Assembly (NCBI GenBank): GCA_963719495.1
Contig: CAVRCI010000003.1
Coordinates: 149,833 to 213,832 of the forward strand
From: an uncultured Verrucomicrobiae bacterium
GTDB lineage: Bacteria > Verrucomicrobiota > Verrucomicrobiia > Chthoniobacterales > JAATET01
Direction of reading: 5' to 3'
DNA length: 64,000 nt
Shown: positions 1 to 64,000 of the stretch, piece after piece
Layout of the letters: each line of letters begins with the position of its first letter
Numbering within the stretch: the first letter of the stretch is position 1
Position numbers and translations under genes: made by a program
Notes under the pieces: model-generated
Database searches by the model: none
Seen by the model: the letters and a program-made list of their open reading frames with translations, nothing else
Told to the model about the DNA's origin: nothing

Positions 1-1
1 C

Positions 2-148
2 TGGACCTACCACGCCTTCCGCGAAGCCCCCGAGTGGAGCCTCGAGCTCGCCAACCTCCCCTACGAAACCCCCATCACCACCAAACCCGGCGAACCCTCC
101 GACCGCGCCCAGGTCGTCGGCGATTGGCTGAAGCAGAACGAAAAATAA
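2..148 (+). CDS. 3' end of a gene entering the window, possibly a GH5-type glycoside hydrolase
   Basis: Frame 2 is open from the window start (WTYHAFREAPEWSLE...KQNEK*) with host-like NNC codons. W-x-Y-H-A-F-R-E resembles the last strand of GH5 barrels. Confidence 0.45.
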   Translation, partial: WTYHAFREAPEWSLELANLPYETPITTKPGEPSDRAQVVGDWLKQNEK

Positions 149-198
149 CCTCCGGCCATTCCCTTCTTCGTTCCCTTCGTTACCTTCTGTTCAAAATC

Positions 199-576
199 AT
201 GCGCTCATTCGCCTCCATCATCAGCCTCGCCCTCGCGATCCTCACCACTGGACAAGCCGCCGAGCCCAACCTCGACGCCCTCCCAACCTTCCGCGCCTCC
301 TTCACGCTCTCGGACGGCATCGACTACGACGTCGAAGCCAAACACGAAGGCCCCACGTTCCGCGAAGTCACCGCCGTCACCCCGGACGGCTCCGGCACCA
401 AAACGATCAAGTTTCTCTACGACGAGGAGGGCAAACTGATCGCCGCCACCGACGGCAAAGCCAACTTTCCGCTCAATAAAGAACTGCGCGATCTCTCGAC
501 CGAACTCACCACCCGCATCGAAGGCACCACCGCCTTCCTCCGATCCATCGGCGGCGTAGACAGCCCCGACGAGTGA
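199..576 (+). CDS. small exported hypothetical protein
   Basis: ATG at 199 gives a signal-peptide-like N-terminus (MRSFASIISLALAILTTGQA-A). Host codon usage. Confidence 0.7.
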   Translation: MRSFASIISLALAILTTGQAAEPNLDALPTFRASFTLSDGIDYDVEAKHEGPTFREVTAVTPDGSGTKTIKFLYDEEGKLIAATDGKANFPLNKELRDLSTELTTRIEGTTAFLRSIGGVDSPDE

Positions 577-589
577 CCCAATCCCCACC

Positions 590-696
590 GGAGGGCGAGG
601 CTCCCGCCGAGCCGTCGCCTCACACTCGAATCGCCCGATCTCTCGCTCGACGACGACTCGCGCGACGAGCACGGCTCGGCACGAGCCTCGCCCTCC
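590..696. repeat. REP-like inverted repeat pair between convergent genes
   Basis: GGAGGGCGAGGCTCCCGCCGAGCCG (590-614) pairs with CGGCTCGGCACGAGCCTCGCCCTCC (672-696). A degenerate single arm occurs at 31941-31964. Confidence 0.8.
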
Positions 697-706
697 GGGT
701 TTCGGA

Positions 707-1621
707 TCATCGCGCAGCGACCCGCGCCAAAAATCCCTCGACCCGCTCACCCGCGGCCAGATTCGAGCGCCATCCCTCCGGAATCGCGCCCGCCCCGTGA
801 TGCGCGCCCAAGACCATCCCGAGCACCAGCCCCCGCGCCGCGCTGTCACCGCCGGCCATCACGTTCTCCACGAGCGCCAATTCGAAATCGTCGCCGAACC
901 GATCCACCATCAACAACACCACCGGCAGCGTCGACGGGATCCCGCAGCCCAAGCCCAACGACTCAGCCGCGGCACCCGCCTCCATCGACTTCGTTCCCTC
1001 CACCCGTCGCGCCATCTCGGCGTAATCCAGCGCGGCGTAATGTCTCCCACCAGCCGCCGCGACCGAGGAACGAGGATGATCCCCACCGAGCACCCCAAAA
1101 ACGATCCGCGTCAAAAATTCCGCCACGTCCCCCGCCAAGGGCGACCCGTGCGTCAATCCCGTCTGCTCCCGCGCCGACGCCACCGCGTCTTCCACGGACC
1201 CACCTGCCATCGCCGCCAGCAAAGGCGCGATCCGCGCCGGCCCACCGAGTTCCTTCGATCCCTCCTCCGACCGTCCCAAATCCGTCCCCAGTCGGCCCAA
1301 CGTTTCCTTCGTCGCGTGATCCACGTAGCCACCGTAACCATTCCACATTCCGGTCCAACGATCGGTGAAATCCTCCAGCGAAAACGCACCCGCCGCCGCA
1401 ACCGACGCCATCAGCACGAGCGCCTGGTCCCCAAGGTGACTCTGATCTCCCGCCCCCTTCCCCGAGTGGTAGGAATCCGGCAAGGGCGTTAGGAAGTGAT
1501 CGATCCGCCCAAACCTCCGCTCGAGCTCCGCCTGGTCGTAACCCCAATGGGCCCCCAAAGCCAAGGCGTCCCCAACGAACGACCCCCAAACCAACCCTTC
1601 AATCCGATCCGATTCCGGCAT
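707..1621 (-). CDS. ADP-ribosylglycohydrolase family protein
   Basis: N-terminal GxxVGDALA, TH motif and C-terminal GGDSAARG motif. Confidence 0.85.
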   Translation of the reverse strand: MPESDRIEGLVWGSFVGDALALGAHWGYDQAELERRFGRIDHFLTPLPDSYHSGKGAGDQSHLGDQALVLMASVAAAGAFSLEDFTDRWTGMWNGYGGYVDHATKETLGRLGTDLGRSEEGSKELGGPARIAPLLAAMAGGSVEDAVASAREQTGLTHGSPLAGDVAEFLTRIVFGVLGGDHPRSSVAAAGGRHYAALDYAEMARRVEGTKSMEAGAAAESLGLGCGIPSTLPVVLLMVDRFGDDFELALVENVMAGGDSAARGLVLGMVLGAHHGAGAIPEGWRSNLAAGERVEGFLARVAAR

Positions 1622-1687
1622 CCGACGAGAGTATCACCGATTCCCCGCCCAATCACGGCGGAGCGGAAATTCTACAATCTCGGCGGA

Positions 1688-3793
1688 CTAGAACGCCAAC
1701 CCAACGCTGAAGTGAAACGCCCCCTCCGGATCGCCCTCCCCGGGAGCCGGATTAAATCCGTAGTCGAACCGAATTGGGCCCACCGGCAGATCATACCGCA
1801 AACCCGCGCCGATCGCGTAGCGCATGTCCGACACGCCGAAATCCTGCGCGTCCTGCACGACATTGCCCGCGTCGCCAAAAACCGCGCCCCGCAGCTGACC
1901 CACGATCGGAAACGTGTATTCCAGGTTGAAAACCGTGAACGCCTGCCCGCCCAGCGGATACCCGGCCCGGTCGCGCGGCCCCAGTTTCAACTCCGGATAA
2001 CTCCGCACCGTCGTCGATCCTCCGTTGAAGAACCGCTCGTCGATCGGCAGCCCCTCGTCGCTCAGCGGCGAAATCACGCCGCCCCGGGCGCCAAACGCCA
2101 GATTCGTTCGCTCGGTCACCGGCAGGTAATACACCGCCTGAGCCAGCCCCCGAACGAACGGCACGTCCCCCACGCCCGACGGTGCGACGTCCAGCGCCAC
2201 CGTCCCGTAGAATCCCTCGGATGGCAGCACCGGATCGTTACGAAAATCCAACGTCGACGTCACCCCGATCGAGGCCACCGAGTAATCCTCCTGCCCAACC
2301 AACTCCCGCGGCTCGATCAGGATGTCGTCGGTCGTCACGTATTTGATCAGCGCAAAGGCCCCCACCTTCCAGTTCTTCGTGAGTTCCCGCGTGAGCGACG
2401 GGCGGAAGCCCAACTCGATCTTGGAATACCCTTCGAGCGTGATCGTCTGCGCGTAGAGCCGCAACTTGAGCTCGTTCTCGGTCTCCGCCAACCACGGATC
2501 CGTGTAGACGACCTCACCGTTGTAGCCCCGCTGCGTGTATTCCACCGACGTCGTGAACGGTCGCCCGCTGCCGAAGAGATTCAGGTCGGTGTAGCTCACG
2601 CTCACGATCCCGCCGACGAAAGTCCCGTAACCCACGCCAAAACCGAAGATCTTCGTCTTCGCCTCGTCCGCCGAGACGTCGAGCCGCAGCAGGTTGCCCT
2701 CGATCGGCTTCGGGCTGATTCGGATGTTCGTGAAGAGTCCCGTGTCGAGAAGCGTCCGGAACTTGTCGTCGACCAACTTCGGATCGTAAACCTTGCCGCT
2801 GAGGCTCCTCATCCGATTGGGAATGAAGTTGTCCGGCACGTGATCCGCCCCCTTCACCGTGACCCCATCGAAATAAAATAGAGCCCCGCTCTTCACGGTA
2901 AACGTCACGTCGACGAGCCCGCTCGTCGTCTCCGGATCCTGGCTGACCACGGTCACGATCGCTTGGTAATACCCGCGGGTTTTGTAGTAATCCTCGAGCG
3001 CCCTTTGCGCCACCGCCGCCCGACCATCGGTGAATGGTTCGCTGGTCTCCGTCTCGATGGCCGCCCGCAGGTCCGCTTCCGGGAACACTTCGTTTCCGAT
3101 GATCGACACCGCGCCGAATTCATATTGGGTCCCTTCGGCGATCTCGACCCGCACGTTCGCCCGCGTGAAGTCGTCGGAGAATTGAACGGGCGTGAGTTCC
3201 ACCACCGCGTCGAGGTAGCCCTGCGACGAGTAAAGGCGCTCGATCAATCCCACCCCGCTTTTGATGTCCGATTCGACGAACGGCAGCAGCGCGTCGACCT
3301 CGATCCGCGGAAATCGCTCGCGCAGCGGCCCGAGCAAAAAATTCTGCAGCGTCGTGAAATCGTAGCCCTTGAAGCCCACGATCTCGACCTTCCCCAGCAG
3401 CGTCTGCGGCCCCTGCCGGATCGTCAGCCGCACCGCCCACGGTCCGGTGATCGCCGAGTCGACCGCGACCTGCGTGTAGCCGTGCTTCCGGTAAAAGACC
3501 TCGAGAAAATACTCCAGATCGTAGAGCGACGCTTCGTCCAGGCCGTAGGTCTCGACCGTCCGGTATTGCTGCTCGATTCCCTTGGCCAACTCCTCCGCCG
3601 TGAACGCCTCGTTTCCGACGTATTCGACGGTGAGTTTGCCCGAGTTCGCCGGGTTCGATTCCCCAACCGGACTCCCCACCGTGTCGAGATCCGGCACCTG
3701 CCCGACGGCCGTGACCGCGACCATCAGCCCGAAGGCCACTTCAAGGAGCGGCAGCTTCCAGCCGCCGAAGTTGTTCCATCCGCGTCGCGTCAT
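1688..3793 (-). CDS. BamA/TamA (Omp85) family outer membrane protein
   Basis: POTRA-like repeats, VRSY-type motif (GGSTTVRSY), C-terminal beta-barrel ending in F. Overlaps the tamB-like gene. Confidence 0.9.
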   Translation of the reverse strand: MTRRGWNNFGGWKLPLLEVAFGLMVAVTAVGQVPDLDTVGSPVGESNPANSGKLTVEYVGNEAFTAEELAKGIEQQYRTVETYGLDEASLYDLEYFLEVFYRKHGYTQVAVDSAITGPWAVRLTIRQGPQTLLGKVEIVGFKGYDFTTLQNFLLGPLRERFPRIEVDALLPFVESDIKSGVGLIERLYSSQGYLDAVVELTPVQFSDDFTRANVRVEIAEGTQYEFGAVSIIGNEVFPEADLRAAIETETSEPFTDGRAAVAQRALEDYYKTRGYYQAIVTVVSQDPETTSGLVDVTFTVKSGALFYFDGVTVKGADHVPDNFIPNRMRSLSGKVYDPKLVDDKFRTLLDTGLFTNIRISPKPIEGNLLRLDVSADEAKTKIFGFGVGYGTFVGGIVSVSYTDLNLFGSGRPFTTSVEYTQRGYNGEVVYTDPWLAETENELKLRLYAQTITLEGYSKIELGFRPSLTRELTKNWKVGAFALIKYVTTDDILIEPRELVGQEDYSVASIGVTSTLDFRNDPVLPSEGFYGTVALDVAPSGVGDVPFVRGLAQAVYYLPVTERTNLAFGARGGVISPLSDEGLPIDERFFNGGSTTVRSYPELKLGPRDRAGYPLGGQAFTVFNLEYTFPIVGQLRGAVFGDAGNVVQDAQDFGVSDMRYAIGAGLRYDLPVGPIRFDYGFNPAPGEGDPEGAFHFSVGLAF

Positions 3794-6700
3794 TTGAATC
3801 GAATCAAGTATTTCACCTGCCCCCGGAAATCCCCCTGCACGTCCACGCCGCCGAAGAGGGAAAAATTCTTCGAAAGCGGGAACCGCACCGTCGCCGACTG
3901 CCGCCCGGTCTTCGGATCGATCTCACCGAACGCAAAGTCGATGTCGTTGAGCACCGTCTTCTTCCGCTCGCTTGGGTCCTTCGGCGGGAAAAGCGAGCGC
4001 GAGATTTTTTGAAACAACAGCACCGCCGCCCGCCCCGCCAGCACGCTCGGATTCCCGGCGATGTCCTGCGAAGTCACCCCCGTCGCGATCAACGACACGA
4101 TGTCGGTCTGCGGGAGCGGCGGCTGACTTGAAAATCGCACCTGCGGGTCCAACATGTTGCCGTAAATGTAGGCCGACACGTCGTAGTCGCGAATCTCCGA
4201 CGTCCCCCGGATGTCGAAATTCGCCACGAAGGGACTGTCTTTCTGAAAGAAGATGACTCCATTGCGGATCGTCAATTCGCTGAACGGCAGCGTCGTCGTC
4301 AGCTGTTCGATCCGCACGTTCCCGGCCATCGTCGGCTGGGCACCCGTCCCGGTGATGTTCAGATCGAGCACGATCCGACCGTTCGCCAGATTCCCCTGCA
4401 CCAGGAACGGATCCGACGTTTTCACGTCGATGTCGAACGTCCAATTACTCAGCGGCGGCGCCGTGATCCCCTGCACGGTCGGAGCCGGCGGCGGCTGCGG
4501 TGCGGGCCGCCCCGGCAGCCCGATCGGCAGGATGTCGATGTCCTTGTAAAACCGACTCTTGGTCACGTAAACCTCGCCGCCCACGTTCGCCGAGTCCAAC
4601 GGCCCCGTCAGCTCGATCCGACTGCTGATTCGTAAAGTGATCGCTTCGTCCTGCATCACCAACGCGTCCCGCGTGCCGAATGCCAGATCGAATACCGGCT
4701 TCTCCACACCGCCAAAGGTGATGCTCCCCTCCGCGCCAAAAACTCCGCCGCCAATGTCCCCCCGGAACGCGGGAATCGTCAGGCGCTCGGTGTTCGATTT
4801 GATCCGCACCACGACTCCGGTGATCGGCGGAAACCCGTCCACCGAAAGCCGGATCGCCGGCACGTCCGCCACGACGCTTCCCTGGATCGCCGGCTTTTCG
4901 ACGGTCCCACTCACCGCCAAGTCGACCGCCGCCGTGCCTGCGATGAACCGAACCACCGGCACCAGCGACGACACGAAGCCGAGCGAGGACTTCGGCATCC
5001 GCACCTTCAGATCAATCGGCGTCGAGGTCGGAAACTCGCGATCCCGGCGGATCGCAACCACGTCCACCGGCACCGATCCGTTCACCGTGATCGGCTGCAC
5101 CAGCGGTTGCGTGATCTTTCCGTCCACCGTTGCCCGGTCGTTCGCGAGCAACACGTCGAGCGACACGTCCGCCGGCTTCACGTCGGCGGTCGTGGACTGC
5201 AAGCCGTTCGCCCGCACCGCGACGGCGGCTTTCAATTCCGCCAAGGTGCCACTCGCCCCGATTTTGACGCTCGCCGTCCCCGTCACCGGCGGAGCCTCAC
5301 CACCGGGCAACGCCGCGAAAATTTCGCCGAGCTCGAGAGTCCCCGTGTCGAGATCGACCGCGATCGGCTCGTCGTTCGGGATCATCATTTCCAGATCATC
5401 CGGGTGATCCGCGTGCAGCGGGACCGACAGCGAACCCGCGAGCACTTTCAGCTCCCCGAGCCGCGCGAGTAGATCCGTCACGCTCAGACGATTCTCCGCC
5501 AGCCGCAGAGCGAGGCTCACGTCGCCCTCCTCCGCCGACGCCTTGATCACCGGGACATCGACCGACGTCGGCCAGTCGTAATTTGCCGCCACCGTCGCCG
5601 CGAGCTGATCCCGCTCGCCGAACCGCGCGTCCTCCAGCGCGAGGTCCGCCTTGCCGGTGTGCGTGTTCGCTTTGACGTCCCCCTCGCCCGACCAGGTCAA
5701 ATTCAACGCCCCCCCCAGCGGCTCCGGCGCCACCGGATCGAACACCGCCAGATTCCCGAGTGCGACATCGACCGTCCCGGAGTAGGCGAAGGGCTCCGCC
5801 AATTGCACCGTGCCGTCCAGCGTCACCCGATTCACGTCGTCGAGCACGACCGCGAGTTTCGACAGGTTCGCCTGGTTGTCCCGGATCGTCAGACCGCCCT
5901 CGATGGTCGGAATCCCCAGCCCAGCGGCCTTCACGTCGCTCCCGTCGATGTCGAAGTCCCCGTCGATCTCGCCATCGGTCGACGTCACCTTCCCTTCGAT
6001 TTTGAGCGCCCCTCTCAGATCGGCGGCGGCCCCCTCGGCCACGAAAGCTTCCAGCTCCGGCGCATCAATCAGCACGTCCGCCGCGAGCGGCTGTTTCACG
6101 AACGACTTCATGTCGGCCGGCAGCTCGTAATTCGCTGAGATCCGCACGACGTTCGCCCCTTTGGCCAGCGAGACTTCGTCCACCGAGACCTTGGCGCCAT
6201 CGACCGCCGCGGCGACCTTCACCTTCTCGATCTCGAACTCACCGGCCGTGACCGTCGCCACGCCCACCGCGAGTTTGGCCGCCAGATCCTCGAACACCGG
6301 AGCGCCCTCTTCCGTCGCCAGGTTCTTCTCGACGTTGGCCGTGACCTTCAAGCCGCTCAACACGTTCTCTTTGATGGTCAGCCGCTCGCTCCCGGCTTCC
6401 AAGTCCACGAACGCAACCTGATTCTCGATGCGAAAATCCACCCGCGCCTTCGCCTCGCCCTCGACGTCCGGAGCCACCGCGCCGACCTTCGCCAGATCGG
6501 CCCGCAGCCAACCCTTCGCGTCGATTTTGGAAAATTCTTCAAGCGTCTCCGGCAGATCCGCCCCCGCCCGCAGCTCGACCCGGTTCGCATCGCCGAGCTC
6601 GTCCACGACCACCACGTCCGCCCGCCCATCCTTGATCGTGACGTCCGCGCCGAGCGCCCCGATTTCTTGTCCGGAAGCCACCAGCCCCTCGCTCCGCAAA

Positions 6701-7662
6701 CGAATCTCGCCATCCCACCCCCGCGGCTCCGTCGGCAAACCCGCGAACCGCAGCGACAATTCGTTCAGGGTCCCCCCAAAAGGCACGTCCTGATTCAAAT
6801 ACTCCCAGATTTTCCCGAAGACCAAACCGCTCACCTCTGCCTCGAGCTTCAAATCGTTCGAGGCGTTGAGATCCTTCACCGTCAACGCCAACGACAGCTC
6901 GGACCCGAAAACCTGCCCCTCGACTGCAAGACCCAACACGGCTTCGCCCAATTCCGACGCGTCCAGATTCAACCGCTCGATCTGGATCTCCGGACTCACC
7001 GACAAATCCACGAGCAACAAATTGCGATCCCGGAACGTCGTCGTCGCGCCAATCGAATCCCACGTCCGCACCCCCGGGACGTCGAGCTTCTCGACGACCA
7101 ATTTCCCGTCCTTCTCCGGATAGAGCGTGAACGTCAGCCCCTTCAGCTCGAACCCACCGTATTCCCCCACCGTCTGGAAATTCACGTTCTCGATCACCAA
7201 CCGTTCGGGGAACAACCCCGGGAACTTGAACGCCTGGCGCTCTTTTTCCTCCTTCTCTTTGGGCAACGGCTCACCCGGCTCGATCACCACGTAGACGTCG
7301 TGGGCCTCGACCGTCTTCAGCAGAGCCGGCAGGCCCTCGCGAATCGCCCCCCATAAGCTGTATTCGAGCAGAATCTCCCCGACCTCCAGCCGCTCGATCG
7401 GACCCGGCTCGGTCGGCTCACCCACGAGGTCCGTCACCCGCAGCCGCGAAAACGGCGATCCCTCGATTTTGTAATCGAGGTCGAGGTTCTGTTGCTTCGC
7501 AGCCCGAACCACGAAATAACGCGTTCCCTCGAAAATGATCGTCTTGTGGAAAATCGCCACCAGCACGATCGACCCCAGCAGCACCAACCCAATCCGCTTC
7601 AACCACTTCCGCCACCGCCGCTTCCTCGTGGGCTTCGGCTTGGCGTCGGGATCTTCGGGCAT
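3790..7662 (-). CDS. TamB-like translocation and assembly module protein
   Basis: N-terminal TM after a basic patch, long beta-rich body, C-terminal DUF490-like region (FSSQPPLPQTDIVSLI). Likely start MPEDPDAK at 7662. Confidence 0.85.
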   Translation of the reverse strand: MPEDPDAKPKPTRKRRWRKWLKRIGLVLLGSIVLVAIFHKTIIFEGTRYFVVRAAKQQNLDLDYKIEGSPFSRLRVTDLVGEPTEPGPIERLEVGEILLEYSLWGAIREGLPALLKTVEAHDVYVVIEPGEPLPKEKEEKERQAFKFPGLFPERLVIENVNFQTVGEYGGFELKGLTFTLYPEKDGKLVVEKLDVPGVRTWDSIGATTTFRDRNLLLVDLSVSPEIQIERLNLDASELGEAVLGLAVEGQVFGSELSLALTVKDLNASNDLKLEAEVSGLVFGKIWEYLNQDVPFGGTLNELSLRFAGLPTEPRGWDGEIRLRSEGLVASGQEIGALGADVTIKDGRADVVVVDELGDANRVELRAGADLPETLEEFSKIDAKGWLRADLAKVGAVAPDVEGEAKARVDFRIENQVAFVDLEAGSERLTIKENVLSGLKVTANVEKNLATEEGAPVFEDLAAKLAVGVATVTAGEFEIEKVKVAAAVDGAKVSVDEVSLAKGANVVRISANYELPADMKSFVKQPLAADVLIDAPELEAFVAEGAAADLRGALKIEGKVTSTDGEIDGDFDIDGSDVKAAGLGIPTIEGGLTIRDNQANLSKLAVVLDDVNRVTLDGTVQLAEPFAYSGTVDVALGNLAVFDPVAPEPLGGALNLTWSGEGDVKANTHTGKADLALEDARFGERDQLAATVAANYDWPTSVDVPVIKASAEEGDVSLALRLAENRLSVTDLLARLGELKVLAGSLSVPLHADHPDDLEMMIPNDEPIAVDLDTGTLELGEIFAALPGGEAPPVTGTASVKIGASGTLAELKAAVAVRANGLQSTTADVKPADVSLDVLLANDRATVDGKITQPLVQPITVNGSVPVDVVAIRRDREFPTSTPIDLKVRMPKSSLGFVSSLVPVVRFIAGTAAVDLAVSGTVEKPAIQGSVVADVPAIRLSVDGFPPITGVVVRIKSNTERLTIPAFRGDIGGGVFGAEGSITFGGVEKPVFDLAFGTRDALVMQDEAITLRISSRIELTGPLDSANVGGEVYVTKSRFYKDIDILPIGLPGRPAPQPPPAPTVQGITAPPLSNWTFDIDVKTSDPFLVQGNLANGRIVLDLNITGTGAQPTMAGNVRIEQLTTTLPFSELTIRNGVIFFQKDSPFVANFDIRGTSEIRDYDVSAYIYGNMLDPQVRFSSQPPLPQTDIVSLIATGVTSQDIAGNPSVLAGRAAVLLFQKISRSLFPPKDPSERKKTVLNDIDFAFGEIDPKTGRQSATVRFPLSKNFSLFGGVDVQGDFRGQVKYLIRFK

Positions 7663-7844
7663 CTGGCCCGAAGCGAACGCCGTTTGCAACGAACAATCAA
7701 CAACTCTTTTGATGAAGGGGAGCGCGGGCATCCTGCCCGTCGCACCGGGCTTCCAGCCCGGTGCTCGACCCGAACCGGCGAAGCCGCACTTCCACCCCAC
7801 CGAACGTTGCCAACCCCCGAGAATCTGCGACACTCCGTCCCCCA

Positions 7845-8387
7845 ATGTCCACCGAGCTGCCGCCCCGACCCGCCACCGCTCCCGCCGACGGACCGTTCGC
7901 CTACGCGCTCGTCGTCAGCCAATACAACTCCGAGTTCACGAGCGCCCTCGCGACCAACGCGACCAACGAGCTTCGCACCATCGATCGCGAGGCCACCGTC
8001 GAGCAATTCGCAGTCCCCGGCGCCTTCGAAATCCCGCTCGCCGTCGATCTCCTCGCGGCCAAAGGTCGCTACGCCGCCATCATCGCCCTCGGAGTCATCA
8101 TCCGCGGCGCGACCGACCACGCCGACCTCATTGCCGCCAGCATCACGAACGCCCTCCAGACCACCGCCATCACCCACCGCACCCCCGTCATCCACGAAGT
8201 CCTCCTCGTCGCCGACGCCAATCAGGCCCGCGCCCGCTGCCTCGCCCCCGACCTCAACCGCGGCCTCGAAGCCGCCCGCGCCGCCGTCCAGGCCGCCCGC
8301 ACCCTCCGCGCCATCCAATCCAGCGAACCCCCGACCGCATCCACATTCCCACCAATCACCAATCACCAGTCACCAATCACCAGCTAA
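7845..8387 (+). CDS. ribH: 6,7-dimethyl-8-ribityllumazine synthase
   Basis: VPGAFEIP and IIALGVIIRGAT motifs; upstream of nusB. Confidence 0.95.
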   Translation: MSTELPPRPATAPADGPFAYALVVSQYNSEFTSALATNATNELRTIDREATVEQFAVPGAFEIPLAVDLLAAKGRYAAIIALGVIIRGATDHADLIAASITNALQTTAITHRTPVIHEVLLVADANQARARCLAPDLNRGLEAARAAVQAARTLRAIQSSEPPTASTFPPITNHQSPITS

Positions 8388-8390
8388 AAA

Positions 8391-8846
8391 ATGGGAGTCC
8401 GCAGAGAAGGCCGAGAGGCCGCCGTCCAATACCTATACCAGCACGACCTGAATCCGACCTCGGAGCTCACGGACGTCGCCATCTTCTACAAAATGCGGGG
8501 CCTCAGCCCGGCCGCCCGCCGTTTCAGCGACGAGCTCATCCCCGGCATCCTCGCCGCGAAGGAAGAAATCGACGCCCTGCTCGTCGCCAACATCGACAAC
8601 TACGAGCTCAAGCGCCTGGCGGCCATCGACCGCAACGTCCTCCGCCTCTCCGTTTACGAGATGCTCCACTGCCCACAGGTCCCGGCCGTCGTCTCGATCA
8701 ACGAAGCCATCGACATCGCCAGAAAGTATTCCACCGACGAAAGCGGCAAATTCGTCAACGGAGTCCTCGACAAAATCCGAAAAGACCTCCCAAGAACCGA
8801 CAAGCCGTTGACAACCCCACCCGACCCGGCCACTCCGGCCACCTGA
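8391..8846 (+). CDS. nusB: transcription antitermination factor NusB
   Basis: REAAVQYLYQ, IDRNVLR, INEAIDIARKY, FVNGVLD motifs. Confidence 0.95.
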   Translation: MGVRREGREAAVQYLYQHDLNPTSELTDVAIFYKMRGLSPAARRFSDELIPGILAAKEEIDALLVANIDNYELKRLAAIDRNVLRLSVYEMLHCPQVPAVVSINEAIDIARKYSTDESGKFVNGVLDKIRKDLPRTDKPLTTPPDPATPAT

Positions 8847-8936
8847 CCACCAGCCCAAAGGGCTCTAAAACCTGTCATGCTGAGCGGAGCGAAGCATCTC
8901 TGGCTTACACTCCTCACCTCACCCACCAGTCACCAA

Positions 8937-9026
8937 TGACTCGCTCGCTCCCGCTCGTCTCGCCCTTCGGGCTGCATCGCAGAGCCGATGCAGTCTGCCC
9001 CGCGGCTTCCCAGCCGCCGGTGCTCA
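8937..9026 (+). repeat. 90-bp dispersed repeat, copy 1
   Basis: Near-identical to 33745-33834; contains hairpin CTGCATCG-CAGAGC-CGATGCAG. Confidence 0.85.
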
Positions 9027-9056
9027 CCAATTCTTAAACAACCGCGACCCGCCAAA

Positions 9057-9908
9057 ATGGCCTTCAATTTCCTAAAGACTTTCGTCACGAACCTCACCGG
9101 CGGCAAACCAATCGACTGGGACGACTTGGAAGAGACCCTCATCCGCGCCGACCTCGGCGTCCCGATGGCCCTCCGCATCATGGAGAACCTCCAGGCCCGC
9201 GGCACCGACGTCACCGCCCGAGACGTCGCCGACGTCACCCGCTCCGAGATTTCCCAGGTCCTCGCCATCAACGCCCCGCCACTCCGCCCCCTCCCCGCCA
9301 AGCCCAAGGCCATCATGATGGTCGGCGTCAACGGCACCGGAAAAACCACCTCCTCCGCCAAGCTCGCCCACGCCCTCAAGACCGACCGTCACAGCGTTCT
9401 CCTCGTCGCCGCCGACACCTTCCGCGCCGCCGCCATCGAGCAACTCACCCACTGGGGCGAACGCACCGGAGTCGAAGTGATGAAAGGCCAGTATCAGGGC
9501 GACTCCGCCGCCCTCTGCTACGACGCCTACGCCAGCGCCCACCGCCGCAACGTCGAGTTCCTCATCTGCGACACCGCCGGCCGCCTCCACACCAAAAGCA
9601 ACCTCATGCAGGAGCTCGAAAAGGTCATCCGCACCCTGGCGAAGCACGACCCCGACTCTCCACACGAAAAGCTCCTCGTCGTCGACGCCACCACCGGCTC
9701 GAACGCCCTCGAGCAGGCCCGCCAATTCCACGCCGCCATCGGCCTCACCGGAATCGTCGTCACCAAACTCGACGGCAGCGGCAAAGGCGGCATCATCGTC
9801 GCCATCCAGAACGAACTCGGGATCCCGCCAAGGTTCATCGGCACCGGCGAGCAACTCGACGACTTCGCCCCCTTCGACCGCGAAGACTTCGTAAACCGGA
9901 TCCTTTAG
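9057..9908 (+). CDS. ftsY: signal recognition particle receptor FtsY
   Basis: GVNGTGKTT, DTFRAAA, DTAGR, TKLDGSGKGG motifs. Confidence 0.95.
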   Translation: MAFNFLKTFVTNLTGGKPIDWDDLEETLIRADLGVPMALRIMENLQARGTDVTARDVADVTRSEISQVLAINAPPLRPLPAKPKAIMMVGVNGTGKTTSSAKLAHALKTDRHSVLLVAADTFRAAAIEQLTHWGERTGVEVMKGQYQGDSAALCYDAYASAHRRNVEFLICDTAGRLHTKSNLMQELEKVIRTLAKHDPDSPHEKLLVVDATTGSNALEQARQFHAAIGLTGIVVTKLDGSGKGGIIVAIQNELGIPPRFIGTGEQLDDFAPFDREDFVNRIL

Positions 9909-10054
9909 CGGGTTTGGCGTCCTTGGCGCGAAAAAATTTATTCCTCCCGGAAAAGGTGCAGGCCGCCGCAACGAGTGTTGCGACGGCCTGCTGTTCCCCC
10001 CAGAACATCTTCATTTTAAGCAGGGGGCGTGCCAACCTTTGAAATCTAACGCGA

Positions 10055-10618
10055 CTACTTCTTCGAACGCCGGGTCACGAGCACCGAGAAAGTCACCGTG
10101 TCCGTGCCGTCTCTCAGCGTCTGCCGGATCTGCAACGAGCTTCCACGCAGGCGCAGATTTCCGTTCACCAACCCGGTCAGCCCGTATCCACGCCCCAGAG
10201 CGGTGAAGCGACCGCCCTTCCGACGAAGATTGCCCGTACCCTTCGCCTTCACCGAGTCGTTGTTCAATTTGTCGCGGAGCCGGAACAAGGCCCGACCATT
10301 CTCGGAAATCGTGTAATTCGAGGTGATCGCACCCCGCTTGTTGTTGCGGATGAAATTCCCCTCCACCTCGATTTGAAGCGATTTCTTACCCCGCGAAAGG
10401 CGTGAGACCACCTTCACCGGAGCCGAAAGCAGAGTCCGCTTCCCGTTTTTCTTGATCACAATGCGCTCGATCCCCCGATACGTCCCCCGCAGATCCCCAA
10501 ATGCCGGGGCCGTCGCCGCCTGCACGGATATCGAGCTGCCAACGAGAGAGAAAATCGCCAGCCCGAGAGCAAAAAACTTCACTTGGCGAAGGGAGGGACG
10601 AACGGACGCTTTGATCAT
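10055..10618 (-). CDS. exported basic beta-rich hypothetical protein
   Basis: Signal peptide (FFALGLAIFSLVGSSISVQA) followed by Lys/Arg-rich beta strands. Confidence 0.65.
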   Translation of the reverse strand: MIKASVRPSLRQVKFFALGLAIFSLVGSSISVQAATAPAFGDLRGTYRGIERIVIKKNGKRTLLSAPVKVVSRLSRGKKSLQIEVEGNFIRNNKRGAITSNYTISENGRALFRLRDKLNNDSVKAKGTGNLRRKGGRFTALGRGYGLTGLVNGNLRLRGSSLQIRQTLRDGTDTVTFSVLVTRRSKK

Positions 10619-10892
10619 GCCGCAAACTAGATAGCGGATTTCCTCTCCGTCAAGACCCAACATCTTGTGCCGATCAGTAATTCTGCGGCGGAATGAACCG
10701 CCAACGACGCTTCACCCGCAGCCCCGTTCAGCAGAAGTTCAACCCTTTTTGGAGGAATCTTTGAACAAAGTTCGTGCAATCCGGTCGAAGCTTAACGTCG
10801 TTAAACAATTATTCCGACCATCGGTTCCGCACGAAAGTGCGTCGCCGAACGTAACATTAGAAGGAGCATCCTGACAGCAGGGTGAAAATATT

Positions 10893-11738
10893 ATGGCCAT
10901 CGAAGATACAGACACAGGATTCCAGCTCTACCTCCGTGAAATCGCGAAATTTCCGCTCCTCACCATTCAGGACGAAATCCGCCTCGCCGCGAAGATCAAA
11001 AAAGGAAACGCCGCCGCCCGCTCCGAGATGGTCCGCTGCAATCTCCGTCTCGTGGTCAAGATTGCCCGCGACTACCAAGGTCTCGGCCTCCCGTTGCTCG
11101 ACTTGATTTCCGAAGGGAACATCGGTCTCATGAAAGCCGTCGAGCGCTTCGACCCCGAAAAAGGCGGTAAGCTCAGCACCTACGCCGCGTGGTGGATCAA
11201 GCAGTCGATCAAACGTTCGCTCGCCAATCAAAGCAAGACGATCCGGCTCCCCGTCCACCTCGTCGACAAGATTTCCAAGATCCGCCGCGTCGCCGTCCAG
11301 ATGAGCGAGGAACTCGGTCGCGAACCGACCGATGACGAGCTCGCCGAGGAGATCGGGATCAATCCCGCCAAGGTGGCGCAGCTCAAAACGGCGGCCATCC
11401 GACCAGCATCCCTCGACGCCCCGATCGGTGATGATGAGTCGACGGAATTCGGTGACATCGTCGGCGACGCGGAAGCGATGGACCCCTTCGAGCTCCTCCG
11501 GGACAAGGATTTGCGCGACGAAGTCGGCGATCTCCTCGGAACGCTCGACGACCGCGAGCGCAGCATCATCAACTCGCGTTTCGGCTTGGACGGCGAAAAA
11601 CCCAGCACGTTGGAAGAGGTCGGCGAGCGCTTCGGAGTCACCCGCGAACGCATTCGCCAGCTCCAAAACATCGCCCTCCACAAGATGCGCAAGGCCCTGA
11701 ACAAAAAAGAGAAGCCAAAGCTCGAAGCAATGGTGTAA
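10893..11738 (+). CDS. RNA polymerase sigma-70 family factor (RpoD/RpoS-like, lacking region 1.1)
   Basis: NLRLVVKIA, DLISEGNIGLMKAVERFDP, STYAAWWIKQ, TLEEVGERFGVTRERIRQ. Confidence 0.95.
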   Translation: MAIEDTDTGFQLYLREIAKFPLLTIQDEIRLAAKIKKGNAAARSEMVRCNLRLVVKIARDYQGLGLPLLDLISEGNIGLMKAVERFDPEKGGKLSTYAAWWIKQSIKRSLANQSKTIRLPVHLVDKISKIRRVAVQMSEELGREPTDDELAEEIGINPAKVAQLKTAAIRPASLDAPIGDDESTEFGDIVGDAEAMDPFELLRDKDLRDEVGDLLGTLDDRERSIINSRFGLDGEKPSTLEEVGERFGVTRERIRQLQNIALHKMRKALNKKEKPKLEAMV

Positions 11739-11759
11739 AGGCACAACCGGGCATTTTAG

Positions 11760-11790
11760 AAAGCGACTCCAGCGATGGAGTCGCTTTTTT
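11760..11790 (+). terminator. intrinsic terminator after the sigma factor
   Basis: AAAGCGACTCCA-GCGA-TGGAGTCGCTTT followed by a T run. Confidence 0.85.
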
Positions 11791-12009
11791 GTGTCAGCGC
11801 GAAAGTCCGCAGCGCCAGCTGCGCCATCGTCCAAAAAGATAGGGCAGCCGGGCCCCGGGTGCCGTGACCTTCACACCGCGCATCCAAGCCACGTCGACAC
11901 GCCGCCGTGCGAAAACGCAACCCGGAGTATCCAGGAAAGCCGCCCATACCAAGCAACGCCCCGTCGCAATCGCCGAACCCACCCAGTCCGGCGAAGCCGG
12001 ACAAATCTC

Positions 12010-13386
12010 TTACAACGCAATCGCCGCCCCACCCGGATCCGGCACCACCACCTCGACCCCCGGCAGACCGGCGGCCAACTGTCCGCGGAACCACTCCACC
12101 GCCGGCGGATCCCCGTGAACCAGCACGATCTTCTTCGGCTTCACCCGAAGCGCATAATCCAAGATCCGCTCCCGAGGAGCGTGGGCGCTGAAATTAAACT
12201 CCTTCACCGCACACTCCAGCGGCACCGCCGGTAATCGTCGGTCGAGCAAAACCTCGTCACCCCGCCGACTCCGCCGCACCGCGCCCGACGGCGACTCCGG
12301 GTCCGAATACCCCACGAAGAAGAGACTTTGCTTAGGATCCGGCAAAATCTTCCGGCAGAACTTATTCGAAAGCGTGTTCTCCGTCATCATCCCGCTGGAA
12401 ATCGCGTAAATCGCCCCCGGCTTCACCGCCAAAGCGTGACCCTCCGGACCCGACATCACGTGGGGCGACATCTCGTTGAGCAATTGCAGCGAATTATGAC
12501 TCCGATCCGGGCTCTCCGCCAATCGGTCGTAAGCGGTGGTGATCTTCGTGCTCAGTCCACCGATGAAAAGCGGCACGTGGCGCAGCCGCCCCCGCTTCTG
12601 AGCGTTCCAAAGGATGGCCAGCACTTCCTGAGTCTTCCCGAGCGCAAAAACCGGAATCGTCACGCTGCCTCCGTCCGAAATCGCCTCCTCGATCGCCTCC
12701 ACGAACCGCGCCTCCTCGGCCTTGCGAGTGAAGCCCTCCGCGGAAGGCGAATCGCCCCGCGTCGTCTCCATGATCAACGTGTCGACGCCGTCCTCCGGAA
12801 ATTCCGCCGCCTGCATCAGCGTCTGATCGTTGAAATTCACGTCCCCCGTGTAGAAAACACTCTTCCCCTCGCCGCGCACCATCACCCCGGACGAACCCAG
12901 AATGTGACCCGCGTGATACAGCTCCACCGTGGGCTCGTGACCGTCGCCCCGCCCGCGCTCGCCATCGAGCGTGAACTGCCGATTCGCCGGCACCATCGTC
13001 CACATCTGCTTCGAAAAATCCACGCCCCGGTGCGTGTAAAGCTGCACGTCGGCCAGATTCTCCTCCTCGGCCTGACGGCTCATCACGTTCACCGAATTCC
13101 GCAGCATCATCTCGCCGATTTTGAACGTCCCCTCCGACATGAACACCCGCGCGCTCTGCTCCCGCCGCGTCAGCACCGGCAGCGATCCGATGTGATCCTG
13201 GTGCGCGTGCGTCACCACGATCGCGTCGACGCTACCCTGCGGCACGCGCCCGTACTCCGGCAGCGCTTCCTGACCCCGGCCCTTGGGATGCGTCCCCGCG
13301 TCCAAAATCACCGACTTCCCGCCCACCTTCACCAAGTGGGAACTCGCACCAATCTCCGTCCGGCGCGCCAACGTCACAAATTCCAT
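12010..13386 (-). CDS. MBL-fold beta-CASP ribonuclease
   Basis: THAHQDHIG, AGHILGS, METT, FSAHA and LVHG motifs. Confidence 0.9.
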   Translation of the reverse strand: MEFVTLARRTEIGASSHLVKVGGKSVILDAGTHPKGRGQEALPEYGRVPQGSVDAIVVTHAHQDHIGSLPVLTRREQSARVFMSEGTFKIGEMMLRNSVNVMSRQAEEENLADVQLYTHRGVDFSKQMWTMVPANRQFTLDGERGRGDGHEPTVELYHAGHILGSSGVMVRGEGKSVFYTGDVNFNDQTLMQAAEFPEDGVDTLIMETTRGDSPSAEGFTRKAEEARFVEAIEEAISDGGSVTIPVFALGKTQEVLAILWNAQKRGRLRHVPLFIGGLSTKITTAYDRLAESPDRSHNSLQLLNEMSPHVMSGPEGHALAVKPGAIYAISSGMMTENTLSNKFCRKILPDPKQSLFFVGYSDPESPSGAVRRSRRGDEVLLDRRLPAVPLECAVKEFNFSAHAPRERILDYALRVKPKKIVLVHGDPPAVEWFRGQLAAGLPGVEVVVPDPGGAAIAL

Positions 13387-13551
13387 TCCCCGAGTGATAA
13401 ACCCACGGCCCCCGCCGCGAAACAGAATTTTGGCCCGAGGAGAAGCCGCCGCCCTCCAGATCGCGACCAAACATCCCTAGCGGGTGGAAATCCCGCTCAT
13501 CCAAACCGGAAAATCCCGCAACCAATCCGCGTTTCCGTGGTTCCATCCCCC

Positions 13552-14991
13552 GTGCTCGATCCTCTCCCGCCCTCCGATTGGACCCCCGCCCACGCCGCCC
13601 ACCTCCTCGCCCGCGCGGGATTCGGCGGGACCACCGACGAAATCGCCAGCCTCCACGCCCTCGGATTCGAGGCCGCGGTCGATTCCATCGTCACAGGCGA
13701 CGAGGACGCCGATCTCTTTCCCCCGCCACCCTGGACCGCGGATCCCCGGTCCGTCGCCGCCGTGCTCAACGAGGAACTGGGAAAACCCGCCACCGCCACC
13801 GAGCGGATGGAACGCGCCCGCCAAGTTCGGCGGATCGAGCGCCCCCGCGAGGATGATCTGCTCGTCGGCTGGCTGCGCCGGATGCAATTCACGACGCATC
13901 CGCTGCGCGAAAAGATGACGCTTTTCTGGCACGACCACTTCGCGACCAGCAACCAGAAGGTCCAGGACGCCCACTTCATGTGGGTTCAGAACGAGACCCT
14001 TCGCGCCCGCGCCCTCGGACCCTTCGGCTACCTCCTCGAGGAGATCTCGCGCGACCCCGCCATGCTCAAATGGCTCGATCTCGTTCGCAGCAACAAGAAG
14101 GAGCCGAACGAAAATTTCGCCCGCGAGTTCTTCGAGCTCTTCGCACTCGGCGAAGGCCACTACACCGAAGCCGACATCAAGGAATCCGCCCGAGCGTTCA
14201 CCGGCTACCGCGTCGCCGGCCCGCAACGCCGGTTTCAATTCGCCCCCCGCCAACACGACGGCGGAGACAAGACGATCCTCGGTCAGACCGGTGCCTTCGA
14301 CGGCGACGACGTCGTTCAGCTCGCCCTCGCCAGCCCCGACTGCGCCCCGTTCCTGGCCGGAAAACTCTGGGCCTACTTCGTGTCGGATCAACCCAACCCC
14401 GAAGCCGTCGCCACCCTCGCCACCGAGCTTCGCAGCCACGACTACGAGATCGCCCCCGCCCTCCGCACCCTCTTCCGCTCCGCCGCGTTCCACGATCCCA
14501 GCGTCCGCCGCAATCAAATCAAAAGCCCCGTTCAATGGCTCGTCCACACCTGCAAGATTCTCGAGATTCCGGTGCCCGACGCCCCCATCCTCACCGGCGC
14601 ACTCGCGCAACTTGGCCAACTCCCGTTCATGCCGCCCAACGTCGGCGGCTGGGAATGGGGCCGCTCCTGGATCAATAGCACCACCCTCATCCTGCGCTAC
14701 AACCTCGCCGGATTTCTCCTCGGCTCCCGCGAGAAACCCATCGAAAACCTCTTCAAGCCCGGCAACCACTACGACGCCGCCGTCGAGGAACTCGCCCCCG
14801 CCGCGCTCCGGAAAGAACCCGACGCTCTCGCCGATTCCCTCGTCCGTCGCATCTTCGGCCCCGGGGATTTCGCCAAACTCCGCGACCGCGTCCGTGTCGA
14901 GATCATCACCCTCTCGCCCACCCTCACCGACGACGACATCCGCACCGTCGTCCACCACCTCATGAGCACCCCCGAATACCAACTCACGTGA
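13552..14991 (+). CDS. DUF1800 domain protein
   Basis: AAHLLARAGFG, EKMTLFWHDHFATS, NENFAREFFELF, PPNVGGW, STPEYQL. Start uncertain (GTG). Confidence 0.9.
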   Translation: MLDPLPPSDWTPAHAAHLLARAGFGGTTDEIASLHALGFEAAVDSIVTGDEDADLFPPPPWTADPRSVAAVLNEELGKPATATERMERARQVRRIERPREDDLLVGWLRRMQFTTHPLREKMTLFWHDHFATSNQKVQDAHFMWVQNETLRARALGPFGYLLEEISRDPAMLKWLDLVRSNKKEPNENFAREFFELFALGEGHYTEADIKESARAFTGYRVAGPQRRFQFAPRQHDGGDKTILGQTGAFDGDDVVQLALASPDCAPFLAGKLWAYFVSDQPNPEAVATLATELRSHDYEIAPALRTLFRSAAFHDPSVRRNQIKSPVQWLVHTCKILEIPVPDAPILTGALAQLGQLPFMPPNVGGWEWGRSWINSTTLILRYNLAGFLLGSREKPIENLFKPGNHYDAAVEELAPAALRKEPDALADSLVRRIFGPGDFAKLRDRVRVEIITLSPTLTDDDIRTVVHHLMSTPEYQLT

Positions 14992-15037
14992 GCCATCCGC
15001 AGCCACTCGACAATCGAAACTCGCAAATCGAAAATCC

Positions 15038-16336
15038 ATGAATCTCCACACCCGCCGCCGCTTCCTCCGCACTTCCGTCCTCGGGGGCGCGCTCGCCTCG
15101 ACCCTCCCCGGCTTCGTCCACCGGACCTTTGCCGCCCTCGACGAGACCGCCGCCGCCAACTCCGCGACCGCCATCGCCACCGGTCGCGACAACCCCATCC
15201 TCGTCATCCTCCAGCTCGCGGGCGGCAACGACGGTCTCAACACCGTCATCCCGTTCTCCGACGACGCCTACCACCGCGCCCGGCCGAAGCTCGCCATCTC
15301 CGCCGACAAGGTCCTCCGCGTTTCCGACACCCTCGGTCTGAACCCCCGACTGGCCGGCATCGCCGACCTCATCGCCCAAGGCCAGGGCTCCATCGTCCAG
15401 GGAGTCGGCTACCCGAACCCCAACCGCAGCCACTTTCGCTCCACCGAGATCTGGCAACGCGCCTCCGTCGATGCCAGCGAGTCCAGCGGCTGGGTCGGTC
15501 GCTACTTCGACGCCTGCTGCTCCGGCGAAGATCCCACCGTCGGCGTCGCCATCGGTCGCAGCACCCCCGAAGCCTTCGTCGGCCCGCAACCCCTCGGCGT
15601 CACCCTGGAAAATCCCGGTCGATTTCGGATCATGGACGACCCCGAAGCCTTCGCGCGGGAACTCGCCGCCGCCGGCGAGGACGCGACCGCCGTCGGCGAC
15701 TCCGCCAACGAAGGCGGCTCGATCGAAATGCTCGACGGCGGGAACGAGCCCGTTGGAAGCGCCCTTGATTTCGTCGACCGCGTCGCCCTCGACACGCGCA
15801 TCGCCTCCGACCAAATCCTCGAAATCACCAAAAAGGCGAAGACCAGCACCGAATTCCCCCGCACCCAACTCGGCCAGCAGCTCAAGCTCGTCAGCCAGCT
15901 CATTGCCGGCGGTATGACCACCCGCGTCTACTACGCCGGCCTCGGTGGGTTCGACACGCACGCCGGACAGGAGAACCGCCACGACCAACTGCTCGGCAAC
16001 GTCGACGAATCCGTCACCGCCTTCGTGAAAGACCTCAAAGCCCAGGGCAACTTCGACCGCGTCCTCCTCCTGACCTTCAGCGAATTCGGTCGCCGCGTCG
16101 CCGAGAACGACAGCGGCGGCACCGACCACGGGGCGGCCGCACCGCTCTTCATGGTCGGCGGCGGCATCAAGGGCGGCATCTTCGGAAAAACCCCCAGCCT
16201 CACCGACCTCGACCAGGGCGACGTCCGCTTCAACACCGACTTCCGCGGTGTCTACGCCAGCGTCCTCGAAGACTGGCTCAAAGTGCCCAGCAACAAAATC
16301 CTCGGCGAACAATTCACCAAACTTCCTCTCGTGTAG
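15038..16336 (+). CDS. DUF1501 domain protein with Tat signal
   Basis: RRRFL Tat motif, GGNDGLNT, RSHF, GFDTH, SEFGRR, GTDHG. Confidence 0.9.
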   Translation: MNLHTRRRFLRTSVLGGALASTLPGFVHRTFAALDETAAANSATAIATGRDNPILVILQLAGGNDGLNTVIPFSDDAYHRARPKLAISADKVLRVSDTLGLNPRLAGIADLIAQGQGSIVQGVGYPNPNRSHFRSTEIWQRASVDASESSGWVGRYFDACCSGEDPTVGVAIGRSTPEAFVGPQPLGVTLENPGRFRIMDDPEAFARELAAAGEDATAVGDSANEGGSIEMLDGGNEPVGSALDFVDRVALDTRIASDQILEITKKAKTSTEFPRTQLGQQLKLVSQLIAGGMTTRVYYAGLGGFDTHAGQENRHDQLLGNVDESVTAFVKDLKAQGNFDRVLLLTFSEFGRRVAENDSGGTDHGAAAPLFMVGGGIKGGIFGKTPSLTDLDQGDVRFNTDFRGVYASVLEDWLKVPSNKILGEQFTKLPLV

Positions 16337-16403
16337 TCCGAAGCCCGCTCAAGGAACGGCGATTTGCAATCGCCGCACCACCCCAAAGCGAAGCTCAATG
16401 ACC

Positions 16404-17039
16404 TCACCCCAGCCGCGCAACAACCTCCCGACAATACCCCTCGGGATCCGCCGCCGATAGAATCCCGGAAACGATCACCACCCGCCGCGCTCCCGCCGCC
16501 ACCACCTCCCCCAGATTTTCCGCCTTCACGCCGCCGATGCAAAACACCGGCACCCCCGCCGCCTCGGCGAAGTCCACGACCGCCCGCACGTCCCCCAATC
16601 CAACCGGCGCGTAATCCGGCTTCGTCGGCGTCGCGAAAAGCGGCCCAAACCCGATGTAGTCCGCCCCGGCGGCCACCGCCGCTTTCGCCTGATCGACGCT
16701 GTGCGTCGACTTCCCGATCAGCGCACCGTCTCCCGCGAGCCGCCGCGCCTCCGCCACCGACAAATCATCCTGCCCCACGTGCGCCCCGTCCGCGCCGCAA
16801 CCCGCGACCAAGCCCGCGTGGTCGTTCAGCACAAACGGAACTCCCGCCTCACCGCAAATCGGCGCAACTCGCCGCGCCAATTTCAAAACTTCGTCTTCGC
16901 TCGCCCGCTTCGCCCGCAGCTGAACGATCCCCACACCGCCTGCGATCATCGCCCGAGTCATCGACTCGACGTCGTCCGCCGCCACGTAACCCAAGTCCAG
17001 AATCCCGTAAAGTCGCGCTTCTTTCATCCCGGCCTTCAT
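16404..17039 (-). CDS. thiE: thiamine phosphate synthase
   Basis: VQLRAK, ND...GAHVGQDD, STH, GPLFATPTK, IGG motifs. Confidence 0.95.
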   Translation of the reverse strand: MKAGMKEARLYGILDLGYVAADDVESMTRAMIAGGVGIVQLRAKRASEDEVLKLARRVAPICGEAGVPFVLNDHAGLVAGCGADGAHVGQDDLSVAEARRLAGDGALIGKSTHSVDQAKAAVAAGADYIGFGPLFATPTKPDYAPVGLGDVRAVVDFAEAAGVPVFCIGGVKAENLGEVVAAGARRVVIVSGILSAADPEGYCREVVARLG

Positions 17040-17545
17040 AACCGAAGCGAAGCCGACAATCGATCAGGTTTCCGAAACACAATGACTCGAAGGCCCGCTG
17101 CCGCCTGTGCGACGCCCGTCGCCGCCCGTTTCGCCGACGGCCCTCAACGTCCCGAGCGAGCCAATCATGTTGAGATCACCCATCGGCACAAAAACTTTGA
17201 TCGGAGGCCTGAAGTCGTCCGAGGAACGGCGCGAATCCAGATCGACGGACGGACAGTTCGGCTGAAAGCCGACAACCAACGCCGTTTTTCGCGACCCGTC
17301 GCTGTCGATTGACCGCGGTCAAAAAGCAGCTCGACGGCACGTGACGACTCCGCCAGGAGGGATGTCTCGTCGCCTCGTTCGGGCCGTTTCCTTGAGAATT
17401 GTCGAATAAATCGCCGTAATTCGGTCGGCCAAGCGGGGAGAGGGCGTCCCGCCCTCTCGATTCAAGCGCGAGGACGAGACGTCCTCGCCCCGTTTCCATC
17501 GGTCTCGCGGGCAAGCGGACGATTGGTGAAATCTGCGCCCACCAC

Positions 17546-18916
17546 CTACTCGTCGTCCGTCATATCGAGCGTTCCTTCCTTCAGGCCCTTCTCGATGAAA
17601 CTGGTGTCGTATTTGCCCGCGCGAAAATCCGCGTTGCGCATGATCGCCTGCTGAAACGGGATCGTCGTTTTGATCCCCGTGATCATGTATTCTCCCAGCG
17701 CCCGGTTCATTCGCTCGATGCAGGCTTCCCGCGTCGACGCGATGCAGATCAATTTCGCGATCATCGAATCGTAGTTCGACGGCACCGGGTAGCCGGCGTA
17801 GGCGTGCGAATCGATCCGAACACCCCGTCCGCCCGGCGCGTAGTAAAGTTCGATCTCACCCGGGCAGGGCTGGAAGTTCAACGCGGGATTCTCGGCGTTG
17901 ATCCGGCACTCGATCGCGTGGTGCCGCGGCTTCGCGTCCATCACGAAACTGGAAAGCTTTTCACCCGCGGCGACCTGAATCTGAGCCTTCACGAGATCGC
18001 ACCCGTAAACCTCTTCGGTGATCGGGTGCTCGACCTGGATCCGGGTGTTCATCTCCATGAAGTAGAACTCCCCGGCGTCGTCCACCAGATACTCGATCGT
18101 CCCGGCATTCGTGTAGCCGACCGACTTCGCCAGCTTGATCGAAGCCGCGCCCATCCGCTCGCGCAGCTCCGGCGTCATCAACGGCGAAGGACATTCCTCG
18201 ACGATCTTCTGGTTGCGACGCTGAATCGAACAATCCCGCTCGCCCAGATGCACGACATTCCCGTGCTCGTCGCCGATGATCTGAAATTCGATGTGGTGCG
18301 GCCCGACGATAAATTTTTCGATGTAAACGGCGGGGTTCCCGAACGCCTTGTCGGCCTCGAGCCGCGCACTGTGGTAGCCCTGCACGAGGCTCGCGTCGTT
18401 GTGCGCGATCCGCATCCCTCGACCACCGCCGCCGGCGACCGCTTTGATCATGACGGGAAAGCCGATCCCCCGCGCGACCTTGAGCGCCGTCTGCTCGTCG
18501 TCGACCGTGCCATCGCTGCCGGGCGAGATCGGCACACCGGCCTTACGGGCGCAGGCACGGGCCGAGTTTTTGTCGCCCATCAGTCGAATCGCTTCCGAAG
18601 ACGGCCCGATGAACTCGATGTTGCAGCTCGCGCAGACCTCCGCAAAGTGCGCGTTCTCCGCCAGAAATCCGTAGCCCGGGTGAATCGCTTCGACGTCCGC
18701 GATCTCGGCCGCGCTGATGATCCGGTCGATTTTGAGGTAACTGTCGGAACTCGCCGCGCTCCCGATGCAGATCGCCTCGTCGGCCAGCTGGACGTGGAGC
18801 GAATCGATGTCGGGCTCGGAATAAACCGCGACCGTCTGGATGCCGAGCTCCTTGCAGGCCCGGATGATCCGGAGCGCGATCTCGCCGCGGTTGGCGATCA
18901 GGATTTTTTTGAACAT
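17546..18916 (-). CDS. accC: acetyl-CoA carboxylase biotin carboxylase
   Basis: [30 protein letters not shown]. Confidence 0.97.
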
Positions 18917-18929
18917 CGGGGACTGGCGG

Positions 18930-19379
18930 TTACTTGACCCGGAAAAGCGCCTGGCCGAACTGCACCGGCTTGCCGTTCTCCGCCGAGAGCTCCGTGATCG
19001 TGCCGCCGACTTCCGCCTTGATCTCGTTCATCACCTTCATCGCCTCGACGATGCAGACCACGGTGTCGGGAGTCACCACCGAGCCAACCGAAACGTAGGC
19101 CGGAGAATCCGGCGACGGCGAAGCGTAATAAGTGCCGACCATCGGCGAAGTGATCTCCTTGTCGCCGCCACCGACCGAACCAGCGGACTCCGCCTCCGCC
19201 GCGCTCGAAGTCGCGGGAGCGCCGACTGGTGTTGGCGCGTAAGCCATCTGCGGAGCGGCGTAATTCTCGGTCGCGTTGGTCTGAAGGGTAATTTTGAACC
19301 CCTCCTTTTCCATTTTGAAGACGGCGAGGCCGTTCTTCTTCATCAGGTCAATCAGCGCGCGAATTTCTTTAATCTCCAC
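18930..19379 (-). CDS. accB: biotin carboxyl carrier protein
   Basis: SPMVGTYY and EAMK biotinylation motif. GTG start. Confidence 0.95.
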
Positions 19380-19430
19380 AGGATACAGTCGGTTGAGACC
19401 CGAGACTTTGTCGCCCGCCCGCCCCAAGCG

Positions 19431-20321
19431 TCAAGTGCCAACCCCCCGCCGCACCCAGACCGTGGACGAAGTGCCGGGCAAAACGCCCTCGCTGGACGGC
19501 GCGCCTTCGTCGACCCGCAACCCCGCCGCAACCCGCCCGAGCGAGTCCCGGTCGAACTCCCGCGAATTCGTCGAGAGCAACATCCGCCCGCCGTCCGCCA
19601 GGACGTCCACCGCCAATTCGACGAGCCGTTCGTAGTCGTCCGCCGCCCGGAAGATCCGCCCGCCCTTCCCCCGCGAAAACGTCGGCGGATCCAGCACCAC
19701 CGCGTCGAACCGCTCGCCGCGCCGCGCCAGCCGCGGCAGCACCGCAAACACGTCGTCGGCGAAAAACCGATGCCGCCCGTCGGCCAACCCGTTCAATTCG
19801 AGATTCCGCCGCCCCGTCTCCAAGGCCTTCGCCGCCAGATCCACGCTCAACGTCTCCGCGCCCGCCCGTGCCGCCGCCACCGAGAACGCGCCCGTGTAGG
19901 CGAAGCAATTGAGCACCCGCCCGGGCCGCACCGATTCCAACCACGCCCGGTTCTCCCGCTGATCGCAAAACAACCCCACCGAGTAGCCCGCCCCGAAATC
20001 GATTTCGAACCGCAACCCCCGCTCCGTCGCCATGCTCCGCGTCCCCGCCCCCGCGTCGCCCTCGACGAGCCGGGGCACGTCGTCCCGCCCCGGTTGCCGG
20101 ACCAGTGTCCGCAAAAAAATCCGCCCCACCCCCAGCCCATTCGCGTCCGCCCAAGCCCGGCACTCCCGCACCATCCCGTCGTCCCCGTCCGGATCGCTCA
20201 CCAAAAAATCCTCCCCGAACCGCTCGATCCAACTCCCCCGGCCGCTCCAGACCCGGTGCGCCGTCGTCCCCTCCGCGGCCAAATCGCGCAACACCGACGC
20301 CGCGATCCAGCCGCTCGTCAC
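19431..20321 (-). CDS. class I SAM-dependent rRNA methyltransferase (RlmI/RlmK-like)
   Basis: GLFCDQRENR, VLNCFAYTGAFS, DPPTF. GTG start overlaps the upstream TGA. Confidence 0.85.
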   Translation of the reverse strand: MTSGWIAASVLRDLAAEGTTAHRVWSGRGSWIERFGEDFLVSDPDGDDGMVRECRAWADANGLGVGRIFLRTLVRQPGRDDVPRLVEGDAGAGTRSMATERGLRFEIDFGAGYSVGLFCDQRENRAWLESVRPGRVLNCFAYTGAFSVAAARAGAETLSVDLAAKALETGRRNLELNGLADGRHRFFADDVFAVLPRLARRGERFDAVVLDPPTFSRGKGGRIFRAADDYERLVELAVDVLADGGRMLLSTNSREFDRDSLGRVAAGLRVDEGAPSSEGVLPGTSSTVWVRRGVGT

Positions 20322-22177
20322 CCACGCCCCTCCGTCGCGAACGGCGGAATCGGACAACCCAGCGTATCCGCCACCGCCCGCAGCAAAGCCCCCTGCCGCG
20401 GCTCGATCACCCCGTCCGCCATCACCACCCGGCCGCAGGCTTCCAGAATCACCCGCTTCGTCGCCCCATCCGTCTGCGCCAGCCGGTCCAGCGCCCCATC
20501 GACGTCCCCCAGCCGCATCCCCTCGGTCCGCTCCACCCGGCCCGCGTTCGACCCGAGCTCCAGCGCGGCGACCCCCGCGCGAAACGCCGCCTCGCGCTGC
20601 CCCTCATCCTCCGCGTCGAACCACGCGAGCGCGGACATGACCGTCTCCACTTCATCCACCACGTCGCCCACGGACCGGAACCGCACCGCCGGCTCGCCCC
20701 GCTTCGTGAAATACCCGTCCAAATGCCGCGTGAGCGCCTTCTGCAGCACGTATTCGAACAAATCCACCTGCCCGTCCGCGTCGACCAGCCGCCGCACGTT
20801 CGCGCGAAAAACCCCATACTGCTCCGGCGACATCTTCCGCAGCGCCGGCAAACACAGATCCACCGTGTGCAACCAAGCCTCCCCCGGGATCTCCGACCGC
20901 CGCTCGACATCGGCCAGCACCTGCCGCCGCTGCGCCTCGTCAGCCTTGAGACCCTTCACCTGCCGATCCCGCGTGTCGTCGTCCGCGCTCAACAGCAGCG
21001 AATAAATCAGACTCACCGCCGCCCCGGTCTCCCGCGCCGCCACCCGCGAGAAGTCCGGCATCGCGGCCAACGCCGCCCCCGCCACGGCCAACGTCCGCGC
21101 GTCCAAAACCCCCGCGCCATCGGTCCAGCCGCCCCGTTTCCGAGCCGGTTTCTCCGTCTCCGGCGAAGGCTGCCGCTCGACCGGCGACCGCACCGCCGCC
21201 GGATCGAATCCCGGCGCGATCGCCGCGATCCGCGCGTCGATCGGCGGATGCGTCGCAAACATCCCGGCCAGCGCCTCCCCCAGCCCGTTCCCAAAGAACA
21301 AATGACTCGCCTCCTCCGCCCGCGGCGTCTCGAGCCGCGAGGTCGCCCGCCCGATTTTGAACAATGCCCCGGCGATCCCGTCCGGATTTCGCGTGAACTG
21401 CACCGCCGACGCGTCGGCCAGAAATTCCCGCTGACGGCTCACCGCCGCCTTGATCAACCGCGCAAAGAACGCCCCGACCGACCCGACCACCAACAGCGCA
21501 ATCCCGATCACGAAGATCGGCAACTGCCCCCCACCCCCGGTCGAATCCCGGCTCGACCGCGCCCGCCCACCCGCGAAAAACCCCGTTCGAAACAAGATGT
21601 TCCCCAGGATCGCCAGCAGAAGAATCCCGTTCAGCGCCCCGATCAGCCGGATATTCAGCCGCATATCCCCGTTGAGGATGTGACTGAACTCGTGCGCCAC
21701 CACGCCCTGCAGCTCATCACGCGTGAGGGCGTTCAGCGTCCCGCGAGTGACCGCGACCACCGCGTCGCCCGGCTGATTCCCCGCCGCGAACGCGTTGATC
21801 CCATCCTCGCCCGGCAGCACGTAAATGTCCGGCACCGGCAGCCCCGAAGCGATCGCCATCTCCTCGACGACGTTGCGCAGTTGCACCTCCTTCGGGTCCG
21901 TCGTGTGCGGATCGATCTGTTGCCCGCCCAGCATCTCGGCGACCACCCCGCCGCCCTGCGAGAGTTCGAAGATCTTGAACAGCGACCCGAGTCCGACCAC
22001 CACGATGACCCCACCCGAGATCATCGCCAACAATCGCGGATCCAGCAGACTCTCGCCCATCGCCAGAGCCAGCACGACCTGCAGCACCGCGATGATCCCA
22101 ATCACCGCCAGGATGAAGTAAAAAATCAGCCACCCGGTGTTCCGCTTGGCCCGTTCCTGATGTTCGAAAAAATCCAT
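20318..22177 (-). CDS. M48 (HtpX-like) metalloprotease with C-terminal helical extension
   Basis: INAFAAG, HEFSH, REFLADA, ATHPP motifs. Confidence 0.9.
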   Translation of the reverse strand: MDFFEHQERAKRNTGWLIFYFILAVIGIIAVLQVVLALAMGESLLDPRLLAMISGGVIVVVGLGSLFKIFELSQGGGVVAEMLGGQQIDPHTTDPKEVQLRNVVEEMAIASGLPVPDIYVLPGEDGINAFAAGNQPGDAVVAVTRGTLNALTRDELQGVVAHEFSHILNGDMRLNIRLIGALNGILLLAILGNILFRTGFFAGGRARSSRDSTGGGGQLPIFVIGIALLVVGSVGAFFARLIKAAVSRQREFLADASAVQFTRNPDGIAGALFKIGRATSRLETPRAEEASHLFFGNGLGEALAGMFATHPPIDARIAAIAPGFDPAAVRSPVERQPSPETEKPARKRGGWTDGAGVLDARTLAVAGAALAAMPDFSRVAARETGAAVSLIYSLLLSADDDTRDRQVKGLKADEAQRRQVLADVERRSEIPGEAWLHTVDLCLPALRKMSPEQYGVFRANVRRLVDADGQVDLFEYVLQKALTRHLDGYFTKRGEPAVRFRSVGDVVDEVETVMSALAWFDAEDEGQREAAFRAGVAALELGSNAGRVERTEGMRLGDVDGALDRLAQTDGATKRVILEACGRVVMADGVIEPRQGALLRAVADTLGCPIPPFATEGRG

Positions 22178-22188
22178 CCCGCGCTCCG

Positions 22189-23223
22189 TCAGTCCGTCGC
22201 TTCCCCGTCGAACGCGCTCCGAAGAAACGCCGCCACCTCACCTTCCACCTTCCCGGCCTCCGGACTCAACCAGACCAGCCGCCCGGCGTCCGCGAGCTCC
22301 AACGCCTCAGCCTCGGGTGCGCCGTCGAGAATGGGTGCCGGATCGGTCCATTCGCTGGCCCCGATCTCCGATCCGGTCACGACCAGAATCGGCAGATCCA
22401 ACTCCGAATAATCCATTTCGGCCTGCGCGCTCACCAGCAGCAGATCGTTCCGCGTCCCGCTCTCGCGCTTTTCCAGCGGGCCGATCGAAAGCACGAGGTC
22501 TTGAAAAAATTCCAGCCGCCCCGCGTCGTCCACCACGCTCCGGGCCACCTCCGACCGCCGGTCCTCACCCAGATCCGTGTCCCACTTCAGCGCCGCCGAA
22601 ACGAGACTCTCCGTCGAACGATCCGCCAGCACCGACACCCACCACGTCCCCATGTCACCCGTCATCCCCTGCAAAATCTGGTCCTCCAACAATTCGTCGG
22701 TCTTCGGCCGCTGGTAGATGTCCCGCTGAACCCGGGTGATCGGCGAAACCAACGCCAGCGCCACCGTCTCGCCGGGATATCCGGCGGCGAATTCCAAAGC
22801 CACGTTCGCGCCGACCGACACCCCCAGGATGGCCACGCGTTCGACCTCGAGTTTTTCCAGCAGAGCGGCCATGACGTCCGCCTGCTCCGGCAACAAAATC
22901 CCGTTCTCGAGCGGCGTCCGCAAATACCCCGGCCGCGAAGGCGCAATCACGCGGAACCCAGCCGCCACCAGCGACCGCCCCAGGAGCTGTCCCTGATCGT
23001 ATCCACCCGGCGCCCCGTGCAGGACCAGCACCGCCGGCCCGCTGCCCTCGTCGACGTATTCCACCGGACCCATCCGCGTCTCGACGACCTGACTTCCCGC
23101 CTCGAGCGCCGCGACCCGATCTTTCTTCCAACCCGTGAAAATTAGAATCACGATCCCGGCCGCGACCAGCCCCAGGACCCCCAGGCCCAGCAAAATCCGC
23201 CCGATCCAACGCATCATCCTCAT
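22189..23223 (-). CDS. membrane-anchored alpha/beta hydrolase
   Basis: LHGAPGG, SRPGYLRT and GVSVG nucleophile elbow. Confidence 0.85.
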   Translation of the reverse strand: MRMMRWIGRILLGLGVLGLVAAGIVILIFTGWKKDRVAALEAGSQVVETRMGPVEYVDEGSGPAVLVLHGAPGGYDQGQLLGRSLVAAGFRVIAPSRPGYLRTPLENGILLPEQADVMAALLEKLEVERVAILGVSVGANVALEFAAGYPGETVALALVSPITRVQRDIYQRPKTDELLEDQILQGMTGDMGTWWVSVLADRSTESLVSAALKWDTDLGEDRRSEVARSVVDDAGRLEFFQDLVLSIGPLEKRESGTRNDLLLVSAQAEMDYSELDLPILVVTGSEIGASEWTDPAPILDGAPEAEALELADAGRLVWLSPEAGKVEGEVAAFLRSAFDGEATD

Positions 23224-23289
23224 CGCCGCGACACTACCCAGATTGCCGCCGGGCGCGAAACCCGAAAGCGACCCAAGCAGCCGCCCCGC

Positions 23290-24138
23290 CTACCGCTCGG
23301 CGACACCCGCGCGATACTGGATGTAGGAAGTCCGCGCCGCGATGTATCGGTCCAGCGCGTTCTCGGTCGCGGCGTCCAGCGTCGCCAACGAACCCGGCAA
23401 AGCCTGCAGCGTATTGACCGCCGGGAAAACGATCGGCCAGCTCGGCGGACAGAAAAACTCGAACCCGCAATAGATGAAGCTCACCCAATTCACCGGATTC
23501 AGCGCGTAGTCTCCCGCGTAACCCACCGTATCCCGCACACTGCTCGGCCCCAGGATCGGCAGCACGAGGTAAGGTCCGTGACCGATGCCCCACTTGGCAA
23601 AAGTCTGACCCGTATCCGCCGGCGGGATGTCCGCCAATGCCGGGAACCGATCCGCCGCCCTCATGAATCCCGCAACACCCAAAGTGCTGTTCACGAGAAA
23701 TTTGCCGGTCTCCCTGCCGGCCCGACCGAATTTCCCCTGCAACGAGTGGTTCACCACGCGGACCGGGAATTTCACGTTTTCGAACGCATTCGTCAGACCC
23801 GTCCGGGCAAACTCGGGCACCGCGTATTCGTAGCCGGTCGAAACCGGCCGAAGGATCACCGTGTAAATCCCGTCGTTCAGCATGAACGTCGCCCGATTCA
23901 GCGGCTCGAGCGGATCGGACACCACCGCCGCATCGTATTCCTCCAGATCATCGAATCCCCCCAGCTCGTCCAGCTCCGACGCGTTCGTCGCGACCGTCCG
24001 CTCCTCGACGACCGGCTCGCCAACGCTCGCAGCCCCCTCGACTTCGACCGGCTCCGGCTTCGTCGACGAGCAAGCGGTGAGAAAAACGATCGTCGCGAGG
24101 GCGATCAGTGGAGAAAAGTCGGTGGAGCGGGTTTTCAT
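23290..24138 (-). CDS. mlaA: MlaA/VacJ lipoprotein
   Basis: Lipobox FLTAC, DPLEPLNR, DTGQT...WG, GPYLVLPILGPSSVRD. Confidence 0.9.
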   Translation of the reverse strand: MKTRSTDFSPLIALATIVFLTACSSTKPEPVEVEGAASVGEPVVEERTVATNASELDELGGFDDLEEYDAAVVSDPLEPLNRATFMLNDGIYTVILRPVSTGYEYAVPEFARTGLTNAFENVKFPVRVVNHSLQGKFGRAGRETGKFLVNSTLGVAGFMRAADRFPALADIPPADTGQTFAKWGIGHGPYLVLPILGPSSVRDTVGYAGDYALNPVNWVSFIYCGFEFFCPPSWPIVFPAVNTLQALPGSLATLDAATENALDRYIAARTSYIQYRAGVAER

Positions 24139-24722
24139 CAGTTTTTGGCTACGGATTGGTTGAGGGCATTGATGACCGCGACGGCGCCACCTTTTTTGAA
24201 CTGCGAGTCGAGTTGAGTCCGGTAATTCGCGATCAGGCTCACGCCCTCGATCACGACGTCCGTGATCATCCAATCGTTCCCTCGCTCGAGCCGATAGACG
24301 ACGCTGTATTTGCTACCGCGATAGAGGAGTTTCGTCGACACCTCGACGCGACCCGCCGCCGGCTCGACCGCCTTGCCGTATTCGATCACCGGCTGCTCAC
24401 CCGGCGTGAGCTTCGAGCTGTAGGTCCGAATGATCAGCGTCGTGAAAAGCTCCGTCGCTTCCTTGCGCTGACCCTCGGAAAACTGCCGCCAACCCGGCCC
24501 CACGGCGCGCCGTGTCATCGCCTCGAAGCTGATGTATTTCGTAAGCACCGGCCGAAGACTTTTCTCCATCCCGGCCGCGTTCGACGATTTCGAGGCCACC
24601 TTCAGAGCGGCGTCCACCGCGGAGTGGAGTCGCTTGTCGGCCTCCGCCGTGGCACCGAAAGACGTGGCGGCGTGGAAGGTTGCGGTGACGACTGCGAGGG
24701 CGAGAAGGGCTCGGGTGTTCAT
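24138..24722 (-). CDS. mlaC: MlaC phospholipid shuttle
   Basis: Signal peptide, DVVIEGVSLIANYRTQ; position in the mla operon. Confidence 0.9.
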   Translation of the reverse strand: MNTRALLALAVVTATFHAATSFGATAEADKRLHSAVDAALKVASKSSNAAGMEKSLRPVLTKYISFEAMTRRAVGPGWRQFSEGQRKEATELFTTLIIRTYSSKLTPGEQPVIEYGKAVEPAAGRVEVSTKLLYRGSKYSVVYRLERGNDWMITDVVIEGVSLIANYRTQLDSQFKKGGAVAVINALNQSVAKN

Positions 24723-25207
24723 GGTGTTTGCGTGGAAGGGGGTGGTTCTTCGGACTCGGTGTCGACGCCGCCGAAGGCCATCTTGCCGATCAAGGATTCC
24801 AAGTCGACGGACGATTCCGTCATCGTGATCCGGTTGCCGGATTCCAGGTAGGTCTCGTCCGCACCGGGCGCGAGCGCGACGTATTTGTCACCGATCAGAC
24901 CCGTCGTTTTGATCGACGCCATCGTGTCGGTCGGAAGCTGGAGCGTCGAACGCACCCGAATTTTGGCGATCGCACTGTAATCCTGTGGGTCGATCTCGAT
25001 CTCGTCGACGCGGCCCACCGCCACGCCGGCCAGCAGGACGCTGCTGCCACGATTGAGACCTCCGGCGTTCGCGAACCGCGCTTCGAGCGGGTAGGTGTCG
25101 CCGCCGACGAGCGCGCCGGAGCCCGCTTTGATCGCCAAATAAACGAGCGCAACGATCCCGAGCAGCACGAAAAGGCCCACGAAGAGTTCGAGTCGGGATT
25201 GTTTCAT
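24719..25207 (-). CDS. mlaD: MlaD (MCE) protein
   Basis: VGLFV, GVAVGRV, TTGLIGDKYV, DLESLIGK. Confidence 0.92.
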   Translation of the reverse strand: MKQSRLELFVGLFVLLGIVALVYLAIKAGSGALVGGDTYPLEARFANAGGLNRGSSVLLAGVAVGRVDEIEIDPQDYSAIAKIRVRSTLQLPTDTMASIKTTGLIGDKYVALAPGADETYLESGNRITMTESSVDLESLIGKMAFGGVDTESEEPPPSTQTP

Positions 25208-26019
25208 AAATTTCGGGCCGCAGTGTCTTCCGACTTCCGCAGGGAAGCAAGGGTGCTGCCAAGCGCGTCCGCGCTGTCCCGGAAATCGCACACCACCGGG
25301 TGCGCGGATGCGGAAAACTCGGCCGACGTCCCCTCGAAGCACATTTCTCCACCGTTTAGCAGCGCCACCCGGTCGCTGGCGATCAAAGCCTCGACCAAAT
25401 CGTGGGTCACCACCAACGCCGTGAACCCAAACTGCCCCTGATACTTCGCGATCATTTCGAAGACCGCGTTCCGCCGCAGCGGATCCAATCCAGCCGTCGG
25501 CTCGTCGAAAAAAACCAACTCCGGCCGCGTGACGATCGCCCGCGCCAGCGCCAGCCGCTTCTGCATTCCGCCGGAAATCTGCCCGGGGTAATGGTCGGCG
25601 TGCTCGTCCAGCTCGAGCTGCCGCAGCGCCTCGACGCTCCGCTCGTGAATCTCGTCCTTCGGCACGTCGGTCGTCTGCTCCAGCGGCAGCGCCACGTTTT
25701 CCAACGCCGTCAACGAGTCGAACAACGCGTTGCTCTGAAACAAAAAACTGCACCGCCTCCGGAAGTTCCGCCGCGTCACCGCGTTCCCAATCCCCAACTG
25801 CCGACCATCGAACCAAATCTCGCCCCCGTCTGGCCGCTCGATCCCGGCCAGGCATTTGAGAAAGACCGATTTCCCCGCGCCACTCGGCCCGATCACGCTG
25901 AAAAGACTCCCGCGATTCACGGCGACGTTCACGCCCTTCAGCACCTCGCGGCCCGCGAAGCTCTTCCGCAAACCCTCGATCCGCAGCAGCGGATCCGCCT
26001 TCTCGGTCACCTCGCTCAT
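25204..26019 (-). CDS. mlaF: MlaF ABC ATP-binding protein
   Basis: GPSGAGKS, ISGGMQKR, DEPTAGLDP. Confidence 0.92.
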   Translation of the reverse strand: MSEVTEKADPLLRIEGLRKSFAGREVLKGVNVAVNRGSLFSVIGPSGAGKSVFLKCLAGIERPDGGEIWFDGRQLGIGNAVTRRNFRRRCSFLFQSNALFDSLTALENVALPLEQTTDVPKDEIHERSVEALRQLELDEHADHYPGQISGGMQKRLALARAIVTRPELVFFDEPTAGLDPLRRNAVFEMIAKYQGQFGFTALVVTHDLVEALIASDRVALLNGGEMCFEGTSAEFSASAHPVVCDFRDSADALGSTLASLRKSEDTAARNL

Positions 26020-26843
26020 CAGACTAGAAACGAGGTAATCGCGTAATCCGCCGCCAGCACCAGAATGCTCGAATGCACCACCGCCCGCGTCGACGAAGCG
26101 CTCACCGCCCGCGCCCCCGTCGCCGACCGGCACCGGTGGGCGTTGAAACCGTGAAACGCGCAAACGCTGATCGTTAAAATCCCAAACGCCGCCGCCTTGA
26201 TGAAGCATTCCCGCACGTCCGCCGCGCCCACCGCCCGCTCCACCGCCGACCAGTAAACCCCCGGCTCCACCCCCAACAAAAGCGACCCGGAAAGACTCCC
26301 ACCCCACAGCCCCACCCCCACGAACAACGCCGTCTGCAGCGGAAACGTCACCAACGACGCGATCAACCGCGGAGCCACCAGATACCCGTGGCTGCTCGCG
26401 CCCATCGTCTCCAACGCCACGATCTGCTCCGTATTGCGCTGAATCCCCAACTCCGCCGCCAAGGCCGACCCCGCCTGCCCCACCAGCATCAAAGCCGCCA
26501 GCACCGGTGCCATTTCCCGCACCAAACTCAGCGACACCAGCGCGCCCAGCAACCCATCCGACCCGAAGCGATTCAGCACGTAGTAACCCTGCAACCCCAG
26601 CACCAACCCCGTAAACGTTCCCACGATGAGAATGACCGGCAGGCACAGCCAACCCTGCTCGTAAATCGCCCGCGCCACCCGCCGCCCCAGCCGTCGCGAT
26701 CCCACGGCCGCCCGGAACGAACGCCCCGTGAAGACGGCGTAATCGCCCAACTCACCCACCACGCCGAGGGCCTCTCTACCAAGGAAACGCAACACTCCGT
26801 GGAATAAGGGCGAGAAACCAATTTTCCACAAGTCCGAAGCCAA
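26019..26843 (-). CDS. mlaE: MlaE permease
   Basis: REMAPVLAALM, GSALAAELG, EQIVALETMG, ASSTRAVV. Confidence 0.92.
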   Translation of the reverse strand: MASDLWKIGFSPLFHGVLRFLGREALGVVGELGDYAVFTGRSFRAAVGSRRLGRRVARAIYEQGWLCLPVILIVGTFTGLVLGLQGYYVLNRFGSDGLLGALVSLSLVREMAPVLAALMLVGQAGSALAAELGIQRNTEQIVALETMGASSHGYLVAPRLIASLVTFPLQTALFVGVGLWGGSLSGSLLLGVEPGVYWSAVERAVGAADVRECFIKAAAFGILTISVCAFHGFNAHRCRSATGARAVSASSTRAVVHSSILVLAADYAITSFLV

Positions 26844-26922
26844 TGCGGTGAGTGTGATTGCGAAAAAGGTCGAAGGGGGCGAGACGAGTATGGCACTATT
26901 ATAAGCGGATCGTCGGCACGAC

Positions 26923-27013
26923 TGTAGCGGCGGTCTGTGACCGCCGGAGCCGTCAAACTCGGGTGCGCAAACCCAGCGAGATGGTTGGCGGCGGTCACAG
27001 ACGCGCCGCTACA
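26923..27013. repeat. GTAG-type REP-like inverted pair
   Basis: TGTAGCGGCGGTCTGTGACCGCC ... GGCGGTCACAGACGCGCCGCTACA. Confidence 0.75.
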
Positions 27014-27381
27014 ACTTCGCGCTCACCCCACCAACACCGCCAGCGTTGATCGAAAAGACCCCGGTCGCCGATGATCTCACGCGGGACGGCCTCCAAGCCG
27101 TCTTCACCGCCTTGCGCTCTTCACCGAAAATCGGCTTAAAACAGTGCCATTCGGGCGAGACGGAGAAAGTGGAACACCGGAGATTGAAGGCGGCTGGCGC
27201 GGCGCGACCAGCCCCACCCAGTAGGGGGTAGGGAACGTCGCGCCGCGCGTTCCCTCGCTTTCTCTGCCCACTTTCGCAATCACACCCCAATGCGGAATGC
27301 GATCCGCTCAAACTCCGATTCTCGACAGTTCCGCCCAGCTCAACCTAATCTTCCGAGAACGCACGATCAGCCAGTATTGCC

Positions 27382-28785
27382 ATGAAAACGATCCTCGCTA
27401 TTCTCCTCCCCTTGGTCCTCGTCGCCTCCTCCGCCCGAGCGCAGGTCATTTTCGCCGCGCCCGCCAACGGCGGCATCGGACTCTTCCAGCAGGAAAACGG
27501 GGCCGTCACCCCTCTCGATACCGGTTTTTCCGAGCACAATTTCCCATCCGTCTCGGGCAACAGCCAGTTCGTCGTCTTCTCCAGCCCCGACCCCGTCACA
27601 CCTGCGCTCCAAGTCCCCCCCAGCTCCGACGTCTACGCCTTCGACCGCACCACCGGTCGGACCCGCCGGATCATCGACACGAACACGACGGTCGTCTCCC
27701 CCGGCGAAGTGCAGGTCTTTCGCCCCGTCTCCGCGGCCTTCTCGCCCGATAACACCATTCTCGCTTACGGGTTGGAACTCAGCCGCCGCTCGGGGAACAG
27801 CCCCAACGGCGCTGGTCGGGTTCTCATCGTGGCGTCAGCAGCGACCGGCGCGCAGATCAATTCCCCCACCGACGCCCGCGGCGGGGCCGTGTCCGACGAT
27901 CTCCGCCTCGAATTCGTCGGTCTTTCCTGGGCCGCCAGCGGGACCTCCTTCGTGACGCCGGTCTACGTCAATGCCGTCACCCAATCCGGGAACCCCACCC
28001 AACTGCCCGCCATTGTCCGCTGCACCCGCAATCCCGCCGACGGCCTCTGGTCCTTCACCGATATTCTTTCCACTCCCTTTTACAACGACGGCCAATTCCC
28101 GCCCTCAGCCTCCCTCCAGATCTACCCCGCCCTCTCACCCTCCGGAGCCGGCCTCGCCTACTTCGACCTTTTCTTCCCGGACGTCCTCGGCGGCAGCCAG
28201 CCCGCCACCGCCCGACTCATCGTCGCCAACTCGAACGGCGCCAACGCCTCGATCGTCCGGACCTTTCCCGCCGGACAATTCCCCGCCGGCCTCACCTGGT
28301 CGCGCGACGGCCTCCGCCTCACCTACTCCATCGCCGACCAAGTCCGAAGCGGGACCGGCTTCTTCGCCCAAGCCGATCCCTCGACGGCCGTCATCCAGGA
28401 GATCCCCACCAACGGCGGAACCGCCACGTCGGTCGCCGGCGTCGGTGCCGGCCTCTTCCCCTCCTCCCCCGTCGTCCCACTTCTCCCCCTCTTCGTTCCC
28501 GACACCCGTCGCCCAGCCCTCTCCATCCGCGGACGGAAAACCATCGAGACCCTCCGCAAACGCGTCGTCATCCGCGGCACCGCCCGCGACGCCTCCGGCA
28601 TCGCCGACATCGATGTGAAAGCCCGGGGGGCCAAGGCTACGAAGGTCAAAATCCTCAGCCGCAACCGATTCAAGATCGTCCTCAAGGTCAACCGCGACAG
28701 TGGGCGCGTCATCGTGAAACTCCGCGCCGTCGACAGCGCCGGGAATCGCTCGAAGCCGGCAAAACTCCGGATCCTCCGGCGTTAA
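27382..28785 (+). CDS. secreted TolB-like beta-propeller protein with basic C-terminal Ig-like module
   Basis: Signal peptide; repeats such as FSPDN, WAASG, LSPSG, WSRDG; C-terminal ...LRAVDSAGNRS...ILRR. Confidence 0.7.
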   Translation: MKTILAILLPLVLVASSARAQVIFAAPANGGIGLFQQENGAVTPLDTGFSEHNFPSVSGNSQFVVFSSPDPVTPALQVPPSSDVYAFDRTTGRTRRIIDTNTTVVSPGEVQVFRPVSAAFSPDNTILAYGLELSRRSGNSPNGAGRVLIVASAATGAQINSPTDARGGAVSDDLRLEFVGLSWAASGTSFVTPVYVNAVTQSGNPTQLPAIVRCTRNPADGLWSFTDILSTPFYNDGQFPPSASLQIYPALSPSGAGLAYFDLFFPDVLGGSQPATARLIVANSNGANASIVRTFPAGQFPAGLTWSRDGLRLTYSIADQVRSGTGFFAQADPSTAVIQEIPTNGGTATSVAGVGAGLFPSSPVVPLLPLFVPDTRRPALSIRGRKTIETLRKRVVIRGTARDASGIADIDVKARGAKATKVKILSRNRFKIVLKVNRDSGRVIVKLRAVDSAGNRSKPAKLRILRR

Positions 28786-29504
28786 TCGCGTCGGTCCGCG
28801 ATCCGACGCGGGTGCTCCCGCGCCTGCGCCATCCGGAACCCCACGATCTGCGCCACCACCACGGCGATGTAAAACTGCCCAAAAGTCGCCTCGAACCACG
28901 CGAAAGTCGCCGCCACGTGGCTCACCGGCGTCACGTCCCCGTAGCCCAACGTCGTCAGCGTCACGAAGCTGAAATAATTGAACAATGCCTGCCGTGCGTG
29001 CCGACTCCCCAGGTCCACCGCCATTTCCGTGTTGATCGAAAACGACCCCGGATTCCACAGATCACAAGCCTGATACAGACTCGACCACGCCAATCCCAGC
29101 AGGACGTAACTGCACAGCGCCCCGATCACGTCATCCGCCCGCACCGCCCGCCGCTCCACGATGCTGTGCAGGATCACCCCCGCCGCGTAACCGTAGAAGA
29201 CGAGCGTGCTCACGTGGTAGATCAACTCGAACGGCAACTCCTCGACCGCATCGAACCAAACCGACCGCACGACCACCGCCACGAATCCCGGAACCAGCAA
29301 CCCAATCGAAATCAACCGCTCCCGCCGCGTGTCGAAGACAAACAACAACACCGCCAGCGCGATCAAAGTAGCCAGCGCGTCGTAAGCAGCCCACCCCGCC
29401 CGCACCTCGTGGGCAATCGGCTGCACCAGCATCGCCCCAATCAAAGTAGCCAGCAAAGCGACGTGCCGCTTCGGCCATCCGTAAATCCGCCGCAACAACC
29501 CCAT
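28782..29504 (-). CDS. potassium/ion channel family protein
   Basis: YFSFVTLTTLGYGD pore motif and several TM helices. Confidence 0.88.
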   Translation of the reverse strand: MGLLRRIYGWPKRHVALLATLIGAMLVQPIAHEVRAGWAAYDALATLIALAVLLFVFDTRRERLISIGLLVPGFVAVVVRSVWFDAVEELPFELIYHVSTLVFYGYAAGVILHSIVERRAVRADDVIGALCSYVLLGLAWSSLYQACDLWNPGSFSINTEMAVDLGSRHARQALFNYFSFVTLTTLGYGDVTPVSHVAATFAWFEATFGQFYIAVVVAQIVGFRMAQAREHPRRIADRRD

Positions 29505-29555
29505 CAGATCACCCCATCACATCCGTGTTCATCCTCACCCATCCGTGGTCCGTAT

Positions 29556-30944
29556 TCAGTCAACGACCCGCACCTCCACATCCCCATCCGCAAACCGAGT
29601 CACCAGCCGCTCGCCACCCGTCACCTCGGCCCGCCGCCGCACCACCCGCCCATCCGCGTCCAACGTCATCGTGAACCCGCGCTCCAGCGTCGCCCGTGGA
29701 CTCAACACCGCCAGCAGACCCCGCGCCGTTTCCACCCGCCGCCGCTCGTCCCCGACCCGCCGCTCGGCCAGCTCCCGCACACGCTTCCCGACCTCCACCA
29801 GCCGTCCCCTCGCCACCGCCAGCGCCACGTCCGGTCGCCGCGCCCTCAGGATTGCCTCGGCGTGCCCCACCCGCTCTTTCCGCCACCGCAATCCACCCTC
29901 CACCGTCGCCCGCAGCGCCTCGCCCAGCCCATCCACGCTCTGCCGCCGCTCCCGCAGCACCCGCTCCGGCACCCGATACAACCCGGCCCGCACCAGCCCA
30001 TCCAACCGCGACCGCGCGAACCGCACCGCCTCCCCCAGCTCCCGCCGCAACCGCCCCGCCAGCACCTCCACCGTCCGCCGCAACTCCGCCCCGTCCGGCA
30101 CGATCAACTCCGCCGCCGCGCTCGGCGTCGGCGCCCGCAAATCCGCCACGAAATCCGCGATCGAAAAATCCACTTCGTGCCCCACCGCGCTCACCACCGG
30201 CACCGCCGACTCCGCGATCGCCCGCGCCACCACCTCCTCGTTGAACTCCCACAAATCCTCCAGACTCCCCCCTCCCCGCGTCACCACCACCACGTCCACC
30301 TCCGGCAGCAACCCCTCGATCGAAAAATCCCGCACCGCCGCCGCGATCTCCGCCGCCGCCCCCCGGCCCTGCACCCGCACCGGATGCACCAGCACCTCCA
30401 CCCCCGGCATCCGCCGCGTCAGCACGTTCAGAAAATCCCGCACCGCCGCCCCCGTCGGCGACGTCACCACCCCGATCCGCCTCGGAAACGCCGGCAAATC
30501 CCGCTTCCGCTCCGCATCGAACATCCCCTCGTCCGCCAACCTCGCCTTCAACGCCTCGAACTTCGCCTGCAACTCCCCCACCCCCGCCGCCCGCACCCGC
30601 CGCACGATCAGTTGATACTGACCCCGAGCCTCGTAAACCGTCAGCTCGCCGAAGACCTGCACCGCCTCCCCATCCCCCAACTTCCCAATCCGCCGGCTCG
30701 CTCCCGCGAACAACACGCACGACAGCTGACTCCCCGCATCCTTCAACGTGAAATACTGGTGCCCGGACGACTGCTTGCGGTGATTCGACACCTCCCCCTC
30801 GACCCAAACCTCCCCGATCTCGCCTTCCAGCACCTCCCGCACCGCGCGCGTCAGTTCCCCTACGCCAAAAACCCGCGGCTCTTCCGGCTCAGCCACCACG
30901 TCCACCTTCTTGGGAGCGTCCCCAAAACTCATATCAAGCTGCAT
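29556..30944 (-). CDS. xseA: exodeoxyribonuclease VII large subunit
   Basis: SGHQYFTLKD, RGGGSLEDLW, SAVGHEVD, APTPSAAAE. Confidence 0.96.
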   Translation of the reverse strand: MQLDMSFGDAPKKVDVVAEPEEPRVFGVGELTRAVREVLEGEIGEVWVEGEVSNHRKQSSGHQYFTLKDAGSQLSCVLFAGASRRIGKLGDGEAVQVFGELTVYEARGQYQLIVRRVRAAGVGELQAKFEALKARLADEGMFDAERKRDLPAFPRRIGVVTSPTGAAVRDFLNVLTRRMPGVEVLVHPVRVQGRGAAAEIAAAVRDFSIEGLLPEVDVVVVTRGGGSLEDLWEFNEEVVARAIAESAVPVVSAVGHEVDFSIADFVADLRAPTPSAAAELIVPDGAELRRTVEVLAGRLRRELGEAVRFARSRLDGLVRAGLYRVPERVLRERRQSVDGLGEALRATVEGGLRWRKERVGHAEAILRARRPDVALAVARGRLVEVGKRVRELAERRVGDERRRVETARGLLAVLSPRATLERGFTMTLDADGRVVRRRAEVTGGERLVTRFADGDVEVRVVD

Positions 30945-30947
30945 CCC

Positions 30948-31781
30948 TCAATCCTCCCCCTCACGCCCTCCCGACGTCTCCCCCTCTTCATCGTCATCCC
31001 CATCCTCCTCGATCGACCGCCGCCACGCCTTCCCCACGAACGGCCGCACGAAGCCGTAAATCAGATAAAGCACGAACAGGATCGCCGGCATCCATTCGTA
31101 GTTCATCGCGCTGAAAACCAGCACCACGATCAAAATCAAAAACGCCGGAATCGACCGCTGCGTCCGCCAATTGATCGACTTGAAACTCGGATACCGCACT
31201 CCGCTGAACATCAACACCGACAAAAAAACCATCAGCGGCGGCAGCAGAAACTTCCAGTTTCCGATCTCCCGCTGCCCATCCTCCATCCACAGCATGAACA
31301 GCGTCAGCGACGCGATCACCCCCGCCGCCGCCGGAATCGGAAACCCCCGAAATTCCTTGTTCGCCTCCTGCGAATTTACCGCCGCCACGCAATTGAACCG
31401 AGCCAGCCGCAACGTCCCGCACAGCAGATAAAAGAACGCGATCACCCAACCCGTCCGCGTGAACTCCTGCAGCACGATGTCGAAGACCAGCAGCGCCGGA
31501 GCCACGCCGAACGACACCACGTCCGCCAGCGAGTCGAATTCCCGCCCAAACGGACTCTCGTTCCCCCCCAATCGAGCCACCCGCCCGTCCAAAAGATCGA
31601 ACACGCACGCCCCCAGAATGAACGCAATCGCCTCGTGATACTTCCCACTGGCCAGCGCCTCGCCATTGCTCAGCAACGTCCCCTCGATAATCCGCAACAC
31701 CGCCGCAAACCCGCAGAACAGATTCCCCGCCGTCATCAAATTCGGCAGCAGATAAATCTTCGGCTCGTTCGGATCCCGCAT
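30948..31781 (-). CDS. pssA: CDP-diacylglycerol-serine O-phosphatidyltransferase
   Basis: LPNLMT, DLLDGRVAR, FDSLADVVSFGVAP, LRLARFN. Confidence 0.92.
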   Translation of the reverse strand: MRDPNEPKIYLLPNLMTAGNLFCGFAAVLRIIEGTLLSNGEALASGKYHEAIAFILGACVFDLLDGRVARLGGNESPFGREFDSLADVVSFGVAPALLVFDIVLQEFTRTGWVIAFFYLLCGTLRLARFNCVAAVNSQEANKEFRGFPIPAAAGVIASLTLFMLWMEDGQREIGNWKFLLPPLMVFLSVLMFSGVRYPSFKSINWRTQRSIPAFLILIVVLVFSAMNYEWMPAILFVLYLIYGFVRPFVGKAWRRSIEEDGDDDEEGETSGGREGED

Positions 31782-32036
31782 CGCCAAAGAAAATCACACC
31801 CCACCAAAACTGTGGAGCAACAAAACCAAAGCGCCGCAGCCGCCATCGTCCCAACCTGTCATGCCGAGGACCACGAACGCGCAACCAAGTCAAGAAGGCG
31901 CGGATGACAAGGCGGCGCCAGCCGACCCCATCGGGAATTCGGAGGGAGAGGCTCTGCCGAGCCGCGGCCTTCTCGTTAAATTCCGCATCCCAGATAACGT
32001 CATAGTCAGCAAAACGTCCCAACGCCAACCGCCCCA

Positions 32037-32074
32037 CTGCAAAACTCCGATGCGGCCGCATCGGAGTTTTGCAG
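32037..32074. repeat. perfect 38-bp palindrome
   Basis: CTGCAAAACTCCGATGCGG|CCGCATCGGAGTTTTGCAG with no spacer. Confidence 0.9.
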
Positions 32075-32180
32075 CCAAGGGTCCACTCGGGACGCCTCGA
32101 CCCTTTCTGTCGATCCACTCCCTAGATCCACCACAAGCCACTCGCCACCCATCCCGCCATCCGCTTTGATCCACCGGACC

Positions 32181-33743
32181 GTGACACCGTATTTCATCAC
32201 CACCGCCATCGACTACACCAACGGCGCGCCCCACATCGGCCACGCCTACGAAAAAGTCCTCGCCGACGCCCTCGCCCGCTACCAGCGCAGCCTCGGTCAC
32301 GAAGTCTTCTTCCTCACCGGCGTCGACCAGCACGGTCAGAAGGTCCAGCAATCCGCCGAGAAGCTCGGCGTCGCCCCCGCCACCTTCGTTGCCGACCTCA
32401 CCGCAAAGTTCCAATCTCTCTGGACCCAGCTCGGCATCAGCAACGACGCCTGGGCCGCCACCACCGATCCCCTCCACGTCCGCTGCGTCCAAGGCATCCT
32501 CCAGCGCCTTTTCGACGAAGACCAAATCTACAAATCCACCCAGACCGGCCTCTACAGCGTCCGGCAGGAACAATTCGTCACCGACAAGGAGCGCGGCCCC
32601 GATGGCAACTTCGGACCCGAATGGGGCGAAATCACCGAGATCGACGAAGAGAACTACTACTTCAAACTCGAACGCCACCGCGACTGGCTCCTCGCCTTCC
32701 TCGACGCCCATCCCTCCCACGTCACCCCGGCCTTCCGCCTCACCGAACTCCGCAACGCCGTCGAAAAGCTCACCGGCGACCTCTGCATCTCCCGCCCGAA
32801 GACCCGCCTCCAGTGGGGCATCGAACTCCCCTTCGACGCCGACTTCGTCACCTACGTCTGGTTCGACGCCCTCATCAACTACATCTCCTTCGCGGGCTAC
32901 GAGGCCACCAATAACCAACCACCAACAACCAACAACACCTTCACCCCCCCCACCCTTCACGTCATCGGCAAAGACATCCTCATCCCCGCCCACGGTGTCT
33001 ACTGGCCCATCATGCTCCACGCCATCGGGTTCGCCGACGCCGACATCCCGCCCCTCCTCGTCCACGGCTGGTGGAACATCGCCGGCGCGAAAATGAGCAA
33101 GAGCCTCGGCAACGTCGTCGATCCCGTCGAACTCGTCGAAAAATACGGCCCCGATACCATCCGCTACTACCTCCTCGCCGACATCGTCACCGGCCGCGAC
33201 GCCGACTTCAACCTCGACCGCCTCGAAGACCGCTACAACGCCGATCTCGCCAACGGCATCGGCAACCTCCTCAATCGCACGCTGAACATGGCACACCGAT
33301 ACCGCGGCGGAACGTTAAGAAACGTCCGAACAAACGTAGCTAATCTCGGCCTTCTCCGCGATATCGCCAAGTCGACCGTCAAGAATGTTACTGATATGTT
33401 CAAACAAGCCCAGATCTCGCGAGGGCTTGATGAAATCGCTTTGCTAGCGTCTCAGTGCGATTTGTGCATTGAAGCCGAAAAACCGTGGGCGAAAGCTAAG
33501 CACCAAGACCTGACCAACGCGGAAGATCTCGACGCTATCCTCTACCATCTTGCGGAAACCCTGCGCATCCTCGCCATCCTCCTCACCCCCATCGTCCCCA
33601 CCGCCGCCGAGAAAATCGCCGCCCAACTCGCCATCGACCCCGCCAACCTCACCTTCGCCCACACCCCCTGGGGAGGTCTACCCGACGGTCACACCCTCGG
33701 CACCCCAACCCCAGTATTTCCGCGCATCGAGAAATCCTGTTAA
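32181..33743 (+). CDS. metG: methionine--tRNA ligase
   Basis: HIGH, YVWFDALINY, HVIGKDI, KMSKS motifs. Confidence 0.96.
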   Translation: MTPYFITTAIDYTNGAPHIGHAYEKVLADALARYQRSLGHEVFFLTGVDQHGQKVQQSAEKLGVAPATFVADLTAKFQSLWTQLGISNDAWAATTDPLHVRCVQGILQRLFDEDQIYKSTQTGLYSVRQEQFVTDKERGPDGNFGPEWGEITEIDEENYYFKLERHRDWLLAFLDAHPSHVTPAFRLTELRNAVEKLTGDLCISRPKTRLQWGIELPFDADFVTYVWFDALINYISFAGYEATNNQPPTTNNTFTPPTLHVIGKDILIPAHGVYWPIMLHAIGFADADIPPLLVHGWWNIAGAKMSKSLGNVVDPVELVEKYGPDTIRYYLLADIVTGRDADFNLDRLEDRYNADLANGIGNLLNRTLNMAHRYRGGTLRNVRTNVANLGLLRDIAKSTVKNVTDMFKQAQISRGLDEIALLASQCDLCIEAEKPWAKAKHQDLTNAEDLDAILYHLAETLRILAILLTPIVPTAAEKIAAQLAIDPANLTFAHTPWGGLPDGHTLGTPTPVFPRIEKSC

Positions 33744-33744
33744 T

Positions 33745-33834
33745 TGACTCGCTCGCTCCCGCTCGTCTCGCCCTTCGGGCTACACCGCAAAGCCAGTGTA
33801 GTCTGCCCCGCAGCTTCCCAGCCCCCGGTGCTCA
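33745..33834 (+). repeat. 90-bp dispersed repeat, copy 2
   Basis: Matches 8937-9026, with substitutions concentrated in a stem. Confidence 0.85.
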
Positions 33835-33902
33835 GTCAATCCAGTTAATCCTGTCAATCAAGTTAATCCCGTTTAGTTGGCGATCAGCTCCGTTCCACCC
33901 CA

Positions 33903-34880
33903 GTGCCCACCGATCTCGCCACCCTCCCGTTCCTCAAGCGCACCCGCTACCGTGCCGAGCACGCCGCCCTCCGCGCAGCCGCCGACCTCATCCCCCTCCT
34001 CCCCTACGAGGCCCTCGAGCCCCTCGCCAACACCGTCGGTGCCGCCGCCTACCAGCTCGACACCCGCGGTCGCACCACCGCCCACGCCAACCTCGCCGCC
34101 GTCTTCCCGGAAAAGCCCGCCGACGACCGTGCCCGCATCGCCCGCGCCAGCTACCAGAGCTTCGCCCGCGCCATGCTCTGCCTCTTCTGGTCCCCTAATC
34201 TCACCCCGGAAAACATCAACCACTACATCGGCATCGAAGGCCTCCACGACCACCCCATCCATTTGGATCAAACGAGGCCCGGCATCTACTACACCTTCCA
34301 TTTCTCGAATTTCGAGTGGTTCGGCCACGCCAGCGCCCACGCCGTCACCCCCGGCCTCATCGTCACCCAGCAATTCAAGAACCCCCTCCTCGGCCCCATC
34401 TTCGACGCCCTCCGGTCAAACTGCGGCCACACCGTCATCCCTCAGGCTCGCGCTCTCGTTCGCCTGCTCAAACACCTCAAAGCCGGCCATAAAACCGGAG
34501 CCGTCACCGACCTGTCCCTCGACCCCAAACACGGCGCGATCCCCATCAAATGCTTCGGCCTCTGGACACCCGCCAGCCCGCTCCTCTCCGTCCTCTCCAC
34601 CCGCACCGAAGCCCTCCCCGTCCCCTGCGAAGTCCGCCCCCACCCCGACGGCACCTTCCGAATGGTCTACCACCCCCCCGTCGAGCTTCCGCCATCCGCC
34701 ACGCCGCGGGAGATCACCCAAGCCTGCTGGGACGCCATGGAACCCGCCATCCGAGCCCGCCCCGAGTGCTGGCTCTGGGCCTACAAACAATGGCGCTTCC
34801 GACCGGAAGACACCGAGGGAAAGACCTACCCCACCTACAGCAACCCAGCCAAACGCTTCGAAAAACTCCTCAAAGAGTGA
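33903..34880 (+). CDS. lipid A biosynthesis acyltransferase (LpxL-like)
   Basis: HFSNFE (H-x4-E), NP, and PECWLWAYKQWR motifs. Confidence 0.85.
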   Translation: MPTDLATLPFLKRTRYRAEHAALRAAADLIPLLPYEALEPLANTVGAAAYQLDTRGRTTAHANLAAVFPEKPADDRARIARASYQSFARAMLCLFWSPNLTPENINHYIGIEGLHDHPIHLDQTRPGIYYTFHFSNFEWFGHASAHAVTPGLIVTQQFKNPLLGPIFDALRSNCGHTVIPQARALVRLLKHLKAGHKTGAVTDLSLDPKHGAIPIKCFGLWTPASPLLSVLSTRTEALPVPCEVRPHPDGTFRMVYHPPVELPPSATPREITQACWDAMEPAIRARPECWLWAYKQWRFRPEDTEGKTYPTYSNPAKRFEKLLKE

Positions 34881-35061
34881 GGGGAACGCACGCGTCCCGC
34901 GTGCGAGAGGCACCGTCCCGGTGCCTCACCCGGTAATTCGAGCAAAGCGAGAGAGCCGAAGGCAATCATCAAGGAGCGGGGGGTGGCCTTCGGCGGTCTC
35001 CGCTTCGCTCCGGCTGCCGACCCAACCCAATCCGGCAAAGCCGAACACTTCCCTCACCAAG

Positions 35062-35091
35062 AAAAAGGCCCCGCTCACCAAGAGCGGGGCC
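35062..35091 (-). terminator. intrinsic terminator after the desaturase
   Basis: GGCCCCGCTC-N5-GAGCGGGGCC with a T5 tail on the minus strand. Confidence 0.8.
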
Positions 35092-35127
35092 CGCAAAAAC
35101 CAGAGCGCAAACGAACCAGCCGAACCG

Positions 35128-36282
35128 TTAAGCCGGCAAAGCCACCGAAGAAAAGGCCATCCGCCGGGCCTCGCCCCACTCGCGCATCGCCTCACGCAGA
35201 CTCTCCGTCGCGGCCGCCAGCTCACGCTTCAGCTCCGCCCGCCGCGCCCGCGAGATCTCCCCGTGCCGCTTCGCCGCCTCGCGCGACTCCGCCAGCAACG
35301 TCTCCCAGCTCTCGACCGCCGCGTGCATCCGCTCCTGCGTCCGCGTGATCATCGCCTGAACCGACTCGCAAATCGCGCCTTGATAGGTCTGCAAATGCTC
35401 GTCGAGGTGCCGCTGCTGCTCCAAGATCTGAGCCTTCACGATCCGCTCCTCCGCAACCCGCCGCAGATTCGACACCAAGCCTAGCTTGTGCAGCGTCCAG
35501 ATCGTCCATTTCGTCGGATCGAATTGCCACGGCTTTACCCCGTTGCGGTAATCATACTGAAACTCGTGGTGGTAATTGTGATACCCCTCGCCAAACGTGA
35601 ACAGCGCCATCAAGAAGCTGTCCCGGGCCGAGATCTTCGACGAATAAGGCCGGTCTCCGATCCAGTGACACAGCGAATTGATGCAAAACGTCATGTGGTG
35701 CACGAAGACCACGCGAGCCACACCAGCGAGCAAAAACCCGCCCAGAGCCGCCGTTCCACCACCGTAAAGGTAACCAATGAACGCCGGCAGCGCGAAGCCC
35801 ATCCCGACGCCAATCAGCGCGTAGTAACGGTGCTGCCACCAAGCCAGCTTGTCCTTTTCCAGATCCCGCACCCACGTCAGCGGCGTGTCCGGCCCACGAC
35901 GAAAGAGCAGCCACCCGATGTGGGCGTGAAAAAAACCCTTCGAGATATCGTAGGGATCCTCGTCGTGATCGACGTGTTTGTGGTGCTTGCGGTGATCCGC
36001 GCACCACCCGAGCGCCGAACCCTCGAAGGCCGCCGCGCCGAAGAGAAGGGTGAAGAGCTTCACCGGCCATTTGGCGGTAAAGGTCAGGTGCGAAAAGAGC
36101 CGGTGGTAACCCAGCGTGATGCTGAACCCGGAAGCCAGGAAGAAAAAAACGAACAAGGTCAGCTGGAAGGCATCCACGCCGTGATTCCAGATGTAAAGCG
36201 GCACGAACGTGCAGGTTGTGAGAAAGGTCCCGATGAGAAACGCGCTGTTGAGCCAGCGGACTTTATTCAGATAAAAATTCAT
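35128..36282 (-). CDS. acyl-CoA (delta-9) fatty acid desaturase
   Basis: His boxes YHRLFSH, HRKHH, GEGYHNYHH; DPTKW. Confidence 0.93.
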   Translation of the reverse strand: MNFYLNKVRWLNSAFLIGTFLTTCTFVPLYIWNHGVDAFQLTLFVFFFLASGFSITLGYHRLFSHLTFTAKWPVKLFTLLFGAAAFEGSALGWCADHRKHHKHVDHDEDPYDISKGFFHAHIGWLLFRRGPDTPLTWVRDLEKDKLAWWQHRYYALIGVGMGFALPAFIGYLYGGGTAALGGFLLAGVARVVFVHHMTFCINSLCHWIGDRPYSSKISARDSFLMALFTFGEGYHNYHHEFQYDYRNGVKPWQFDPTKWTIWTLHKLGLVSNLRRVAEERIVKAQILEQQRHLDEHLQTYQGAICESVQAMITRTQERMHAAVESWETLLAESREAAKRHGEISRARRAELKRELAAATESLREAMREWGEARRMAFSSVALPA

Positions 36283-36545
36283 AGATGGAAGGGTGCGGTT
36301 CGGAAGCCGGGAACACTGCTCCGCCCCCCGCCCCGTGTCAAACGACAAGACGGCGGGAAGGCGCCCGCAATCCGGCAAACCGAGCGAAGCGAGCGAGCCG
36401 CGGCTCCAGCAGTGGCGGCTTCCCTTTCACCAACCCAATCCGATCAGGCGCCAGCCGGACATTTCCCGAGAAGCACCCACCGCAAACCAACACCCCACCG
36501 CCGACACCGAGACGGCGGTTACGTTCCCCAAAGCCCTCGCAAAAA

Positions 36546-38295
36546 GGGTGCAGGACAAAAATCTTCAAATCATGCGGCGAGGGGGAGCGTGTCGTTCTCA
36601 GCGGCGCGTGAGTTGAGGCGGTATTTCCAGAACGAGTTCGTTCTGCGGCTGGCATGGATGCACCGGAAGGCGAGGACTTTGTCCGCGCCAGGCTCGCCCC
36701 AGAACATGCCCGATTGCTTGCATCGCTTTCCGATGAGTGAGCGGCAGCCGGCTTCGACGACTCCGGAGCCGATGAAGTATTTTCTGGCCCGGAAGGTTCC
36801 GTATTGCATGCGCGGGATGTTGTTCACGAAGTAGCCCAAAGTGGTTTCCACCTGTGCCACATTGCCGCGAAGGAGGGCTTCCTGGCGCGCCTGCTTGATG
36901 ATGCGCTCGACCCCGTCGTGAGCGAGGAGTTTTTTCCAGTGATGTCTGCGGCGCTTGTTGCGGGCCTGCTCCGCTTTGCCCCAGAGGGTTTCGATCAGGG
37001 TCTGGAGGTGTTCCATGGCGTGGTAGAAGTCCACGATTTGGACGGCATCCGGAAAGTAATCGTGCCCGAGCTTTTCCAAGCCGGGGGCTCCGTCGATGAG
37101 CAGGACGGTTTCCGGGGCCGAGAACAAGCCGCGCCGAATGGCCTCGCGACGCAGGCTGATTCCAAAGTCCGAGGGGCTCTGGAAGGCGGAGAGGTAGGTG
37201 GTGGAGTCGTGGTCGCGCAGGGGGCGACCTTGGTCATCTTCTTTGGTCTGGGTGAAGACGCAACCGAGCGTGGCCATGCGGGTTTTGGCTTTTGCGTCGG
37301 GGGCTTTGCCTTTGCGGCCAGCGAGCTCTTCCCGGCGCATGGGCACTCCGGTGGCGTCCGCGCTGACGTAGAGGATCCTGGCCTCGCAGGGGCCGGGGGC
37401 CGATTCTCGTTTTTGCCACGCCACGGCGCACTCGCCCGTGCGGCCAACCACACGCTGGATCTGGCGCTCGGAGACGGAGATGCCGCCAGTTTCCGCGAGG
37501 TGGAAGCAAGCCTGCTGGAAGCTGCTTTCATCCGCTCCCTCCAAGCAGATGAGCCGGGCCAGGGCGGGGGTGTAGGCCCCTTCCAGACCGAGGGCCGAAT
37601 CGGCCGGGAAGTGGCCGCATTTTTTCCCGGGATGGTAGTAGTATTGGCGCAGCAGCGCGAAGGAGCCGAACATGCCCTGGACCATGAGAACCTCGCGCCC
37701 CTTGGCTTGTTCGCCGGGCTTGGGGAGGTAGGCCGCGTCAATGCGCTCGGCGGCTTGCTGCAGGAGCATGGCCACCAGTTCGTTGGCTGGTTTGAAGATG
37801 GCTGTGCGCACGAGGACTTCCAACTCGGCGACGGCAGTTCCGGCTGGCTCTTTGCTGCGGAACGCGGCGATCAGGTCTTGGATTTCCGCTTCCTGGGCGA
37901 GGCAGATGTTTGGGTCGGGCGTTTTTTTTTAGCCCCGGCCTTGCGATCCTGCCTGCTCTGCGCGGTGATCAAGTCCGCATACTCGCCGACAAGAGACTGG
38001 AAGCGATGATGGGCATCAATGTTCTCCTGGGCTTGGGCCACCTGATCGGCCGGGACGTATTCGGTCACGTTTCGCCCACCCTCCCTACGCTGGAGATTGA
38101 AGTAAGATCCGCTCTGGCCTTGACGGATCACCGAGAGCTTTCCTCGCTCCATGCGGTCGATGGCCGCGATTTGATCAAGGATGGCACGAGGTGCGGTATT
38201 TGGGTTCATCAATCAAACGTATATGTAAACGCATATACTTTGGCAGTAAAAATACCTCGCTTAAATGCTTTTTCAGAGATTTTTGTCCTGCACCC
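36546..38295 (-). mobile_element. complete Mutator-type insertion sequence (ISKra4/ISLre2-like), 1750 bp
   Basis: 19-bp terminal IRs GGGTGCAGGACAAAAATCT; 9-bp target duplication TCGCAAAAA at 36537-36545 and 38296-38304. Confidence 0.9.
36570..38212 (-). CDS. DDE transposase in two ORFs joined by a probable -1 frameshift
   Basis: ORF-A 37871-38212 and ORF-B 36570-37823 (YVSADATG, IDGAPG, DFYHAMEH, IGSGVVE, GMFW). An A9 run at 37922-37930 opens the ORF-B frame. Confidence 0.85.
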
Positions 38296-38322
38296 TCGCA
38301 AAAACCCGACCGCAATCCTGAG

Positions 38323-38350
38323 TTGCGGGAAATCCTGGTCACGGTAAGAT
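38323..38350 (+). promoter_or_regulatory. putative sigma-70 promoter of tRNA-Leu
   Basis: TTGCGG-N16-TAAGAT ending 15 nt upstream of the tRNA. Confidence 0.5.
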
Positions 38351-38365
38351 CCGTCCCGCAACGCA

Positions 38366-38447
38366 GCTCGAGTGGCGAAATTGGCAGACGCGCCAGACTT
38401 AGGATCTGGTTCCGCAAGGAGTGTGGGTTCAAGTCCCTCCTCGAGCA
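38366..38447 (+). tRNA. tRNA-Leu(TAG)
   Basis: Acceptor stem GCTCGAG/CTCGAGC, D arm, anticodon arm CCAGA-CTTAGGA-TCTGG, long variable arm, GGTTCAAGTCC T loop. CCA not encoded. Confidence 0.96.
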
Positions 38448-38956
38448 TTACTCTTAAAATACTCATTTTTAGAGGGATACGAGATACTCCCGAAAAACCC
38501 CCCCGGCGTTTAGAAGCGTTAAACGGCGTATAGAGTCGCTCGATTTCTTTCCCATTTCTTTCCCAAGAAATCGCTGAATTCTGGATGTTTCGACTGCTCT
38601 GATGAGCGAGCTTGAGGAAAATTCGGCGAGATTGCTGGGGGAAAGTCCGAGTCTCCAGGCTTGAGTATCGTCAACCCACGGCGATTGGCTGCCTGCCTGA
38701 AGCTACGGGATGCGAGGAGTGGCACGCCCACCCAGCCCACACAGCTCCGTCACGGGTGCAGCATGTGATCAGATCTGCCGTCGTCGAAAAACTTGGCGCA
38801 ATCCGCTGGGATGCGCGGGACGACATTGCGACAACTCCAGATTTCGGTCCCCGGGGTGCGCGTATCGGACTTCGACGTGGTCACTGACTTTGAAGCGTTG
38901 GCCGTAATTTCGCTCGAACGACTCCAATTCTGTGAGGCGATCAGTTGGACTGACGC

Positions 38957-39301
38957 CTACCGGCACCCGTTGTCCGGACAGACGGAAATGGTGAGGTCTC
39001 CGTGAGAGTATTTGCCGCCAGTGACAGTCTGCTCGAAAACATCACGGGCATTCTGTCCGATCTCCTCTGCTTCGATGATCGCTAGGGTTTCAGCCCGAGT
39101 GCGCATCTCCTTGTGGATCGAGCCCGAAACATTGGTAATGTCCACCGCGTAAAACGGTCCTCCAACTTCATCGATGTCGCAATCCAAGCGGAGCTTTTCA
39201 AGTAGCCCTTCAACATACGCAATCTCTCGTTTGTCGATGAGGCAACAGGTGATTTTCGTCGAACGTTCCGTGCTTTCGACAAAAACAGACAAGCGGTTCA
39301 T
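38957..39301 (-). CDS. hypothetical protein (possibly a remnant)
   Basis: 114-aa ATG ORF with protein-like composition; no recognised motif. Confidence 0.35.
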   Translation of the reverse strand: MNRLSVFVESTERSTKITCCLIDKREIAYVEGLLEKLRLDCDIDEVGGPFYAVDITNVSGSIHKEMRTRAETLAIIEAEEIGQNARDVFEQTVTGGKYSHGDLTISVCPDNGCR

Positions 39302-39391
39302 GGTTTCAAGATACGTTCAACCAAGACAGGACTACGACCCGACTCAAGAACAGATTCAGTTTTGCGGTCTATGCCGAGGATACGCCAAGTA

Positions 39392-39432
39392 ACTCTTGAT
39401 CAATCGGTTCCCGGTTCGAGCCTGGGGCGCAC
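39392..39432 (+). other. tRNA 3'-half remnant (tRNA-Lys CTT-like), possible att site
   Basis: CT-CTT-GA, TCAAT, CGGTT, CCCGG-TTCGAGC-CTGGG have canonical tRNA spacing. The 5' half is absent. Confidence 0.6.
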
Positions 39433-39513
39433 TTTTTTTCCTCCTGAGAGGCAACGATTTACGGGTCAAAACCCCGCTTACTCTAAAAAGTGTTCCGGAT
39501 TTTGACCGGACAA

Positions 39514-40842
39514 TCACTGACCTTTCTCGCGAGCGCTTCGGCGGTCTTCTTTGATGCGGCGGCGCGCGAGCTGCAACGCGTAGTCTTCCAGGCCCCTCAT
39601 GCCAGTCAGGCTACATGCGATGCGCTGAGCATTCTCAAGACGCTCTTGGTTGTCGCATGCGAACCCAGCGTCGTTCTCGATCTCGAACATTCGCTCAGCA
39701 AGTTCGTCAGTCTCGGGCGGCCTGATTTCGATCACGCTCCCCAATCGGTTGAGTAGCTCATCGGGCAAAATCTGAGCGTCTGAGAGGCGTTGAAATGTAA
39801 CTGGCTCGAGCGCTTCAATTTCCTCCTTGATCAGCACCGGACCTGCACCAAGCTGAGTGCGATATACGTCTTGAAACGCGCCGGCGGCAACGAAATGGCT
39901 ATTACGCAGAGCCGTAGTGTCGGCATCGGACCAGTCCGGCCAACGGTCAGCTCGGCCGTCCAGGAGGCTCATCACCTCGTCCCAAATACAGCGGAAATAC
40001 CCCGCGTTTCCGTCGTTATTTCCCATCCGCACTTTGTCGATTTCATCGATCACAATTACGCTCGCGCCGTGGTCGCGTAGATGCCGGCGTATACGTTCGG
40101 CGGTGGGCGTCTCGCCCCTACCTCCATAGATCAACCAAGAACCAACCGTCGCACCGAACGACTTGAGCCCGGCCATCGCTGCAACCGTTTCCGCGACCCA
40201 CGTTTTGCCGCTGCCCGACAGGCCGACCAGCAGCGCCGTAGTGCGTGGTTTGATGCCTCCAAACGTCCGTCCCAGGCGCTTTACAGCGATGAGGTAGGAG
40301 AGGTCTTTCATCGCCGCGCGCTGGGACTTGGTGCCGTCCGCAAATAGGTCTTTGATCGTCGGCGACGGCTCCGGGTCTGGTTGATTTACGGCAGATAACA
40401 CAACGTCTGCATCGACGGCAAAAATCGGTGCCGACCACGTTCTCCAGCGGAGAAAGTGGTTGCGCGCGGGATAGCTCATGTTATCCGCTAAAAGCCACTG
40501 CAATCCACCCAGTAGGCTCGGGTCGACAGCGCCGAGACTGCGCAGTGAGTGCTCGAGTTCGCGGGGGTAGCTCGCGAGAAAAGCCACATTCGAAAGGTCT
40601 TCAATCGCGGCGGTCCACAGCTCTAGCGCGGCGTATCGATCGAGCGTCTCAAGGGCCATGCACCGTAGTCCAGTCTCCTGATGAGCATATGAGGCGACAT
40701 CCTCTAGGTAGCCGGAATCGCGAGGCTTCGGGTGCTCTTTTCCCCATGCTCGAATGGCGTCAGACCAACGTTGGAGCGATAAGATCGCGTCATTTCGATA
40801 GATCTCGGCGAGATTGATTAAGCGGAGCGGAGTTCGGATCAT
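39514..40842 (-). CDS. divergent ClpX/HslU-like AAA+ ATPase with unknown N-terminal domain
   Basis: GLSGSGKT, IVIDEIDK, AAGAF, PDELLNRL, GMRGL. Confidence 0.75.
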   Translation of the reverse strand: MIRTPLRLINLAEIYRNDAILSLQRWSDAIRAWGKEHPKPRDSGYLEDVASYAHQETGLRCMALETLDRYAALELWTAAIEDLSNVAFLASYPRELEHSLRSLGAVDPSLLGGLQWLLADNMSYPARNHFLRWRTWSAPIFAVDADVVLSAVNQPDPEPSPTIKDLFADGTKSQRAAMKDLSYLIAVKRLGRTFGGIKPRTTALLVGLSGSGKTWVAETVAAMAGLKSFGATVGSWLIYGGRGETPTAERIRRHLRDHGASVIVIDEIDKVRMGNNDGNAGYFRCIWDEVMSLLDGRADRWPDWSDADTTALRNSHFVAAGAFQDVYRTQLGAGPVLIKEEIEALEPVTFQRLSDAQILPDELLNRLGSVIEIRPPETDELAERMFEIENDAGFACDNQERLENAQRIACSLTGMRGLEDYALQLARRRIKEDRRSAREKGQ

Positions 40843-41117
40843 TCTGACAAGATACGGACGCTGTCGTTTTCCCGAGATCGCGGCCCTCTCAGATGTCGGC
40901 TCCGGCGCTGAGACGAGGCGGGGCGATCAGATCAGGTTGTATCTGGCAGGCGTCCGCATGAGAGAACGCCACCTTTGTATTTTACACTATCAGTCGTGGT
41001 GGAAAATCGAAACCGAGATTGCCAGGATCAAGCGCCGCCTGAGCGTTTCTGGAAGAGTCGGAAAATTATTTTAAATTATTTTCAAAAAGCTGTCGAGCGA
41101 CTCAGTATCTATGAAGC

Positions 41118-42140
41118 ATGGATACACATCTATGCTTAGAAAATGATGGCCAGAAGCTCGTTAGAACGAATTTCTGGGAAGCGGCGCACAACGCTAAAGG
41201 CAACTTCTTTCTCTCGACCAACGCTGGTGCCATGCGATTGATCGTTCCCGATTGTCAACGCCATGTCGTGGACGAGATTCGTTACGTCGATACCGTCTAC
41301 GTCACTCGTGGACCGCATTATACGGCTCCATCTGAGATCGGGATTGAGCTGTTATTTGAAGACGAATCTCCGATGCCGTATGTCCTCCAGATGCACGTTT
41401 CCGACTTGGATCGACTATTTCCAAAATCAGAAGCCGGCCAGAAAATCCCTTTTACGGTTTGGGTCAATGGGAAACGGGGGAAAGCCAAGCAAGTATTGTC
41501 AATGCGAGCCCATCTTGGCTGCGCAAGCTTGCAGCTTCCAACAATTGGAACGCCTTCGACCGAGGCAGCAACAACCAGTTCTGATTCGATTCCACAGAAA
41601 GTCTTGAGTTTCGAGCACTACACACTCCAAACTGGACACACCTATAAGTCGCCCCGTCAGGAGTGTCCGGACATCGCCTTGGAAACCATCGATTCGATAT
41701 TATTAGAAGCTCGACTCTCAGGCTCCTATGTTCCCGCGTTGACCGAGGGCAACGAGCAATTGTATTTGAAGGAAATCATACTGGATGCAGGTTTCGCCCT
41801 ATCAACCGCGTATGCTTCGAAAGTGGGGGAATCTGAGATCGTTCCGCTTGCGACATGGATTACAAATTGGAACAAAACCACGGAAGATAAGGCGTGGCAG
41901 ACTACCTTGAAGCTCATCGATATCGTCAGCTCGGACGATCAATCAGATGCCTCTGCGATAAAGCGCTTCCCAATCCCAGTCCGCGCCCCACTACAGAAGC
42001 CGAAAACGAGTCCCTGGTGCGCGGTATGCTTGATGCCGCACATGGCTCGGTTTCAAAAGCTGTTGCCAATGCTAGGTGATTTCGAGCGCGTTGTAACTTG
42101 GGCTCAATTGAAGAGCGCTGGCTTGGACATCACGCTTTAG
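41118..42140 (+). CDS. hypothetical protein, paralog A
   Basis: 340 aa; collinear similarity along its whole length to 48485-49519. Confidence 0.85.
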   Translation: MDTHLCLENDGQKLVRTNFWEAAHNAKGNFFLSTNAGAMRLIVPDCQRHVVDEIRYVDTVYVTRGPHYTAPSEIGIELLFEDESPMPYVLQMHVSDLDRLFPKSEAGQKIPFTVWVNGKRGKAKQVLSMRAHLGCASLQLPTIGTPSTEAATTSSDSIPQKVLSFEHYTLQTGHTYKSPRQECPDIALETIDSILLEARLSGSYVPALTEGNEQLYLKEIILDAGFALSTAYASKVGESEIVPLATWITNWNKTTEDKAWQTTLKLIDIVSSDDQSDASAIKRFPIPVRAPLQKPKTSPWCAVCLMPHMARFQKLLPMLGDFERVVTWAQLKSAGLDITL

Positions 42141-42364
42141 AGCAGTCCAGACGGACCCGCTTCCGAGATGCGAAGGCGAACAATTGGCTGCGAAGGAAGT
42201 GGCGGAGACACTCCGGATACGAAGGTGCCCGGGGTGTCTCGATAGTTCGGACCGGTCAACGAAGCGCCGACAGGCAATGCACGACAACATCCGAAGCAGA
42301 TGCCTCGCGAACAACCAATTCAGACCAGATAATCAAGGCGTCGAGTAACATCCGCGACTTCCAG

Positions 42365-42901
42365 TCAGTTTCTCTGGCGTCCGCCGATTCGCTTGGCAAC
42401 GATATCGAAATCTGGCTCGAACAAAGCGAAGAATCCGTTGTCGGAAGTGACGAGGAAGCGTCCCTGTGCTCTAAGCTCTCGCTTTCCGAGGATATATTCG
42501 ATGGTGCCGACGTTACGAGTGCTGAGCCAGTTCACCCCATTGACCCGCGCGAGAACCTTCTTCCCACGCTGTGTCCAACGCCCTGAGGCTGCCGCTTCGA
42601 TCGTTTGGCTTAAGGTATCGTATTTTACGATGCGGATACGTCCGCGCGGTGAAAAAGTTGTCGTGGTCACAATGGTGACGGAGTCGGATTCGGGGCCGGG
42701 AGGGAGAAATGTGTAGGTTTCTTCCATGATGACCGATGCCCCGCTGTTGCGAATGCTAATTTTTGTCGGATAGCTTTTAGTCTCGTGGGACCACGAATCC
42801 GTGCGCGTTCCATGCCACTCACCCGTCGAGATCGAGAGAGGTTTGGCGTAACCGGTGACTGCAACTAGGGTCAAGCAAGTGAGCAAAAAGAAGGTTTTCA
42901 T
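42365..42901 (-). CDS. secreted hypothetical protein
   Basis: Signal peptide MKTFFLLTCLTLVAVTGYA; beta-rich body. Confidence 0.7.
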   Translation of the reverse strand: MKTFFLLTCLTLVAVTGYAKPLSISTGEWHGTRTDSWSHETKSYPTKISIRNSGASVIMEETYTFLPPGPESDSVTIVTTTTFSPRGRIRIVKYDTLSQTIEAAASGRWTQRGKKVLARVNGVNWLSTRNVGTIEYILGKRELRAQGRFLVTSDNGFFALFEPDFDIVAKRIGGRQRN

Positions 42902-42915
42902 GGATTTTAATTCAT

Positions 42916-43179
42916 TCAAGATACTGTTCGTTTTGGAAGAAACAGGACGATCAGTCCGCCGACAACACACAGTAACCCAGTCGCACCCCACCACGCTGAC
43001 TGTCCCTTTGCACTCGCTGCCTTGCACAGTCCTACTATGTAGAGAGTCATGCCAATTGCGGCGCCGATGCCGAAGACGGACATCAAGGCTTGGCTATCTC
43101 CAAGATCGAGAGCGCCGCGTATAAAGTTCGGAACGATCAAAAGAGCGAGGCCGAGAGTGATTAGGTTTTTTGCATTCAT
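42916..43179 (-). CDS. small multi-pass membrane protein
   Basis: 87 aa with three hydrophobic segments and an AKG-x-S-x-WW motif. Confidence 0.7.
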   Translation of the reverse strand: MNAKNLITLGLALLIVPNFIRGALDLGDSQALMSVFGIGAAIGMTLYIVGLCKAASAKGQSAWWGATGLLCVVGGLIVLFLPKRTVS

Positions 43180-43182
43180 AAT

Positions 43183-43533
43183 TTATTCGACCTCCCAGGT
43201 GCGCGAGCCGCGATCTGTATATGCCGTCACACTTCGGGCGGCCGGTCCGACAGTATTGTTGAGAGCGATTGACTCGCCGGTTTGGAGAACGGTCGGAGAG
43301 AATGCGGCCTTGCGGGGGCCGGTTATCACATACAGCAGCTCAGTATCTCCGTTGACGACCACTCGCTCGATCGTGATCGGTTGTTGCTCCCGGTTTGTGA
43401 AATAGAATGAGAGCGGGACATCGAAGAGCGTCACTCCATTGAGTTCAATGTCAGGGCCTGGATTGCCGCATCCCGTGGTCAGAAGCGCCAAAGCAATAAG
43501 CGGAAACCGTGAGAGGAAGATCATTCTTTTCAT
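43183..43533 (-). CDS. putative lipoprotein
   Basis: MKRMIF...LALLTTGC lipobox. Confidence 0.65.
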   Translation of the reverse strand: MKRMIFLSRFPLIALALLTTGCGNPGPDIELNGVTLFDVPLSFYFTNREQQPITIERVVVNGDTELLYVITGPRKAAFSPTVLQTGESIALNNTVGPAARSVTAYTDRGSRTWEVE

Positions 43534-43559
43534 CGTAGGCGCGACTTTGCGGAGTCCGA

Positions 43560-44045
43560 TCATTTGACCGGGCCGATTGGCACGGCCTTTAGGTCCCCCA
43601 TTGGGTTGACAAAAAAGTTCCACCGGTCGTGTTCGTGGCGGATTCCCTCACCCCCGAAGGTGACTTCACCCGACCATGAAAATTTTACTTCAGCGGGGAA
43701 AATAGTCGCGCCGGGTTGCGGTGATTCAACCTTGTTCATCATTGGTAGAAATTGGTCACTCGAAGAGTGCCCATTCTGATGTTTCTCGCCCCATCTTACG
43801 CTCTCGATCTCAAGAGAATCGACTCGCCCCTGTGACGCTAATATGGTCTTCAGCGCCGACGTCATCGCATTCTCGGCTTCGCCATTCGACGGATATTTCG
43901 GCTCGGTTGGTTCCGTGATCGCAGGGTTGGTGTCCGGTATCGATGGTGATTTCGGAGATTTCGAGCAACTGACGAATAGCCCAGATACGGTTACCAATGT
44001 GATCAACAAACTGAGGTGCGGAGCGTAGGCGGTCGCGTTTTTCAT
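43560..44045 (-). CDS. putative lipoprotein
   Basis: Hydrophobic N-terminus ending LFVSC, then a Pro/Ser linker. Confidence 0.65.
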   Translation of the reverse strand: MKNATAYAPHLSLLITLVTVSGLFVSCSKSPKSPSIPDTNPAITEPTEPKYPSNGEAENAMTSALKTILASQGRVDSLEIESVRWGEKHQNGHSSSDQFLPMMNKVESPQPGATIFPAEVKFSWSGEVTFGGEGIRHEHDRWNFFVNPMGDLKAVPIGPVK

Positions 44046-44176
44046 AGAACTCGAAGATACCCGGGCCTCATTTCTGCTGCTGGCGGCAATCGCTCAAAAC
44101 ATTCTCCAATGAGAATGCCGAGTCAAGCTTTAACCTTCTCCATGGAGAACGGAGCTGCCGTCATTCTTCGGGGAGC

Positions 44177-44410
44177 ATGGCTACCAAGACTCCGTCGCAC
44201 CTCGACATTGCATTGGGGACGTTCCTTCGCCGTAAAATGACGGCGGAAAACTGGAGCTATTCCCAGCTCTCGAAAGCGACTGGCATCCCCTCCTCAATGC
44301 TTCACGGGCTAATCAACGGCGATAAATTTGCCACGTTGCACCTTGTTGCGCGCTTGATGAAAAGCCTTCGCGTAGATCTCTCTGACATTTTCCCCACCAG
44401 GAGAAAATAG
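44177..44410 (+). CDS. XRE-family helix-turn-helix regulator
   Basis: SYSQLSKATGIPSSMLHGLING...LMKSLRVDLSDIF. Confidence 0.8.
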   Translation: MATKTPSHLDIALGTFLRRKMTAENWSYSQLSKATGIPSSMLHGLINGDKFATLHLVARLMKSLRVDLSDIFPTRRK

Positions 44411-44601
44411 CTTTAGCGCACCGTGAGGTGGCCCGCGTCCTTCGACAGAACTCGTCGATTCTGAGGACTGACTGGATCGCGCGGTATGCGATGAAAACTA
44501 GCCCCTCGCCAAGACGGACCCTCCGGATTCAATTTCGATATTTACGTGTCACTCCCCACTTTGAGAGCAACGAGACCAATCTGGTGATTGGACATGGGAA
44601 A

Positions 44602-46514
44602 TCAGGTGGGGGTTGCCTCTTCCGGTTGAACGACGGCGGGTTGGCACACTGTAGTGACGGTTTTCTCCATGGCCTTCATCCCGGACCTCAGGATTTCTAG
44701 GAATGTGTGATTCCGGCACTCTGCGTCGCCAATAATGGCATCAAAGGAGAGGATGAAGGTTGGCGTCGGAATGACCTGCCCGTCAGGACGCCGAGTCTCG
44801 AAGTCCTGATAGAAAACCTTCCCGATCGAGAAGATTGGCGCCCACTTCATCTGTTGGAGGCGTCTGTCGAGCACCTCATCCACTTCGAGCACGGCGTAAT
44901 ACCAGACACGCTGGATGTTCGGGCAGTGATCTACCAACTTTTGAGCGCGGTCGAGCAACTGATTCACCGCGTTGGTGTTCTCCTTTTCGTCGTTGGTCCT
45001 GCGCTTGATCTCGACCACAACCACATCGACCTGGGGCACCTCAGCCGGATTAGCGGAGAAGATCATCGCAATGTCCGGACGACCGTCATCGCCGATTCCA
45101 TCGTCGGAGAGCCGAATTGCATCGATGACCTCGTCCATCCGCTTCTCACTCAGGATGGTCTGAAAGCTCATGAACTTATCATCGAGCAACCACGCGTTGT
45201 TCCGATAGATGCCTTCCACCAATCCCTCCTGATTGAACTCGTGGTATCGGGGGACGATCAAATTGTGGATCTCCGCTTCTGAATTCTCCGCGTTCATTTC
45301 CTTCATCCGACGGATAATCAATCCCGGTAGAGGATATACTCGGTCAAAGAACGGGAGGAGAGTTCCAGGGATAACTCGAAGGTCTCGTCGTCGAGTTTGT
45401 CCGACTGAAGAACTTCCTTCTGGGCCTTGAAAAAGCGGCGCTGCGCGATGTCCAGTGCATCGTCCGTGTCGATTAGTCCGACGGATGTTTCCTCGAAGTA
45501 GCCGAGCAAATGGGGAAATTTTTCCTCGAACTCCTCTTTGGTCTCTTCGTTCCTCTCGCTGATTTGCGAAATTTCGTCGGCCAGCACCTTCCCAAGCTCG
45601 CGGCGCAAGACGCGGATCAATTCTTCTTCTGAAACCGTTTCAGGCAGGATCAGTTTTTGTCGGGCACCGTCTGCTGATCCCTCAAAAAGCTTCGAGAAGA
45701 ACAGACAGATGACTGAGTGATCCGCAGGAATCGCATTCGGCTGAATGAGTTTAATCGGAATCGTCCGCCCATCGATGCTGGCTGCGATAAGGACTCGCCG
45801 CGGCCCAAAGCCGGATTTTACCTGATAGAGCATCTCGACGCCTTCGAAAGCATCCAGAGCCGGATCGGTAATCTTCACCGAAGTCAGGTCCGGCAGGTCG
45901 TCCGGGACGATTGCCTCGTCCGTGGAGAAGAAATCCTTCTCGTAGTTTTTCTCGTCCGTTTCCAATTCCAGCCGGATGAGAAACGTTTCACCACGTCGCT
46001 TCAGGTCGTAAAGCGTGGGAAGAAACTGCTCGATGATTCTCGATTTGAGAGCACCTGGTTTGAGGTCGTCGTAGGATTTGACGCGTTGCCCGGTAAATCC
46101 TTCAAAAACGAGCCTGGTCAACTGGGGCTCCGGATCAGGAAGCGTATCGACGTGAGATATCCCTTTGAACTGCTCGGAAAATCGAAAGGTTCGTCGATGG
46201 TTGCCCCAGTTGCTCTCCACCTCGACCCGGTCGAAGTAGTTGAGGTAAACAAGCCGCCCCAATCCTTTGTGGCCCGCGTCCCGCGGTTTCAGAAGCTGGC
46301 AAAATCGGTCGAAACTGCCGTCGTCAAAACCGCTGCCGTTGTCTGTAATGGTAAATCGGAGGGTGTCGGCGGCTACGAAGCCATCAATCTCGATCCGGAT
46401 CGTCACTTCCGAGGCTCCGGCATCAAGGGAATTCGCCAATGCCTCGAACAGGACCTGAATGAGCGACGGATTCGGGAAAAAGAACCGAATAGCGTTGGAT
46501 GTCTCGATATCCAT
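44602..46514 (-). pseudogene. GHKL (Hsp90/MORC-like) ATPase fused to PD-(D/E)xK nuclease, split by a 1-nt frameshift near 45320
   Basis: EALANSLDA, DNGSG, KGLGRL in 45318-46514. NNAWLLDDKF, RPDI, VVVEIK in 44602-45321. Junction reads CGG GAT TG ATT ATC. Confidence 0.75.
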
Positions 46515-47297
46515 TTAGGTAAGGCGGAAGTAGGTTTGGATGGCGGACCGCAAGCTGGCGGGCTTCAGGTTTCCACCAAGGGTGGCTTTGATCGATGCGA
46601 GAATGGCCCGCCATTCCTCGGATTCCTCGGGGAAGCCATCGAGAAAACGGCGGACGTCGTTGAGGATAGTTTCGGGCAGTTCAGGCCCAGGGTCGCCGGG
46701 GAGCGTTCCTGCCAGGCGGAAGACATCGGCGCGGTGTTTGGCGATGTCCTTGGCATCCACCTTTGCCCCTGCGGCTTTCCGATCGCTGAGGTCCAGCCAG
46801 GCGCTCGATTTCAGCGGGATCAGCGCGGTGGCGGTGACAAAGGAAACACCATCCCGGACTTCGGAATGCTCGCGGATCAGCGCGTGATAGTCGTCATCGA
46901 CAAGGATCGCGGAGAGGCTGTGGGTGTCCTCACCCAGGGGAATCGGAACGATGGTCTGATCTTCCCCAAGGTCGATTCCTTCAGGCTTCCGGCTGAAGAT
47001 TTCCAGCATGAAGGGAAACTGTTCGTCGGTCGGTTTGGCGAAACGATAGAGCACAGGTGGGCCATCCTCGCTGCGCTGGCTGACTTTGTAGCCGCCGTCT
47101 TTGATGAATTGGCGCATTGCCGCGATGAATCCGGGATTCACGGCTTCCAGCACCAGAACGATGTCGAGATCCTTGGTAAGGCGGAATTCGAGGCCCTGCC
47201 GGGTGAACCAGTCATCGCAGGCGGCTCCGCCGATCAGGATCAGCGAATCTTCGTAATCCCGGAAACGTTCGCGGAAGATGTCGAGTCCCCGGATCAT
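46515..47297 (-). CDS. AbiEii-like (pol-beta fold) nucleotidyltransferase
   Basis: LIGGAAC...RLTKDLDIVL motif, LIPLK, KHRADVFRL. ATGA overlap with the upstream gene. Confidence 0.75.
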   Translation of the reverse strand: MIRGLDIFRERFRDYEDSLILIGGAACDDWFTRQGLEFRLTKDLDIVLVLEAVNPGFIAAMRQFIKDGGYKVSQRSEDGPPVLYRFAKPTDEQFPFMLEIFSRKPEGIDLGEDQTIVPIPLGEDTHSLSAILVDDDYHALIREHSEVRDGVSFVTATALIPLKSSAWLDLSDRKAAGAKVDAKDIAKHRADVFRLAGTLPGDPGPELPETILNDVRRFLDGFPEESEEWRAILASIKATLGGNLKPASLRSAIQTYFRLT

Positions 47298-48292
47298 GAC
47301 CAATTCACCTCCTCAATGAGTGTCTCAAGCTGCTGTTGGATGCGCTCGTCCACGGAGTCTCTCAAGCTGAGGTAGAGGGACAGCGGATCGACGCGGATCT
47401 CGTCTCCGAGGAGGAGTGGATTGTAACTCCATGCCTGGAGCTGGATATCGGCTCCCGAGGAGCCAGGACAGCCATGGAAGATGCCCTTCTCGAGGTTCGC
47501 CCGGTAGGTTTCCTGAGGGAGGGCGTAGGTGGGCAGGCGATCGTCCTCGATCATGGTCCGGCTACTGAGAGCGGTTAGGCCAGCCTCGAGTGCCGGATAG
47601 CCCACCGTGCTCCATTGAATCCAATGAGTCTTGCGAACGGGCGAGGTCAGGAAGGATTGGGCTTGTTCCCATAGTTCCCGCCGATGGCGATTGAACTCAA
47701 GAACGATGGATCGCCCTTTTCGAGTGGTTCCGCAGAGTCCTCCAGCCTCCAGTTCGTCCTTGGCCCGGCTGAGCATCATCGGTGAGCCGCCGACTTTCTC
47801 CGCGATGCTGCGCAGGGGGACGCCGGCGATGGATTCTCTGAGGAGGTGGTAAAGGAGAATGCTCTGGGTGGAGGGTGAGAGCTTCTTCCCATGGGCCGGT
47901 GAGATGCGGTGAAAATGCTCCCGAAGATCGACCATCACGAATGGCATGAAGAGCTGGTTGCCAGGGACGATGAAGGGGACTCCCATCTGGACCATGCGAT
48001 TTCGAACATAGGACGGAATGTTGGGCAAGACGATGGTGACTGGTTCTCCGAGCTTCTCGTGGAGTAGCTCGGCGTGGGAGGCATACTCAGAGGGGGAGCC
48101 TGTTTCCCATTCGGAGGCTTCCAGGGCAAGCAGGCATTTTTTGCCGAAGATCCTCAGGGCTCGAAGCAGGTAACGCTCCCGTAGGAACAAGGGTAACGCC
48201 GCCATCCCATCCGCAAGCTCCATCTGGAGGTCCGGCAGTTTTCCAGTGATCGAATCCAAGTAAGCCACCAAGCGTTTTTCTAGCGCTTCCAT
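47294..48292 (-). CDS. AbiEi-like / winged-helix partner of the nucleotidyltransferase
   Basis: VPFIVPGNQLFMP, central wHTH (LRSIAEKVGGSPMMLSRAKDELE), C-terminal VDPLSLYLSL...DERI. Confidence 0.7.
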   Translation of the reverse strand: MEALEKRLVAYLDSITGKLPDLQMELADGMAALPLFLRERYLLRALRIFGKKCLLALEASEWETGSPSEYASHAELLHEKLGEPVTIVLPNIPSYVRNRMVQMGVPFIVPGNQLFMPFVMVDLREHFHRISPAHGKKLSPSTQSILLYHLLRESIAGVPLRSIAEKVGGSPMMLSRAKDELEAGGLCGTTRKGRSIVLEFNRHRRELWEQAQSFLTSPVRKTHWIQWSTVGYPALEAGLTALSSRTMIEDDRLPTYALPQETYRANLEKGIFHGCPGSSGADIQLQAWSYNPLLLGDEIRVDPLSLYLSLRDSVDERIQQQLETLIEEVNWS

Positions 48293-48309
48293 CAAACGTA
48301 ACTACTCAC

Positions 48310-48340
48310 TGCACGATAACATCGTCAATGTTATTGTGCA
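48310..48340 (-). promoter_or_regulatory. putative operator inverted repeat overlapping a -35 box
   Basis: TGCACGATAACAT-CGTCA-ATGTTATTGTGCA (12/13 match); TTGACG on the minus strand at its centre. Confidence 0.65.
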
Positions 48341-48484
48341 TCTGTCCGTTACAGTGACTGGCGCGGCGCCAAGCCCCATTCGCAACCAAGCCAAAATTCC
48401 TGAGATGCTTTTCAGGCTACCACAGGAGGTAAATTTTTTTGAGTTACTCAAAAAAAAACACCTCCCAAATCAGTATCTTTGAGT

Positions 48485-49519
48485 ATGGAAACAATTCTAT
48501 GTCTCAAAAATGATGGCCCTAAGATCGCTTCGACGAACTTTTGGGAAACGGTTGGCAATCACCATGGTCTCTTTTTCCTCTCGACGAACGCGGGAGCCTT
48601 GAGGCTGATGGTTCCCGATAGTCAACGCCACGTTGTGAATGAGTTTCACAATGTGAAGCATGTGCGGGTAACTCGCGGGCTTCACCACGAGGTTCCGTCG
48701 GAGATCGGTATCGAGTTGGTATTCGTCGATGACTCCCGGGCACCGTATGTGCTGCAAATGCATGCGTCGAATCTTGACCGATTGTTCCCCAAGAGCGAAG
48801 CGGGTCAGGATCTCCCCTTTACGGTGTGGATCAATGGACACAATGGAAAAGCAAAAGAGGTTTGGACATTCCGTGCCCGTCTGGGTTGGACAGACGCCCA
48901 GCTTCCCAGCGCAGAAATCACTCCCAAGCGATCCTCGAACCAGGAAAAACAGGGCGGTTCACGTCGGATTTCAAGCTTCGAGCACTACGCGCTGCAAGCG
49001 GGTAAGAATAACTTGTCGCCCCGTTGGCAGTGCGATGAAGCATGGCTTGACTCATCCCGACAGATCTTGGAGACGGCCTGTTCGGAGAATGAAATCGTTC
49101 GAGTGGCCGCTTTGGGATCAGAAGAACTATTTTTTTCCGAAATGCGATTCGACACGTTCACCATCGCAACCGCTTTCGGTGTTAAACCCGGAATTTCAGG
49201 GATTGTCTCGCTTGCGACCTGGGTGACCAACTGGGACGAGACGAACCAGGGACCGGCTTGGCAAACGGTAATCGAAGCAAAGGCCGCCACCTCGGAGAAA
49301 CTGGCCGCTGAACCGAGCCTCATGAGGGATTTCGAGGCATTGTTCACGGTCCCGATGCAGAAACCACAAAGCGGACTATGGTGCGCTGTCTTCGTCACGC
49401 CCTTCATCGTTAAATTCCCGGAGATCATGCAGATTGTGGGAAATTTTCAGCGTGCGATGACGTGGGCACAACTGGAAAGCGCCGGCTACGACATTTCGCC
49501 CAATCGCGATCCCGATTGA
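48485..49519 (+). CDS. hypothetical protein, paralog B
   Basis: Shares TNFWE, FFLSTNAGA, DRLFPKSEAGQ, SFEHY, ATWxTNW, WCAV and WAQL blocks with 41118-42140. Confidence 0.85.
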   Translation: METILCLKNDGPKIASTNFWETVGNHHGLFFLSTNAGALRLMVPDSQRHVVNEFHNVKHVRVTRGLHHEVPSEIGIELVFVDDSRAPYVLQMHASNLDRLFPKSEAGQDLPFTVWINGHNGKAKEVWTFRARLGWTDAQLPSAEITPKRSSNQEKQGGSRRISSFEHYALQAGKNNLSPRWQCDEAWLDSSRQILETACSENEIVRVAALGSEELFFSEMRFDTFTIATAFGVKPGISGIVSLATWVTNWDETNQGPAWQTVIEAKAATSEKLAAEPSLMRDFEALFTVPMQKPQSGLWCAVFVTPFIVKFPEIMQIVGNFQRAMTWAQLESAGYDISPNRDPD

Positions 49520-49772
49520 TTCGTTCCACGCACGAAAAACTACCAACAGAGTCCAGGAAGCGAAAGCGCCCCGGGCTCTGTTCGTTTCAACGTTCAAGGA
49601 GCGACGTTCCGGCGCCCACCGAGAGGGGTCGGCAGTTGCGCCATGTTGCGTAGAGACGATGCCCAAGAATCTCGATAATTCGAATCAGACAGTTTCACTT
49701 CATCCACTGTCGCCCATATTCTCCAGAGAGTGCTTGTTGATGCCCTCGCCGAGTTGTGCGTCAGAGGCAGGG

Positions 49773-50369
49773 CTATGCCAAAACAGCTCGCTCTAAACTC
49801 CCGTCGAGAAATTGAACGTATTTCGCTGTGTTAGATAGGTTTTCGTGCCCCATCAACTCGCGCATCTTGAACATATCTCCGTTGACGAATGGTGACGACC
49901 AGAGCCGAGAGGCGAAGGTTTTTCGCATGCTGTGAGTGCCCTGCTCGGTAAGTCCCGCCCGTTTGTAGGCGGATCGGATCACGGAGTCGGCGTGCTGACG
50001 CGTCAAGGGAACGGAGTAGTTTCCCTGGCGCGGGAATAGATAGGCTCGCCCAAAACCGGGATGGTCCATCTGGGCGTTTCGGAGCCACTCAAAGATCGCG
50101 GCTCGCGCCTCTTCGTGAAGCGGCATAGTTCGCGATTTGCGCCCTCCCTTCATATATTGTCTCGCGACGGTAACCGACTCTCTAACCGTTCCTCTCGTCG
50201 AATCAAAAACATCGAGGACGGTCAGGCTCAGCAGTTCAGAGATCCGAAATCCCGTTCGGCTCCCGAGGACAAATATGGCTCGGTCCCTGGCGGCGTAGCG
50301 GCCGGCAAACGATCTCAAAGTTGCCGTGTATTGACTGTCGGTGAGGGCGGTGCATCCAGTTGTCAGCAT
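49773..50369 (-). CDS. minimal tyrosine recombinase (catalytic domain only)
   Basis: TGFRISE (R), KGG, HSMRK (HxxR), MGH and TAKY (Y); 198 aa. Confidence 0.9.
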   Translation of the reverse strand: MLTTGCTALTDSQYTATLRSFAGRYAARDRAIFVLGSRTGFRISELLSLTVLDVFDSTRGTVRESVTVARQYMKGGRKSRTMPLHEEARAAIFEWLRNAQMDHPGFGRAYLFPRQGNYSVPLTRQHADSVIRSAYKRAGLTEQGTHSMRKTFASRLWSSPFVNGDMFKMRELMGHENLSNTAKYVQFLDGSLERAVLA

Positions 50370-50516
50370 ACCGGAAGATACCCGTTGGCATTCCCCTATC
50401 TGTTGTTGGTAGAGGTGTCCGGCACTCCACCCCTAGTGAAATCTTCCAAATTACCGAAAGAGAAGATTTCGTGATTCCAGACCGGAGAACGCGAAAAACC
50501 CATCGCTCTTGACGGT

Positions 50517-52290
50517 CTAGCTTACGGGGATGCTGTCCGATTGCCGAGCAACCGAGCGCCGGCGCGCGAGGAAATAGATGACCGGATAGATGAGGAGTTC
50601 CAGCAGGAAGCTGGTGGCGAGTCCGCCGATCATCGGGACAGCGAGTCGGCGCATGGTGTCGGCTCCCGCGCCAGTCGCCCAAAGGAGCGGCAGGAGGCCG
50701 GTGAAGGTGGACATGACAGTCATCGTCTTGGGGCGGATGCGCTTGACGGCTCCGTCGTGGACGGCGGTCCAAAGGTCCGCGACTGTGTTGAGTTTCCCTT
50801 CTTCGCGGAAGCGGTTGTAGCTGGTGTCGAGGTAGAGGAGCATCACGGCTCCGGTCTCGGCATCGAGGCCGGCCAACGCGATCAGGCCGACCCAGACGGC
50901 CAGCGACATGTTATAGTCCATAAACCACAGGAACCAGATCTCTCCGATCAGCGAGAACGGAACGGCGAGCAGGATGATCGACACGCGCAGCCAGCTTCGC
51001 GTGGAAAGGTAGAGGAGGAGAACGATGCCGACGAGCGCGAGAGGAATCGCAATGCGGAGTCGGGCGTTGGCCTCCTGCATGTATTCGTATTGACCTGACC
51101 AGACGATGGTCACGCCGGGCGGCAGCGGGACGGCCCGAGCGACGACTTGCTGAGCACGTTCGACGTAGGTGCCGATGTCGATGTAGGCGATGTCCACGTA
51201 GACCCAGCTCGTGAGGCGGGCGTTCTCGCTTTTCACCATGGGCGGGCCTTAACGCATCGAGATGTCGGCGAGTTTGGCGAGCGGGACCTGGGCGCCGGAC
51301 GGCGTGGAGACGAGGGTTTGCCGGACGGATTCGATGGTGTCGCGGAGTTCCGATGGGTAGCGGACGTTGACCGGGTAGCGCTCCAACCCCTCGACGGTGG
51401 AGGTGACGGTCATCCCGCCAAGCGCGGTCATGATGACATCCTGCACGTCGCCGACGACGAGGCCGTAGCGAGCGATCTCGTCGCGGTTGATCTCGATGTC
51501 GAAGTAATTGCCGCCGACGCTTTTCTCAGGAAACGCGCTGGTCGTGTTCGGGCTGGTGAGCGGATCGGACTTCAACGCGTTGGCCGCCGCGTTGGCGAGA
51601 CCGGCAAGCTCGGTGAGATCGGACCCCATAAACTTGATCCCGATTGGGGTGCGGATCCCGGTTGAGAGCATGTCGATGCGGGTGCGGATCGGCATGGTCC
51701 AGGCGTTGGTGAGGCCGGGGATCTGGACGGCGTCGTTCATGCCGGGAACCCGGAGTTCACCGCCCTCGCCGTCGGGCACGTTGTAGCCAAAGATGATCTC
51801 GTCGGTCGTGATCGGGCGGATGGAGGGCAGGACTTTCTTGGGCAGCCACTGCGCCCACGCGGGCCAGCCGTCGTAGAATCGCGGCTCGCGGACCTGCCGC
51901 CACTTCGACTTGTCGCGGTGGAGGGTGATGGTGGTTTCGAGCATCGACATGGGAGCCGGATCGGCGGCCGTTTCGGCGCGACCGATTTTCCCGAAGACGG
52001 CTGCGACCTCGGGGAATTTCGCGAGCAGCTTGTCGGTCTGCTGGAGGATTTCCTTCGCTTTCGTCACGCCGATGCCGGGATCGGTCGTGGGCATGTAGAG
52101 GAGATCGCCTTCTTCGAGCGGCGGCATGAATTCGCTGCCGAGTTGGCTGAACGGATACCACATCGCGGCGAGCAAGCCGACAGCGGCGAGGAGCGTGAGC
52201 CATTTGAAGCGCATGACGAAGGCGAACGCTGGATTGTAGATCACCTCGAGGATGCGGCTGATGGGGTTGCGGTTCGAATCCGTGGCCCGC
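50517..52290 (-). pseudogene. CusA/CzcA-type heavy-metal RND permease, 5'-truncated with internal TAA
   Basis: GSEFMPPLEEGDLLYMPT, WSGQYEYM, GAVKRIRPK. In-frame TAA at 51249-51251; N-terminal half missing. Confidence 0.88.
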
Positions 52291-52435
52291 TCGCCCAACA
52301 AGCGGCGGCCTGTTTGCGGCGTTCTGGCGGGGCGATCTTCGCTGGGAACCCCTGGAATCCGCTTCGCCCGGCAGCGTGCTCATGCCAAACCAAACCCGCG
52401 CCTGTCTGCGCCGCCTGCGTTGCAGCTACGGAAGC

Positions 52436-52912
52436 TTGTTTGCCGAGGCGCGGCAGAGCATCCGAATCGCCACACCTTATTTCGTTCCCGACCGCCGGAC
52501 GCAACACGGGTTGGTTGAGGCAGCGCGCCGCGGGGTCGAGGTGAGCCTGCTCGTTCCACGGAAAAGCGACGTGCCCGTCACCCTTTGGGCCGCCCGGGCA
52601 GCCTACGCCCGACTGCTGGCTGCCGGAGTCAGGATTTACGAGTATCTCCCCCGGATGTTCCACGCCAAGACGGCCGTGATGGACGGCAATTGGGCGATCA
52701 TCGGCACAGCCAACATGGACTACCGCAGCTTTCTCCTGAACTACGAACTGAACCTGTTCACTCGTGACGGGCAACTGTGCCGTCAGCTACAAGCCCAATT
52801 TGAACGGGATTTGGCCGAGTCGGCTGAGATTCACCTCCAAGTCTGGGCGAAACGAAAATGGACGGAGTATTTTTACGAAATCATCGGGTGGCTCAGTCGC
52901 CGCTGGCTCTGA
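52436..52912 (+). pseudogene. cardiolipin synthase/PLD C-terminal fragment
   Basis: TPYFVP, HAKTAVMD (HKD), GTANMDYRS. Only the second PLD domain is present. Confidence 0.8.
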
Positions 52913-52984
52913 ACCAGACCAACCGATCGAACCGAGAATCAGGGAGAATCCCGGCACGCCAGTCAGTGATCAATCGAGCGGTTC

Positions 52985-53085
52985 GGCAGCCCTCGAAAAC
53001 GTCCTCGGCCCCATCATCCTCATCCGGACCTTCCTGAGCTTCTCCCTCCAACTTGAAATCGAAGGCCGCTGGCCGTGGCAGCGAG
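52985..53085 (+). pseudogene. DUF1622-like membrane protein remnant
   Basis: IILIRTFLSFSLQLEIEGRWPWQ resembles the C-terminal motif of DUF1622 proteins. Confidence 0.55.
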
Positions 53086-53182
53086 CATTGCCCGATAGTA
53101 ACGTCACCAAAGGCAAAACGATCGCTCATGACGCAAAGCTTCCACAGGAGTCCGTTGGAAGAGAAGAATTGTTCTCTCCGCC

Positions 53183-55771
53183 CTACTGTCGGGCCACCGG
53201 CAGGGCGGCCAATTGCACACGCTCAAGCTCGTCAGCGACATCCTCCATGAAGACCTTCTCGGCGCGATAAATCCCTTCCGCCTCGGTCTGCAATGCCTCT
53301 TCGCCGACGCCGACGGCCTGAGCGCGCACCTGCCGCAGGGCCGTGGCGGCCCGATTGAAGAGACCTAGAATCCGCGCCGGATCTATGTGCCGTAGTTCCC
53401 CGGCGTGAAGCTCAGCCGTAGGATCGAGGATGGTCTGAATGGAAGCGATGACCGTTGTGGACGGCATCGACTTCGGGATCAAGTTGTCTTTGCGAACCCG
53501 CTCCTCATGGGTAAGTGCCTGGCGGACAGTCTTGAGTGGCACCGCTTTGGCTTTTTCATGCTTCGCCTCAAAAACAAACGCACGCCAGTCGTCAAAGACC
53601 CACAATCCGTCGGGAGCGCCTTCGTCGTCCCAACGATGTGTTCTGGCACCGACCATCTGCCCGAGCACCGCAAGCCCACGTTCAAAATTCTTGGCATCTT
53701 CTGGGGTGCTGAGGATGCGGCGAGTTTCAGCCAGTTCCCGGTCAAATCGGGAACCCTTGATGTTCCATCGAGTGAGCAGGCCATTTATCTGGCGGAACCA
53801 CTCTCGCACAGGAAACTCGACTACAATCTCCTCGAGCGGTTTCGCGAGGAGCTGCGCGCGGAGAGTGCCGAACCAACGAATGCCAATCGAAGTTGTTGAT
53901 GCGGCTTCGAGATGCTCGATGCAGTTGGCTTTGAATGACGCCTGTTTCGTCGTTTTGAACGCAAGAAACGCGGCGACCGCAGCCTGGTGATGCCAAAACG
54001 AGCGGTAGGGTTTGAGTTCGCCTCCACCTGCCAACCCTTCAACAACCTGCGTTGCGCAACCCAACGCTTCAGCGAACTCTGCATTCCACATCCTGTCCTC
54101 GTAAGCGATTTCAATAGGAGCTACCTGAGCGAGCGTCGCCGCGCAGGGGTCGGCTTCCTTCGTGCGGTTATTCCGATCGTCGATAATTCCGCTTTCGGCA
54201 GCCGTCCAGTCGTCAGTTCGCTGCAAAAACGTGTCACTGAGTTCGATGAAATCCTGCTTCGTGCGCCCCTCCGAGTTTTCGAGTCCAAACGCGATCTCGG
54301 CCTGAAGTTCCGGGTGCATGCCGACGACGTTCGTCTGGGTGCAGCACCATTTCAGCAAGTCGCTTCCAATCATCAGCACGATCGCATAGTCGGCCTCGTC
54401 GCGGGTGCAGCGGCCCATCGCCTGAGTGACACGAGTGCGGATGCGGTCGCGCAATTGTGAAACCGCGCCGAGCCGCTCCATCATGAAGCGCTCCTGCAAT
54501 CCGGCACCTGTCGGCAAATTTACCAGCGACAGAAGCCGGCAGTCTTCTCCCGGCAAGTCGATGCCCTCCCACCGGTTCGCCACGATCAGAAAAGTGGGAT
54601 CCGTTCTTTTGGTGAACGGATCGAGCGACTGTTCCACATCGGTCGCTCCGAGGACTGGAAAAGCTGCTCCGAGCGTTTCCTTCAGCCGATCGCGCGTCCG
54701 ATCATCAGGCACCAGGATAAGTGCGCGCCCCGCCTCCCGACAAAGCGCCGAGACGGTCTCCCATGTCGTCTCGTCGTCGAGTCCGTAGCCGGGAAAGAGA
54801 ACCAATCGGCGTCCAGTGCCCCTCTTGTCCCAACCCGGCGGGATCGGCAGCCGAGCGATCCTTTTCACGCCGAAGCTCCGCTCGATGTCGCCGTCTTCGC
54901 CCAAAGTCGCCGACATGTAGAGGCGCTGCGTCGCGCCGGCGAACGGGCTGTGGGTCAGCGCCGGGGAGATAACTGGCCGGATCTCAAACCTCTCGCCCGA
55001 GCAGTAGATCGAACAAGCGTCGAGATGCTGAGAAATTTTACTCCACGGATATCCCCAATCCTCATTCTGGCCAAGCGCATCCAACACTTCACAAACTTGA
55101 GGATGCAGGTCGTGGGTGGCGATCGCAGAGACCATCTCTACCAAGGCCGAACGCGATCCAAGCTCAGGATTCTCAATCCGATGGACGATGTTCTCCGAAA
55201 GCACCGGCTTGAGCACTTGGAAAAGTGCTGCAAACGCGGCGGTGTCCCTCCTCGTGATCGTCACAGTCCACATCGACGAGACGTAATTGTCTGCGGCGTG
55301 CGCATCGTCGCAAATGATCAGTTCGGCGTCGTCAATCGCGGGATTCGTGTTGAAGACGCCGCTGTAGGTCGTGATCGCGATCGCCTTCGCTTGCTGATAT
55401 GCAAAGAATGCAGCCTGATCATAGTCCTTCTGCTTGCCAACGAGCAGAGATGGTTGAACGCCGTAATTGCGCGTCTGCGCGGCGACTTGGCTGCAAAGTT
55501 GCCGGGTCGGACAGAGAAAGACGACGCGCTCATTGAAGGCACGCCGCCGGTATTCGGCGATGAGGAGAGCGACGAGCGTTTTGCCGGAACCGGTCGGCAG
55601 CTCGATAGCGAGATCGTGTGTCGAGAGATGCTTGGCGTGATACTCGTCCAAGAGGCGTGCTTGGTGGTCCCATAAAAACTTGATCGACGCATCCCGTCTC
55701 AAATCGCGAAAGAGTATGGTCGGCGATTCCGGTTTAGGGGCTGTGGATGCTGGGATGCGGAATTTTGCCAT
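53183..55771 (-). CDS. SF2 helicase with C-terminal PD-(D/E)xK nuclease (Hna-like anti-phage protein)
   Basis: LPTGSGKT, DDAH, SAT, QAMGRCTR; C-terminal PDGLW...FEAK; about 860 aa. Confidence 0.75.
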   Translation of the reverse strand: MAKFRIPASTAPKPESPTILFRDLRRDASIKFLWDHQARLLDEYHAKHLSTHDLAIELPTGSGKTLVALLIAEYRRRAFNERVVFLCPTRQLCSQVAAQTRNYGVQPSLLVGKQKDYDQAAFFAYQQAKAIAITTYSGVFNTNPAIDDAELIICDDAHAADNYVSSMWTVTITRRDTAAFAALFQVLKPVLSENIVHRIENPELGSRSALVEMVSAIATHDLHPQVCEVLDALGQNEDWGYPWSKISQHLDACSIYCSGERFEIRPVISPALTHSPFAGATQRLYMSATLGEDGDIERSFGVKRIARLPIPPGWDKRGTGRRLVLFPGYGLDDETTWETVSALCREAGRALILVPDDRTRDRLKETLGAAFPVLGATDVEQSLDPFTKRTDPTFLIVANRWEGIDLPGEDCRLLSLVNLPTGAGLQERFMMERLGAVSQLRDRIRTRVTQAMGRCTRDEADYAIVLMIGSDLLKWCCTQTNVVGMHPELQAEIAFGLENSEGRTKQDFIELSDTFLQRTDDWTAAESGIIDDRNNRTKEADPCAATLAQVAPIEIAYEDRMWNAEFAEALGCATQVVEGLAGGGELKPYRSFWHHQAAVAAFLAFKTTKQASFKANCIEHLEAASTTSIGIRWFGTLRAQLLAKPLEEIVVEFPVREWFRQINGLLTRWNIKGSRFDRELAETRRILSTPEDAKNFERGLAVLGQMVGARTHRWDDEGAPDGLWVFDDWRAFVFEAKHEKAKAVPLKTVRQALTHEERVRKDNLIPKSMPSTTVIASIQTILDPTAELHAGELRHIDPARILGLFNRAATALRQVRAQAVGVGEEALQTEAEGIYRAEKVFMEDVADELERVQLAALPVARQ

Positions 55772-56055
55772 AACCTTTCGATAATGCCGCAAGACAGGAA
55801 TGTTTCACAAGCGGAAGGCAGATATTTCTTGCTGCCCGGATCGGCCAGATGCGCTGGCTTGAAAACCCAGCCGCGTCCTTCAAGTGCGGCCTGCCCTTGT
55901 AGGGAATCGAGAGACTCCCAGTCGGTCAATGCAGCATGGAATGCCTGACACAAGACATACCCTCTTTTTGTGTCAATGCTCCTGCTGGAAGAAGAATATT
56001 GGGGAAAGGTCTCACGTGGAATGCGAAGTAGCGCCAGAGTGATGTAGAAAGCTGG

Positions 56056-59000
56056 CTAGAACCCATCCGCAAGATCGTCTGCGTCGTCGAACTCTCCGGA
56101 GACTTCTGAACTTTCCTGTCCAACATTTCGCAGGCCAAAAACCTCGCAAACAAACTGAAACCGGATCTCCTTAATGTGCTCATCCGCCGCGACTCCCCCG
56201 GTAAAGTTCTCCATCACTCCCTCGCAGACTTGCAGCATCAAACCCACGGAGGCTCGATTGTCGGGCCGCGCCGTCTCGTCCGCGCAACCTAGAAAATCGC
56301 TTCGAACAATCAGCGGCAGCGGTGTTGCTTCGAGATCCTGAAGGTCAGCTCGCTTACAGAGCACTGCTGGAAAATCGTGCGCCAATTGGGCCGGCATAGG
56401 CACTCCCCGAGCTTCACACTCTTCCGCCGCGACCGCGAAAAGAGTTATCCCGATCCGCCGCCAACCCCATCTTTCGATTTGCTCGGCGAGCCACCTCCGT
56501 TTTGCCCACAGAAGAAGTGCTGCAACCGCCGCCGCCGCTCTGACGCCGGGAAACTCGTAGTCCGCGACGACCTCGACAACAGGCGCGTTCGCAGCCGGAA
56601 AAAAGACGAGCCAGCGCTCTCCGGCAATGCGATCCTTGCTATACAAAAGCCCTGTATCGGAGTCGGTGCAAGACTGGCACAGTTCCCGGAATCCATCCTC
56701 TTGCAGAACCATCTCCGGGGCCTGTTCGATCGCGAATGCCAGCGCTACGGCACCTCCGATTGAGGGATCAGCATGAAACCGATTCTTCAACGAGCAAAAG
56801 AGCCGCTCATATTCATCGCACTGTGGCCCTTGAGTCCGGGCGATTGCCGAAGTTATCGCAATTGCATCGCGCACCAGGCTGGATGTCGAAGAAGCAACCA
56901 AGGCGTGCGGCAAACTCTCAAACAACTTCACTACGTCGAGGTGCGGCGCGATGGAGATGGCGTCTGATCCAATTGCCACCATCATCCCGAGCGCCTCATC
57001 CGCGTGAGTTTGGGCAAAGGCTAACCACGCCGCAGTGAAACATCGGGCTGCTTCCTGGTATTCCTCTGCCTTTACCCATTCTCCAATTGCGCGGCAAAAT
57101 TCTTCCGCAGCTTCCTCATAGACACCGCACAGGCACCATGCGCGGGCGGCATTCTCGCAAGATTTCGCTGCATTTGCTGGCTTCGCCAGCTTATGGAAGC
57201 GCCTAGCCTGATCTTCTTCGGTAGCAGCTTCGCGGTGCACCTCGCCGATTTTTCGCCATAGGACGAGCGCCTTTTCGCCTATCTCTAAAGAATTGGAAAT
57301 GTCACCTTCCCGCTCAACGATCGTTGCGATCAGTTCATGACTCCAAGCAACATGGCGGCAAGAACTCATTTCCTTCCCAAGTCGCTTGACCTCCTCGTAG
57401 CACGCCCGAGCTTTGTCGTAGCGAGCCTCGTCTCGGTAAACATTTCCTAAGTTTCCAACGTTGATTACCTCGACATCGCGGATACCGTGCATTCGCGCTA
57501 GGGCAATGGCTTTCAGACAGACTCTCTCGGCTTTTTTATACTTGGACGATCGTCGATATAGAATAGTAAGCCCATTGCAGACAGCCATCTGCAATCGCGG
57601 GGAATCCAATTCGAGCGAAAGGGCCTTGAGCTTGCGAAGGCAGCCAAGCTGCTTTTCTCGATCAAAGCTTACAATGTAGTAGTTCTGTAGATTGAGCAGG
57701 GCCATGCCGAGACCATAGGAATCACCTGTCCGTTCGAAGATAGGAATCGCTTTTTGACACTGTGTGGCACATTCAGCCATACGACCCCGGCGCACATAAA
57801 CAAAAGCGAGATTAACTCTCACCATTGCCTCGTTCGCAATCACCCCAGCTTCTCGATATTCCTCCGCCACTTCCCTGAGAATTGTTTCCGCCTCATCGCC
57901 ACGATCCAACTCCAGCAGAAATAGCGCTCGGGACGCTCGGGCAATAAGCGAGACGCCTGGGACCTGGCTCCGCTGTAACATTTTCTCGGATAGCCGTGAC
58001 GAAAGAAGCGCGCTGGGCATACTTCGGACGTGTTGCTTAAGATTTGCCGACTGGTGCAGCCCAAGGCCCAACACGTGCCAATCTTTTTTCGCACGCGCAG
58101 CCCATAGGGCACTCGCGATCATCTCGCGGGCCAGATTCGTCCTTCCGGTGACTTCTGACCAGTGGGCCATGGGAAGAAGGTCGTCATATACCTCCTGCGC
58201 AAGCCCTCCTCTCGCCGAGTGGATCACGCGCAAGCCCCATGCGGACTTTTTTGTAAAGGCGGAGGCGATGTTCCGATGGATCTCGCGCGCGAGATCGACT
58301 CGATTGACTTCTCGGAAAACAAATTCCTGAAATGCAGAATGGAATACCTGGACGTTTTTTTTGGCGATCGAAAGCAAGGGCGTCAGGCGCTTCGCTTCAT
58401 CCATTGCTGCGATCCCGCTAGTCTTGACGCCGCGACACGCGGTCAACACCTGGCCGAGCTGCTCGAAAGTAAGAGCGGATTCGCAGAGGCTCACAGCCGA
58501 CACTAATTCTTTCTGACGTGCGTCAAGACTTGCCCACATATTCGCATGGTAATCGTCCAAAGACTGCGGGGGTCCCACGGAGCCGGGCGATGTTTGGACA
58601 TAATAGCGAAGGTAAAGTGGATTTCCGCATGACAATTCCAACGCAACTCGACCAGTCACCGGTGCATCCGGAAGCGCGCTAGACACATATTCTTCTGACT
58701 CCGAATCTGTAAATCCGGGGCAATGCAGCGTCCGAAACTCTGGCGGCAGCCGTGCTGGGATCGACCGGCCCGCCAGGACAATTCGAGAAACGCCCGGCGG
58801 GAGGGAGATCAAGTCGGCAGCGATGTCCGGGGCTTGGTCGACGTCATCGATAAGCAGAGTTGCCGAGACGCGGCGCAACAGGGATTCGCAGGCAAGCCGA
58901 CCTTCCTCGGCCGAGAGGAACTGCTTCGTCTGTTCTCCGACCATGGGAGCCAAATGTCGGCAGACATGAATCAAGGCACCGAGCAAAGACTGCTGACGAA

Positions 59001-59688
59001 GCGGAAGATAGACATGCTTCGGCTCAAGGCTTAGCAAGTAGAGCAGTGCGGTTTTCCCCGAGCCGATCCCACCGGCGAGAAATACTCGGGTATGGTTGGC
59101 GACCGCGGGTTGAAGCTGCTTCCGATAAAAGCTCGTCCGCAATATCGGCACGCCTCCCAAGCTAAGCTCGACTTGGTTGGCGTAGTTCTGCGGAGGTTCA
59201 TCAAACGAAATTTCGGCATCCAAGAAGCGTTCCGAAATACTAAGCGCGATAGCATCGCGCGCCCGATTCACAAGCTGGGAGCGCGTCCGAAACCGATTAA
59301 AGCTCACCCCCGTTTCGCCGATTTCTTTGATCAAATCGGTCAGCCGTGGTTCTCGTTGATCCGACGTTTCCTGAACAAACACGATCCTCGGCATTTCGCT
59401 CGAAAGCACCCACTCATCGTGTAATCCCGAGATCGTCATTCCTCCTGATTCGTCGATCCAGCCATACCCGGTGCCGTAGACTCCAATGAAGATGTCGCTC
59501 TGTTCAAGGAACGCTGAATACAGATTCCGCGGCGGATGAGGCCGCGGGGTTTCTTCAAAAAAGATGGGCGTGAGACCCATCTTGTGGATCATCCGAACCA
59601 GCGCTTGGCGTTCATCCGCAAATTCGACAAGCCGACTGCTCAGAAAAACGCGAATGCGTCGATCCTGCGTCAAAATTGCGCCACTCAT
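56056..59688 (-). CDS. DUF4062 - STAND NTPase - TPR protein (NLR-like)
   Basis: RVFLSS...DER...SDIFIGVYG-x-GYG...HDEW; GGIGSGKT, LLIDDVD, GNPLYL, FHSAFQEF; multiple TPR-like helices. Confidence 0.8.
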   Translation of the reverse strand: MSGAILTQDRRIRVFLSSRLVEFADERQALVRMIHKMGLTPIFFEETPRPHPPRNLYSAFLEQSDIFIGVYGTGYGWIDESGGMTISGLHDEWVLSSEMPRIVFVQETSDQREPRLTDLIKEIGETGVSFNRFRTRSQLVNRARDAIALSISERFLDAEISFDEPPQNYANQVELSLGGVPILRTSFYRKQLQPAVANHTRVFLAGGIGSGKTALLYLLSLEPKHVYLPLRQQSLLGALIHVCRHLAPMVGEQTKQFLSAEEGRLACESLLRRVSATLLIDDVDQAPDIAADLISLPPGVSRIVLAGRSIPARLPPEFRTLHCPGFTDSESEEYVSSALPDAPVTGRVALELSCGNPLYLRYYVQTSPGSVGPPQSLDDYHANMWASLDARQKELVSAVSLCESALTFEQLGQVLTACRGVKTSGIAAMDEAKRLTPLLSIAKKNVQVFHSAFQEFVFREVNRVDLAREIHRNIASAFTKKSAWGLRVIHSARGGLAQEVYDDLLPMAHWSEVTGRTNLAREMIASALWAARAKKDWHVLGLGLHQSANLKQHVRSMPSALLSSRLSEKMLQRSQVPGVSLIARASRALFLLELDRGDEAETILREVAEEYREAGVIANEAMVRVNLAFVYVRRGRMAECATQCQKAIPIFERTGDSYGLGMALLNLQNYYIVSFDREKQLGCLRKLKALSLELDSPRLQMAVCNGLTILYRRSSKYKKAERVCLKAIALARMHGIRDVEVINVGNLGNVYRDEARYDKARACYEEVKRLGKEMSSCRHVAWSHELIATIVEREGDISNSLEIGEKALVLWRKIGEVHREAATEEDQARRFHKLAKPANAAKSCENAARAWCLCGVYEEAAEEFCRAIGEWVKAEEYQEAARCFTAAWLAFAQTHADEALGMMVAIGSDAISIAPHLDVVKLFESLPHALVASSTSSLVRDAIAITSAIARTQGPQCDEYERLFCSLKNRFHADPSIGGAVALAFAIEQAPEMVLQEDGFRELCQSCTDSDTGLLYSKDRIAGERWLVFFPAANAPVVEVVADYEFPGVRAAAAVAALLLWAKRRWLAEQIERWGWRRIGITLFAVAAEECEARGVPMPAQLAHDFPAVLCKRADLQDLEATPLPLIVRSDFLGCADETARPDNRASVGLMLQVCEGVMENFTGGVAADEHIKEIRFQFVCEVFGLRNVGQESSEVSGEFDDADDLADGF

Positions 59689-60737
59689 AAAGTTTCCCAG
59701 ACTCCCAGCGCAGCAAGTTCCGAGATGGGGTCCTCGGATTGTTCGGGGCCGACGAGATAAGCGCAGAGATATTGGGCGTCTTTCGAAATTTGCTCCCGCA
59801 AGGCCGCGCTTGAGAACGAAAATTGGAGCGGTAGACCGCTTTCCACTGGATCCGACTCGTGACGGAGCGCCTCGTAGACATGAGCAAAATCCACCTTCCC
59901 ATTAGGTGCGACAGCATCAGGAAAGCGGTGTTTGCAAGTCAGGTTGCAAGCTGCCTGGACTATCCGCTGCCGCGGAAATTCTCCTTGGAGTTCCGCTAGC
60001 ACGGTTTGAAACGTCGGATTGAACGAAAGCCTTGTTGCGGTGACCGGAAAAAATCTGAGCAACTGAGCGTCCCTAAGCTGAGCGATCTCGGCGGGATTCT
60101 CCGGCGGACGCGGAGAATGGTGGATTTGTTCATCGCTGTCATCATCGCGAGTAATCAGAAATTCGACGCTTTCGTGCGAAAGAGTCTCGCGATCCTGAAA
60201 GCTCACATTGCGTTTCAAGATGCCGGCTTCCAAATCCATTTCATTAGAACAAAAAAGCGCTGGGAAGAACAGAATCGGTTTTACGGTTCCCATCTGCCGA
60301 AGCCATCGAAAATTTCCAGAAAGCGGAAACTCTTTTCCAACGGTCAAGGTCGCAATATTCAGAGCGTAGTCGCGCTTTCGTTCATCGTCGCACATTCGGG
60401 CGATCAACTCTCCTCCATTTGCCTGCAAAAGCATCGTATACGCGTTTGCTGACGAATTTTGGATAAATGAAATGTCCAATCCTTCGCCGGACCCTGAGAC
60501 ACGATCCCAGCTCTTGAATAACTCGAAAAGCTCGCGTCCCCTCTCTATGTCATGAAAAGCGAGAGCCACCGCCGAAATGTCTCTCAAATCACCGAAACGA
60601 GGCAAAGGGATGAACCCCAGCGCCTCGCACTTCGCCGCTTTCCATAGTTCGGGGAGCACCGGGTTTGCCATCAGCATGAGCCTTGGTAAGACTCCAAAAT
60701 CCATGCCTTCGGGGCTATCGGGAACAGGCGAATCCAT
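59685..60737 (-). CDS. hypothetical protein translationally coupled to the STAND gene
   Basis: 350-aa intact ORF whose TGA overlaps the STAND ATG (ATGA at 59685-59688). Confidence 0.75.
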   Translation of the reverse strand: MDSPVPDSPEGMDFGVLPRLMLMANPVLPELWKAAKCEALGFIPLPRFGDLRDISAVALAFHDIERGRELFELFKSWDRVSGSGEGLDISFIQNSSANAYTMLLQANGGELIARMCDDERKRDYALNIATLTVGKEFPLSGNFRWLRQMGTVKPILFFPALFCSNEMDLEAGILKRNVSFQDRETLSHESVEFLITRDDDSDEQIHHSPRPPENPAEIAQLRDAQLLRFFPVTATRLSFNPTFQTVLAELQGEFPRQRIVQAACNLTCKHRFPDAVAPNGKVDFAHVYEALRHESDPVESGLPLQFSFSSAALREQISKDAQYLCAYLVGPEQSEDPISELAALGVWETL

Positions 60738-60932
60738 GCGTTCGATTAAAACGCGCGGATGTCTGTTTTGAAAGCCCTACCAGAGGTCGCGCCCATCTCT
60801 CTCATCTCGCGAAATCGGCAGAGCCGCTACTTGCAAGGAATCAGAGACAAGTTCAATCGCGTCCGTTCCCAACCCGGAAAATTGCGCAACCTTTTCGGGA
60901 AAAGGCGTAGCCGCACTGCTCCCGATTACCCA

Positions 60933-61412
60933 GTGTCACCCAGATTGCTTAATCGTCGGCGCTTTCTTCGGACAACCGCCGCAGCAAAACTGCTGAACAG
61001 CTTCGGCGGCATCCTTCCCGGATACGCTCAGGCCGGTCGGAAGCCGGAGTTGAGCGGCACGGACCTCAATCTCACCATCGCTACAGAGACGCTACGAATC
61101 GGGGGTCGGCGCACGAAGGGCATCACCATCAACGGCGTGATGCCCGGCCCGCTAATTCGCCCCCGCGAGGGCGATGACGTGTCGATTCGGGGCCATAACC
61201 AACTCGACAAATCGACCTCCATCCATTGGCACGGGCTCATCCTTTCCGTTCGAATGGACAGCGTGCCGGGCGTGAGCTACGCGGACATCCCGGCGGGCGA
61301 GACGTTTATCTAACGCTTTCCCGCCCGGCAGAGCGGCTCCTACTGGTATCACAGCCATACGAGTCTCCAGGAACAGCTAGGGCACGCCGGACCGATGATC
61401 TTCGAGCCGCGG
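60933..61412 (+). pseudogene. CopA-type multicopper oxidase N-terminal fragment
   Basis: Tat motif RRRFL, SIHWHG, TAA at 61311-61313, then GSYWYHSH; truncated afterwards. Confidence 0.85.
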
Positions 61413-61471
61413 GCCGAAATCAGTCAGCGAATACGGTCTTCGAAGGATCGGGCGAAGCCGTTCCCCGATGC

Positions 61472-61858
61472 TCAAAGAGGATGAGATTTCGAATCGTAGC
61501 GAACGACGATTCGATCCGCCCCTTGCGCTTCGGCGAGCGAAAAACTGGCGACAAAAGGATACAGCCTACTCCGTCCCCGGCTCAGGCGGGGATGTCCAGG
61601 ATCGATGTCGTCGCGCTTTTCAGCGAGCACAGCTCCGTCCGCTGCAAGGAGTTGGATGTCGACGTTCGCCGGTGCCGGGATTTCCTGACCAAGAGTTTGC
61701 CGGATCCTTCCGGTGACAAACACTCGATCCTTCGTCTCGTAGGCGCGGTAGGCGTCCACGACTCCTTCGCTAGAATCGCCGACGCTAACCACGATCGCCG
61801 ACCCGGCTGAACGAACCCCTGCCTCGAGTGAGGCTCCGGTGGACAAGGTCGCCAGCAC
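61472..61858 (-). CDS. exported hypothetical protein, probably 5'-truncated
   Basis: Beta-rich domain (VFVTGR, VDIQLLAADG) with only a partial signal peptide. Confidence 0.45.
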   Translation of the reverse strand: MLATLSTGASLEAGVRSAGSAIVVSVGDSSEGVVDAYRAYETKDRVFVTGRIRQTLGQEIPAPANVDIQLLAADGAVLAEKRDDIDPGHPRLSRGRSRLYPFVASFSLAEAQGADRIVVRYDSKSHPL

Positions 61859-61937
61859 AAAGGCGGCGCCGCTTTCCTGCCAAGAAACGAGAACTGGGAG
61901 ATGGATTGGTTGCCTGCGTGACCGTGATTCTGGCGAG

Positions 61938-62315
61938 ATGGTCCCCGTCGATCTCGATCCATTGATTTAATCCGGCCTGCTGCAACTCTTCGATGTGGAC
62001 GGCGAAAGCGAAGAGACTCTCTACATTGAACAAGCAACCGTCGTCGATGACGGCGAGGCCATGTCGCTGGCGATTGCGAGCACACGTTCGCTCGAATTGG
62101 CAATCGACGATCGCCGCGCTCGGAGAATGGTCGCCGAACGCTTTCCGAAGTTCCGTCTTTGGACAACTCCCGACATTCTGAAGCAGTGGGCGGAACATCC
62201 GGGCTGCTCCCGTTTGGAAGTCAAAGATGCGATCAAACGGGTCGGGATATGTGCTCTCTATTTCCCGGCTCGAACCCATCCCCTGGCGTCCTGGTGGCAG
62301 AGCGCCAAAGAGTGA
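61938..62315 (+). pseudogene. PIN-domain protein remnant
   Basis: DDGEAMSLAIA...AIDDRRARR. In-frame TAA at 61968-61970; N-terminus missing. Confidence 0.65.
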
Positions 62316-62417
62316 CGCGCCTTACTCAGTGAGGCTTCTCTGGCGAAGCGCCTCAACTCCTGCACGATTCCGCGTTTCGCGATTCTCCGCTGTGTTTCGT
62401 GCGAAGAGTGAAACCGC

Positions 62418-63757
62418 TCAGTGCTCGTGAGGCATTCCGTGCTGGTGCGGATGCGAATGCACGAGGTCGCCGTGGCGATGCTCGTGGGTGTGATAATCCC
62501 CGGGCGGATCGAAGGCGCTGTGCGCGTGAGCGTGGGTGCGATCCGGAACTTGCGCGTGGGCGGCGGTTTGGCGTAGTCGCCCGATCCAAAGCGGCACGGA
62601 GACCGCGAAGAGCAGCCCGGCAAAAAGCCAGGCACTCGGTCCGAACCCAAGCGCGGTCACCGCGAAGCCCGCCAGCGGATAAGTGAACCCCCAGCCCGCG
62701 TGGCTGAGTGAAAAGTGCGCCGCGTAAATGTGCGACCGCTCGTCCGTCGCGCTGTTGGCGGCGAGGAGTTCGTTCCCGCGAATGCCGAGAATGCTCTGCT
62801 CGGCTCCGGCCAACGCCCAGGCGACGAGGAGCGGCTCGAAGCGCTCGAACCACCCGGCCCCAGCGAGCGCCACGATCATGCCGGGCGCGGCGCAATGAAA
62901 GAGCGCATTGTGAATCGTCGGCGTCGCTCGTCCGTAGCCAGTCGCGCCGATGACGGAGCCGACCCCGTAGGCCGCCATCGCCCACGCGTAAGCGGTGTCG
63001 GGCAGGCCAAGCTGGCCCTTCACAAAATCAATCGTCGCCACGAGAATGAACCCGCCCGCGACGCTGACCTGAAGGGCCAGATAGAGCGTCTCGCGCAGGA
63101 GCGGACGGCGCAGCATCGCCGAGATCCCGGGGCCGATCGCGACTCGTTGCTTAGCCTACTTTTCAGCGACCGCCAGTCTCGGCAGACCGAAGATCCAGGC
63201 CGCGCTCAGGATGAACGTCAGCCCGTCGGCGACGAAATTTCCGCGGAATCCGAAGAGCGCGATTGTCAAACCGGCGAGCGAGGGGCCGAGAATGTTTGCG
63301 GTGTCATACGCGACCGACCCAAGCGCCAGCGCACGCGGATACTGCGCGGCGGTCGTGATGCCGGGAATCACAGCTTTGTAAACCGGCGTGAACAGTGCCG
63401 CCCCGAGATTGAGCAGGACCGCGAGCGCGTAGATGTGCCAGACGCTTTCGACAAAGAAGAACCCGGCGACAATGGCCGCGCGTGACAAGTCGCTAGCGAT
63501 CATCGTCGTCCGCGCGCCGAAGCGGTCTGCGACGATTCCGGCCCACGGCGCGCAGAAAACGATCACGACGATCCGAATCGCCAGCGTGACACCGAGCACC
63601 ATCGAGGCCGACGCGCCGACGAGCTGGTGCGCCAGCAGGCCCAGCGCCACCGAACTGAGTCCGCTTCCGACCAAGCTGACGACGTGCGCCCAGAAGAGCT
63701 GCTGAAAGGGACGGTTCGCCAGAGGGATGTCGTGAGATCGCCGGGTTCGTCAGTCAT
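62418..63757 (-). pseudogene. NreB-like MFS metal exporter with His-rich tail
   Basis: AAHFSLSHAGW and H-x-H tail. In-frame TAG at 63156-63158 and a 1-nt frameshift near 63725. Confidence 0.8.
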
Positions 63758-63771
63758 GGGTTCTGATCGGA

Positions 63772-64000
63772 TCAAGCCAATGCGGCGGGCGCGGCGCAAT
63801 CCTCGCCCGCGAGTTCCACGTCGATCGTGACGTGCTCGAATGTCTCCTCATCCAACGCCTCGCGCACTTTGTTCTTTGTCTCCACGATCTCTTCGCGTGA
63901 GGCGTCGGTCGCCACCACGAGGTGCATTGAAAGGACGTGGCTCTCGCCGTCGAGGGACCAGACGTGAATGTGATGGACGTCTTCCACTTTCGGAAAGCTC
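63772..64000 (-). CDS. cation diffusion facilitator (CzcD/ZitB-like) C-terminus, partial
   Basis: DVHHIHVWSLDG...HLVV...HVTI. Confidence 0.8.
   Translation of the reverse strand, partial: SFPKVEDVHHIHVWSLDGESHVLSMHLVVATDASREEIVETKNKVREALDEETFEHVTIDVELAGEDCAAPAALA

Follow-up and report, generated by a model that had tools for sequence, protein, structure and literature searches.

An uncharacterised 350-residue protein is encoded directly upstream of a NIR-STAND-TPR protein in a candidate two-gene defence system

Introduction

Characterised Avs proteins are mostly encoded by single genes and bind phage proteins directly. The Avs1–24 and other antiviral STAND families resemble the pair described here in their effector-STAND-TPR architecture and exchangeable effectors, and none appears with a dedicated upstream partner of such a kind in the available text of the two reports (PMC13581612; PMC13601566). 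The same text names host EF-Tu as the cofactor of Avs7 and places a split-TPR Avs1 sometimes together with Upx, a 1200-aa sensor-nuclease, in contrast to the 350-aa partner reported here. According to the accessible part of a 2026 survey, some families defend without an identified trigger, and extra factors may be needed.

The N-terminal DUF4062 (NIR) domain of the protein studied here had been called a predicted TIR/nucleoside-deoxyribosyltransferase-like domain in an earlier sequence-only reading. It has since moved beyond prediction: in three 2026 preprints it is reported to act as an effector that depletes NAD+, also on an Avs2 STAND protein (10.64898/2026.09.04.749371); NIR homologs hydrolyse NAD+, yielding ADP-ribose plus nicotinamide. 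PsAvs2 of Pseudomonas chlororaphis, for which NAD+ depletion and abortive infection were demonstrated, is similar to the STAND protein studied here in domain order, effector family and a conserved catalytic Glu (10.64898/2026.09.04.749371). PsAvs2 works without a second gene, and its Avs2-type sensor recognises terminase, whereas the present protein ends in a zincin-like domain and has a partner upstream at every locus examined. Swarozyc, Evangelion, Vulcan and Vesta employ the same NIR NADase effector family, and descriptions of them mention no STAND NTPase; Vesta is also a two-gene system, with an alkaline phosphatase as partner, and the remaining three each consist of one gene whose sensor is a short AUX domain or HEAT repeats. 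The 2026 preprints make both this effector and its DUF4062-STAND-TPR architecture known; no description of the pair was found in the searchable literature. Here we describe this pair in a 64,000-nucleotide stretch of DNA from an uncultured Verrucomicrobiae bacterium (hereafter, the window).

Results

The partner gene (59685–60737, 350 aa) and the STAND gene (56056–59688, 1210 aa) both lie on the minus strand, as do all features given below. The sequence-only reading had described two intact ORFs with an ATGA overlap, and the coordinates and the absence of internal stops agree with this. The partner stop overlaps the STAND start at 59685–59688, which suggests translational coupling of the two, and a 4-base overlap or a comparably tight junction recurs at homologous loci. 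The GC content is 0.547 here versus 0.63 for the genome. The neighbours, earlier described as decayed, are only partly so: upstream lies a truncated multicopper oxidase ORF, but the next gene downstream (53183–55792) is intact and encodes an 869-aa Hna-like SF2 helicase-nuclease matching PADLOC PDC-S28 (E 1e-108) and PDB 10UJ, which is Hna (E 1e-37). Hna was considered as a third gene and rejected as lying outside the system; none of the 95 neighbouring genes at homologous loci matched PDC-S28 (E≤1e-15).

The 1210-aa protein contains a DUF4062/NIR NADase-type effector, a STAND NTPase module, a TPR/helical-repeat sensor region and a zincin-like C-terminal domain. The effector (residues 13–93, 59410–59652) matches Pfam PF13271 with an E of 1.4e-14 and 54.4 bits against a cut-off of 24.7, and its GLHDEW motif carries E92, a putative catalytic Glu assigned from conservation rather than from an alignment with PsAvs2. 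The NTPase module (around residues 200–460, 58309–59091) features Walker A (206–213, with K212), Walker B D281, R308, a GxP motif (GNP, 355–357) and the FH motif (449–450) with the winged-helix H450; its NACHT Pfam match is weak (E 0.027). E92, K212, D281 and P357 are invariant in 25/25 full-length homologs. The best solved relative of the module is the MalT-type STAND sensor PH0952 (6mfv, E 1.7e-24, profile positions 194–480), a likeness to the antiviral STAND families; AfsR is also among the solved relatives, and no DNA-binding domain was detected in the protein. The sensor region (around residues 500–1010, 56659–58191) matches TPR_12 (E 2.3e-14) and TPR_MalT and has invariant N666, N705, R712, G748 and N749. 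Pfam and motif positions thus bear out the DUF4062 domain with its Glu (HDEW), the Walker A/B, GxP and FH motifs and the TPRs that had been read from the sequence. The protein shares with antiviral STAND proteins the central NTPase motifs, an N-terminal effector exchangeable among homologs and a C-terminal TPR-like sensor, and it may belong to one of the 589 clades in PMC13581612, as far as its available text goes. None of the PADLOC 2.0 Avs models (Avs1–5) matched it significantly, with a generic TPR model as the only match, and against six STAND homologs the best Avs-model match (E 0.009) covered only Walker A.

The C-terminus, earlier taken for an unrecognised domain of ∼250 aa, consists of helical repeats followed by the zincin-like domain (around residues 1022–1190, 56119–56625). 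Structure comparison of this domain returned M1, M30, Wss1, YbeY and M36 zincins among its top matches, with a moderate best Z of 9.3 (6oiu, rmsd 3.3, 133 aligned residues). HExxH is absent from all 28 sequences compared, and the domain is probably non-catalytic. Foldseek against the PDB with the STAND C-terminus gave nothing at E≤0.001, and the ESM Atlas gave no usable match. Residues 535–705 of the Upx terminase sensor (PDB 9wuf) align with this region (Z 8.5, rmsd 4.0, 149 residues). Generic zincins reach the same moderate Z, and the alignment therefore does not imply a common trigger. Unlike the window protein, Upx lacks a STAND NTPase and carries a C-terminal nuclease.

The partner belongs to an uncharacterised family of 185 representatives, nearly all stand-alone proteins of 320–420 aa. 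As the sequence-only reading had found, it corresponds to nothing named: 120 family members share no family-wide Pfam, NCBIfam or PADLOC match, and scattered matches comprise SEC-C motifs in two members plus singletons. The AF2 model (pLDDT 94, pTM 0.87) contains an N-terminal α/β domain (around residues 12–195, 60153–60704) with a GxDYG motif and conserved Y42, W77, Y100, K135 and K175, and a C-terminal all-helical domain (around residues 214–345, 59703–60098). The latter harbours the most conserved residues of the family, R222, P231, Q261, A262, C264, N265, Q316 and D320; judged from conservation, the polar ones could equally make a catalytic or ligand site. Neither a phosphatase match nor a recognisable catalytic motif was detected in the partner. 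Foldseek with the whole model against the PDB and BFVD returned nothing at E≤0.001, and two wider structure comparisons gave no clear match (best Z 3.8 and 3.6), with rows that aligned mainly residues 27–189 of the model. With fold searches devoid of a clear match, mimicry of a phage protein by the partner is unsupported. The partner gave no usable match in the ESM Atlas, and its profile found nothing under E 0.3 among PDB sequences.

The partner had also been likened to the C-terminal domain found in large nuclease-TPR proteins, which was taken to suggest a split or permuted sensor. The searches made gave this proposal no support: two among longer proteins, which are weak for remote fusions, showed no long fused form, and the longest family member among the matches listed was 496 aa (152 sequences retrieved). 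Matches of the N-domain profile to long frames were weak (E 0.009–0.6), and the four inspected looked unrelated. More broadly, it is still plausible that part of the sensor is encoded by a gene of its own. Homology of the partner to the C-terminus of the STAND protein itself was ruled out by hhalign (prob 0.3). Complex prediction of the partner with STAND residues 540–1190 gave 0.49, 0.00 and 0.00 in three runs without folded controls, which favours neither side.

The sequence-only reading had proposed a two-gene NLR-like candidate defence system and would have withdrawn it had partner homologs not been linked to STAND genes. The same STAND gene lies directly downstream at 32/32 GTDB partner loci with downstream DNA, in a sample skewed to the 55/120 family members bearing the search motif, and the partner lies upstream of 12/12 STAND matches found in 1157 genomes. 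Given these counts, the linkage is not due to chance, and the pair is a conserved unit. It is distributed across many phyla and archaea at ∼20% identity, with loci in environmental hosts such as Rhizobium, Novosphingobium and Deinococcus, and is absent from 100 relatives of the source genome. Pairwise identities of the partner and of the STAND sensor half correlate (Mantel rho 0.84, 0/2000 permutations, n=25); this co-divergence shows co-inheritance and says nothing about physical contact. An initial scan of GTDB that used close patterns gave no relative, 0/300 Clostridia genomes scored, and viral contigs contained no copy, the four stretches found there being chance matches. Plasmids gave no match with the window partner or a Rhizobium STAND, and one record (L092) with divergent partners; no second plasmid copy of the L092 STAND was found.

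In L092, the partner (E 3e-95) still lies upstream of a STAND-TPR protein (E 6e-146) whose NB-ARC scores above cut-off. NIR is absent from this STAND, and a HetE-N-like gene of 141 aa comes before it; the HetE-N match has 22 bits, below the Pfam cut-off of 25. The C-terminus of the small protein and the N-terminus of the STAND appear to share a short Asn/Ile/Gly-rich amyloid-like motif. This variant, unlike the window pair, resembles the Bell/HeLo-amyloid-NLR pairs and Bab/Agp in its small HetE-N-like gene and shared STAND motif; those pairs are not described with an upstream 350-aa protein (10.1101/2024.11.07.622273). The effector swap is known from this one locus, where the partner is retained without the NADase, indicating that it goes with the sensor and not with the NADase.

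Homologs of the partner N-domain also occur C-terminal to a hydrophobic segment in two other proteins, L107 (hhalign prob 96.8, E 2.9e-10) and L127 (prob 97.4, E 1.5e-11). An N-domain profile run over 301 genomes gave, besides the seed genome, one significant match, a 297-aa membrane protein. No STAND accompanies these membrane proteins, one of which is encoded immediately behind a SIR2 gene, and their loci, unrelated to the pair, look defence-like.

Genes adjoining homologous loci of the pair include Gabija, Thoeris, CBASS, AbiE and Mza. Defence neighbours (E≤1e-15) were present at 9/26 homologous loci versus 4/26 controls, an excess that is modest and not significant (two-sided Fisher ∼0.2, computed by hand). 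The matches at test loci look mostly like near-full-length core defence genes, and those at control loci look like housekeeping homologs.

Discussion

From its domains and conservation, the pair is very probably an NADase-type defence system. If so, the partner would rather probably act at the sensing step, and on balance we lean towards an Avs-like abortive-infection system in which the partner serves as a dedicated co-sensor or regulator. On the model of published Avs proteins, the STAND protein would be ADP-bound and auto-inhibited at rest, and its TPR and zincin-like C-terminus would read a phage cue, leading to ADP/ATP exchange and oligomerisation; the probable outcome would be destruction of cellular NAD+. 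The 350-aa partner would belong to the sensing arm as a dedicated subunit, produced in step with the STAND protein. It might complete the target-binding surface as a co-sensor or, as a guarded decoy or brake, rest on the sensor until a phage cue removes or alters it. The two-way linkage, the co-divergence, the invariant motifs, the role of NIR as an Avs2 NADase effector and the effector swap in L092 count in favour of this explanation, as do the patchy spread, the low GC, the adjoining Hna homolog and the defence genes beside homologous loci. A portable sensor domain would be expected to recur, and so the N-domain behind hydrophobic segments in defence-like contexts counts for it too.

Four other explanations were weighed. 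The first, unlikely though the least so of these, makes the partner an enzyme or ligand binder that has an output of its own beside the STAND, either as a second effector or by making or receiving a small signal. The cluster of invariant or near-invariant polar residues in its helical domain (R222, Q261, C264, N265, Q316, D320) would suit such a role, as would the N-domain in STAND-less membrane proteins, including the one behind SIR2; but the partner has neither a recognisable catalytic motif nor a Pfam, NCBIfam or PADLOC family, the STAND has its own effector, and 0/32 partner loci lack a STAND. A chaperone or stabiliser that cuts basal STAND toxicity and is dispensable for defence, as vstB (Vesta) and misB (Metis) are, is less likely again. 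VstB is strongly linked yet dispensable (10.64898/2026.09.04.749371), and the upstream position with translational coupling suits a protein needed before STAND synthesis; vstB and misB, however, are recognisable phosphatases, and a private chaperone would not be expected to have its N-domain recur in STAND-less membrane proteins.

We regard it as very improbable that the partner is a NIR-specific antitoxin or a reader of ADP-ribose, the NADase product: L092 keeps the partner although its STAND lacks NIR, despite an antitoxin-first gene order and an N-domain homolog that adjoins a SIR2 NADase-type gene. Equally little probability is given to a non-defence signalling module, a MalT- or AfsR-like STAND regulator on mobile DNA. 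PH0952 and AfsR are among the best solved relatives and the raw enrichment of defence neighbours is not significant, but the module at the N-terminus (NIR, or a HetE-N-like one for L092) is an effector that arrests cells, the STAND has no DNA-binding domain and the distribution across phyla is sporadic.

A more tentative elaboration of the preferred reading, possible though doubtful, is a guard or paired-receptor NLR. Rather than read a phage protein by itself, the STAND protein would monitor its own partner, the N-domain would be a portable phage-sensing module used also on membrane effectors, and the dead zincin would be an integrated decoy or docking site. Such an arrangement would be the bacterial counterpart of the sensor/adaptor-NLR pairs of plants. 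If true, it would mean a previously unrecognised phage-sensing module and a bacterial parallel to plant NLR pairs.

A STAND clade with a partner at every locus examined, maintained at ∼20% identity, allows indirect or two-part sensing to be tested concretely in bacteria, and single-gene screens can miss such two-gene systems. The partner defines a family that lacks annotation; its model is confident, one of its domains recurs in other defence-like proteins, and it could lead to further systems.

The partner and STAND genes form an intact pair in a low-GC stretch

The sequence-only reading had proposed two intact ORFs overlapping by ATGA, and this was confirmed in the window sequence: the genes for the 350-aa partner P0002 (59685–60737) and the 1210-aa STAND protein P0001 (56056–59688) lie on the minus strand and are joined through that overlap. 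The pair is single-copy in its genome, has a GC content of 0.547 versus 0.63 genome-wide, and sits within a low-GC stretch (0.558 over 38–61 kb) that also holds an integrase. The partner was absent from the 100 relatives searched, five of which belong to the same genus.

The gene downstream of STAND (53183–55792, minus) encodes an intact Hna-like helicase-nuclease that matches both the PADLOC model PDC-S28 (E 1e-108) and PDB 10UJ (E 1e-37), the latter listed as Hna (PMC13381803); since both match the same gene, PDC-S28 may be an Hna-related family. Two overlapping minus-strand ORFs of 333 and 262 aa (46515–48295) have an AbiE-type antitoxin/nucleotidyltransferase-like look, with a weak AbiEii match (E 0.085). 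Next to them, a 398-aa GHKL ATPase ORF overlaps a 239-aa ORF in which a nuclease-like motif can be made out by eye (44602–46514, minus), and the two look like a single restriction-type gene split in two. Two unknown plus-strand ORFs of ∼340 aa (41118–42140 and 48479–49519) clearly resemble each other by eye, the second matching a type II REase weakly (E 0.005). A tyrosine integrase and a truncated multicopper oxidase lie within 49773–52912 and 60759–61313, together with fragments that we take to resemble a CusA-type efflux gene and cardiolipin synthase; these regions look like decaying metal-resistance cargo surrounding the defence genes. A 442-aa ORF whose C-terminal half is AAA+-like (39514–40842, minus) sits at the left end of the low-GC region and adjoins a probable transposase (36570–37823).

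Partner and STAND are co-inherited across distant hosts

A GTDB motif scan returned 87 stretches, 35 of which encode the partner by HMM. Three were excluded because they hold no downstream DNA; in all the remaining 32, L081 included, a STAND homolog immediately follows the partner on the same strand. It is full length in 26; the other six (L030, L050, L054, L056, L062, and L066) are interrupted or truncated at a contig end or an assembly gap. Where both starts are clear, the junctions range from −14 to +3 bases and are often −4, and the ATGA junction recurs in the single one of three metagenome loci that has downstream DNA. Hosts include Alphaproteobacteria, Acidobacteriota, Longimicrobiales, Planctomycetota, Verrucomicrobia, Deinococcus, Cryosericum, Marinimicrobia, and the archaeon Methanothrix. 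The scan motif is present in 55 of 120 partner-family members, so other partner clades are under-sampled.

In the reciprocal direction, a STAND profile was run on sets of 105, 301, 401, and 350 scored genomes, and the partner was directly upstream of 12/12 matches. Ten of these were already known, since the genome groups were chosen around known loci; the two new ones (L102 and L103) are closely related to each other. Thresholds were strict and only 2–6 candidates were scored per genome, so distant orphan STANDs might escape this search. Pairwise identities of the partner and of the STAND sensor half correlate (rho 0.84, 0/2000 permutations, n = 25, leaving out two near-duplicates and one frameshifted partner), also for the 257 pairs below 35% identity (rho 0.75). 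The correlation shows co-inheritance, not contact.

Structure and conservation of the two proteins

Searching 1.84 billion sequences with a three-sequence profile gave 185 partner-family representatives at E ≤ 0.001, of which 150 were listed. Partner lengths are 83–496 aa (median 350, one above 430; 152 sequences), and the 120 aligned members have no family-wide Pfam, PADLOC, or NCBIfam match. Named members, from Verrucomicrobiales, Desulfobacteraceae, Spirochaetes, Clostridium, Flavobacterium, and Bacillus, are annotated ‘hypothetical protein’. The partner is confidently modelled (pLDDT 94) as an N-terminal α/β domain connected by a linker to a helical domain; the latter contains the most conserved residues, including the invariant R222 and Q261. 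An N-terminal SEC-C motif occurs in two members (P0062 and P0131), and in many others the N-terminus is extended by a basic, Lys/Arg-rich stretch.

Pfam places DUF4062 at residues 13–93 of the STAND protein, along with TPRs. Among 25 full-length homologs, whose median pairwise identity is ∼19% across the sensor half, invariant residues include F15, S17, S18, G88, D91, E92, G209, G211, K212, D281, and P357, and, in the TPRs, N666, N705, R712, G748, and N749. The closest solved relative of the profile is the STAND sensor PH0952 (E 1.7e-24, NTPase module); neither the window protein nor six homologs gave a significant Avs match in PADLOC. A model of residues 900–1190 (pLDDT 84.8) comprises helical repeats followed by an α/β domain. 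Zincins align with this domain (best Z 9.3, rmsd 3.3, 133 residues), as do residues 535–705 of Upx (Z 8.5, rmsd 4.0, 149 residues). These Z values are moderate, and the putative zincin-like assignment rests on agreement across several zincin families. HExxH is missing in 28/28 aligned rows, which makes protease activity unlikely.

Three 2026 preprints established DUF4062 as a TIR-like NADase: in Swarozyc (10.64898/2026.05.01.722283), under the name NIR in PsAvs2, Vulcan, and Vesta (10.64898/2026.09.04.749371), and in Evangelion (10.64898/2026.06.25.731849). The effector type is thus already known; family membership and the invariant Glu predict NADase activity for the window protein.

The partner in other settings

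At the plasmid locus L092 (NZ_AP025141.1; 5001–9621, plus), a divergent partner gene is followed by an overlapping gene for a 141-aa protein and then by one for a 1067-aa STAND-TPR homolog. This homolog fits the STAND profile from position 172 onward (E 6e-146) and lacks NIR. The 141-aa protein gives a weak match to HetE-N (E 2e-4), one below the cut-off, and its C-terminus shares, by eye, an Asn/Ile/Gly-rich motif with the STAND N-terminus, as in amyloid-signalling pairs (10.1101/2024.11.07.622273). Upstream of these genes, a Shedu nuclease gene is annotated. Since L092 keeps the partner and STAND-TPR without NIR, the partner appears, at this one locus, to persist through an effector swap. 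Rival readings make the partner an antitoxin of NIR or a dispensable stabiliser. The partner N-domain is also found C-terminal to a hydrophobic segment, by eye probably a two-helix membrane segment, in two stand-alone unannotated ∼300-aa proteins, both plus-strand: L107 (991–1884), flanked by a Ymh-family gene and a DNA cytosine methyltransferase-like gene, and L127 (4695–5618), directly behind a SIR2/PDC-S25 gene on an archaeal Natrinema plasmid. The two could represent another defence family, so far undescribed. Found with a membrane segment in these proteins and with an NLR in the pair, the N-domain may behave as a sensor or ligand-binding module; alternatively, the partner could have an enzymatic or ligand function of its own.

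A role of the pair in non-defence signalling is a further rival. With the two closest long ORFs on either flank searched, PADLOC (E ≤ 1e-15) found matches beside 9/26 loci versus 4/26 chance loci, a raw difference that is not significant (p about 0.2, hand-computed). Match quality differs: the nine comprise Gabija, Thoeris, CBASS, AbiEii twice, MzaDE, PDC-S15, GajB with PDC-M54, and a partial subtilase, whereas the control matches, to SspA/DndA, QatD, and mad3/mad8 models, are read as housekeeping homologs.

A candidate antiviral mechanism

Avs proteins bind a target at the sensor, exchange nucleotide, oligomerise, and activate their effector (PMC13581612; PMC13601566). With the anatomy, coupling, and conservation of the pair established here, its output would be NIR-driven NAD+ collapse, and the partner would take part in sensing, either as a co-sensor or as a guarded brake. 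Because the STAND C-terminus is Upx-like, terminase is a lead as trigger, and only a lead. No description of the pair was found in the literature searched, which covered few subscription papers; the STAND protein may already be present, unnamed, within a clade of PMC13581612. A member of none of the modelled Avs families or named NIR systems, the pair has the sequence features of an antiviral STAND protein with a NIR effector and would work like Avs.
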